57,203 nucleotides of DNA, from contig NC_057719.1 in assembly GCF_004010195.1 (NCBI RefSeq), positions 25,473,710-25,530,912 on the forward strand, read 5' to 3'. The translations under genes and the position numbers were made by a program. Below, piece by piece: positions 1-57,203 of the stretch; the first letter of the stretch is position 1; each line of letters begins with the position of its first letter. This stretch comes from Chiloscyllium plagiosum. Lineage: Eukaryota. The notes under the pieces were generated by a model that saw nothing but the letters and a program-made list of their open reading frames with translations, did no database searches and was not told the DNA's origin.

Positions 1-136
1 TTATACACACTTAAGAAATTCCTCTCCATCTAAACCTTTAACACTATGGCAGTCCCAGTCGATTTTTGGAAAGTTAAAATCCCCTACCATAACTACCCTA
101 TTATTTTTACAGATAGCTGAGATCTCCTTACAAGTT
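1..136 (-). mobile_element. CR1 LINE ORF2 endonuclease fragment (continuation of 1042-2640)
   Basis: CKEISAICKNNRVVMVGDFNFPKIDW, APE-type GDFN motif. Confidence 0.85.
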
Positions 137-378
137 ATAGAGTCATAGAGATGTACAGCATGGAAACAGACCCTTTGGTCAAACCCGTCCATGCCAACCA
201 GATATCCCAACCCAATCTAGTCCCACCTGCCAGCATCCGGTCCATATCCCTCCAAACCCTTCTTACTCATATACCCATCCAAATGCCTTTTAAATGTTGC
301 AATTGTACCAGCCTCTACCACTTCCTCTGGCAGCCTATTCCACACACATACCACCCTCTGTGTGAAAACGTTGCCCCG
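137..378 (-). mobile_element. CR1 3' end with microsatellite-like tail
   Basis: FTQRVVCVWNRLPEEVVEAGTIATFKRHLD; tail ctctatgactctat; near-identical to the copy at 24645-24980. Confidence 0.85.
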
Positions 379-1041
379 TAGTGAGGGAATTCCAGAGTTG
401 AGTATCTTGGCACAATCACCAGAGGTGGAGTAATTTAAAATCAAGGATATCCAAGGCTGAAGAACATTCCTGTCCTTTTGCGTACTTCCTGTGAATAGAG
501 ACACTTTGGAAATGATCTATATGAACCATGGATTACTGCTGAAAGATTGTCAATCTTTGGAAACCTCTGCTCCACTCCAAAATACTTTGGATGTGGATAC
601 CGTGTTGTTGAGTGTATCCAAGAATGAGATTTGGATCCCAAGGGATTGAGGGATAGTGCACAAAGGAAGGATTGATGTAAGAGCTATGATCTTGTTGAAT
701 GGTAGTGCAGGCTCCAAGAAGCGAATCACCTCCTTCTGAACCTATTGCTCAGACTGACCCCCATGAAAAGTCTGTGGGCAGCTCTTAGTAAAATGAGTGT
801 TGTTCTGGCTGAGATTCTCCAGTCAACGTACATGATCCAGAGTGAAAATCTCCATTCATTCCTGTCCTTTCTTATTGGAGAATTGAAGCCAATCAAAGCC
901 CAATGCTGCCTAAGTTCTGTAAGTTTGGCATGGACCAACAACCAAACCTGTGACCTTGCAGCTTACATGACTTGCTGAGTCAAGGCTGGAGTTCTGTTGA
1001 TGTACTTGAACTAAGTGAGTCATGAGTGGCAATGGAGATTT

Positions 1042-2640
1042 AAGTTTGTTTCTCAATTTCTCTCAGACTATTAGGGGGTCTATAATACAATCCCAATAAG
1101 GTGATCATCCCTTTCTTATTTCTCAGTTCCACCCAAATAACTTCTCTGGATGTATTTCCAGGAATATCCTCCCTCAGCACAGCTGTAATGCTATCCCTTA
1201 TCAAAAATGCCACACCCCTGGCCTCCTTTTCTCTGGCCTCCTTTTCTATCCTTCCTGTAGCATTTGTATCCTGGAACATTAAGCCGCCAGTCCTGCCCAT
1301 CCCTGAGCCATGTTTCTGTAATTGCTATGATATCCCAGTCCCATGTTCCTAACCATGCCCTGAGTTCATCTGCCTTCCCTATTAGGCCCCTTGCATTGAA
1401 ATAAATGCAGTTTAATTTATTAGTTCTACCTTGTCCCTGCCTGCCCTGACTGTTTGAGTCACTTCTGTTTCCCACCTTACTAGTTTCAATCCTCCCAAGC
1501 AGTTCTAGCAAATTTCCCTGCCAGTATATTAGTCCCCTTCCAATTTAGGTGCAATCCATCCTTCTTGTACAGNNNNAACATTCTGCACCCTCTCTGAGAC
1601 ATCCTTGATCCTGGCACCAGGGAAACAACCATTCTGATTTTTCGCTGCTGGCCACAGAAACGTCTGTCTGTACCTCGGACTAGAGAATCCCCCCCTTCGT
1701 TGCATTAGAGCCAGTCTCAATACCAGAAACTTGGCTGTTCGTGCTACATTCCCTTGAGGATCCATCACCCCCTACATTTTCCAAAACAGCATACCTGTTT
1801 GAAATGGGTATATCCACAAAAGACTTCTGCCCTCGGTGCCGACCTCTCTTACCTTTCCCGGAGTTAACCCATCTTTGTGACTGTATCTGAGACTTTTCCC
1901 TCTTCCTATAACTGCCATCCATCACATTCTGTTGCTGTTGCAAATTCCTCTTCGCTTCTATCTGTCTCTCCAACCGATCCATTCGATCTGATAAGATTCA
2001 CATCCAACATTTATGGCAGATATAATCCACAGTAACCCTTAAACTCTCTTTAAACTCCCACATCTGACAAGAAGTACATATCACTGCAAAGGCCATTTTT
2101 GCAACTTCACAATCTACAGACCCAGAAAATAACACTTATTCCTCTACAAAACACTGCACCAAGTTAAATTAATAGCTATGGCTTGTATTTTAAGTTTAAT
2201 CAAGAGACTTATCTCCAAAAACATATAATCAAGAAAGAACCCACTATACTCACTAATACAGCCTTTCTCTTGGACAGACTTAAAACAACAATTAACTTAT
2301 CTGATTCTGTGTTGTGAACTTCGCCCAAACCAGTTATTCCAAGATTAGTTGTGAAATTCACTGTTTGTTAATTTTCCCAGATGCACTCCGATGTCCAGAG
2401 ATACATGAATTCAAAAACAGCAAAGGCAGTAACTGTGCAGGTTCTCTCTCTCTCTCCTGCACTGTCCTCACCATGTGCTTCCTTTGTCTGCCCTTCTCCC
2501 TTTTAAAACTGCTGTTGTTTTGACTTTTTTTCCAAAGTTTCAAAACAATGCAACAACACATAAAACAGTAATTGCTGCTCCTGGAATTCAAGGAAATCAC
2601 ATCCAGCACCTAAAATATCTCAAAAAAAGGAGCAGCTCTT
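1042..2640 (-). mobile_element. CR1 LINE 5' part: 5' region, ORF1 remnants, start of ORF2
   Basis: ISNRYAVL and CFPGARIKDV (esterase-type ORF1); CIYFNARGL...DIIAITETWL and LYYRPPNS (endonuclease); 5' limit approximate. Confidence 0.8.
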
Positions 2641-2984
2641 ACAGCCAGAAATTTTTCCCGTTCTCTTCTGGTATTGGCTGCACCTCCTGTATCATCACTT
2701 TTATTCCTCCTTCATATGTGATTATGCCTAATCCTAGGATGTTACCAGCATGTTGACAGTTCAGTTCATTTGTTATTTTTTGGGTTTTCCAGATTGTTGG
2801 CATCCCATGTGCCATTTCCAGTGAAGGAGGGCTGTGCTGATCCTGAGATTTGCTGGATTAGCACCTTGCACAGATCAAGGTTACTGCTATGAACTAAACT
2901 GCCTGGTATGTCTCAGTTAAATTGGGAATTGATTGATGTTCTGCAGTCTGGAACCCTCTTGCATGTGCTGTGGTTGTTCCTAGT

Positions 2985-3320
2985 TTAAAGACTCAAGCAG
3001 AGAATTTAGACTGCTATCCCACTGCAGTGCTGAGAGTGTTACACCATCGAGGTGCTTTTATTCTCGGTGAGATGTTAAATCCATGTCTCTTTTGTAGCAG
3101 ATCCCATGGCATTGTTTCAAAAAAAGAGCAGCACCATGTCTCATGTACAATATCAGAAGAAAAGATTATCCAGTCACATCACATTACTGTTTGTGCGATG
3201 AAATTGTTTATCATTTCCCCTAGTTTACAATGGTGACTACAGTTCAAGGGTTTGTTAGCTGTTAGGCACTTTGTGAAACCCAGGCTTATAAAATGTATTC
3301 TATAAGGCAAGTCTCACTTT
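2985..3320 (+). mobile_element. Old DeuSINE (SacSINE1/AmnSINE1-like)
   Basis: gagatgttaaa...agatcccatggca...gattatccagtcacatcacattactgtttgtg resembles the Deu domain and tail as recalled. Confidence 0.6.
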
Positions 3321-4436
3321 AGGAGTTGGATGGAATTATTAGTACTTAGTACCCTGATGGAGTTTGGCTTGACAACTTTGGAAATATTCCTGGAAATTTG
3401 CTCATGTGATATGCTGACCATATAGAGTCATAGAGTTGTACAACACAGAAACAGACCCTTTGGTCCAACTTGTCTATGCCAAACAGCTATCTTAAATGAA
3501 TCTAGTCCTTTAATCTTTACTCAGAGAGTAGTAAGGGTATGGAATACTTTGCCTGCAACGGTAGTAGATTCACCAACTTTAAATACATTTAAGTCGTCAT
3601 TGGACAAGCATACGGACGTACATGGAATAGTGTAGGTTAGATGGGCTTCAGATTGGTATGATAGGTCGGCGCAACATCAAGGGCCGAAGGGCCTGTACTG
3701 TGCTGTAATGTTCTATGTTCCTGTTTGCCAGGCATTTGGCCCATATCCCTGTGAACTCTGGCTATTCAGGTATCCATCCAGATGCCTTTTAAATGTTGTA
3801 ATTGTACCAGTCCCCACCACTTCCTCTGGCAGTTCATTCATACACGCACCACCCTCTACGGGAAAATGTTGCTCCTCAGGTCTCTTTTAAATTTTTCCCC
3901 TCTCACCTTAATCTTATGCCTCTCTAGTTTTGGCCTCCGCTACATATGACACCAGATCACGTGAAGTAAAATCGAATGTCAGATCCAATGACTTTTACAA
4001 ATTTGCTTATAAATATTGAGGTCCATAAAGTTGAAAATATTTAATTGTAGGTTGCCATACCCACTGTTATGTGTACAGCTCCGATACCTGAGAGCACCCA
4101 AAGACGGAAAACCAATGACAGGAAAAATTCCTTTGATCTCTCTCCTTTGTACACTGGTTTTCTTTTCCCTGATTCCATGAACAAATTTCCAGGAATATTG
4201 TCAAGCCAAACTCCATCAGGGTACTAAGTAATAATGAGTTCCTTCCAACTCCTAAAGTGAGACTTGCTTTATAGAATATATTTTATAAGCCTAGGTTTCA
4301 CAAAGTGCCTAACAGCTAACAAACCTTTGAACTGTGGTCACCATTGTAACCTAGGAGAAATGATAAACAATTTCATCGCACAAACAGTAATGTGATGTGA
4401 CTGGATAACCTTTTCTACTGACATTGTACATGAGAC
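3138..4436. repeat. Inverted repeat, arms 3138-3406 and 4176-4436
   Basis: Arms align as reverse complements at roughly 90% by eye; both translate as IQSHHITVCAMKLFIISP on opposite strands. Confidence 0.92.
3421..3940 (-). mobile_element. CR1 3' end containing a nested opposite-strand CR1 3' end (about 3510-3720)
   Basis: Host resembles 137-378; nested piece ends gggccgaagggcc...aatgttctatgttc. Confidence 0.8.
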
Positions 4437-5239
4437 TAAGCTTCCATTCCAAAGACTCCTAATAACTTCATACTTTTGAGCTTCCTGTGATTTGACAACG
4501 TATTTAACATATTCCTGCCATTCTTCTATCATCAACAACAGTATGCAGGCTTCATCTCAATTTACCACGATTCTTGAATTACTTTCAATTTTAATATGCT
4601 TATGTAAATTTATACACTTTCACATTATTTGCTCAACTTTTCATATTCCCTATTAATCTTGGTACAAATTCATCTTTATTCCAAATTTCCTGTATTTATT
4701 ATATTTTCATTCTGTAGTGGTAGAGCTAAATACATAACAAAGATTTGATGGCACAGAAAGTTAAATTCATAATGATGATCTTGTACACGGAGATATGTCC
4801 TAATAGTTAATTAGTTTGTATCTCTCTTACTAAGATTTTCAGTACATTTCCTTAATAAACATCTGGAAAGATGTTTCTGTAACAGCTGTGTAAGGTGAAA
4901 TTGCAGCAAATTTCTGAAACTTCTACAAACTCACCTCTCTCCCCTTTAAAAATCACGTGTTATCGTAAATGTTCCTGCATAAAGATACTCAGAGCAAGGA
5001 AATAGATGACTTGCATAAGTTAGTACGCAAATAGTTAACCTGTTTCTGCTATTACAAATACAAGACTTTATAAGACGATCATTATTTAAACTGTTTCTTC
5101 CAATTTAGGGCAAAACAGAATATCCTAGTTTGGGGGGTGATGAAATGATATTGAACTCTGTCATGGGGACTACAGGCCCAGGTTGAAACTGATGGGAGCT
5201 CTCGTGCTAGTTTTCAGCAACATCATCTACTTACGTAGT

Positions 5240-5750
5240 GCTCTTATCAATGTAAAATTATTCGGAGTGTAATCAGCCAAAATTTGACAGATGCACTTAA
5301 ATATGTATAAAAACAAACACCCTAAAGCCTGCTGGAAGAAGAGATGTTAAAGACACCTTTTTATCTTCAAGATGCACCATAAGACCTACAAGAATTGGGG
5401 TTATCTAGGGAGAAAATTCTGGGGCTTAGGGCTAGACATCATGAGGTATGGCCATCACTGGAGCAGCACTTAAAATTAAGGTTGCCCAAGAGATTAAAAT
5501 GAGAGGAATGCTGAAATCCTGGCGAGTAGGGTGCTTGAAGGAGATTACTGAGATAGAAAAGGGTAAGGGTATGAAGGAATTTGAAACTAAGGATGAGAAT
5601 TTTAAAAATCGAGGTGTTGCTCAACCAGGAGCCAGTGCAGGTCAGTACACAAAGACAACAGCAGGGTTTTAAATGGTCTAAAGTTTACAGCAGGTAGAAG
5701 TCAGCATTGTGTGGGAATAGGCAAATTTGGAGTAACAATGGTATGGATTA
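5240..5750 (-). mobile_element. L2-clade LINE 3' fragment, decayed
   Basis: IFKILILSFKFLHTLTLFYLSNLL resembles the L2 ORF2 C-terminal motif. Confidence 0.55.
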
Positions 5751-5759
5751 TACATGAAT

Positions 5760-6365
5760 CGAGAAGATTTTATCAGTATGTTTGCAGATTGACATAAATT
5801 AGTGGTGTGGTGACTAGCAAGGAGGAAAGCTTTAGACTATAGGGAGATAGAGACAGATTGGTCAGAGTAGTGGTAAATGGAATTTCACACTTTTCAGGAT
5901 TAAATTACGCATTTTGGTAGGACGAGCAATGCAAGGGAGAATACTTTGAAAGATGGGACCCCAGGTAGTGCTGAGGATCAGTAGGATTTGGCTGTGCACG
6001 TCCATAGAGCCTTAAAGGCAGCAGTACAGGTGAATAAGGTAGTTCAGAAAGCATATGGGATACCCGTCTTTATTCATCAATTGACTGAACAGAAGAGCTG
6101 GGGAATTATGTTAGAGGTATACAGGACATTGGTTAGGTCACACCTGGAGTACTGTGTGCAATTCTGATCGCCACTACAGGGAGGATGTGATTGCTCTGGA
6201 GAGGTTTGCAGAGAAGATTCACCAGGATATTGTCCGGGCTGGAAACATTTCAGCTATGACAAGGGACTACATAAGTTAGAATTGTTTCCCATGGCGCACT
6301 GAAGGATTTGGGAGAACCTGATTGGATGGAATTGAGGGGGACGATATGAATAAACTTCTACCTTT
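5760..6365 (+). mobile_element. Decayed CR1 RT C-terminal fragment
   Basis: tttgcagattgac (FADD-like), ctggagtactgtgtgcaattctg (LEYCVQFW-like). Confidence 0.7.
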
Positions 6366-6369
6366 AGTA

Positions 6370-9300
6370 AATCCTGGGTGGGAGGTTTACTAGAGCTCTT
6401 TGGGAGGGTTTAAAGTGGCTTGGCAGAGGGATGGGAACTAGAGCTATGGATTGGAGGATGGGGTAGCTGGTGAACAGGCAGATAAAGCATGCAGAGAGTC
6501 TGTGAGGAAGGATAGACAGTTTAGAGGGCAAAGTTACAGTCAGTGTGATGGATTGAAATGTATCTATTTTAATGCAAGAAGTGTCAGGAATAAGGGAGAG
6601 GAACTTAGGAGCATGGATCAGTACTTGGATCTATGATGTTGTGGCCATGACAGAGACTTGGATATTGCAGGGTCAGGACTAGTTGTTAGATATTCAAAAG
6701 GTTTTAGATGTTTCAAAAAGAATAGGGAGGGTGAGACAAGAGCTGGGGGAGTGGCATTGCTAATCAGGGATAGTATCACAGCTGCAGAAAGGGAGGCCGT
6801 CGAGAAGGGTTGGTATGGGTGGAAGTTAGAAGCAGGAAAGGAGCAGCCACTTTATTGAGAGTTTTCTGTAGACCCCCCAATAGCAATAGAGACACAGAGG
6901 AGCAGATTGGGAGACAGATTTTGGAAAGGTGCAGAAGTAACAGTGTTGTTGTCATTGGTGACTTCAACTTCCCTAATATTGATTGGAACCTTCTTAGTGC
7001 AAACAGTTTAGATGCAGCAGGTTTTGTCAGGAATGTCCAGGAAGGATTCCCTCCTCAATGTATCATAGGCCAACTAGAGAGGAGGCCATATTGGATTTGG
7101 TGCTTGACAACGAACCAGGTCAGGTGTTAGATCTCTCAGTGGGAGAGCATTTCAGTGATAGTGATCATATCTCCCTGACCTATATGATAGTCGTGGAGAA
7201 GGATAGGATTAGATGGTACGGGAAAGTATTTAGTTGGGGGTGGGGAAATTACAATACTATTAGGCTGGAACTGTGGAGCATAAACTGGGAACAGATATTC
7301 TCAGGGAATTGCACAACAGAAATATGGAGGTTGTTTAGGGAGCAATTGCTGCGAGTGCTGGATAGGTTTGTCACACTGAGGCAAGGAAGAGATGGTAGGG
7401 TGAAGGAAATTTGAATAACAAGAGATGTGGAACATCTAGTCAAGAGGAAAAAGGGAGCTTACTTAAGGTTGAGGAGGCAAAGTTCAGACAGGGCTCTAGA
7501 GGGTTACAAAGTAGCCAGGAAGGAACTGAAGAATGGACTTAGGAAAGCTGGAAGGGAGCTTGAAAAAGTGTAGGTGGGTAGGATTAAGGAAAACCCCAAG
7601 GCGTTCTTCACTTATGTGAGGAACAAGAGGGTGGCCGGAGAGAGGGTAGGTCCAATCAAGGATAGTGGAGGGAGCTTGCACCTGGAGTCGGAGTTGGTAG
7701 GGAAGGTCCTTAATGAATACTTTGCTTCAGTATTCACTACTGAGAGGGAGTTTGTATTTCTGAGGACAGTGTGAAACAGGCTGATATGCTCCAACAGGTT
7801 GATGCTAAGGAGGACGACGTGCTGGAAATTTTGAAAAACATGAGGATAGATAAGTCCTCTGGGCCAGATGGGATGCACCCAAAGTTACTACAGGAAGAGA
7901 TTGTAGCACCTTTGGTGATGATCTTTGTGTCCTCACTGTCCACTGGATTGGAGGGTAGTAAATATTATTCCCTTGTTCAAGAAAGGAAATAGGGATAACC
8001 CTGAGAATTACAGACCAGTCAGTCTCATGTCAGTGGTGGACAAATTATTGGAGAGGATTCTGAGAGATAGGACTCACAATAATTTGGAAAAGCGTATCTT
8101 GATTCGAGATAGTCAGCACGGCTTTGTGAGGGACAGGTCAGGCCACACAAACATTAATGAATTCTTTGAGAATGTGACAAAACACATTGATGATGATACA
8201 ACAGAGGGTGTGGTGTATATGGATTTTAGCAAGGCGTTTGATAAGGGTCCCAATATTAGGCTCATCCAGAAAGTAAGGAGACATGGGATACAGGGAAATC
8301 TGGCTATCTGGATACAGAATTGGCTGGCCCATAGACGATAGAGGATGTTAGTAGATGGAAACTTTCATTCTGGAGCTCTGTGGCCAGTGTGTTCTGCAGG
8401 GATCGGTTCTGCAACCTCTGCTCTTTGTGATTTTTATAAATGATTTGGATGAGGAAGTGGATGGATGGGTTACTAAGTTTGCCAATGACATGAAGGTTGG
8501 AGGATGTGTGGACAATGCAGAAGGCTATTGTAGGTAGCAATGGGACATTGATGGGATGCAGAGCCGAGTTGATACGTGGCAGATGGAGTTCAACCTGGAA
8601 ATGTGTGAAGTGTGAAGTGATTCATTTTGAAAGGTCAAATTTGAATGCAGATTACAGGATTAAAGGCAGGATTCCTGGCAGTGTGGAGGAACAGACGGAT
8701 CTTAGGGTCCATATCCAAAATCATTGTTTTGGACAAGGGCCCTTCATCAGGAACTCCTGATGAAGGACTCTTTCCCAAAATGTAGATTCTCCTGCTTCTC
8801 GTATGCTGCCTGACCTACTGTGCTTTTCCAACACCCATCTCTTGACTCTGATCTCCAGCATTTGCAGTCCTTTCTCCTAGTTGAGTTGACCCATGTTGAC
8901 TGTTAAGGCATTTGGTGTGTGCTGCCTTTCATTATCAGGGGGATGGAGTTTAAGAGTTGTGAGCCTATACTGCAGCTCATAATGCCCTGCTGAGACCATA
9001 TTTACAATATTGTGTTCAACTCTGGTTGTAGGATGTGGAAGCTTTAGAGACCATGCAGAGGAGATTTACCAGGATGCTGTCTGGACTGGAGGGAATATCT
9101 TATGAAGAAAGGTTGAGGGAACCAGGGCTTTTCTCATTGCAGTGAAGAAGGATGACCGGTGACTTGATAGAGGTGTACAAGATGGAGAGGCATAGATAGA
9201 GTGTATCACCAGAGACTTTTTCCCAGGTTGGAAATGGCTTTCACGAGGGGGAATAATCCCTTCCTTGCCAGCAATGGTATAATATACACTAGGGAAATTT

Positions 9301-9421
9301 AAGTGACTCTTGAATAGGCACATGGATGATAGTAAAATATAGGTTAATTTGATCTTAGAGTAGGACAAAAGGTCAGCACATCAAGGGCCAAAGGGCCTGT
9401 ATTGTGCTGTACTATGTTCTA
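6370..9421 (+). mobile_element. CR1 LINE, near-complete frameshifted ORF2 and 3' tail
   Basis: CIYFNARSV, GDFNFPNIDW, ENYRPVSL, SQHGF, YMDFSKAFD, QGSVL, FAND; tail gtactatgttcta; interrupted at about 8715-8880. Confidence 0.92.
8715..8880. mobile_element. Short Penelope-derived fold-back insert
   Basis: cccttcatcagga/tcctgatgaagg inversion plus family end gatctccagcat...ttctcctag. Confidence 0.7.
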
Positions 9422-9520
9422 AATGGGTCAATTATCAAAGAATGTAGCTTGAAAGCAAGGGTAGATTTATTGTGGATTTAAGTGAAGGTTTTTCTCCCCA
9501 CCAAACAGTGGTAAGCATCT

Positions 9521-9725
9521 AGAGTAAAGAGTGTGGTGCTGGAAAAGCACAGCAGGTCAAGCAGCATTCGAGGGGAAGAATCGATATTTCTGGCATAAGC
9601 TCATCAGGACTTATGCCCAAAACATTGATTCTCCTGCTCCTCGGATGCTGCCTGAACTGCTGTGCTTTTCTGGCACCACACACTCGACTCTGATCTCTAG
9701 CATCTACAGTCCTCACTTTCTCCTA
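9521..9725. mobile_element. Short Penelope-derived fold-back insert
   Basis: Inverted arms gtggtgctggaaaagcacagcag; flanking direct repeat ggtaag(c/t)atct at 9510-9520 and 9726-9736. Confidence 0.8.
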
Positions 9726-11658
9726 GGTAAGTATCTGGAACTCTGTCTAAAAGGGGGAGGGGGTGGTAGCAGGAACCACAAACATTTTAGCACTTAGGTA
9801 AACAGTTGAAATCCATACATTCAAGGTTATGCATCAATTGCTGGGGAACAGGATTAGGTAGGTGCCTGACGACTAATGTGAATTTGATGGGCTGAAAAGC
9901 CTCTTTCCATGCTATTCGTGATCTGCTTGAAAGCAGTTCATTTGTTGTAAAGCTCCAAACTTTTGCCCTACAAGGGATTGAAACATGCCAAGTTAACCTG
10001 ACAGAAAAAGGAACAAACAAGAGCTTAGAGACTATAATTGGGTTGGGTTTTGCATGCGTAAAGATAAAGCTCCAACCGTCTACCTTACCACCGACACTCC
10101 CATTCACTCATTGATTACAAATCTGCCTCTCAAGCATTTTCTGCAACTAGGATACCAGCACAGATTGTCAGAATCAGAAGAAATGTTTAATTGCATCTTA
10201 ACCAACATCACTCCACTTGTGTCAATCATCCAAAACCAAAATTACATGAAGCGTGTAATTTGTTCAGTAATTTTCTTAGTGTCAACATAGACAGGCATTT
10301 AAAATACTTATTACCTCAATACTTCAAATTTAAATTTGCTCCTTAGCATACTAATGTTAAATCTCATGCGGTTACTTATTCTCACTCGCCAACTCAGGCA
10401 ATAAATGACAAATTAATGACTTCTGAACAATTTATGCAGAGTGATTAGAACATTTTGATTTAAACTGTGCCCGAGAACATTTTGTTTTAAGATTCCCCAC
10501 AATCTCTTTGTGTATTGCCTGGCTGAATGGAAAACAAATATGATTCAGATGCTCTTGCCAAGTTAGACTTGTCAGAAGTGATAATTCTAGTACAATGTCT
10601 TGAACTGTGTGTCTTCTAAATTGTTCCGACATGGCTGCTATGAAATAAGTAGCCAAAACTCATACTATTATCTGGAACATTCTTGATTGGAATGCCTCTG
10701 CAAACAGACGAGACTCAGCACTTTACTTTCCGGAGAACCTGAGATTTATAAACAGTGAAGGCTCCTTGAATGCAAGGCAGTAGCTATGACTGAGTAGGTA
10801 GTAGAAACAAAATCTCAACTCATTTATAAGGTGCTTGGATATGGCTCTCAAGTAGGTTTACAGATTAAATGTTGCAAAATGCAATGAAGCTGGTTGGCTC
10901 GTATTTCAGCAGTCACTAACAAAATGGGCCAAAAATCTTCTGTGCTATAAAACTTCTATGATTCTACAGCCAAAGAAAGAACGTACAATACACCACTGAA
11001 GGTTAGCCAAGGAGATGCATTTTGCTGCAAAAACAAAGAAATAGAAGCCTACAGCTTTCAAAATGATTTGAGTCCATTGTGTTTTGTGCAAGATGTTGAG
11101 GCCATGGTGACCAAGAGAAACCAAAACCTGAGGGGTGAATCTGGAATTTCACTTAATTGAAGAGTATACTGTAAATCAGTAAATGAAGGTAAATGTTAAG
11201 TTCTACACAAGGAGCATTACACTGTAAAGGAGATATCCAGAACTTGACTCTCAATCCTCAAGGGAGGAGGGAAGACTCTTCTAATTTGCCTTAAAAAGGT
11301 GAACTGCTTATTTCAAGCTGATCCCGTGTTCTGGATTCTCCCACAAGAGGAAATGTCCTTTGTACGTCCTTTTTAGGGTAACATACACATTTTATAAATG
11401 TAAAGAATGTAAGCAGTTTGTTCAGGAAAAGTTAGGCCTTTAAGACCCAACAAGAAATTTTCCACAAAGGCGAAGCATGTGTAAAATTATTCAATGATCA
11501 GTTTGTTTTTCCAAATATAGCAAAGACTATAATAAAAGCAAGTTATGGTCAGAATAATAGCCATATTAAAGGATCAACATTACTGTAAGCTGTGGGGTAA
11601 ACAGGACAACATGCAGTATGTCAGAGGCCACAAATATCTTAGGCAATTGGTCACACTG

Positions 11659-11704
11659 AAAAATGTGTTGCTGGAAAAGCGCAGCAGGTCAGGCAGCATC
11701 CTGA
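11659..11704 (-). mobile_element. 46-bp fragment of the same Penelope terminus
   Basis: tgtgttgctggaaaagcgcagcaggtcaggcagcatcc between perfect 15-bp direct repeats caattggtcacactg. Confidence 0.75.
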
Positions 11705-12486
11705 CAATTGGTCACACTGTTAATCTTCACTGGTACAGGGAAAATGTCAATGTTTCATCCCAACTCAAGAAAGGGCACAGGAATAAACTAGGAAACTACA
11801 GGTCTAACAACAGCAACTTTCTGTAAACATCAGAGATAAAATACACTATTTTAAAAGCATTAATTAAGAACCTGCATTTATTGAAGATAATAAGTGTCCA
11901 ACAAAGTAGATTGAATTCTTTGTTGAGGTAACACAGGTTAATCTAAACACTGCATAAATTGTCAAATCCCTTCAGAAAAATCAAAGTGGAAAACAGAAGG
12001 TTTCCAAAAGTTGAAGATCCCAGAATAAAAGGGAAATGGTGGAATAGATACAAATTTTCCTCTGGAAAATGGGCTAATGCAGAGAAGTTATGGGTTCAAA
12101 AATCTTCTAGACCATTATTGTTGGCAACTGAAAAGCTGAGACTGAAAAGGGAGTGGAAAGCAATTTCACAAAATTTTCGAAGGGAATTGGAATAGTACTC
12201 GAGGATGAGGAATTTACAGGGGTTCAGAAAATAGAATCATGGATGAGGGGCTCAGCACAACCACTTTCAAACAGCTGGCACAGGCCAGAATGGGCTGAGT
12301 GACATTAATCTTTGCTGTAGGTTTCTTTGATTCCACAAACTCAGAAATGCTCAGGTCAGATCCTGCAGCAAGATGTGTAAGACAGTGAGCTGCATAATCT
12401 TCTCATTTTTGTTTTACAATTTTGCCATTACATTATTGTAGCAACAAATATAGTACCACACGTTGAGTCAACGTTTTTGAAATAAG

Positions 12487-12492
12487 TTTATT
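12487..12492 (-). terminator. Probable distal polyadenylation signal of golga5
   Basis: AATAAA about 265 nt after the stop, followed by GT/T-rich sequence. Confidence 0.6.
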
Positions 12493-12624
12493 AAAAGATA
12501 TTGCACAAATCAAGTCATATGTCCATCAATATAACTACATAACTTTTGTATGTACAAACTAAGAGGGGAGTGGGAAAGTGCCAAGATAAAATGCAGAAAA
12601 GAATGAACTTTTTTTAAAGTTGTA

Positions 12625-12630
12625 TTTATT
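12625..12630 (-). terminator. Possible proximal polyadenylation signal of golga5
   Basis: AATAAA about 125 nt after the stop. Confidence 0.35.
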
Positions 12631-12754
12631 CTCATGATCATAAACATAAGCTAGTTCTACAGTATATACAGGCTTACTGGTGTAGCTATGTGCTACATAA
12701 ATTTACAAAAAAGATTCTGGATCCAACAATTGATGTGCTAATGGTTACTTCTTT

Positions 12755-12835
12755 TCATTGACCATCAGGGGAACCATGGTGTATCTCCGGTGTATATGTC
12801 AGAAGTACTATCATTACCCAGAAGTGCAGCAGTGC
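12755..12835 (-). CDS. golga5: Golgin-84, last coding exon (rest of TM anchor, lumenal tail)
   Basis: gtttcag|ALLHFWVMIVLLTYTPEIHHGSPDGQ-TGA; matches the GOLGA5 C-terminus. Confidence 0.96.
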   Translation of the reverse strand, partial: ALLHFWVMIVLLTYTPEIHHGSPDGQ

Positions 12836-12939
12836 CTGAAACAACAACATCTTTTAATTAAACCTGTACAATTTTTAAGAACATTGCAATCTGAGAGAGC
12901 CATATTCAGAGGTACCCTGAAATAAATTCATAAGACAGC

Positions 12940-13240
12940 ATCTTCCAAACCCAGGACTCATTTACACCTAGAAGGACAAAGGCTGCAAACATATGCGAAC
13001 ACCATCATTAGCAAGTTTTTCTCCAAGCCACTACCTATCCTAATTTACTACCATTGCTACAGTGTCACTGGGTCAAAATTCTGGAGATCCCTCCCTGACA
13101 GCATTTTGAGTCTACCAACAACACATGGACTGCAATAGTTCAAAGAAGTGGCTCACCACCACCTTCTCAAGGGCAACTAGGGATTGGTAAAATGGTAGCT
13201 CACAAGTGACACCCATATCTTATGAATGAATTTAGAAAAA
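12940..13240 (+). mobile_element. Old CR1/L2-group LINE 3' end
   Basis: ggactgca...gctcaccaccaccttctcaagggcaactaggga...aatgaat tail. Confidence 0.55.
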
Positions 13241-15858
13241 AACTAGAATGAATATATTTTCCATTTAAAATTCCATTTCATTGCTGGATTGGTCAATTTA
13301 GTACGAACTGCACTAAATAGAGGCACCCTCTAGAAATATTTCTGCAAAGCCCAGTATATTGAGTTTAGATATATGACCTTGAAACTGCCTCACGTGATCA
13401 TGAATGATTTGAGTGCAAGAAGTCAGTTTGTTGTATTATGTTATTAGATTCTACCATTGTGGTAATTACCTTTAAAAATAATTTCTCTTAAAAGTTATCT
13501 CACTTACAATAAAGATATAATCTTGATTCCCTTGCACTAATGCTTACTTTGTTTCATAAATTCCTTTACGAGAAATTTTCTTTAGATGAATTTCAGTGCA
13601 TTTCTTTTTCCTGTATGCCCTAACTATGAACCTGCATGAATAGTTTATTTAAGAACAACTTTAAAATATTAATCTGAAGTTGCTTGTATTTTACAGAGGC
13701 CTTGCTGGGCCCCCTAACAATAGGCCTTGTGTTGGTGGCTGAAGGCCAACTAAACTTCTGCAATGAACAAAGACCAGCTGACCCCATAACAGGTCAAGAT
13801 AAGATTTTCTGACAATCACTTTGTGTTGAGTTTTACATGTGTTTTGTGGTTTTTGCACACAATCCATGAAAGGGAACCTTGGCATCAGGAACATAATATA
13901 CAAGTTTTGTAAATCCAAAGAGCTGCTTTTAATCTCAACTCTCACATAATGCGAACATGTTGCACAAGCTAAGCTCTATATAAAAAAGGACTTTGAATGA
14001 AAGATAGTTACAGTGCATTGAAAGTGAATACATAATCGAGGAACTTTTTTGTGCTTTAATCAAACTGAAACCAAACTTTTGAATTATGCAAGTGTAAGTT
14101 TATCTGTCAACGATTCAGATATACAGGTATCCTATTCAAGTTAAACTAAATGTATACATTTAAGGTTTCAGTAAATAATCAGTCAGCAAGCTTTTCAGCT
14201 GCAAACAAAATCCATATTAATGAAAGAAACTGTAGACTGTAGGCATAGAATAGAATGGGTGAAAAGCAGAAACTTTGATTAAAAACTTGAGCTATTACTT
14301 TGAGAATAACAAGCCCAAGCATTAAAAGAATTTATATAGCAGCAGAACAACAACTGCTGAACAAATTGCATTTTTAACTTTTGAAGTGCTGCTGAGTGTG
14401 TTGAAGAGGTTAGTAAGCAAAGAAATGGCATATCCCTCAGAAGGATAATAGCAAACAAAATGGCAACTCAGTGTCTTCTTGCCTATTCAGTAATGTCAAT
14501 AGACCTGGGTGGGCCTTGGTTAAGAACTAACACAGGTGATATGTAGGAGAGTTAAGATGATACATTTATATCAAACAACTGATTTTAACTCAATTGGCCA
14601 GAAACCGGAATTGAATTTCTGAAAAAAATCTGATGTTTTAAAAAGTGACAAAATGTGTTGCACACATAATCAAGATGGTCAGCTAATTTGCATTACTGCG
14701 CCTTCCACATTCCAGCTCCAAAGATACAGGCAGTATATCTGCAAAGCCCAAAGGTTCAGAGAAATTTGAATGAATTAAATGTTCTTTCCCATCAGCACAA
14801 CATTAAGAAATAACACCTGGATGGAGACAAACTATGAAACCTAATTACTTGAACAACGACATCTTTCTAAGATGCCAACTTCCAAATCTGGATGTTATAA
14901 AGTTATAATTAGACTTATGTGCAGCAGATTTTAAGCAACAAACTCAATTCCACAGTTGCCTGCACAAGTATAAAGAGATCTTCCAGTTTTCTGCTGAGAA
15001 GAGATACCATCTGATTCAGCCTGAATTCTGCTGAGCAGCCTAATTACAGACTGTGAATCGATCCTTACTATGTGCACAAACCATGTATATTTTATTCCTT
15101 ACTTAGATTTATTTTAAAAAGAACATTTTTAAAAAAACAAACAATATCTGTTTTCATTGCTATTTTATGATCATTATGATCAAAGACCTAAGTACTCACA
15201 AAACAGGAAGGCATACATTTTTCAAATAAATTAATGCTGCATTCAAACAAAGAAAAATGAGAGAGCAAGAGGGGAACAATAGGTGCCTGCTCACCTGATC
15301 ATAAAGGATAAACCTGCAAAAGTTATAGCAAGATCTTGTTCCCATAGTTACAAACCTCAGTACCAGCAAAAAACTGCTGCTACATTTTACTTCTTATTCT
15401 GAAATTTATCTGTGGTTTTTAAACTTATGTATCAAACTCTAGGGGCAAGGCAAACCATTTAAAGCTCAAAACAATAAGCTGCTTACTTTGTATATTTTAT
15501 TTTCCCACTCTTGTGTAGAGGTTGAAAATATTGCATTCTGCATGTTTGCAATCCTACAGCAAATTAGAACTAATAGTGTTTGGTACATATTTGGTCATAA
15601 ATTTCTTGGATAAACATGAATAACTAAAATTCAAATGAACAATGCTGTTCCACACTTTTTCTCCCCTACTTTCAGTACACTTAATTCACATTCAGCCTCT
15701 TGTAATACAGATTAGGATATTGGACAGAAAAAGATATATGAGCATGAATGGACAACACTACGTTTATAACAACAGCAAAACTTTAGCTTGAGCTCTGCGA
15801 AAGGAAGATACCAATCCAACATTCATAATTTTACGTACCATGTACATGCTCCCAGCAG

Positions 15859-16072
15859 AGTCAAAAAGTGTGGCGTTGGAAAAGCACAGCAGGTCTGGCA
15901 ACATCCGAGAAGAGTCAACATTGTGGGCATAAGCCTTCCTGATGAATGTGTCATGCCGAAACCATCGACTCTCCTGCTCCTCAGATGCTGCCTGACCAGC
16001 TGTGCTTTTCCAATGCCTCACTTTTCCACTCTGATCGCCAGCATCTGGAGTCCTCACTTTCTCCGACTTGTG
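15859..16072. mobile_element. Short Penelope-derived fold-back insert
   Basis: Same inverted arms, central ctgatga...ccgaaac; flanking repeat cccagcag. Confidence 0.78.
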
Positions 16073-16849
16073 CCCAGCAGCAATGAATTCAAAACCCTGT
16101 GCAAGCCAGCCTCCTTTTTCAGCTTTCATTCCTAGTCAAAACTATCTTAAATTGGTATATTTTAGAATCAATCAGTATAGACTTTTCCAGTCGCATTACA
16201 GTCCAGAACTGACAGGAACTTGAAACACAGCTAGATCTCTTGCCAATTTTATTGGGCACAGTAAAGACTTAAACAGGACAGAATGGGTATTTGAACAGGG
16301 AAACAAACAAGGACAAACTACCTTCAATTCTGCACACTAGAGTAAAGAAAGTGAGTTTATGTAGGCACATTATAAAGATTCAGAATTTATTCTTTTGTGC
16401 ATCCTTATTGTCCTTCAGCCTGCATTTTCCAACTACACTTCTCATGGCTATGCTGTTCTTAGCAGATATTACATTCAAAACAGGCTGAAAGCAATGTTAC
16501 TCAATATTACAACAATTTGAATGGCCATATAATGCATAGGCCAACTTTCTCTGGACACCATGGTGTGTGTGGGGGTTGTGGACAGGAAAAGAGAAATCCA
16601 TACTTTGGACGTAAATACAATCACTGCCAGTACACAATCATAGGCAGTACAAAAAAAAAAATCAGTTTTGTAAATGGTACCCATCTAGCCATTGGGATTA
16701 ATAGCAGCAGCTATGGGAGTAACAGAGCCAGAAGTCATGTGGTGGTAGCAGGATGTAAGTCTGAATTAGAGCAGTAGCAGAGGCTTGAAAAGATGAAGTT
16801 GACCCACAGGTGATCTAATATGCTGCTAGCATAGATAACTTAAAGCAGA

Positions 16850-19800
16850 CTTGATAAAGAGAACTTAAGGTGAAGGAACCCTTAGGAGGCAGGGATCATA
16901 ATATGATTGAATTTACTCTGCAATTTGAGAGGGAGAAGATAGAATCAGAGGTAATGGTATTACAGCTGAATAAAGGCAACCACAGAGGCATGGGGGAGGA
17001 GCTAGATAGAATTGACTGGGAGATGAGCCAAGCAGGAAAGACAGTGGAACAGCAATAGCAGGAGTTGCTGGGAGTAATTCAGGAGACACAGCAAAGATTC
17101 ACCCCGAGGAAAGAGAAGCATGGTACAGGGAGGATGAGGCAAGCCTGGCTGACCAGGGGAGTCAGGGGTAGCAGAAAAGCAAAAGAGAAAGTAGATAATG
17201 TGGTGAAGGGCAGTGGGAAACCAGGGATTTGGGAAGCTTATAAAGTCCAACAAAAAAATGAAGAGGGGAGGGTAAGCTAGTCAGTAATATAAAGGTAGAC
17301 TGTAAGAGTTCTTTAGATATATAAAAAGGACAAAAAAAAGTGGACATTGGGCCACTGGAAAACGATCACTGGAGAGATAGTAGTGGAGAACAAGGAACTG
17401 GCTAAGGAACTGAATAATTACTTTGTGTCAGTCTTCACAGTGGAAGACACGAGTAACATCCCAAAAATTCAAGAGAGTGAGGGACAAAGCTGTGAATGTT
17501 GGCCATCACCAAGGAGAAAATACTAGAAGAGCTGAATGGCCTGAAGGTGAAGAAATCACCTGGCCCAGATGGACTACATCTGAGAGTTCTTAGGGAGATA
17601 GCTGAAGAGACGGTGGAGGCTTTAGCTTCCAGAGGACTGGAAAATTGCCAACATGTCACCCCGGTTTAAAAAGGGAATAAAGCAAAAGATGTAAAATTAT
17701 AAATCAATTAACCTAACCTCTGTCGTGGGCAAAATTCTGCAATCCATTGTGAAGGATAAGATTTCTGAATACTTGGAAGTGTGTGGCAAAATAGGGCAAA
17801 GTCAGCATGGTTTCATCAGGGGTAGGTCATGCCTGACAAATCTGCTGCAATTCTTTGAGAAATTGTGGGAGTTTCGAGTTTTACTGAGGATTAAATCTGC
17901 AATAAGCATAGTTGGTTGCGAATCTTTTTGGATCGAATGGTTTGGTTGGAGCGACAGTTAGAGGCAATGAGAAATTTACAAGAGCAAGGGGATGTGATGG
18001 ATGGCAGTTAAAGGAAGGGAGAAAAGCTGCAGATACAGTTACATAGATGGGTTAATTCCAGAAAAGATAGGAATGGTAGGAAGGTAGTTCAGGAGCCTTC
18101 TGTGGCTATCCTCATTTCAAATAAGTATGCTGCTTTGGAAAATGTAGGGGTGATGGATTCTCAGGGGAATGTAGCACGAACAGCCAAGTTTCTAGTATCA
18201 AGACAGGCTCCAATGTAATGAGGGGGACGTCGGGTTCCAAGTAATTGATTGTGTCGGGGACTCTCTAGTCAGAGGCACAGACAGACATTTCAGCAGCGGG
18301 AAATTGGTATGGTGTATTGCCTCCCTGATTCAAGGTCAAGGATTGATAAATTAACTGCAGTTATTTCAATGCAAGAGGCCTAACAGGGAAGGCGGATGAA
18401 CTCAGGGCATGATTAGGAACACGGGACTGGAAATATCACAGCAATTACAGAAACGTGGCTCAGGGATGGACAGGACTGGCAGCTTAATGTTCCAGGATGC
18501 AAATGCTACAGGAAGGATAGAAAGGGAGGCAAGAGAGAAGGGGGAAGTGGCGTTTTTGATAAGTACAACTGTAACACTTAGGGAGGATATTTCCAGAAAT
18601 ACACCCAGGGAAGTTATTTGGGTGGAACTGAGAAATAGGGAAGGGATGATTACCTTATTAGCATATTATAGACCCCCCTAATAGTTAGCAGGAAATTGAG
18701 AAACAAATTTCTAAGGAGATTTCAATTATCTGTAAGAACAATAGGGTGGTAATGGTAGGGAATTTTAACTTTCCAAACATTGACTGGGACTGCCATAGTG
18801 TTAAGGGTTTAGACGGAGATGAATTTGTTAAGTGCGTACAAGAACATTTTCTGATTCAGTATGTGGATGTAGCTACTAGAGAAGGTGCAAAACTTGACCT
18901 ATTCTTGGGAAATAAGGCAGGGCAGGTGACTGAGGTGTCAGTGGGGGAACACTTTGGGGCCTGCAACCATAATTCTATTAGTTTTAAAATAGTGATGGAA
19001 AAGGATAGACCCGATTTAAAAGTTGAAGTTCTAAATTGGAATAAGGCCAATTTTGATGGTATTAGGCAAGAACTTTTAAAAGATGAACGGGGGCAGATGT
19101 TCGCAGGTAAAGGGACAGCTGAAAAATGGGAAGCCTTCAGAAATGAGATAACGAGAGTCCAGAGACAGTATGTTCCTGTTAGGATGAAAGGAAAGGCTGG
19201 TAGNNNNNNNNNNNNNNNNNNNNNNNNNNNNNNNNNNNNNNNNNNNNNNNNNNNNNNNNNNNNNNNNNNNNNNNNNNNNNNNNNNNNNNNNNNNNNNNNN
19301 NNNNNNNNNNNNNNNNNNNNNNNNNNNNNNNNNNNNNNNNNNNNNNNNNNNNNNNNNNNNNNNNNNNNNNNNNNNNNNNNNNNNNNNNNNNNNNNNNNNN
19401 NNNNNNNNNNNNNNNNNNNNNNNNNNNNNNNNNNNNNNNNNNNNNNNNNNNNNNNNNNNNNNNNNNNNNNNNNNNNNNNNNNNNNNNNNNNNNNNNNNNN
19501 NNNNNNNNNNNNNNNNNNNNNNNNNNNNNNNNNNNNNNNNNNNNNNNNNNNNNNNNNNNNNNNNNNNNNNNNNNNNNNNNNNNNNNNNNNNNNNNNNNNN
19601 NNNNNNNNNNNNNNNNNNNNNNNNNNNNNNNNNNNNNNNNNNNNNNNNNNNNNNNNNNNNNNNNNNNNNNNNNNNNNNNNNNNNNNNNNNNNNNNNNNNN
19701 NNNGATCTATATGGACTTCAGTAAGGCGTTCGACAAAGGTCCCCATGGGAAACTGGTTAGAAAGGTTAGATCTCGTGGAATACAGGGAGACCTAACCATT

Positions 19801-21260
19801 AGGATACAGAACTGGCTCGAAGGTAGAAGACAGAGGGTGGTGGTGGAGGGTGGTTTTTCAGACTGGAGGCCTGTGACCAGAACAAGGATTGGTGCTGGGT
19901 CCACTACTTTCCATCATGTATATAAATGATTTGGATGTGAACAATGGAGGTATAGTTAGTAACTTTGCAGATGACACCAAAATTGGAGGTGTAGTGGGCA
20001 GCAAAGAAGGTTACCTCAGATCACAACGGGATCTTGATCAGATGGGCCAATGGGCTGAGGAGTGGCAGATGGAGTTTAATTTAGATAAATGTGAGGTAAT
20101 GCATGTGAGGAAAACAAGTCTTAGCAGGATTAATACACTTAATGGTAAGGTCCTAGGGAGTGTTGCTGAACAAACAGACCTTGAAAGTAGAGTTGCAGGT
20201 GGATAGGATAGTGAAGACGGCATTTGGTATGCTTTCCTTTATTGGTCACAGTATTGAGTACAGGAGTTGGGAGGTCATGTTGCAGCTGCACAGGACATTG
20301 GTTAGACTTTTGAATATTTTGGAATTGCGTGCAATTCTGGTCTCCTTCCTATCAGAAGGATGTTGTGAAACTTGAAAGGCTTCCTAAAAGATTTACAAGG
20401 ATGTTGCCAGGATTGGAGGATTTGAGCTACAGGGAGGCTTCAGAAGGATTTAGACATGTTTGGAGAGTGGGCAAAGAAGTAACAGATGGAGTGCAATGTG
20501 GGAAAGTGTGAGGACATGCACCTTGGTAGGAAGAATAGAGACATGAACTATTTTCTAAATGGGGAGAAAATTCAGAAGTCTGAAGTGCCAAGAGACTTGG
20601 GAGTTCTAATCCAGATGCTGTCAAGGTAACTTGCAGGTTGAGTCAGTAGTTAGGAAGGCAAATTCAACAATTGGATTTATTTTGAGGACTTAAATGAAAA
20701 AAGCAGGGATGTATTTCTGAGGCTCTATACTGCTCTGGTCAGACTACTTATGGAGTATTGTGCACTGTTATGGGCCCCATATCTCAGGATGGATGTACTG
20801 GCCCTAGAGCGTGTTCAGAGGATGGTCACGAGAATAGTCCTAGAAATGAATAGCTTAACGTATGAGAAACGTTTGAAAACTCTGGGTCTATCCTCAGTTG
20901 AATTTAGGAGGATGATGGGGGATCTAATTGAAACATACAGAATACTGAATGGCCTGGACAGAGTAGATGTTGGGAAAATGTTTCCAACGGTTGGAGATAC
21001 TAGGACCCGAGGACATAGCCCTACAGTAAAGAGAAGACCTTTTAGAATAGAGATAAGGAGAAACTTCTTCAGCCAGAGAGTGGTGAATCTATGGAATTCA
21101 TTGCCACAGAAGGCTGTGGAGGCCAGGTCATTGAGTATGTTTAAGAATAAGACAGTTAGGTTCTTGAGTATCAAGGAGTTAGAGGGGTACAGGGAGAAAG
21201 CGAATGGATGGATTTGAGAAACTTTTCAGCAATTTCTGCTCCTATGTTTTATGGCTTATC
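16850..21260 (+). mobile_element. Nested CR1 LINEs: outer about 16850-17860 plus 20430-21260; inner about 17861-20430 with a 500-N gap
   Basis: Outer DHNMIEF, SQHGFIRGRSCLTNLL, FFSQRVVNLWNSLP; inner ORF1 remnant, GNFNFPNIDW, MDFSKAFD, FADDTK, same family as 1042-2640. Confidence 0.88.
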
Positions 21261-21384
21261 ATCTTTAGCACGATGTATCTAAACTGGTTCCCATGGGCTT
21301 AAATTAAAATCAAAATCTAAATGTCGAGACATAGCATCAACCAAAATCAGACGTACATTGTAACTAGTAAAAGAATGAACTCAC

Positions 21385-21448
21385 CATATAAATAATTACA
21401 AATACCCTTGCAATTGGATATCGCCTCAGAAAAATTCCTAACCGGATG
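21385..21448 (-). CDS. golga5: Golgin-84, coding exon 11 (start of TM anchor)
   Basis: ttacag|C then IRLGIFLRRYPIARVFVIIYM|gtgagt; 64 nt, phase 2 to 0. Confidence 0.96.
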
Positions 21449-21595
21449 CTGTAAAAGATATGAGACATTATTTCCACTGCCATCACAAGACAGAAACAAA
21501 TCAAATACATATGAAAGAAAAGACAAATTTACATATCCTAATCACAATTACATTTTGTAAATGAAAGGTCTAAGCAACAATCAGCAGAAATTTAC

Positions 21596-21701
21596 CTGAA
21601 TCGGTCTATTGTATTTGCTGCTTTTCGGACTTTCCCATACATTCCTGCTGTAGTACTGTCTGTTTCACTGAAAAGAACTGGAACGCTCCTCATACGAGCA
21701 C
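21596..21701 (-). CDS. golga5: Golgin-84, coding exon 10
   Basis: cccag|GT then ARMRSVPVLFSETDSTTAGMYGKVRKAANTIDRF AG|gtaaat; 106 nt, phase 1 to 2. Confidence 0.96.
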
Positions 21702-23398
21702 CTGGGTCAAGTACAATACACTCATCAAGTATTTCATCAATTCACAGATGCATATGTTTCTCTCAAGCAAATGGACATGAGAAATCTTGGCCCAATATTT
21801 TGTGGCTAACCAAAAATATTACACTGTTTGCTGCTAATTTCAAACAAATGAGCTCATTAAAAAGACCTTGCAACTGTAGCATGGACTTCACTGTTCCTGT
21901 CATTTAATTCTGGCTCAACTAGAGGATCACCAATATGTAGCAATAATGAATCAAGGAGGCTTAGAAGCTAGCCACACTGAAGCATGGCGTGAAGCAGATA
22001 ATAAAAAGCACTGATTATTCTTCATTTTTCTAGAAGTTTTATGGATTGCAAAATTAAGATTTGGCATGCACATGGGATTAGCTAAGGTAAAATATCAAAC
22101 TTTAGGATATTTTAAGTATTTACGTAATCATAATGGGGACATGTGATGTTAAATGATAAAATTAAACTTTCAGAACCGGAGAGGCTATTCCACATCATTT
22201 ATCAAGTTGCCAGAAAGCCCAATTAGACCTTTTAAAACATGCACATTTTTCCAGCAAGACAAAGCAGCACAAGTAAAACTTCCTGGCAATTCAAGTGATT
22301 TTTACAATTTCCATCTGTGATTGCTACAACTGTACAGCTTATGGAAGAATAGAAAATCAGTGACAGCAATTTAATGGTGAGCACGTGATGTCAGAAGTTG
22401 CAATCTGTTTCAGAGCACTTAGTGAAAACTGACGGTTCTACTGTCATTACGACAGCAAAATAGCACTTGTTATCCAAATAGTAAATCAAAACAACACCCT
22501 ATACAGTAATGTCATGCTCTAATCATTATTCTGACACACAAATAATTAAAGTTTTAACAGTTGCATAAAATCTTAAACAAACATGATTGCAGATAATGTA
22601 TCAGGAACAAAATTATAATTCTTATTCTACTAAAGGACCTGGATTACAAAGAAGGATAAATTATACTATTTTTGACACGAGATTCACATCATGAACCCAC
22701 TCCCAACTGAAAATCAATGACTATTACATAACCAAGTCCAGAGCCAAACTGATTTTCTACTGGAAATAAATGCAAGTTTGTTAAACAGCACCACAAAAAT
22801 ATCTAAGACTATTTTAAGTTAACTGTGTACCTTCTGCTACCACACTGGCACAGAAATTTGGTATCTTAAGTATCAACAATGCGTGTCGAGAACTGGAAGC
22901 TGACTCTCCAAATATGTGCAAGTGCACTGCCATCAATTTGCTTCTCCACTCTCCTCTGACCGCTCCTACTTCATACAATGATCCATTCCATTTGCTGTCA
23001 AGCTCCAGGTCCCTCACTGCCTTCCTCCCACCTGATACCTTGCTCTCAGCAATAGTGAAGAGCAAGTAACAGGATGGTGAGGCAGTGTGGGAGCAGGATC
23101 AGGGTGTTGGAAGTGGTTGCAATGGGGCAGTGAATAAATCACATAACCTCATTTTAAAATAATTTAAAATACTTGGAAAACATTCATTTTATTGTTGGTA
23201 TTCTCTGACAGTGAACTCACCGTGGAGCCACTAGCAGTGATGTCACAAGCACTGGGACAGAACGTGCTCCATACAGGTGAATTGATTAAAACTGCATTTG
23301 TTGTCAAAGACTTCATCTCAGGCTATCTTCCAGCCTCTCAATCCTAAACAACGAGTTTTCTACAGTAGCTCCCAGCACTGAAAGTTGTACTTGCTTAC

Positions 23399-23621
23399 CT
23401 TCATTATTTTCCAATAATGATACGTTAACAGCAGGGCCATTAACACTGCTTCCCTGTACACTCTTGAGCTGTTGCTCGAGGCGTTCCAATTGGAAGACAA
23501 GTGAGTTCTTCTCTGTACTGAGGGCCTCCAACATGGTCTGTTTCTGGATCAAAGTCTCAGTCAATTGGTGAAGTCGGTTTTCCAGTTCAGCGTGGCTATT
23601 ACTCATGGCTTTGTTTGTGAG
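23399..23621 (-). CDS. golga5: Golgin-84, coding exon 9
   Basis: ccttcag|LTNKAMSNSHAELENRLHQLTETLIQKQTMLE...NNE G|gtaagc; 223 nt, phase 0 to 1. Confidence 0.96.
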
Positions 23622-24360
23622 CTGAAGGTTTTTTTGAAAATGACAAAACACAGCATGAAATAATCACAGATGCTTATAATACAGAAAAAAATGGAACAAT
23701 CAAAGCCTACCTAGATAGGTAGTTTTTTGAACAGTTATGGAATTAAGGGTTATGGTGAGGTAAGTGGAAGTGAGGCCACGAAAATGATCTTTATTGAATG
23801 GCAGAGCAGGCTCAACAGGCCGCATGCCTATTCCTGTTCCTATTTCTTATGTTCCTATGTACTTTATTCCAATTCAAAATTATACCCACCTGCTTTCCAC
23901 ATAAGGTGATTAGCTGTAGACCTTGAGAAACCACAGCATCGCTCTGTTCATTAAATAGCTTGAGAATGACACTCCACACCAAAGCAAGGCAAGGAGACAG
24001 AAATATCATAGCCCACTCAGGGAATGAACCCAAGTCGTTGGCACCATCCTGCATTATACACCAGCCAACTGCTTTCTTACCTATATTCATACTTTTTTTG
24101 GCTTCAATATAAATTTGCTTTGCCCTGAATTAAAGTTCTGGTATATACTTTAACCACTCCCAGTGTAATAAAGCACAACATTAATAGTTAAAAATGCACT
24201 TATTTCTTTATGGTGAATTATATGCACTTAGCATGTGTGTCTGTGATTGGCAATAATATCTTCATAGTTGTACCACATCTCACCACCTATTTTTCTGCAG
24301 CCTACCATTATTCTGTATATAAAAATTAATATTTTTGAAAGGAGACTATCTCCTGTACAG

Positions 24361-25015
24361 GGTGGCATGGTGGCTCAGTGGTTTGCACTGCTGCCTCACA
24401 GCTCTAAGGACTCAGGCTCAATTCCAGCCTCATGCGACTGTCTGTATGGAGTTTGCACATTCTCCCCGTGTCTGCATGGGTTTCCTCCGGATGCTCTGGT
24501 TTCCTCCCACAATCCAAAGATGTGCAGGTTAGGTGAATTGGCCATACTAAATTGCCCACAGTGTTAGGTGCATTAGTCAGGGATAAATGTAGGGTCGCAG
24601 AATGGGTCTGGGTGGGTTACTCTTTGGAGGGTCAGTGTTTACTTATAGAGTCATAGAGATGTACAGCATGGAAACAGACCCTTTGGTTCAACCCATCCAT
24701 GCCGACCAGATATCCCAACCCAATCTAGTCCCACCTGCCAGCACCCGGCCCATATCCCTCCAAACCCTTCCTATTCATATACCCATCCAAATGCCTCTTA
24801 AATGTTGCAATTGTACCAGCTTCCACCACATCCTCTGGCAGCTCATTCCATACATGTACCACCCTCTGCGTGAAAAAATTGCCCCTTAGGTCTCTTTTAT
24901 ATCTTTCCCCTCTCACCCTAAACCTATGCCCTCTAGGTCACCCCTGACCCCAGAGAAAAGACTTTTTCTATTTATCCTATATGGCCTGTTTCCATATTGT
25001 AGGTAATCTAATCTA
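24361..25015 (+). mobile_element. HE1-type tRNA-derived V-SINE interrupted by a minus-strand CR1 3' end (about 24645-24980)
   Basis: A box tggctcagtgg, V-domain-like gggtttcctccgg...gtttcctcccaca; tail taatctaatctaa resumes after the insert. Confidence 0.85.
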
Positions 25016-25471
25016 ACCCTTTCCTCCTGAATAGAAAATATCATAATTCGACTGAGTTTACTAAATCTCTTCACTGCGAGATTATCTTGTGATTTACGCG
25101 GTAGTGATCTTGACTTCCAAATGGAAGCTGTAAATTCATTTCAGGACAGCAGAAAATGTGACCTGCCCTTTTCCAGCAAAGGCAATGGTATCCTAGTCTC
25201 AAGACTTGCAACCTCCTCAACCCCAACATCACTTTCCATCAGCTTCCCACCTACAAAGTCAGTTCTTGAATCAATAGTTCCTTCCACTTTTTAACACTCA
25301 AGTCCCAGGTTCAAACATTCTCATTTTGAACGCCCAACTATAAACATGACAGGACGTTAATAGTAATATTCACTACATTAGAATTAACATGGATATACTT
25401 TGAAGCTGTGGAGGTAAACAATCATATTTCCCCCAAAAAAGGTGATACAAAACAGACAAGTGAAGTAGTAC

Positions 25472-25570
25472 CTGATTCCGAAGCTTCTGAATTTCCTCCT
25501 CTCGGTCCTTGATTCTAGACTGTAGTGTGTTCTTTGTCCTGTGCAGTTCCTCTTCGATGTATTGAAACTC
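25472..25570 (-). CDS. golga5: Golgin-84, coding exon 8
   Basis: ttatag|EFQYIEEELHRTKNTLQSRIKDREEEIQKLRNQ|gtacta; 99 nt, phase 0. Confidence 0.96.
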
Positions 25571-26310
25571 CTATAAATTCAAACCAGTGTGATAAACATA
25601 AGTCATTAAATAAAGTATGCAGAAGCTTCATTAGCCAACTTCTTCCACGTGGAAGCACCTCGTGTATGTTCTATCAGTCCGAGATAACTTCTTGACTTAT
25701 TGTCATATTCACGTCTAACAAATGTTACAAATTAGCACAATTTATTGAGACAAGCTCTTTCCCTTCCCAAGTAGTTCCCTAAAGTACCTCAGTCTAGTGA
25801 CACTTCACAAATTGGATTTTGATTCAGCCTATAAGCATTTGAAAGCTGCATTCTTGTCAGTTTTCCAGAAATGTGGGAAAACAGCAGCATAAGAAAAAGT
25901 GTGTGCCCATATCTGTATGTTTAGAAGTTTTACATTGGCAGCTCAAAGTTTGTAAAAAAAAAATTTAAAATCCATTTTACTTCATAATGCTAAAGAACTC
26001 TATTTACTAGTGAAAGACTAAATTGCTTTTGAAGCAATGATGTATAGCACCATCTAAATATTCAACTATATTAGAAATGTAAACTATATTTTTATTGACT
26101 GATTGATGCAGTTGTCTTGAATATCAATCTGTAGCTTTTCTAGAAATTTTACACTGCATAACTAAACAGATTTGCAGGGAGGTGCTATGTTTCAATATTT
26201 CAATACTCAATCATAATGCAGTGCATATTTGTGCCACAGAACAAGTCAAAATAATATAAATAGACAGCAACATTAATGTTAAGAACAGCTAGGAACAATT
26301 TATGTTTTGC

Positions 26311-26439
26311 CTGTTTCTGTCGGTCCAGTTCGGCCTCCAGCTCCTTTTTGGTTCCTGTTAGCGTGTTGATTTGTTCATGTAGTTCTTGTATTTGTTCCCT
26401 GGATGACTCTGCCTCACCCAATTGCTGTGTCTCTGTATC
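26311..26439 (-). CDS. golga5: Golgin-84, coding exon 7 (apparent GC donor)
   Basis: gacag|DTETQQLGEAESSREQIQ...ELDRQKQ|gcaaaa; 129 nt; 3' boundary set by homology (KQ|EF). Confidence 0.88.
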
Positions 26440-28046
26440 CTGTCATTGATGTCAGGTGAATAAGTTTAATCAGTAAGCAGAATTTAAGTTTTACATACAT
26501 GTCCAGCCAAACCTAAACTTCATATTTCTTTGAATGGATATAAAGTAGTACAATTACTCAATTTTAGTTCTAATTATTTATATAGCCAGTGCTTCAAATA
26601 GGAAGGGGATGAAATTACAAAGTGATACTTAATAGCAAAACTTAAAAAAAAAATCAGGAAAATGGCAATGGTGCTTGTTCAGTCACCACTGAATTAGTTT
26701 GAACTCTGTTACTAAATATATACAATAAAATATTTTCCCTCATTCCTGTTTATTAATCATCATTTGTTACCCAAGATGGTGCACTGAAATTGGGACTTTG
26801 ATATCACTGACAGCAAAAGGGCTTGTGACTGAGGATTTTCAGTTCTTGACCTTTTTCTCTTATCAGTAAACATTGTTTTAGACTTTTTTTGTAAAATGAA
26901 CCTTTCAACCAGAAAGTGTTGCACTATAATAACTGTTCTAACAATCAACCAGTGTTGGTTATTCTATAGCAAATTCCTATATTAAAATACACTTCAATTT
27001 AACAACTATTTTATTGTTCTTCAAGGCACTTGGTTGTAATATTCACAAACACATTAGAATAGAGCTTATAAACATACAGTTGACATAGCACCTCCTGGTG
27101 GCAATAGCCAAGTACAACATGGGTAGATTGATTCAGGAAAACTTGCTGCTTACATGAACCTGATTCTGAATAATTGATTTTTGAAAAATACAGATAGTCA
27201 TACCTTTAAACAATTTGTGCCATACAGCTTAACTTCATATTAAAACAATCTCATATGCACATTAAAATAAAACACTCTCCTCACTCACTGGAAATGGTAC
27301 AGTTTCCAACTTGACAGCTTGTGCATCTGTACAAGGCCACACAAAAATTTCAGACTTGTAACTTATCTGAATTCTACCGATGGACTGTGAACGCCAAATT
27401 ATTGTTTTTGCTGAAACTCATTTGTTTTAGACAGTGAAACACTGGCTAGCTTATTTTCTTGCACATAATTCTCCAACATATGACATCACTGGAAAGACTA
27501 GCATCTACTGATCATCTCTACTTGTCACAATAGAGTGGTGGTGGGTCTTCTGCAATAATCACTACAAAGTGAGTGGCTTGCTAGGAAAATTATCAAAGCA
27601 GTTAATATCTACCTAAACTGAATCAAGTGAACATAGGAGTGTTTAAAGTGCCACCTGATTTTCAGACAAGAAGCACGTGGACAACGGCTGAAAGTCACCA
27701 ATGACCACACTCTCCTGCACCAAAGTGCCTCCCAGATAGATACTGAGACAGAGAAAACAGGGTCAGGAGTAGGCTGATCAGTCCTTTGAGGCTGATGCAT
27801 CATTTGATATGATCATGGTGGATCATCCAACTCAATACTCTGTTCTGGCTTTCTCCTCATACCCTTTAATCACTTTAGTCATAAGAAATATATCTAATTC
27901 CTTCTTGAAAGCATTCCAAGTTTTGGCCCAACTATTGAAGCAGAGAATTCCTCAGGCTCACTCTCTCAGTGCGGGAATTTCTCATCTCAGGCCTACTCTG
28001 TATCTTTTGGCTGTAAACCTGAGGTCTGGACTTCCCAGTCATTGGG

Positions 28047-28273
28047 TATAGGCGAAAGTGAGGATTGCAGATGCTGGAGATCAGAGACAAGACTGAAGTG
28101 GTGCTGGAAAAGCACACGTCAGGCAGCATCAAAGGAGCAGGAAGACAGACGTTTTGGGCCGGAGCCCTTCATCAGGGACCATTCCTGATGAAGGGCTCCT
28201 GCCCAAAATGTTGATTTTCCTGCTCCTCGGATGCTGCCTGATCTGCTGTGCTTTTCCAGCACCACTCTAATTT
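28047..28273. mobile_element. Penelope-derived fold-back insert within a decayed minus-strand CR1 3' fragment (about 27760-28530)
   Basis: Two opposed ctgatgaagggc...gccc motifs; 10-bp direct repeat agtcattggg at 28037-28046 and 28274-28283. Confidence 0.82.
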
Positions 28274-28591
28274 AGTCATTGGGAATATCCTGCTTGTATG
28301 TACCCTAGTTCTTCTGGAATTTGATAGATTTCTATGATGTACACTCTCATTCTTCTGAAATCCATTAAATATAGTCCAGATTAATGAAGTCTCTTGACAT
28401 ATATCAGGCCTGTAATCCATGATATCAGTCTGGAAAACCTTTGTTGCACTTCTTCCATAGCCAGAACATCCATCCATAGGTAAGGGGTCAAATTCTTGTC
28501 TGAGCACTTTGTTCAAGGACTGCTAAAGCTAACAACAAAGTGTAATTTTTTGCAAGAATATTACAGCTGTTGGAAGTAGATAATCGATTAC

Positions 28592-28762
28592 CTGCAGTTC
28601 CACCCTCAGCTGCTGAATGTGACCCAGCAATTTTTGGACTTCTTCACGTTGCATGTCACGCTCATGCCGCAGTTCTTCCAGTTCCATGGTGCTTACAGCA
28701 TGGCTTTCTAAACCTTCGATTCCAGAACCTTCTTTGAGGCTGTTAATCAGTTTTTCTTTGGA
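28592..28762 (-). CDS. golga5: Golgin-84, coding exon 6
   Basis: ccacag|SKEKLINSLKEGSG...LRVELQ|gtaatc; 171 nt, phase 0. Confidence 0.96.
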
Positions 28763-29864
28763 CTGTGGAAACAATGTGTATTAATACTTAACAACAAATT
28801 TATTTATTGTTGTTTCAGAATTATAATCCATTTACTGCAGATCACTGTATAAATCTACTTCATAATCATCAGTACGTCTCAAATCCACAAAACACGTTCA
28901 TAACTTCAATGGGAAGTACAATAATCAAATTTTAATCTTTCTGATTAAACTTTGATAAGTTCTATTCAAAATAGTTAAAATGGATCATTAAAAAAAGGCA
29001 ATACGTTAATTTATATTCAAGAATCTGACTTAAAATTGGTCATTGCTGGTAATAAACTACAGAAGTAAAATGATGGAGATGATACAAACATGGAAACCGA
29101 TTAAGCTACACAATTTATTTTTGCTCCCAAAGCACACTTTTGCCATCTACTGACCAAGGTTAAATTCTGTAAAGCAACAGCAAAATTTTGTTTAAAAAGT
29201 ATTCACACTCAAATATAAACATGAAAATTAACTAGTATTTTATAATCATGTCTATGAATAAAGAACATTAAAACTGTGGAAGTGATGTCTCTTGGTCTAA
29301 AGGAGACCTGGCAATTTGTTACAGCTTTTCAACTGCAGCTGACTTATATTCATTCTCTTGCACTTTTCACTTCTATGTTGTTTCTTATTGAATAATTATC
29401 CCAAGACTCTCTAAAAGTGATAATCTCTGCCTCAATAGCCGCTAATATTCTGCAATAGCATTGGTGAAAACATTTTCTGTTCCTACAATAATAATTCCAA
29501 ACGATGTCCCATTTTGCACGAACTTTTTGCTTTCAAGATATGACAGAAACAAGCTCTTTTTGCAGAGTCTGTTGTCTGGGACTTAAATGTCAAATCGTGT
29601 CTTGACACCGTAGATTTAATGGAAAGCAATGGCCTAGTGGTACTATCATTGGACTAATCCAGGCAATATTCCGGGAACTCTGGTTTGAATCTTACCATAG
29701 CAGATGGTGGAATTTAAAAATCAATAAAAACGTGGAATATAGAGGCTAACAACTGTGAAACCATTGTTAATTGCTCAAAAAACCTATTGGTTCACTAATA
29801 TCCTTTGGGATGGAAACTGATACCTTTTCCTCATCAGGCCTACATGTGACTCCAGACCCACAGC

Positions 29865-30602
29865 TGTCACAAAGCTAGTCCTTTTTCCAGAAGCTGTTCC
29901 TTTTCTCAAGGATACTGTGTCCTTGGTTTTTTTTTCTCAGAGGGGTTATAAAGCAATACGGGCTCCAAATCGACTGGTTTGGTACAGAGATGAAAGGACT
30001 TACTGAGAGACCTTTTTTGTTTATATGTAAACAGACGAGACTTGAGGCCAAAGCTTTCATGTTTTACAAGTAACCTGTTTAATGAAACAGGAGGGGTCAG
30101 TCCTGGAAGCTGAATTATTGTTGTTAGTTCAGTTGCAGCAGGGGATGGGTGAAACAAACTGAAATTCTTGTTGTGAGTTCAGTTGCAGCAGGGGATGGGT
30201 GAAACAAGCTGAATTCTTGTTGTTAGTTCAGTTGCAGCAGGGGATGGGTGAAACAAGCTGCTGAACTCTCTCTCCTTCTGCCCTTCTAACTTCGACCTGT
30301 AAGCCTCAGAGTAAAACTGAAACAATGTTTAAGGAATTTGTTTATTGGGACTGTTGCGTACTTTCGGAACAGCATAATTAAGTCTAGTTTGGATAGACTG
30401 AGTTCTGTGGGAATCTATATTCTGTTCTGTGTGTTTCATTCTGTAACTTTGTGAATACATTTTTGTCTGTTTGAAAACCTAGTCAACCTAGATAACTTAT
30501 TCTGGGTAATTTTCACTGTACATTTACCGAAACAAATAGCAAAGTTACAGTCTGGGCTGCCTGCTGAGGAATGTTTTGAGTTGTCTGGCCTAGTCCAGAA
30601 CA
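29865..30602. mobile_element. Solo LTR, 738 bp
   Basis: TGT...ACA termini; 4-bp target duplication CAGC at 29861-29864 and 30603-30606; internal tandem repeat. Confidence 0.8.
30107..30260. repeat. Three tandem copies of a 49-50 bp unit inside the LTR
   Basis: aagctgaattcttgttgttagttcagttgcagcaggggatgggtgaaac x3. Confidence 0.95.
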
Positions 30603-30744
30603 CAGCAGTGTGGTTGACTTTGAACTGCCCTCTAGGCAATTAAGAAAGGGCATGAAAAGCTATCCCAACCATCAATAACCACATCCCACAAATGAATTTT
30701 TAAAAAATTAAGTGACCAACTTTGCTGCAAACATAGGACTTCTG

Positions 30745-31260
30745 CATTCCTTGGGGATACTTTGCTATAGTTGTACCAGACTTTGATAAGACATCTAGAA
30801 TACAGTGTACAGTTTTGATCTGCTTATTTATAAAATGCACTAGCAGTTCAGAGAAAGTTCATTTGACTACTTCCTCGGATGAAAGAGCTACCTTATGAGG
30901 AAAGGTTTGACAGGTTGTGTCTGCATCCACGGAAGTTCAGAAGACTAAGAGGTGATCTTATTGAAACATACAAAAAACATGCTTTTCCCTTGGGAGAAAG
31001 ACTAGAACTAGAAGGGGCATTCCATTTCGGAGAGAGTTGAAGAAAAATATTTTCAAGATCGCAAGATTGTGAACGTCTTCCACAAAGAGAAGTGGAGGTG
31101 GGATCATTGAAAATTGTTAAGGCAGAGTTAGCTTTTTTTCTGACTAACAATGGAGTTCAAACAGTAATAGGGGTGGACAGGAAAGTTCAGTTGAGGCGAC
31201 AATCAGACTAGCCATGATCTTGTCAGGCTGCAATGTAGGCTTGAGGGGCCGAAAGTCATA
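30745..31260 (+). mobile_element. Decayed CR1 3' fragment
   Basis: gaggtgatcttattgaaacata; 3' motif catgatctt...ggcttgaggggccgaa. Confidence 0.65.
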
Positions 31261-31302
31261 CCCCCACGTCAAATTTCAATTTTCACATAACCTTGTTCAC
31301 AC

Positions 31303-31506
31303 CTGAAGAATTCTGGTAGCCTTTTGTTTGTAGTCCATTAATTCCTGTTTAGCCAAATCCAAACTGGTCTTAACAGTTTTGAGCTTTTGCTGCTGATCAT
31401 CTGCCCTCTTCTTCTCTTCAATCACCTTTCTCTCAGACGCAGTCAGTGTTTCTGCAAGACTTTGGCGTTCAATCTCCACCTTATTGAGTCTAGCTGCAAA
31501 CTCATT
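31303..31506 (-). CDS. golga5: Golgin-84, coding exon 5
   Basis: ttttcag|NEFAARLNKVEIERQ...DYKQKATRILQ|gtgtga; 204 nt, phase 0. Confidence 0.96.
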
Positions 31507-31999
31507 CTGAAAAGAAGGTACAAAAGACGTGTTTCAGCTCATCTCAAACATTTTATACAATCCTGAGAAAAGACCAGGTTAATTTTAATAATTTTTATGG
31601 TTTATAGGTAAAGAAAGTATTGCTAAAGGAGATCTGGAAATAAAATTATATTGTATGCATCACATCTAATGAAAAAGGGATACTCCATATTAAGTCCCAG
31701 CAATTATTCATGCTCAGGTATCTACAGGAAATAAATTTGTATCCATTTCTTACTCATTGACCAGGGAGAAGAGAGGTTTGAATAGATATGTGAAAAATAT
31801 ATTCATTTTATGTTTATTACTCAAGAGTTCTGTGAATTAAGATGACAAAGAGTGTGAAGGTGAACTGGGAAGAGGCTAAGTAAAGCTAAGGCATTCCAAG
31901 ATCTTTTTTGCAAGTTCAGTAAGCATAGATACTTCCATAAGTTCAACCATCATAGATGATAAATTAATCATTTGTAGAGTTAGGCAATAGCTAGGGCAG

Positions 32000-33340
32000 A
32001 GCTGAAAAATGTGTTGCTGGAAAAACGCAGCAGGTCAGGCAGCATCCAAGGTGCAGGGGAATCGACATTTCGGGCATAAGCCCTTCTTCAGGAATGAGGA
32101 AGGTGTGCCAAGCAGGCTAAGATAAAAGGGAGGGAGGAGGGACTTGGGGGAGGGGCGTTCGNNNNNNNNNNNNNNNNNNNNNNNNNNNNNNNNNNNNNNN
32201 NNNNNNNNNNNNNNNNNNNNNNNNNNNNNNNNNNNNNNNNNNNNNNNNNNNNNNNNNNNNNNNNNNNNNNNNNNNNNNNNNNNNNNNNNNNNNNNNNNNN
32301 NNNNNNNNNNNNNNNNNNNNNNNNNNNNNNNNNNNNNNNNNNNNNNNNNNNNNNNNNNNNNNNNNNNNNNNNNNNNNNNNNNNNNNNNNNNNNNNNNNNN
32401 NNNNNNNNNNNNNNNNNNNNNNNNNNNNNNNNNNNNNNNNNNNNNNNNNNNNNNNNNNNNNNNNNNNNNNNNNNNNNNNNNNNNNNNNNNNNNNNNNNNN
32501 NNNNNNNNNNNNNNNNNNNNNNNNNNNNNNNNNNNNNNNNNNNNNNNNNNNNNNNNNNNNNNNNNNNNNNNNNNNNNNNNNNNNNNNNNNNNNNNNNNNN
32601 NNNNNNNNNNNNNNNNNNNNNNNNNNNNNNNNNNNNNNNNNNNNNNNNNNNNNNNNNNNNNNNNNNNNNNNNNNNNNNNNNNNNNNNNNNNNNNNNNNNN
32701 NNNNNNNNNNNNNNNNNNNNNNNNNNNNNNNNNNNNNNNNNNNNNNNNNNNNNNNNNNNNNNNNNNNNNNNNNNNNNNNNNNNNNNNNNNNNNNNNNNNN
32801 NNNNNNNNNNNNNNNNNNNNNNNNNNNNNNNNNNNNNNNNNNNNNNNNNNNNNNNNNNNNNNNNNNNNNNNNNNNNNNNNNNNNNNNNNNNNNNNNNNNN
32901 NNNNNNNNNNNNNNNNNNNNNNNNNNNNNNNNNNNNNNNNNNNNNNNNNNNNNNNNNNNNNNNNNNNNNNNNNNNNNNNNNNNNNNNNNNNNNNNNNNNN
33001 NNNNNNNNNNNNNNNNNNNNNNNNNNNNNNNNNNNNNNNNNNNNNNNNNNNNNNNNNNNNNNNNNNNNNNNNNNNNNNNNNNNNNNNNNNNNNNNNNNNN
33101 NNNNNNNNNNNNNNCACCTTAACCTCCTTCCACCTATCACATTCCCAACGCCCCTCCCCCATGTCCCTCCTCCCTACCTTTTATCTTAACCTGCTTGGCA
33201 CACCTTCCTCATTCAGAAGAAGGGCTTTTGCCCGAAACATCGATTCCCCTGCTCCTTGGATGCTGCCTGACCTGCTGCGCTTTTCTAGCAACACATTTTT
33301 CATCTCTGATCTCCAGCATCTTCAGTCCTCACTTTCTCCT
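32000..33340. mobile_element. Penelope-type insertion with inverted termini spanning an assembly gap
   Basis: 32000-32160 is the reverse complement of about 33145-33300; flanking direct repeat aatagctag(g/a)gcag. Confidence 0.82.
32064..32091 (-). ncRNA. Minimal hammerhead ribozyme core in a Penelope terminus
   Basis: CTGAAGA-a-GGGC-ttat-GCCC-GAAA-tg-TC; stem I weak. Confidence 0.6.
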
Positions 33341-33420
33341 AATAGCTAGAGCAGGAGGAACTAGAATTTGCCCAAAAAAATGTTATATCGGTTTTCTCTA
33401 TTTAAATAAATTACTAATTT

Positions 33421-33730
33421 GGGCAGCACGGTGGCACAGTGGTTAGCACTGCTGCCTCACAACACCAGAGACCTGGGTTCAATTCCCACCTCAGGCGACT
33501 GACTGTGTGGAGTTTGCACATTCTCCCTGTGTCTGCATGGGTTTCCTCCGGGTGCTCCGGTTTCCACCCACAGTCCAAAGATGTGCAGGTCAGGTGAATT
33601 GGCCATGCTAAATTGTCCGTAGTGTTAGGTAAGGGGTAAATGTAGGGGTATGGGTGGGTTGCGCTTCGGCGGGTCGGTGTGGACTTGTTGGGCCAAAGGG
33701 CCTGTTTCCACAGTGTAAAGTAATCTAATT
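33421..33730 (+). mobile_element. HE1-type V-SINE, full length
   Basis: A box tggcacagtgg, B box ggttcaattcc, taatcta tail, flanking ctaattt repeat. Confidence 0.9.
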
Positions 33731-33752
33731 TCCAGATACGAAAAATAGGTTT

Positions 33753-34046
33753 TAGATTAGATTAGATTATTTACAGTGTGGAAACAGGCCCTTTGGTCCA
33801 ACAAGTCCACACCGATCTGCCGAAGCGCAATCCATTTAGAATCATTCACCTAACATTATGGGCAATTTAGCATGGCCAATTCACCTAAGCTGCACATTTT
33901 TTGGACTGTGGGAGGAAACCGGAGCATCCGGAGGAAACCTACGCAGACACGGGGAGAATGTGCAAACTCCACACAGAGTCGTCTGAGGCAGGAATTGAAC
34001 CCGGGTCTCTGGCGCTATGAGGCAGCAGTGCTAACCACTGTGCCAC
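33753..34046 (-). mobile_element. HE1-type V-SINE, tail-to-tail with the previous copy
   Basis: Reverse complement of the same consensus, with an internal deletion and (aatct)n tail. Confidence 0.9.
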
Positions 34047-34479
34047 TCACTAATACAATACATGTGCATTTTTGTTTTACATTTGTCTCCCTACTTTATT
34101 ATTGAATGATGAAATGTAGAACTTAAAACAATACTGGTCAAGTCAACTCACTAATAGGGAGAGTGGAAAGTTGGCAGGTGACAGCCATATCTTTTCCTTC
34201 ACCACAGGCTTTGCAAACTGCATACCCCCACTCATATTTGCTCTACATATACAGCATCCAGAAAATATAGTACATGAAAAAAATAAGTATTCTGAATGAA
34301 TAAAATTGTCACTCTTTATTCGGTTTCTTTCTGCAATGGCAAACAAGCTATTGGACATGAATTGGATTAGTAGTACAAGGATTAATCCACTTAGAAAAAT
34401 CTTTATTTGAGAGTCGAATTCTCAAAAGAATGATTTCTAAATTTTCAGCTTTAGATGTTTGAAAAGCAATATAGATCAT

Positions 34480-36165
34480 GGAATCAGAAAGGTCTACAGG
34501 AGAGGAATGGGTTCCAGACCAAGTCTGAGTCAGTCAAAAACCAGTTCTTAACTATTCAAATTCCATTTTACAGGACTTGGCCCATAGTCCTCAATGCCTT
34601 GTCATTACAAGTATAAATCTAAACACTTAAATATTGAGGGTGTATGCCTCTATCACTTTTATTGGCAGTGAGGTCCCCCCTGAAAACGTTCCTCTGAAAA
34701 CCATTTTCTTTACCTCCTGCCCCACATCCTAAATCAACACTTCCCAGTCGCTGATCCCTCAATCAACGGGAAACCCTTCCTGTCTATGTCCATATTAAAT
34801 CTATACATCTCAGTCACGCCCCCCCCCTCAGCCTCCTCTGCTCCAAAGAAAATAATCCTAGTCTGTTCAATCTCTCTTCAAAAAGAAAACTCCGTAGCCC
34901 AGGCAACATCTCCTCTGCACCCTTTCCAGTACATTTACAACCTGCTTACAGCGTGCTTTGCAGAACAGCACACCATACTCTAGCCATGGCCTAACCAATG
35001 TCTTATACAGTTCCAGCATAACCTCATTGCTCTTAAACTCAATGTCTCCGCTAACAAAGGCAAGTATCTTAACCACTTTTATCTAGCTGTCCCGTTAAGG
35101 GACAAGGAAACATGTACATCAGGGTCCCTCTGATACTTCGTGCTCTCTAGGGTCCTACAGGTCATAACGCATGTCCTTATCTCAGTGTCCCGATCACGTG
35201 CAACGCCTCACACATACAGATCGGATTCCATTTGCCACTGATCAGGCCGTCTATATCCTCTTGTAATCTAAGGCTATTCATCTTACTAATTTTCATATTG
35301 TTCATGAACTTACTGATGAACCCTCCTATATTCAAGTTAAAACTTTTATACATATCACAAACAGCAAAGGCCCTCCACACTGATCCTGGCAGAACCCCAC
35401 TGGATATATGGTTCCAGTCACAAAAACATCCCTCGACCATCATCCACTGCTTCCCGCCACCAGGCAATTGTGGCTCAATTTGTCAAAAATCCTTGGATCC
35501 CATGGGCTCTTTCCTTTGCTATCAGTCTCTCATGTGGAGTTTTTACTAGAAGCCTTGTTGAAGTCCGAGCAGACTGCATCAAATACATTGCCCTTATTGA
35601 CACACCCGGTTACCTTTCAAAGATTACAATCAAATCGATCAGACGTGACTTCCCCTTAACAAAACCATGCTGGCTACTCTTGATTAAGCCCTGCCTCGCC
35701 AAGTATAGATTAATTCTGTTCCTCAGAATTGTTTCCAATAGTTTCCTCACCATGGAGGTTGGACTGACCGACCTGTAATTTCAAGGTTTATCTCTTGCTT
35801 CCTTCTTGAATAATGCAACTGCATTGGCTGCCCACCAGCCCTCCAGTACATCTCTTCAGGCCAGACAGGCATGAAATTATCACCAGCATTCTTGCTATTT
35901 CATCGCTGGCCTCACTTAACAACCTAGGATACCTTGCATCTGGCCATGGAAACTGATCTGCTTTTAAGCCTGCCAGACCACTCTGAACCTCCTTTCTGAT
36001 TATGCTAATTTATTTCTGTATATCATAGTCTTTCTCCCGAATTTCTATATCCTCATCATCCCTCTCACTAATGAGCACTGCCACATTTTGGTACTCCATG
36101 GACCCTACTCTTTCCATTATTCTTTCACCCTTAATGTACTTATAAAATAACTTAGGATATTCCTG
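34480..36165 (-). mobile_element. Decayed CR1 RT and 3' end
   Basis: LELYKTLVRPWLEY, SGVLPGSVW, QHGFVKGKSRL. Confidence 0.8.
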
Positions 36166-36351
36166 AGGTGGGTGTGAAGAGTTTGACCTGAACGTAGATC
36201 TGCAAAATTACTGTGAACTATTGAATCGTAATTAAATCTCTAATGTTAATAAGGCAAATACAGTAGATGCGAGATATCCAAGTTGCATTATCTGTGATGC
36301 TCAGCTGCCAAGCCAGTAAAAGGAGTTGGATTTCTTGCCCCCAAAACAAAC

Positions 36352-36475
36352 CTGCATTTGATTGTAACTGTCTTGTTGTCGTTTAAGTGATGATTCTGCT
36401 TCCAGAAGCCTCTCTTGCATTGTCTGCAAGGCTTGGTTATGCATGCTGCTCCCTTCAGTATGATCCTGCAGTATT
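36352..36475 (-). CDS. golga5: Golgin-84, coding exon 4
   Basis: caaaag|A then ILQDHTEGSSMHNQALQTMQERL...YNQMQ|gtttgt; 124 nt, phase 2 to 0. Confidence 0.95.
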
Positions 36476-39400
36476 CTTTTGAAAGAAAACCACATTATAA
36501 AACTCTTTATGGGGTTTCTCAATGCAACATGTAATAAGCACAGCATCTCTAATTGATTAGGACTTTTGTATTACCTATCTTCTACCTGCAGTTTCTAATT
36601 TGGCAGTGTAACAGCCTCATCTAAAACTACCAAATTATAGGCACAGCACCATATTTTACTACAACAAAATTCAAGTATCTAAACAGCCAGACCTTTGATA
36701 ATTGGCTGTTTTAGGTGGTGCAGAATGTTCTTTTTCTTTTGGGAACGCAAGGCTGAATCCAGTGCAAAGTCATTAAATTGTCTCATGTCCAGTACTACAA
36801 TAAGTGAGATTAACTGAGCTCAACCCAACACTCAATGGGATATCAATTGTATGAGACAAGAATAAAATTATTGATAAATTGTCATGGTTTTACACAGTTC
36901 TTTGTCTATTTGAAGAATGTATTTTATCTAAATTGTTGCTTCTAACAAATCGCTGACTGCCTGTTTAGTATCTGCGATCACAAGCCACCCTCACCTGCCA
37001 CTCAAGGTATAAGTTACTGCTTCCCAGCTTCTCAACTTTACATTGGAGAAGTTGGGAGGCAGCAGGCTTAGATTGTAATTAAATGCGCATTAAGTAATTC
37101 TTAAAGCAAGAGGAAGTCACTGTGGCATTGGGATATTTTAGAATACAACAGACAGTTAAATGGAAAAGTTAGAATAATTGGTAGCAGGATGCATCATGGA
37201 AATTGTAGAAATATGAGACAGCAATTGAGTGTGTCTTTGTGAGGCTTTTGAGAGAGATTTAGAAAGGAACAATGGAGTAAGAAAAGGGCTGGAGTAAGTT
37301 CACCTACAATGCCCATTTGTGCTCTTTACACTTGGATAAGGACGAAAGGGAGCTGCTGGAATTTGTCAAAAAAAAAAGCTGTAGTGTAAGAACGATTGCA
37401 GCTTCCCCAATACAATGCATAACAAGGGAAAAAGGATTATGGGTAGGCCCAGCATTACAAATGGACAACTGGATATTGATTCTGAGGCGATCATGAAATG
37501 GACTGCATCCTCGGGTTATCAAAATCTAAACATGCCAAACAGAAATCTGCGAACGTACAGTAGTGGAGACTATCGTTCAAGACAGGCAAGTAACCTTAGG
37601 AACACAATTGAGGGGGTTTCCCCCTATTCCACTTCTCTGATATCTGAATCCAAACTGGATTATAATACCAGTCAGGACAGGGCAAGGACAGAGGCACAAA
37701 AGGTGGGTGAAGAACCCTTGGATGGTTAAGGAAGAGATCAAGACATTGCACAAGTCCTTTTTCCCCAGTTAAGTTAAAGAAGTCCCCTGTGAAAATTGTA
37801 TTTTATTCAGAGTGTTCCTCTGACAGGTAATAATAGCATCACTTACATTTAATTGAAGAACATAATAAAACAAAAGGTAATCTGAAAGTAAAAGACTTAA
37901 ACTGCTTTGATTCTTAGCATTTATAAAGTAAATTTGTCTGCGAATAGTATGAACCTAAGTTTTTTTTAAGACATTGTAAAAACAAAAAGATGATTTCTTA
38001 CTGTAAAAGACCTGCTCTCAAAACATAATTGAGTTGCATTTAGACGATATCCAATTTGAACTTAGAATTTGGAATGAGAAATATTTTGTTTTTAAAAGTT
38101 GGTTGTTAAAGCAACTTAACAAAATTGTTTTTAAGACAACAGAAATGTTAAAAGTCTGTTTGAGACGTGAAGCCAGGGATGGGTGGAGTGCTCATCCTGA
38201 CTTTGTCTTTTTTTCTGTTGATTTAAGGATCATTTCCATTTTTTTTTCTGGCCTAAGGCTAGGGCACAGTCTGGGTTTGAAGGAGCTGTGAAGGAGGGGA
38301 TGAGTAGGGTGAGTGACTCCTATGGGGATGGGGAAGAGTTTTCCATTCAACGTTTTATAATTGGTTTTCTTTGTAGTTTTTTGATAGTAGTAGATGTTTA
38401 TAGTTATGATAGAGTAGTTTTTGGAGATATAGTTCTTCGACTCTATGAGTCTTTATTTACTTGTGCTCGGCACTTTGTAAGCAGGGCTGTCCGTCCCAGA
38501 GGTTCAAGAGTCTCTGAAAGGGGATATGGCTAAGTGTCTTATTAAATGGTGCACCTGGAACATCAAGGGAAGTCTTCGCCTGTTAAAAGGAAAAAAAGTG
38601 CTTTCTAGCCTTAAGAGGGAAAGGGTTGATATCACTTTGTTGCAGGAAACCCATCTTGATGATGGCATACACCTGAAATTACAACAGGGGTGTTATGACC
38701 GGGTATTTTTTTCATCCTTTACAACTAAAAGTAGGGGAATGGCGGTACTTATCTAGAAAAATCTTCTGTTCATATTATTAGAGGTGAAAGGTGAGCAGGG
38801 ACGGTTTATGATACTTAAAGCCCTGATACATGGGGAGGAATATGGCATTCTAAATGTCTACTGTCCTCCAGCGCATCCCCTCAAATTTTTGATTAGTGCT
38901 TTCTCTAAGCTGAGTGCTTTTGGAACATGGCACATTATTATAGGGGGGATTTTAATTGTCTTTTGGATCAGACAGTGGACAGGATGCCTTGTGGGCCCCC
39001 AACTATTTCTTCGCAGGCTAAGCAGGTGGTTGACTTAGGCAAGGAGTTGGGGCTGGTGGACATTTGCAGATGGCTTCACCCTACCGGCAGGGATTTCACC
39101 TTTTTTTCAAACTCACATAAATGTCACACAAGGATTGACCTCTTCCTGGGCTCCCTTGGCCCTTCTGGATTCAATTATGGGTTGTAAAACTGAGAATATA
39201 GCTATCTCTGATCACACAGCAGTATATTTGGAGGTTAAGGCCAAGAGTGAGGGGCTAGGTTTGCAGCACTGGAGTTTGGACCCTTTTCTCCTTAAGGATT
39301 CCAAATTTGTGGAATACTTTTTGAAGGAGTTTCAGGAATTCTTGACTATCAACTCAGGCACAGCTATGGAAGACTGCTAAGGCCTTTATGAGGGGATTAG

Positions 39401-40657
39401 CTATTTCCTATTCAGCTAGCCGGAAATGACAGAAGGAGGAACAGCAGCGTCTACTTGAGACGCGGTTGAAAGCCGTCGAGGAGGCACATTTTGCATGGCC
39501 TTCGGCGACTAAGCTACAGCGAATCACAGCCCTCCGGGCTACCTTGAATTCAATACTGACACAAAACGCAAAGAAAGAACTTGCTTTTGGTAGACAAAAG
39601 CTGTTTGAATATGGGGATAGGCTAGAGAAGTATTTAGCGTACCTGACTAGGAAAAAGCGTGCTCCCCAACCCATTACTGCAATCAGAGACAGCGCCGGGG
39701 TCCTTAGATATGATGCTAAAAAGATTAATGAGGCTTTTCGGAGCTTTTACTCTGAATTGTATTGGACTGAAGGTTGTGAGGACTACAGGGCTAAAATGGA
39801 GGCTTTTTTTAAGAATGTGGACCTTCCAGGGGTAACCCTGGAACAGGCCTCTCTCATTAATGCCCCCTTGACAGTTCAGGAAATACAGGAGGCAACTAAA
39901 CAACTTAAGTGGGAAAGCTCCTGGCCCTGATGGTCTCCCATCAGTTTTATAAGGAGTTTATAGGGATTCTGTCAGGGCTGATGTTGGAGATGTACAATCA
40001 CTCCTATATGCATGAATGCCTACCACCATCTTTAAGAGAAGCTAATATTTTCGTAATTCTTAGGAAGGGGAAGGTTCCTGAGGATTGTGCCTCATACAGG
40101 CTCATCTCTCTATTAAATTCAGATTTCAAGATTCTGGCACTGAGATTGGAAAAGGTGTTGCCCCATATTGTTAAAGAGGACCAGACAGGCTTTATAAAGG
40201 GCCGTAGGTCCTCTAACAATTTTAGACGTTTGCTGAATATGGTCCAGGTTTGTCAGCAACAATCGATTCAGGGGTTGGTGATTTCCTTAGATGCACAGAA
40301 AGCATTTGACCGAGTGGAATGGCTTTATTGGGTTGGGTTGGGTGGGTGGAGGTTTTATATCGCCACCCTCTGGCCGGTAAGGCTGCCCCCCTCACCATTG
40401 TTATTTACATTGGTGATTGAGCCGCTGGCAGAGGCCATTCGTCAGAACGTCCATATAACCGCTCCAGAAGTGGGATCGAGGGCACACAAGATTACATTGT
40501 ACGTGGATGATGTCCTTCTGTTTTTATCGAACCCGATGACCTCAATACCCTATTTGATACAATGTATCAATTAATTTGGAGCTATTTCAGGATATAAGAT
40601 TAACTTTGCAAAATCGGAGGCTATGCCTTTGGGGAACCTCAAGGATGTGCCAGAAGT

Positions 40658-40708
40658 GGGCGGCACAGTGGCACTGTCTAATCTAATGTAATGTAATCTA
40701 ATCTAATC
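40658..40708 (+). mobile_element. Collapsed HE1 SINE (head plus tail only) in the L1
   Basis: gggcggcacagtggcac joined to ctaatgtaatgtaatctaatctaatc; AAGT on both sides. Confidence 0.7.
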
Positions 40709-40985
40709 AAGTTGAAGGTGGCCCTCAGTTCCCTTTTAAATTGTCACGGGCAGGGTTCCGATACCTAGGCATTTTTATTACCCCCAAGTTTGATCTGTTA
40801 TTTCAGAGATGGAAAGCTCTCTCAATTTCATGGCTGGGCCAAATATCTCTCATCAAGATTAATGTTCTTCTTCGTTTGCTTTATCCCAAGCGCATGCTCC
40901 CTATAACGTTTCCCAAGTCACCGCTGTGGAAGCTTATGGGCTGTTTTGGTCCCTTTGTCTGGATGTAGGTTTGCTCGCCTGAGGC

Positions 40986-41025
40986 CCACTGAAGATGTTA
41001 CCTAGTAGGGTGACGAAACGTCTGG
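40986..41025 (+). ncRNA. Minimal type I hammerhead ribozyme motif (Penelope-type)
   Basis: cca-CTGAAGA-t-GTTACC-tagtag-GGTGAC-GAAA-cg-TC-tgg: all core nucleotides, 6-bp stem II, 3-bp stem I. Confidence 0.8.
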
Positions 41026-42199
41026 AAATGAACCTCCCAGCTCAGCAAGCAAATCTACATCCATAGCTGTTCTGTATTCTGTGGGTTTTTTTGCTTTTCT
41101 TTCTTTTTTTTGATCTATTAGTTATTTACTTATTTATTGGTGTTGCTTTGCATAGTGTTAGGGTTTGTTTTGTATTATAGGGTCAGTTAGTAATTAGTAG
41201 ACAGTAGTTGTATTGTAATTTATGGTTTTTTTTTCTTTTTATTATACTGAAATTTGTTATTGGTTGCATTTTTCAATAATTGTATATGTTTGTAAAGTTA
41301 AAAAAATTTGCTAATAAATATATTTGCAAAAAAAAAAGTATATTTGAAATTCACAAGGTTGACAGTTTAAAAAAAATTAAAGGGATACCTTGAATCACCC
41401 AAAAATCAACAGGAACCCAGTTTACAACCAAAGTTTCAATCACTTTCATGTTGTCAATTACAATGGATTGGCTATCACTTAATATCCCCCTCAGAACATA
41501 GCCCTTGCCATCCATTAACTTGTTGTAGTTGGTCACAAGATTTGAAAGAGACTTTGTTGAGACATGACTTTTCTCCTCTGTAAAGAATATTGCCCAAACA
41601 GCTTGCATTTCCACTTGCCCACTCAAAACAGTGGCTATCTCCAAAACATTTTGGTTTAGTCTCTGTGCACCTATAGTAACTTATCCTTTGAGGATTTTTT
41701 ACTATTGCTTCATGTTGCTCATTTAAAACTGTTGCTTTCTATCAGACATTTAAATTATACATCAAGTTTTCCACTCCTTTCCTCCCTCAGCACTAAGCAA
41801 CTTCTCACTTTCAAATCATTTCAACCTCCTTTTCAACTCCTCTTGCTTTTTCTTTGAAGTTTATGTCTCTCCTTTCTTTAAAATCTCTCCATCCAAACAT
41901 ATTTTTCTGTACAGCCATCCCATGATCCCTGCTATCACATTCGCTACACGTATTGGAACTGTTAAATGGACAAGAAGATATCTAATCACTGTTATATTCC
42001 TACTCACATTCATCTTCTCAATTTCATTTATTTCTGCAGAGTTCTGGACAAGGAATTTTCCATCCGATCACTTACTAACCTGCTTTGAAATTTTAAGCCT
42101 TTGAACTACAATTTATAATTACATTTATGAAGCTATTAATTTATAAAATCACAGTTTCCAAGGCCTTTGAAGACCCCCTTACACATACACAACCATATT

Positions 42200-42960
42200 T
42201 TCCCAAGTATACACCTTATCACCATTCAAGTCCAAATGAGGCACAGTTGAGTATCTCTGGTGCACAACTGGTTTAGTCATCTATCATCAGATCTGGCAGA
42301 ACCATGTCAAGCATTTACAGATCCCACTTCCCATTTCTCTTTCACTCGCTGTCCAAAGATAATCCAATAAAACCAAGATACAGCCTGGCTTCTCTTCTCC
42401 AGCTCAGACCATCCTCCATTTCTTATCACCCTCCTCCAGTAAGGTTAGGATCTCTGACTTTCTTCCCTTCCCATAGACCACTGGGTCAAGTTTCCCAAAT
42501 GCTTGCCACTGCCCTCAGCCCTCTTTCTCTAGATTCTCTCTCTTCTTTCCCATGCTCTGTCCAAGCTGACCTTGCTCCTGAAAATCCTATTCTGACCCAA
42601 ACATTAACCACACCTTCCCTTTCTGGGACCCAAGCTGGAAAACGGTTCATGGATCCCTTTTCTCAGGTCCTGTTCCAACATCTTCCTCAAATCTGACATC
42701 ATTACATTTTCTGTCAAAAAATAAAAGCCACTTTTAGCCCCCTTCTTCCTTGAAGACAACCAGCCTATCTCCAGAGTCCCATTCTGCAATATCACTGAAC
42801 ACTTTGGTGCTTCCCAAATACATGCCTACCAATCAGGAATCCTGCCCCATTCAAATGAAATAATCCTTGTCAAATTACATTTTTTTTGCAACCATGACTA
42901 AAATCTTTCCCTCCTTGTCCATCTTGAGATATCTACAGCTTTTGATGCAATTGACCAAAA
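42200..42960 (+). mobile_element. Decayed L2-clade RT fragment
   Basis: ctccttgtccatcttgagatatctacagcttttgatgcaattgacca resembles LLVLLDLSAAFDTIDH. Confidence 0.55.
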
Positions 42961-43084
42961 TATCTAGTTTTTGTCTTCATGTGATGTTTGATCTGTTACT
43001 ATCAAGTGATTATTCATGGGTTTAGTCCTAGATGGGAAATTAGAATCCAGTAGAAAATGTACATGCCAATAAATTCAATAAAAC

Positions 43085-43304
43085 CTGTTTCTTTCATTCT
43101 GGAGTAGCTCCAATGCTTCATTACGTGTCTTCAGAAGCTGATCTGCCTCTTCCAGTCTCACTTTGAGCACAGCCAGCTGAGAATCCTTGGCACCCAGCAC
43201 CTCATTCAGGTCATCAATCTGGGAACGCAGTTCCCTACCTATCCTGTCGGACTTGGAATTTTCAGTATTCCATTTTTCAATCTGTTTCCTGGCTTTATTT
43301 AACT
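43085..43304 (-). CDS. golga5: Golgin-84, coding exon 3 (absent from the ORF track)
   Basis: tttttaag|AG then LNKARKQIEKWN...AKDSQLAVLKVRLEEADQLL...ERN AG|gtttt; 220 nt, phase 1 to 2. Confidence 0.95.
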
Positions 43305-44967
43305 CTTAAAAACAAAAACATTTAGTAAGAAACGATTAGGCCAAAATACAGACGAGCACATCCAAACAAACAACGGTGAAAATAACTAGCAGTGCAACTA
43401 GACTCTAATGGAATATGAATGTCATACATATATAATACTAAGTGAAATGCACATGGCCACACAGCCAGCATTTGTGGTTATAATTATCACAATAAATTAA
43501 GGTCTTAGTTTAATAGTATAGAGCACAAGATGTGGTATGTAGTATTAGTATATTGGCATAATGGCCATTAGAGTCATTGTCCAGTGGTGTCACTGTCTAG
43601 TGTTGTCACTGTCTAGTGTTGTTAATTTGTTGAATATATATGCTCTATATAGGAGTGAAAAAAATTGACTGCAGCCAATTACTGTCTTCATTACCATTAC
43701 TCAGCTGAGCTCACTGGCTTAGCATAGGCAACACTCCTGATAGCTGTTTGGAGTCACGGAGAGAATACAGTAAGGGCATTTGATCAGGAAGCCTGAAAGT
43801 AAGAATTTCTGCTGAAATGAACATGAAGACAACATTTAAATTTCTCTGCAGGTTTTCAGGCTGACAACTAACACTGTTCAGTCTGGGATAGGGCAGCAGA
43901 GATAAATGAATGGAGGAAGGGAGAGCAGGGATGGGAGATGATGGTGGAAATCAAGATGGAAATCATGAGGTGTGGTCTAGAAGTGTAGAAAACATTCCTA
44001 GTATACTCAGCTCAAAGAGCACCATTTAAGGTTTGTCTTGCCTCTTGAGATACGGAAACCTTGACCAAAATTCAATACAGAACTTCACAAAAATGGAGCA
44101 CGCAGCTAATTTAAAGACTTCAAATGACCCACCCACGTACCAAGAGCAATTTGATCACCCAGAAGGGAATGAGTTGAGGGTTAACTGAATTACTTTCCAT
44201 TGTTATTTGTCTACTTCGCTGAACCCACTTGATAACACTTGCATTCATTTTAACTCACCCCAATAAAATCTGAGAGCTTTACTGTAGCATGGCTTAGTGC
44301 AATGTCTTGTGATATACTGATCAGCCAACTAATTTTAAAAATGGTTATCCTTCAAATATGATCCAGGTTTCTTTACATTTTAATGTAAGTTGTCAAGTAA
44401 GCTGGCCTTCTTTTCTGCTTTTGGTTGTTCTTTGCTTGAATTTGAACAATCTCTCCTGGAACAAAGCTAAGTGATTAAATCAATTGAGCTTTCAGGAGCA
44501 AAATATTTCAGTTCAATATTTTTAAACCTGCCTTTGCTCAAGTTCACTTGTGCCACGCATTAGCCTAAATAACAATAATGATTAACGTTCCCTCCAAGGC
44601 AGTGCGTGCACAGCAATCAGAACGTGCCATGCAGGGAATAAAGAGGCCAGAACATAAGCAACACCCCTTCAAGATGCATGCATGCGATGCCAGGTATTTA
44701 TTCTAACGGGGTCATACAGTGCAAAAGGATGATTGCACACAAACTGAAACTGAAGGAACCTTGATAAGGACTATGAGAGCTTTTCCTTTTCCTGACCCTA
44801 AATGATAGATTACATATTTTAAAAAATGCTTTGTGTGACATACAATTAGAAACATATGCCTGGAATCCTGTTTATATAATTACCACAAACGGTCTGTTTG
44901 TACCCAAGTCGTGGATGCACGCAATGAATGCAATTCTGAGAGTCAAGTGCTAGTATTCCTGTCGTAC

Positions 44968-45189
44968 CTTCTTGTGTTTGCTTTGATCTCTCAATCACTG
45001 AAGCCATTTCTTGGTTCAAGGAGGAAACTTCTCCCCGCAGCAGCTGGTTCTCAAGCCGCAGGTTTGATAGCTCAAGTGACTGACTCTCATCTTTAGCTGA
45101 TAAACTTCTGCTAGCTGTAATACTTGATGCTTGCTCTTTTGAAGGCTCTATTTGGGCATCGTCGCTCATATTAGAGCTTTCTGAGGCAC
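44968..45189 (-). CDS. golga5: Golgin-84, coding exon 2
   Basis: ttttcag|GTGCC...ELSNLRLENQLLRGEVSSLNQEMAS...QTQE G|gtacga; 222 nt, phase 1 to 1. Confidence 0.95.
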
Positions 45190-46336
45190 CTGAAAATATT
45201 AAAACAATAACCAATAAATGAAAAATTAAGGATAACTTAATTCACACTTTCAAAGACTAGCTTGATTTTTATATGTTATGTCACAACCTCTATCAATAGG
45301 TGTAGATAATTCAAAATTCACTGACAGTACAGTAACCTATAGTGGTCCAAAACAGATTTGAACGTTCAAACATCAAGATTATACTTTGCAGCTGTCTGAA
45401 CAGCTTTACACAATGCAACTGTGAATTGGTAACTGAGGTGTGGGTGGTGCTCTTCGTACCTGACAGGCAATAGTTTTCCTAATTAATTTTAGGAATTGGA
45501 AAAAAGTGTGCTAGCTGAGGCGCTGATCACCATATCCAATTTTCTAATCCATGCTCCCAGTGGAGTGAAATGCAGTAACATGTTGGAAATTTAAGTCTTG
45601 TCAAATTCAGTCTTGCTGAACATTCAACTAGATGAAAAGAAAGTATCATGTACATTCTAAATGCATCCCACTCGGCATCCATGTGTGCTTTAATGTGGTC
45701 CAACCATACAGCTTTTAAGAACATAAGAATAAACACCAACTCCTCTGCCAGTATTTAATTATAAAGTATACATGATCAAATTTTGCAACACATCAATTGG
45801 TAGAGAATTTCTGTGCCATTTCAGAACCTACAGATAACTTGTGGGTATGCGGATGGGGGATTTGGCTGCTGCACTGAATCACTTACTTCTTTATTCCTTT
45901 ATTTTGTCTTGACCATTTTCAGGCCTCTATTCCAGAACCCCCACACTAAAGCTGTTTCCCGATACCTTTACAGCTTCTATTTCACTATCCTATCCAACTG
46001 CTAGCCCAAAAGTCGCACAATTCCTTTGCCATCAAGCCAAACTTGAAATTGCCCTGGGAGGGCCCACAGCTTCGCTTGTTAGTGTTCTTAGCATTCTCCT
46101 GGTGGAAAACTTAGGTGTCAGTCAACAATTCTATACAAGGTGCAAAGTCTTTTGCACGTTTTCCTACCTTCTACTTTTGCTGATCTTCCTAGCTCCATAT
46201 CCGTAAGTGGCAAACTCCCACTCCTTTTCATTCCGTTCATCCCTTGCACCATCATAAACAAAGACCCTTGCCATTGTCACATTGGCTGCAATGACATTTT
46301 GGCTTTCAACTGAAGTTGTAAGACTATAAGATATAG

Positions 46337-46492
46337 GAGAAAGTGAAGACTGCAGATGCTGGAGATCAGAGTCGAGTGTGGTGCTGCAAAAGCACAGCAG
46401 GTTAGGCAACATCTGAAGAGCAGGAGAATCGATGTTTTGGGCATAAGTCCAGGGCTGTCTGACCTACTGTGCTTTACCAGCACCACACTCTC
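46337..46492. mobile_element. Short Penelope-derived fold-back insert
   Basis: Inverted arms; 15-bp direct repeat gactataagatatag at 46322-46336 and 46493-46507. Confidence 0.8.
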
Positions 46493-46499
46493 GACTATA

Positions 46500-49400
46500 A
46501 GATATAGAAGCAGAATTAGGCCATTTGGCCCACCAAGTCTGTTCCACCATTCAATTATGGCTGATATCTCTTTTTCAACCAATATCCTGACCAATCAAGA
46601 ACCAATCTATTTCTGTCTTAAATACATTCAATGGCTTGGCCTCCACTGCACTCTGTGGTCATGAGTTCCACAGGTTACCCATCCCGAGTCATCCAGCATG
46701 GAAACAGGCCCTTTTGCCCAACTAGTCCATGCCGAACAAGCTTCTTAAGCTGAACTAGTCCCATTTGTCAGCATTTGGCCCACATCCCTCTAAACTTTAC
46801 CTACCCATGCACTTTTAAAATGTTGTAACTGTTCCCGTCTCTACTAATTCCTCTGATAGCTGGTTCCATAAATGCATCACCCTTTGTGATAATAAGTTGC
46901 CCCTCAGATCCCTAAGTCTTTCCCCTCACCTTAAACCTATGCCCTATGGTTTTGGACATCGTTATCCTGGGGAAAACATCTTGGCCATTCACCTTATCTA
47001 TGCCCCTCATGATTTTATTAACCTCAATAAGGTCACCCCTCAGCCTCCATCGCTCTTAGGGAGAAAACTCCCAGCCATTCTGCTTCTCCTTATAACTCAA
47101 ACCTTCCAGTCTCAGTAACATTCTTGTAAATCTTTTTTGCACCCTTTCCAGTTTCACGATATCCTTCCAAAAGCAGGGTGACTAGAATTGTATGTAGTAC
47201 TCCAACTGTCTTGTACAGCTGTAACATAACATTCCGACTCCTGTACTCAGTGCTGCGACTGATGAAGACCAGTGTGCCAAATGCCTTCTTCACTACTGTC
47301 TACCTGTAATGCCACCTTCAAGGAACTATGTACCTGCATCCCTCATCTCTCTCTCTCTGCTTGACAACACTTCCCAGGGCCCTACCATTAACTATGCAAG
47401 TTGTGTCCTGGTTTGTCTCACCAAATGCAAAACCTTGTATTTATCTGAATTAAACTTTATCTGCCATTCCTCGGCTTGATGACCCAGTCAATCAAGGCCC
47501 TGTTGTACTCTGAGATAACCTTCTTCACTATCCACTATACCACCAATTTTGGTGTCATCTGCAACCTTACTAACCATGCCTTTTATATTCTCATCCAAAT
47601 TGTTTATATAAATTACAAACAATAAACCCAGCACTGATAATTGAGCACACTGATGATCACAGGCTCCCAGTCTGAAAAACAACCCCATACCACCACCCTC
47701 TGTCTCCTCCCATCAAGACAATTGACTAGCTCTCCATGGACCCCATGTTATCTAACCTTACGAATCAACCGTCCATGCAGAACCTTGTCAATGGCCTTGT
47801 TAAGGTCCATGTAAATAATGTCTATCGCTCTGCCTTCATCTATCTTCTTGGTTATCTCTTCTAAAAATGCAATCAAATTTGAGACACACAATTTCCCACA
47901 TACAAAGCTATGCTGACTATCCCAAACCAGTCCTTGCCTTTCCAAATACTTATAATTCATATTTCTTAAAATCCCCTCCAAAAACTTTCCCATCACTAAC
48001 ATTAGGCCCATCAGTCTGTAGGTCCTGGCTTTTCCTCGGAGCCTTTCTGCTGGCTGAAGAAATTCCTCTTCATCTCAATTCTAAAAGGGTCATCTCTTCA
48101 CTTTGAAGTTGTGCCCTTGGGTGCAAGACTCTACTACAAGTGGAAACACCTTTTCCATGTCCACTCTATCATGCCTCTTAGCATCCTGCAGGTTTCAAAG
48201 AAATTCTCCCCCCATCCTTCTAAGCTCTATTGAGTACAGACTCACTGTACTCCTCATAGACAAGCACTTCATAAGTTCCTGTGGATCCCCTCGATCACCA
48301 GCACACCCTTCCTTTGACATGGGACCCAAAACTGTTCACAATAGTCAAAAGCAGTCTGATCAGAGCCTCATACAGCCTCAGCAGTACATTTCTGCTCTTG
48401 TACTCTAACCCTCTTGAAATGAATGCTGACATTGCATTTGACTTCCTAACTACCATGTTAACCTTAAGAGGATCATGAACTAAGACTTGTAAGTCCTTGT
48501 GTGTTTCAGATTTCCGAAGCCTTTCCCAGTTTAGAAAATAGTCTACTTAAATGTAAACGCAAATAGTTGTGGTCTCAACACTGACCCCTGCAAAACTCCA
48601 CTACATCCCTGCTGTCAGCCTTCTGCCAGTCAGCCAATCCTATGCAAGTCAGTAACTTTTCCCCTAACACCATGGGCTCCAATCTTATTTAGCAGCCTCT
48701 TGTGTGGCAGCTTATCAAAGACCTTCTAAAAAATCAATTGGATCATGTCCATTAGCTCTTCTTTGTGTAATTTGCTTGTTACCTTCTCAAAGAATTCTAA
48801 CAGATTTGTCAGACATGATCTTTCCTTGACAAAGCAGTGCTGGCTCCACCCTATTTTACCATGCATTTCCAAGTACTCTGCAATCACATCCTTAATAGAG
48901 GACTCAGATCTTACCAATGACCAAGGTCAGGCTAACTGGCTTATAACTTTCCTTGCTTCTGCCTTCCTCCCTTCTTAACCATTTTCCAGTCCTCTCGGAC
49001 TCTCCCTAACTGCAGTGATTCTTGAAAGATCATCAATGTCTCTATAATCTCCATAGCCTACACGTTCAGAACTCTGGCATATAGTCCATCTGATTTATCC
49101 ACCTTCAGACCTTTCAGCATCTTCTCCGTAGTGATAGCTACTAGACTCATCTCTGTCCTTTGATTTTCTTGAAATTCTGACACCTATTCAGTTCCTATGC
49201 CATTTCTTTTTCACCATTTCTACTTCTCCAGTCTCATTTTCCAGCAGTCCAATGTCCAATCATTTACCTTTTAGATATCTAAAGAAAACTCCTACAACTT
49301 TTTGTATGACTAGCTCGCTAGCTTCCTCATATTTTATATTCTCCCACATTTTACTTTTTTGGTTATCCTCTGCTAGCTTTAAAAGGTTTTCCACTAATCT

Positions 49401-49870
49401 TTACCACTTTGTAAGCTTTTGCTTTTATGCTGTGGCTGAGTTCCCTTGTCAGGCATGGTTGCCTCATCCTCTGCCTTGTATGTTTTTTCCCCCCCAAGAG
49501 ATGAATTTCTGCTGTGCCTCCCAAGTTACCCCCAGGAACCCTTGCCATTGCTGCTCCACTATCTTCGTTGCTAGGATCCACTCCCAATCAACTCTGGCCA
49601 GCTCCTATCTCATTACCTTTACTCAGTAGGAATACTGTTACATCTGAGTCAATCTTCTTCTCAAACTGCCGGGTGAATTCAATCATATTGTAGTCACTGT
49701 CCCTCTAGGAATTCCTTCACCTTCAGCTCCCTAATCAAGTCTGCCTCATTACACACAACTAAATCTGGAATCGCCTGTTCCCTAGTGAGCTCTAACATAA
49801 GCTGCTCCAAAAAAAAAGACGTCTTGCAGACATCCCATGAATTCCTTTTCTTGAGATCTGCTACCAACCT
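46500..49870 (-). mobile_element. Nested CR1 LINEs: inner about 46683-48045 within outer 46500-46682 plus 48046-49870
   Basis: Inner DSQHSF, YMDLNKAIDKV, VADDTKIGG; outer SQHCFVKERSCLTNLLEFF, TREQAIPDLV. Confidence 0.85.
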
Positions 49871-50552
49871 GATTTTCCCAATCCAGCTGAACTCATAGGT
49901 AGGAATAACTGGTTTACTGCACTCTCTTTCTGGCGGAACATCAATGACCTGGTCCCTTTGTGCTGCTAGCACTCTTTTCCTCTCCCATCATCACCCCAAA
50001 TCACTGCAGCAATGGTGGCCCTCATTGCCAAGTTAAATATGCAATTATAAAAAAAGGTGAGGTTTACAGAACAGAAAAATCAACAGTCACTCCATGTACT
50101 GGGTTATTTCCAAGATGGCTGGGACAAGCTATACAAAAGCAAACATTCAGACTCTCCGAAGCACAATACCTAGGATTCCCTGGCAGTCAATGAAAATTTA
50201 TTTTGAAAACCCCATTTATATCATATGTTTATAGGGTCCTACTGTTGATTAACTGAAAACAACATGTTTCATGCACAGGGAAATTTCTGATGAATTATTA
50301 ATATTACAAACACTGAAATGAATTCAAGACTGTATTCCCAATCCTATATCTAAGTGAACTGCACTTAACTTTCCTGATATTGGAGACATCTGGATTCCTT
50401 GATCAGAGGACCACAATGGCCTTCTTACGATAGCAAGGTCCTCCTGTAAATATCCCCCCTTTCTAAGGTAATCCCCGATTGCTTTTTGCTTGTGCAAACC
50501 AAAATTAAGCTGTTCTCTCCCACTGTCTGCTTCAAACATTTATTTTTTTTTT

Positions 50553-50861
50553 TAGATTACATTACAGTGTGGAAACAGGCCCTTCGGCCCAACAAGTCCA
50601 CACCGACCCGCCGAAGCGAAACCCACCCATACCCCTACATTTAACCCTTACCTAACACTACGGGCAATTTAGCATGGCCAATTCACCTGACCCTGCACAT
50701 CTTTTGGACTGTGGGAGGAAACCGGAGCACCCGGAGGAAACCCACGCAGACACGGGGAGAACGTGCAAACTCCACACAGTCAGTCGCCTGAGGCAGGAAT
50801 TGAACCCGGGTCTCAGGCGCTGTGAGGCAGCAGTGCTAACCACTGTGCCACCGTGCCGCCC
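50553..50861 (-). mobile_element. HE1-type V-SINE, CpG-rich and probably young
   Basis: Intact A and B boxes, gggccgaagggcc and taatgtaatcta tail. Confidence 0.92.
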
Positions 50862-50869
50862 ACTATAAT

Positions 50870-52020
50870 AGGTAGGCAGGAGGCTTGAAGACCACAGCAA
50901 GCCAGGCAGCATCAGGTGGTGGAGAAGTCAATACTTCATGCATAAACCTTCTTCAGGACTGGGGGTGGGTGTGGGGAGGGAACTGCAGATAAAGGGGGTG
51001 GCGGGGTGGGGATAGGTGAAGACAGGCAGAAGATACGACCTGGTTGGTCAATAGGAGGAACGAATCAAGTTGGTGGCAAGGAGGAGTGGAATGGTGAGGG
51101 AGGTGCTGGGAAGGCATTCAATGGATGGGAAGGGAGGTTATTTAAAATTGGAGAATTCAATGTTGAGTCCTCCAGGCTGTAGACAGCCCAGGCAGAAGAT
51201 GAGGTGTTGTTCCTCCAATTTGCGGTCTGGTTCATTGTGGCAATGCAGGAGGCCAAGGATGGTCATGTTGGAAAGGAGTGGTTGGGGAAACTGAAACGAA
51301 CGGTGACCGAGAGGTCCAGTCAGCTCCTGTGGGCCCCGGCTGTGATGCTTGGCAAACCGTTCCCTAAGTTTACGCTCGGTCTCCCCGATGTACAGAAGAC
51401 CACATCGGGAGCACCTGATGCAGTAAACTATTTTGGAAGGGAGGCAGGTGGACTCTATCACCTGGAAGTACTGTTTGGGACCTTGGATGGAGGTGAGGAG
51501 GGTGGTGTACCAGCAAGTTTTGCATCTTTTCCAGTTGAAGGGGAAGGTACCTGGGGGTTCGGTGATGAGAGTGGTGCAAACCAAGGACGGTCGAAGGGAA
51601 CAGTCCTTGTGAAAGGCAGAGGGGGATGCGGAGGGGAAAATATTCTTGGTGGTGGTGTCTAGTTGGAGTTGGCGCAAATGTTTAAGGATGATGTGTTTGG
51701 TGTGGGGTCTGATGGGGTGATAGACGAGGATAAGGGGCCTCTGTCTTTATTGTGTTGGCTGGGGTGTTTAGAGCAGGGAAATGGGGAATGGAGGTGGTGC
51801 AGTCAAGGGCTGTCTGGATGACAGAGGGAGGAAAAGCACGCTATTTGAAATAGGTGGACATCTGGGATGCTCACGAGTGGAATGCCTCCTTGTCTGAGCA
51901 GATGTAGCGGAGGAATTGGGAGAATGGGTTAGAGTTCTTGCAGGATCCTGGGTGGGAGGAAGTGTGGTCCAGGTAGTTATCGGAGTCAGTGGGTTTGTAT
52001 AAACGTCTGTCTGGAGACTC
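50870..52020 (-). mobile_element. Penelope-like element 3' part with GIY-YIG endonuclease remnant
   Basis: CKTC...IVYCIRCSRCGLLYIGETERKLRERFAKH...LQPGGLNIEF, followed by a terminus with a decayed agtc-ctgaagaagg...gact hammerhead. Confidence 0.9.
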
Positions 52021-53253
52021 TCTAAGTTGGACATCGACTTCCTTGTTTTAACAATCTGAACTATTCTGCTTAGCAAACCTTTGTACATGTTGCTGACTTT
52101 AATCAGGAAACTTGAAACTGCAATAATTATTACTCTGCCAACATAAACAGTAAATAAATAGATTAACTGCATCGTTCTCCTAATTACTGTTAAATGCAGA
52201 GACCATTGGTTCTAACAGTAAACAGCAAGAACCTTTTTAGTAGAAATTATGTACTAAGACACTTAGACCATGGACAAAAATAGATATGTAAAGGATTTTT
52301 GCTCAGTAATATAATCTTGTTTTTTCTGAACTTCAAATTACCTAAATTATAGGTCAGCGTTTGTTGATCCACAATACTTTATATGATTAAGAGAGCAAAA
52401 CACATGATGGAAAGAGGTGACAATGGGACAAAGCAATCCATTCTACAGCACTCCGACTTGACTGAAAGTAACATTTATAATTCCTGCCTCTTTCCAAAGG
52501 AAGGAGAAAGAAAATTAAAATAGATATCAATTATAGTCTCGTCCCTGATGCTCATGTATCAACCAGAAGTGCAAAGCTAAGGGCTCTTTTCAAAAAAAGT
52601 ACCATTTCAATTTACTTCATTATTTCTACACATTGAGGCCAGCTATCTTTTAAAGTCAACTTGTCCAGGAATGTTATGAGATACCTCTTCAGCAGGTGGA
52701 ACTCAAGCTGCAGCCTCAGATATACGGAAACTACCACTGCATCACAAGAGCTATTACACATTTAGGCAAATGGAAAGCCTTCCATCTGCGTTACCTACAA
52801 ATACCCACACAGCTTAGGCAGACAGGCAGAAACACTTTGCTTCTTTATGTTTTAACCACTCTTTTCATCATACCTTCCTTCCTTTCTCATATCAGCCATC
52901 TTTGATGGCTTCAGAGTCAGATAATTTGTGCATTTTTACGTGATTCAAAGTAGCAACAGGTTGAGACTGTTTGAATTAATTTATGTAAGTAACTATTCAA
53001 CTAAACACAGGCTTTCACACTTTATACTGAATTTGAATGCAGAAAAATGCAACATGCAAACTGTATGCACCATCCAAGTTGCTCACCCACATTGAATGTG
53101 ATTTTCTAATTTTGAAATTTGGCAAAATAGCATTTAAATTACAGTAGCAATGACAAGAAAGTCAAACATTTTGCATGTTCAGAACCATACCTAAAAAATA
53201 CTAGTCACTGGTAAAGAGAAACAAGATTTATTTTTATTGAAACTGTTTCATAC

Positions 53254-53833
53254 CAAGTCCGTCAGTAGAATCATCCTGGACAGTGCTCTCCTCTATCGGC
53301 TTCATGTTAATGGTGCAAGTGGATGTTGAACTGAGACTGGAAGTTCGGGAATGACCTTTTGGTGCGGAAGGCTTTGTTATCTCCCGTTTGTTGTCTGCTC
53401 TGCCATTTAATGACTTTTCTGAACTGTTTAAGAAATCAAAGAGTTGGTCATCATTTGGCTCAGTCTTTTTTGGTCTGACAAACTGTGTTGAGGGTTTGCT
53501 ATGAGATGAGCTTGCAGTTGCACAGGCTGTAGTGTCAAAGGTGTGTGAAGAAGAGGACACATTAGAAGCTCCAGAAAGGAGGGTGGCCTTTTGTCTCCTA
53601 ATGTTACCAGCAGCAGAAGAAACATAACTAATACTCATGTGGGCTTGGTGATCAGATTTACTACTCGGCTCATTCAGGATAGAGTACTGACTGGAAGATC
53701 CAGCTTCACTGCTCAATGTTTGTGTTGTTGTTACATTTTCAATAGGAGTAGTTAGCAGTGCTGCTGCTGCACCCTGGTCCACTTTATTTAAGAAGTCTTC
53801 TGCCTTCCCTGCAAGCTCAACCAACCATGACAT
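53254..53833 (-). CDS. golga5: Golgin-84, coding exon 1 (exon begins at 53878, 45 nt of 5'UTR)
   Basis: MSWLVELAGKAEDFLNKVDQGAAAAL...KKTEPNDDQLFDFLNSS matches the vertebrate GOLGA5 N-terminus as recalled; polypyrimidine+AG acceptor at 53880-53879; donor G|gtatga, phase 1. Confidence 0.96.
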
Positions 53834-54559
53834 CCTGCACTACTGGTGTTGGAGCTGAAGGAAGTATCACGACATGACCTATTCAGAAAAAGAGCAAAAA
53901 AAAAGCACATTTAAATACCTGGAGGACATATGCAGCAAATGATTAACAGAAACAAATCAAAACAAACAATATATAGAACAGTAGTCAGTCTACAAAGTGC
54001 AGAACATTAAATACCGATTTACTCAAACTATCCAAACTGAACTGTGAGCAGTGCACTGACACTTACAGTACAAAACATGAGTTGTAAAGGTCTAACTAAA
54101 CAATGACCATCATATAAATGCGATTGGCTTCATAGGGAAAGGGGTATATTAATTTGATCCATTAACTTCAATGGTGAAATTTGCCAGAATGTACCATTGA
54201 ATTCTACTGGCTAATGTCCAAAATGAAATATAGATATGCACAAATGCCAAGACTGTGATTCTTCGCAGTGTTTGTACTTTTCAAAGTCACAAAGTAACTT
54301 AGCAGTGCAAAGTGGTTCACACCAGTTATTATTTTCTGAATGACACCTTATATTACCTCATAAATAGACAATGAAAGTAATGATTTGTTAATTTGTTTCT
54401 TTTTCGTGTTAATATTTGAGGAACAGGTTCTAACCAGGCCAATGCAACATCATGGAATCTTTACCATTCATCCATATGGTCTCGTGAACCTTAGTTTAAT
54501 ATGACTTGAAGAATGACAAATAGCAAGAACAAATATGAGCTCTGCTTGAATCAGTAGTC

Positions 54560-54750
54560 TTCAAAAAGGAAATAACAAAACTCAGGTCTGGCAATGTATG
54601 TAGGGATAAATCAGAGTAATGGTTTAAGTCTGGTGACTCTTCATCAGAACTGTTCAGATAAGTCAGACTCAACATTCACTCTGATTTTTCCCCTCACAGA
54701 TGCTGTCAGTACTACTGAGTTTCACCAGCAATTGAGCTCCAGTATCTACA
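54560..54750. mobile_element. Old Penelope-derived fold-back insert
   Basis: Minus strand ctgatga-a-gagtc-acca-gactt-aaa; agatgctg...ctgagtttcaccagca terminus. Confidence 0.55.
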
Positions 54751-55630
54751 GTTCTTTATATTATATCACAAGACAGACATTTCACAGTAGCTGTTAATTC
54801 TACCAGAACAGCAGAAACATGCAGTTATAAACTAAGTCCACAAACACAGGTAGGGCAGCATTGATATTTTATTCACATAAAGACATATATGGAAATCTCA
54901 ACTTTAATAATGTATTTTATAGGAATTAAAGTTTGCAAATTGTCTGTGCGTGACACATTTGAGTCTTTATTCAACAGCAACCTCAAATGCTGCTGGTGGC
55001 AAATGTGGTGACAGGAAGATTCATTGACCAGTAGTAGGAAATGGTTAGTCTCTATAGTGGAGATAGTACTGACCTAGCACTTGTATACCATAAATACTCT
55101 ACCTCAAAATGCAAGTAATGCTTATAGGATNNNNNNNNNNNNNNNNNNNNNNNNNNNNNNNNNNNNNNNNNNNNNNNNNNNNNNNNNNNNNNNNNNNNNN
55201 NNNNNNNNNNNNNNNNNNNNNNNNNNNNNNNNNNNNNNNNNNNNNNNNNNNNNNNNNNNNNNNNNNNNNNNNNNNNNNNNNNNNNNNNNNNNNNNNNNNN
55301 NNNNNNNNNNNNNNNNNNNNNNNNNNNNNNNNNNNNNNNNNNNNNNNNNNNNNNNNNNNNNNNNNNNNNNNNNNNNNNNNNNNNNNNNNNNNNNNNNNNN
55401 NNNNNNNNNNNNNNNNNNNNNNNNNNNNNNNNNNNNNNNNNNNNNNNNNNNNNNNNNNNNNNNNNNNNNNNNNNNNNNNNNNNNNNNNNNNNNNNNNNNN
55501 NNNNNNNNNNNNNNNNNNNNNNNNNNNNNNNNNNNNNNNNNNNNNNNNNNNNNNNNNNNNNNNNNNNNNNNNNNNNNNNNNNNNNNNNNNNNNNNNNNNN
55601 NNNNNNNNNNNNNNNNNNNNNNNNNNNNNN

Positions 55631-57203
55631 GTTATACTGTACATGACGGGGACAGGGGAGTGGGTATATACTGTACACGACGGGGGAGTGGGGGTATACT
55701 GTACACAACGGGGGAGTCGGTGTATATTGTACATGACGGGGGAGTGGGGGTATACTGTACACGACGGGGCGGTGGGTACTTACTGTACACAACGGGGGAG
55801 TGGGTGTATATTGTACACGACGGGGGAGTGGGTGTATACTGTACAGAGTGGGGGAGTGGGGGTATTAATTACACGATGGGGGAGTGGGGGTATACTGTGC
55901 ACGACGGGGGTGTGGAGATATACTGTACACAGCAGGAGAGTGGGTATATACTGTACACGACAGGGAGTGGGTATATACTGTACACGACGGGGGAGAGCAT
56001 ATGTATTGTACACGACGGGGGAGTGGGTATATACTGTACANNNNNNNNNNNNNNNNNNNNNNNNNNNNNNNNNNNNNNNGTGCGAATATACTGTACATGA
56101 CGGGGGAGTGGGTATATACTGTACACGACAGGAGGTGGGGGCATACTGTGCGCGACGGGGGAGTGGGTATATACTGTACACGACAGGGGAGTGGGTATAT
56201 ACTGCACATGACGGGGAGTGGGTATATACTGTACACGACGGGGGATGGGGGTATACTGTACACGACGGGGGATGGGGGTATACTGTACACGACGGGGGAG
56301 TGGGTGTATATTGTACACGACAGGGGAGTGGATGTATATTGTACACGACGGGGGAGTGGGTATATACTGTACACGACAGGGGAGTGGATGTATATTGTAC
56401 ACGACGGGGAGTGGGTATATACTGTACACGACGGGGAGAGGATATATATTGTACACGACGGGGGTGTGGGTATATACTGTACACGACGGGCGAGTGGTAT
56501 ATATTGCACACGATGGGGGAGTGGATATATACTGTACACGACGGGGGTGCATATTGTACACGACGGGGGAGTGGGTATATACTGTACACGACGGGGGAGT
56601 GGGTATATACTGTACATGACAGGGGAGTGGATGTATATTGTACACGACGGGGGAGTGGGTACATACAGTACACGATGGGGGAGTGAGTACATACTGTACA
56701 CGAAGGGGGAGTGGGTATATACTGTACACGAGGGGGGAGGGTGTATACTGTACACGACGGTGCAGTGGGTGTATACTGTACACGACGGGGCAGTGCGAAT
56801 ATACTGTACACAATGGGGTAGTGGGTATATACTGTGCACGACGGGAGAGTGGGTATATACTGTACACAACGGGGGAGTGGGTATATACTGTACGCGACGG
56901 GTGTGGGTGTATATTGTACATGATGGCGGAGTGGGGGTATACTGTACACGACGGGGCAGTGGGTATATACTGTATACGAGGGGAGAGTGAGGGTATACTG
57001 TACATGTCGGAGGGTGGGTATATACTGTACACGGGGGAGTGGGCATATACTGTACACGACGGGGGCGTGGGTATGTACTGTACACGACAGGGGGGGTGGG
57101 TATATACTGTACATGATGGGGGAGTGGGTATATACTGTACACGACAGGGGAGTGGTGTATATTTGTACACGACGGGGAGTGGGTATATACTGTACACGAC
57201 GGG
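55631..57203. repeat. G-rich minisatellite, 28-bp unit, about 55 copies, running off the window
   Basis: Consensus tatactgtacacgacgggggagtgggta. Confidence 0.97.

Follow-up and report, generated by a model that had tools for sequence, protein, structure and literature searches.

A minimal hammerhead motif in a probable Penelope-like insertion at an L1 deletion point in a golga5 intron of the shark Chiloscyllium plagiosum

Host gene, resident L1 and other repeats of the window

The window analysed here is a stretch of 57,203 nucleotides from the genome of Chiloscyllium plagiosum (contig NC_057719.1, positions 25,473,710 to 25,530,912). Eleven tblastn pieces put the gene for golgin A5, golga5, on its minus strand. 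One exon of this gene (43081-43305, minus strand) encodes residues 268-342 and is 97% identical to golgin A5 of Hemiscyllium ocellatum; against the golgin A5 proteins of Hemiscyllium, Rhincodon and Heterodontus, the identity is 96-97%. Another exon, identified by tblastn and starting from residue 341, is found at 36334-36477 on the same strand. The golga5 exons were not named by a Pfam search, and were named by the homologue search. The element described here (40960-41063) is located in the intron between the exons at 43305-43081 and 36477-36334, together with a decayed L1 retrotransposon on the plus strand. Since the hammerhead motif of the element is on the plus strand, it is antisense to golga5, as an earlier note on this DNA had claimed, and the golga5 pre-mRNA bears the non-catalytic strand.

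The L1 is represented by an ORF2 with endonuclease and reverse transcriptase (RT) regions at 38526-40962 on the plus strand (RVT_1, E = 5e-16). It is disrupted by frameshifts and several internal deletions, one of them of 15 codons near 40805, and its best relatives are 50-55% identical. The reading is broken off at about residue 848. In tblastn comparisons with six full-length relatives, drawn from the best 120 of 743 matches, homology stops at 40962 in all six, at residue 845-850 of 1263-1277; thus, about 415 codons (approximately 1.25 kb) of ORF2 are missing. Contigs of other L1 copies align through 40961-40962. The stretch that follows the element (41064-41338, plus strand) begins with TAG and is T-rich, with an AATAAA and an A-run, and on these sequence features it is plausibly the 3'UTR and poly(A) of this L1. 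Positions 41086-41200 were left out of the read comparison described below as a repeat. The proposal of the earlier note that the element lies at an L1 deletion point is therefore upheld; of the jump from ORF2 to the L1 3'UTR that it also described, the break at 40962 stands and the identity of the 3'UTR is plausible.

Two further observations concern the L1. Identical 12-bp A-rich words at 37367-37378 and 41327-41338 may be its target-site duplication (TSD), which would place the L1 5' end near 37379; this is a weak reading, because both words are A-runs. A short insertion in ORF2 at 40659-40715 starts like 50840-50862 (minus strand), which we take to be the end of a SINE, and continues as an AATCT/AATGT microsatellite. 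Elsewhere in the window, two SINE-like copies in inverted orientation form a 600-bp imperfect palindrome at 33431-34046, and a tandem satellite-like array with two assembly gaps occupies 55094-57203.

Another hammerhead family is also present in the window. Its head-to-head form was found in five of eight regions tested, and head-to-head stubs lie at 8727-8886, 9521-9732, 15855-16070, 28047-28268 and 46332-46499; their halves are inverted about a point at or close to the hammerhead, one side has a tail, and TSD-like repeats of 8-18 bp accompany four of the five. Two longer arms, also head to head, are placed around an assembly gap (32162-33114) at 31996-33341 and have a 14-bp TSD; the gap may hide a longer insertion of this family. 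A 46-bp stub consisting of the 3' end only (11656-11701) is accompanied by a 17-bp TSD-like repeat. TSD scores of at least 8 were obtained for six of eight insertions of this family, compared with 4 of 150 random pairs, and scores of at least 12 for four of the eight, compared with none of the 150. Associated with this family is a GIY-YIG ORF (51141-51746; E = 8e-5, above the cut-off), which belongs to a 5'-truncated Penelope-like copy of approximately 1.1 kb (50870-52010, minus strand) that ends in a decayed hammerhead of the same family.

The hammerhead motif and its relatives

A minimal type I hammerhead occupies 40986-41025 on the plus strand, as judged by sequence inspection, a descriptor match and the consensus line in Fig. 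S3 of Cervera and De la Pena (2014; PMC4209133). Stem I is formed by CCA (40986-40988) paired with TGG (41023-41025). Positions C3 to A9 correspond to CTGAAGA (40989-40995), which is followed by one extra T at 40996. Stem II consists of GTTACC (40997-41002) and GGTGAC (41009-41014), with a U-G as a possible seventh pair, and the 3' part of the core is made up of GAAA (41015-41018), CG and TC (41021-41022), with the predicted cut after 41022. Helix III is replaced by the palindrome ACGT (41018-41021). Thus, the core CUGANGA ... GAAA ... UH is present, with C3-G8, G12, A13 and A14 all intact. When both strands were scanned with a strict minimal-hammerhead descriptor (stem I of at least 3 bp, stem II of at least 4 bp and an intact core), 40986-41025 was the only match in the window, and 60 simulated windows with equal dinucleotide make-up gave one match in total. 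Searches of Rfam at the gathering and E-value thresholds gave no hammerhead match, and four weak matches were due to chance.

Conserved features of the minimal hammerheads of Penelope-like elements (PLEs) include a base between positions 9 and 10.1, a G10.1-C11.1 pair and a palindrome (Cervera and De la Pena, 2014). Here, T40996 is the extra base between A9 and 10.1, G40997-C41014 is the G10.1-C11.1 pair, and helix II is 6-7 bp long, where more than 4 bp are expected of PLE minimal hammerheads. Similarly, the 3-bp helix I, CUGANGA plus one base, the long helix II closed by G-C, GAAA, the palindromic N-N, UH and the H after A9 are all shared with the motifs in the pLTRs of metazoan PLEs, and those motifs are mostly single and dispersed in truncated elements, as is the motif at 40986-41025. 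The row Clonorchis sinensis (2) in Fig. S3 of PMC4209133 has nearly the same layout; the host here, however, is a shark, and the available text of that figure holds no chondrichthyan row. The earlier note had described an intact minimal hammerhead of Penelope type with these stems, this core and a cut after 41022, and the sequence, the descriptor and the published consensus all agree with that description. The features that it singled out are all present, but an extra base after A9, a palindrome for helix III and a short stem I are standard, as they belong to the >80% consensus of PMC4209133.

In BLAST comparisons at word size 7 and E < 10, no similarity was detected between 40960-41063 and the other hammerhead repeats of the window, so the hammerhead at 40986-41025 represents a second family, again in agreement with the earlier note. 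Self-BLAST of the window revealed the 104-bp unit as a single copy with no tandem. Non-LTR retrozymes (PMC7229834; bioRxiv 10.64898/2026.07.22.740005) resemble the element in being short non-coding repeats with type I hammerheads, a kinship to PLE pLTRs and dispersed monomers. As presented in the available parts of these sources, they are defined by tandem units, whereas the element stands alone as a stub, has an inverted arm and carries a hammerhead of the minimal rather than the canonical form. Membership among the retrozymes was rejected, as the window contains the unit as a single copy and not in tandem. No report of a Penelope hammerhead from a shark was found in the openly searchable literature, and the lone match used 'shark' for the shape of the motif. 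The bioRxiv study covers one chondrichthyan genome according to its available text, so shark-type families may be listed there.

Family unit, inverted arms and insertion

The hammerhead is placed between inverted arms at 40960-40978 and 41045-41063, which are 19 bp long and complementary at 17 of the 19 positions. If one gap is allowed, the arms extend to 24 bp at 87.5%, although the last bases of this longer match lie in the sense piece (40975-41063). Reads from 4 of 24 runs were compared with the locus at 80% likeness, a comparison in which read depth is not copy number; one of them, run X1 (organism A, DNA), may be the source of the assembly. In X1, the depth was 194 over 40958-40974 and 305,223 over 40992-41008. 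The corresponding depths of the left arm and the sense piece were 510 and 827,655 in run X15 (organism B), 192 and 27,121 in run X16 (organism C) and 1.9 and about 120-130 in raw RNA reads. The left arm thus reached less than 0.1% of the sense-piece depth in two DNA runs and about 2% in RNA reads.

The depth plateau spans 40975 to 41063 in organisms A, B and C, and loose ends indicate that the family sequence carries on upstream of 40975-40987 in other copies. From depth and loose ends, the sense piece belongs to a larger element of very high abundance, of which it is a truncated end, and the family unit does not include the left arm. The sense piece (40975-41063, plus strand) is read as the 5'-truncated end, or pLTR piece, of a high-copy Penelope-like family, with the tail absent, and the left arm (40960-40978, minus strand) as a short inverted copy of the family 3' end, the reverse complement of 41045-41063, specific to this insertion. 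In other copies, a tail of at least 30 nt was found behind 41063 in 59 RNA reads (agreement 0.66). Behind the same position, DNA runs contained the tail mixed with unrelated AT-rich flanks (agreement 0.40-0.42), which reads as many family copies ending at or near 41063. Among the contigs listed, inverted arms of other lengths or with other junctions occurred as single contigs in X1 and X15, and no contig spanned the whole locus or represented an empty site. The inverted ends on which the earlier note had based an element of about 105 bp are therefore real, but they represent the inverted, 5'-truncated pLTR that is typical of Penelope insertions and not terminal repeats.

The two mismatches between the arms are informative. 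At 41054, C is present in 86% of X1 depth, and the left arm retains the base compatible with this common C. At 41047, G is present in 41% of X1 depth and in 77 of 109 RNA reads, and the left arm again retains that base. Because the left arm keeps the common family base at both mismatches, the arms were probably identical at insertion. The fold of the 104-nt strand (z = -4.99) is driven by the inverted arms; with the left arm removed, z is +0.31.

A candidate for the first 23 codons of the parent ORF runs as an open frame from 40995 to 41063 on the plus strand, with an ATG that the hammerhead supplies as A9, the extra U and G10.1. We infer that this ATG may be the start codon of the parent, a claim kept conditional because protein searches for a parent RT/GIY-YIG ORF with the short candidate N-terminus gave no match, in what is a weak test with so short a query. 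DNA scans of viral contigs, a collection that is not eukaryotic, gave nine matches to a 16-mer, none in a hammerhead context, and none to a longer pattern; two scans of metagenome collections, also not eukaryotic, gave 0 and 0 matches to the family. Since the parent ORF was not found, membership among the PLEs is based on structure, and the parent is probably of Penelope/Poseidon type. The likeness to Poseidon lies only in the ATG-at-stem-II layout of PAc, a Poseidon element of Anolis carolinensis (Frangieh et al., 2024; PMC11167929), to which the family was compared by layout and not by sequence. In the available text on PAc, internal RT starts bound the tail, both target strands are cut and extended, the ORF begins at stem II, and cleavage is protein-assisted. 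The RT start stem-loop of PAc lies 111-118 nt into the ORF, unlike the ends here, which are +69 without the tail and at least +99 with it.

On this structure, 40960-41063 is read, with a probability of roughly 85%, as a dead, 5'-truncated insertion of a Penelope-like retrotransposon in a shark genome. It is of a known kind, namely the minimal hammerhead of a PLE pLTR in the standard inverted-end stub, and represents a new shark member. An inverted 5'-truncated pLTR together with an optional tail of 30-40 bp is described for PLEs in the available parts of three sources (Arkhipova et al., 2013, PMC3846280; Craig et al., 2021, PMC8557442; and a curation guide, PMC8969392). Arkhipova and colleagues also reported overlap and palindromes at the inverted junction, first codons in the pLTR and TSD-less insertions, and proposed fold-back priming. 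As in these EN+ PLEs, an inverted 5'-truncated pLTR copy adjoins the 5' end of the sense piece head to head, the inverted and direct copies overlap, some copies have a tail, and the first codons would fall in the pLTR; insertions lacking a TSD occur among them as well. The unit here differs in being very short (19 + 89 bp) and in being located at a target deletion of approximately 1.25 kb. No PLE insertion with a comparable target deletion was found described in the available portions of the literature searched.

The junction can be defined closely. Family homology begins at 40975 and the inverted arm extends to 40978, leaving TCGC (40975-40978) common to both. This overlap falls in a stretch where the family RNA is imperfectly self-complementary across the two sides of the hammerhead; when the sense piece is folded by itself, 40977-40983 is predicted to pair with the region 41041-41050. 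At the outer left border, TGG (40960-40962, plus strand) is common to the L1, where it is the Trp codon of an F-x-W motif and the last codon in the tblastn alignments, and to the left end of the element; this border is thus uncertain by three bases. Both outer ends of the element stop at one and the same family nucleotide. No adjacent TSD was detected at 40960-41063; the best nearby repeat scored 7, a value reached by 16 of 150 random pairs. A 9-bp repeat at 40940 and 41066 was rejected as a TSD, being non-adjacent and at chance level.

In the proposed mechanism, the parental RT would initiate internally on the RNA, at the tail-less end (41063), and copy through the hammerhead before stopping 10-14 nt upstream of C3. 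Another short cDNA starting at that same end, or else a fold-back of the first, would be joined to it at TCGC, an overlap in a self-complementary part of the family RNA. The intervening L1 DNA of the target would be lost as part of this event. Such a loss during insertion is probable and is the simplest reading, because L1 sequence reaches the left end of the element to within three bases and a single family nucleotide marks both of its ends. The 4-base overlap within a complementary stretch is compatible both with the fold-back priming of the 2013 proposal and with a separate cDNA primed at each target end. Since a completed fold-back would copy target flank, and none is seen, we infer that two-ended priming is slightly favoured. 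A more elaborate version, which is doubtful and offered tentatively, would make the stub a two-ended-priming patch over the L1 gap of about 1.25 kb, primed at both ends at one internal RNA site, with the cDNAs joined at the complementarity flanking the hammerhead, so that a distal helix I would set the inversion junction. The extra U would then be the U of the AUG, and cleavage 25 nt downstream would sever the start codon, linking the ribozyme to translation.

Decay, activity and rival readings

Family copies vary at two CpGs in and beside the hammerhead core. Their four bases, C11.1, G12, C15.2 and G16.2, are changed in 11-36% of depth or reads, so about one quarter of copies keep both CpGs; the fraction with both intact was about 0.23-0.26, a value that is raised somewhat artificially by the likeness filter. 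At the core adenines, run X1 had no change of 5% or more, and all six A-site changes counted fall elsewhere. In the absence of selection, non-CpG sites would likewise show few changes. G12 is the general base of the hammerhead in the available text of PMC6155905, and because it decays like any methylated CpG, the genomic copies are under no visible selection. The family decays neutrally at its core CpGs, and the intactness of the copy at 40986-41025 is nothing special. The word 'intact' in the earlier note thus holds for the completeness of this core and carries no further weight.

Some variants preserve pairing. In X1, 41012 G>A, which turns U-G into U-A in stem II, accounts for 14%; 41025 G>A is present in 15% of X1 depth and in 61 of 122 RNA reads, and T is found at 40986 in the loose-end consensus, linkage on one molecule aside. 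Judged from pooled reads, the stem II change is consistent with pairing, and the two stem I changes are likely to be compensatory. N7 varies from A to T at 15%. The stem I variants C-G (as here) and U-A (half of RNA reads and 15% of DNA contig depth) hint at subfamilies. About three quarters of RNA first mates are on the minus strand (about 97 and 32 in depth), a bias whose meaning depends on the library chemistry.

In its 104-nt context, the hammerhead-compatible fold makes up 0.2% of the predicted ensemble, and the pairing probability of stem I is 0.02; when the RNA is cut down to 45-53 nt, the compatible fold rises to 7-8%. On these models, self-cleavage by the copy at 40986-41025 is neither shown nor favoured. 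Of 150 RNA reads (about 2% of one poly(A) single-cell run), one was at least 99% alike to the locus, and at most 1 in 150 is attributable to it. No RNA data set was listed as covering 36000-45900, an outcome that speaks in neither direction. Read ends did not pile up among the 150 reads, although a fragmented poly(A) single-cell library is a poor test of a cut site. Cervera and De la Pena (2014) reported that the genomes of fluke, coelacanth and frog each contain single motifs by the thousand, that the one solitary monomer tested did not cleave in vitro, and that dimers cleaved at a low level. Dimer cleavage is also the subject of Lunse et al., as cited in the available text of a review (PMC6765202). 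By analogy, the hammerhead of the parent would be fairly likely to cleave weakly, either as a dimer through ACGU or with the protein of the element.

The most serious alternative to loss of L1 DNA during insertion is a separate deletion, either earlier or later, or one that joined at TCGC two family copies about 1.25 kb apart. This L1 has other internal deletions, such as the 15 codons near 40805, so the deletion at 40962 could be separate; an overlap such as TCGC suits microhomology-mediated deletion, and TSDs are the rule in the other PLE stubs of the window. However, a separate deletion would have to land on the edge of the element, whose outer ends are intact to within three bases, with L1 sequence right up to it, and the version with two copies within 1.25 kb would, as we see it, need three events. 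A separate deletion is therefore unlikely, though it deserves consideration. Far less credible is a 105-bp non-autonomous family, MITE-like or retrozyme-like, whose terminal inverted repeats are fixed and whose core is the hammerhead. The unit is bounded by 19-bp arms and does fold as a long hairpin, but the depth of the left arm relative to the sense piece, given above for the DNA and RNA reads, speaks against it, as do copies that extend upstream and downstream of the unit, arms that vary in length, and the absence of a TSD and of tandem units. A MITE-like element was accordingly rejected, as the family copies do not share both inverted ends and no TSD is present here, and this reading is largely refuted by the read comparison.

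Equally remote is the view that the hammerhead shape arose by chance, or is retained only since the same bases encode the start and end of the parent ORF. The motif does overlap the candidate ATG and open frames, and Rfam gave no match, whereas the simulated windows yielded only a single descriptor match among 60, the variants at 41012 and 41025 keep the stems paired, and the same form recurs across metazoan PLEs. The least likely reading is that of an exapted active ribozyme that processes an antisense or L1-derived transcript and thereby affects golga5. It would account for the intactness of all core bases and for the sole window match to a strict descriptor, but a quarter of the copies keep both CpGs without selection, the golga5 pre-mRNA contains the non-catalytic strand, stem I is hardly paired in context, and no second copy is nearby to form a dimer. 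Further, the solitary minimal hammerhead of PMC4209133 did not cleave in vitro, RNA-seq ends at the PAc cut site are absent in the available text of PMC11167929, and RNA reads from the locus are as scarce as stated above. The copy at 40960-41063 is thus very probably a passenger with no role at golga5.

Taken alone, the insertion matters little, as both its ribozyme class and its insertion pattern are already known; that it bridges a deletion and has an AUG within the hammerhead core is of modest note. Its value is as a clear example bearing on the resolution of Penelope insertions, a step called undefined in the available text of published papers: target DNA is lost instead of duplicated, the junction falls in the self-complementary stretch around the hammerhead, and both ends fall on one nucleotide. 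Counted across the family, such junctions could separate fold-back from two-ended priming. If the doubtful two-ended-priming patch is true and TSD-less, deletion-bridging stubs prove to be common, Penelope elements would be a source of kilobase deletions in shark genomes.
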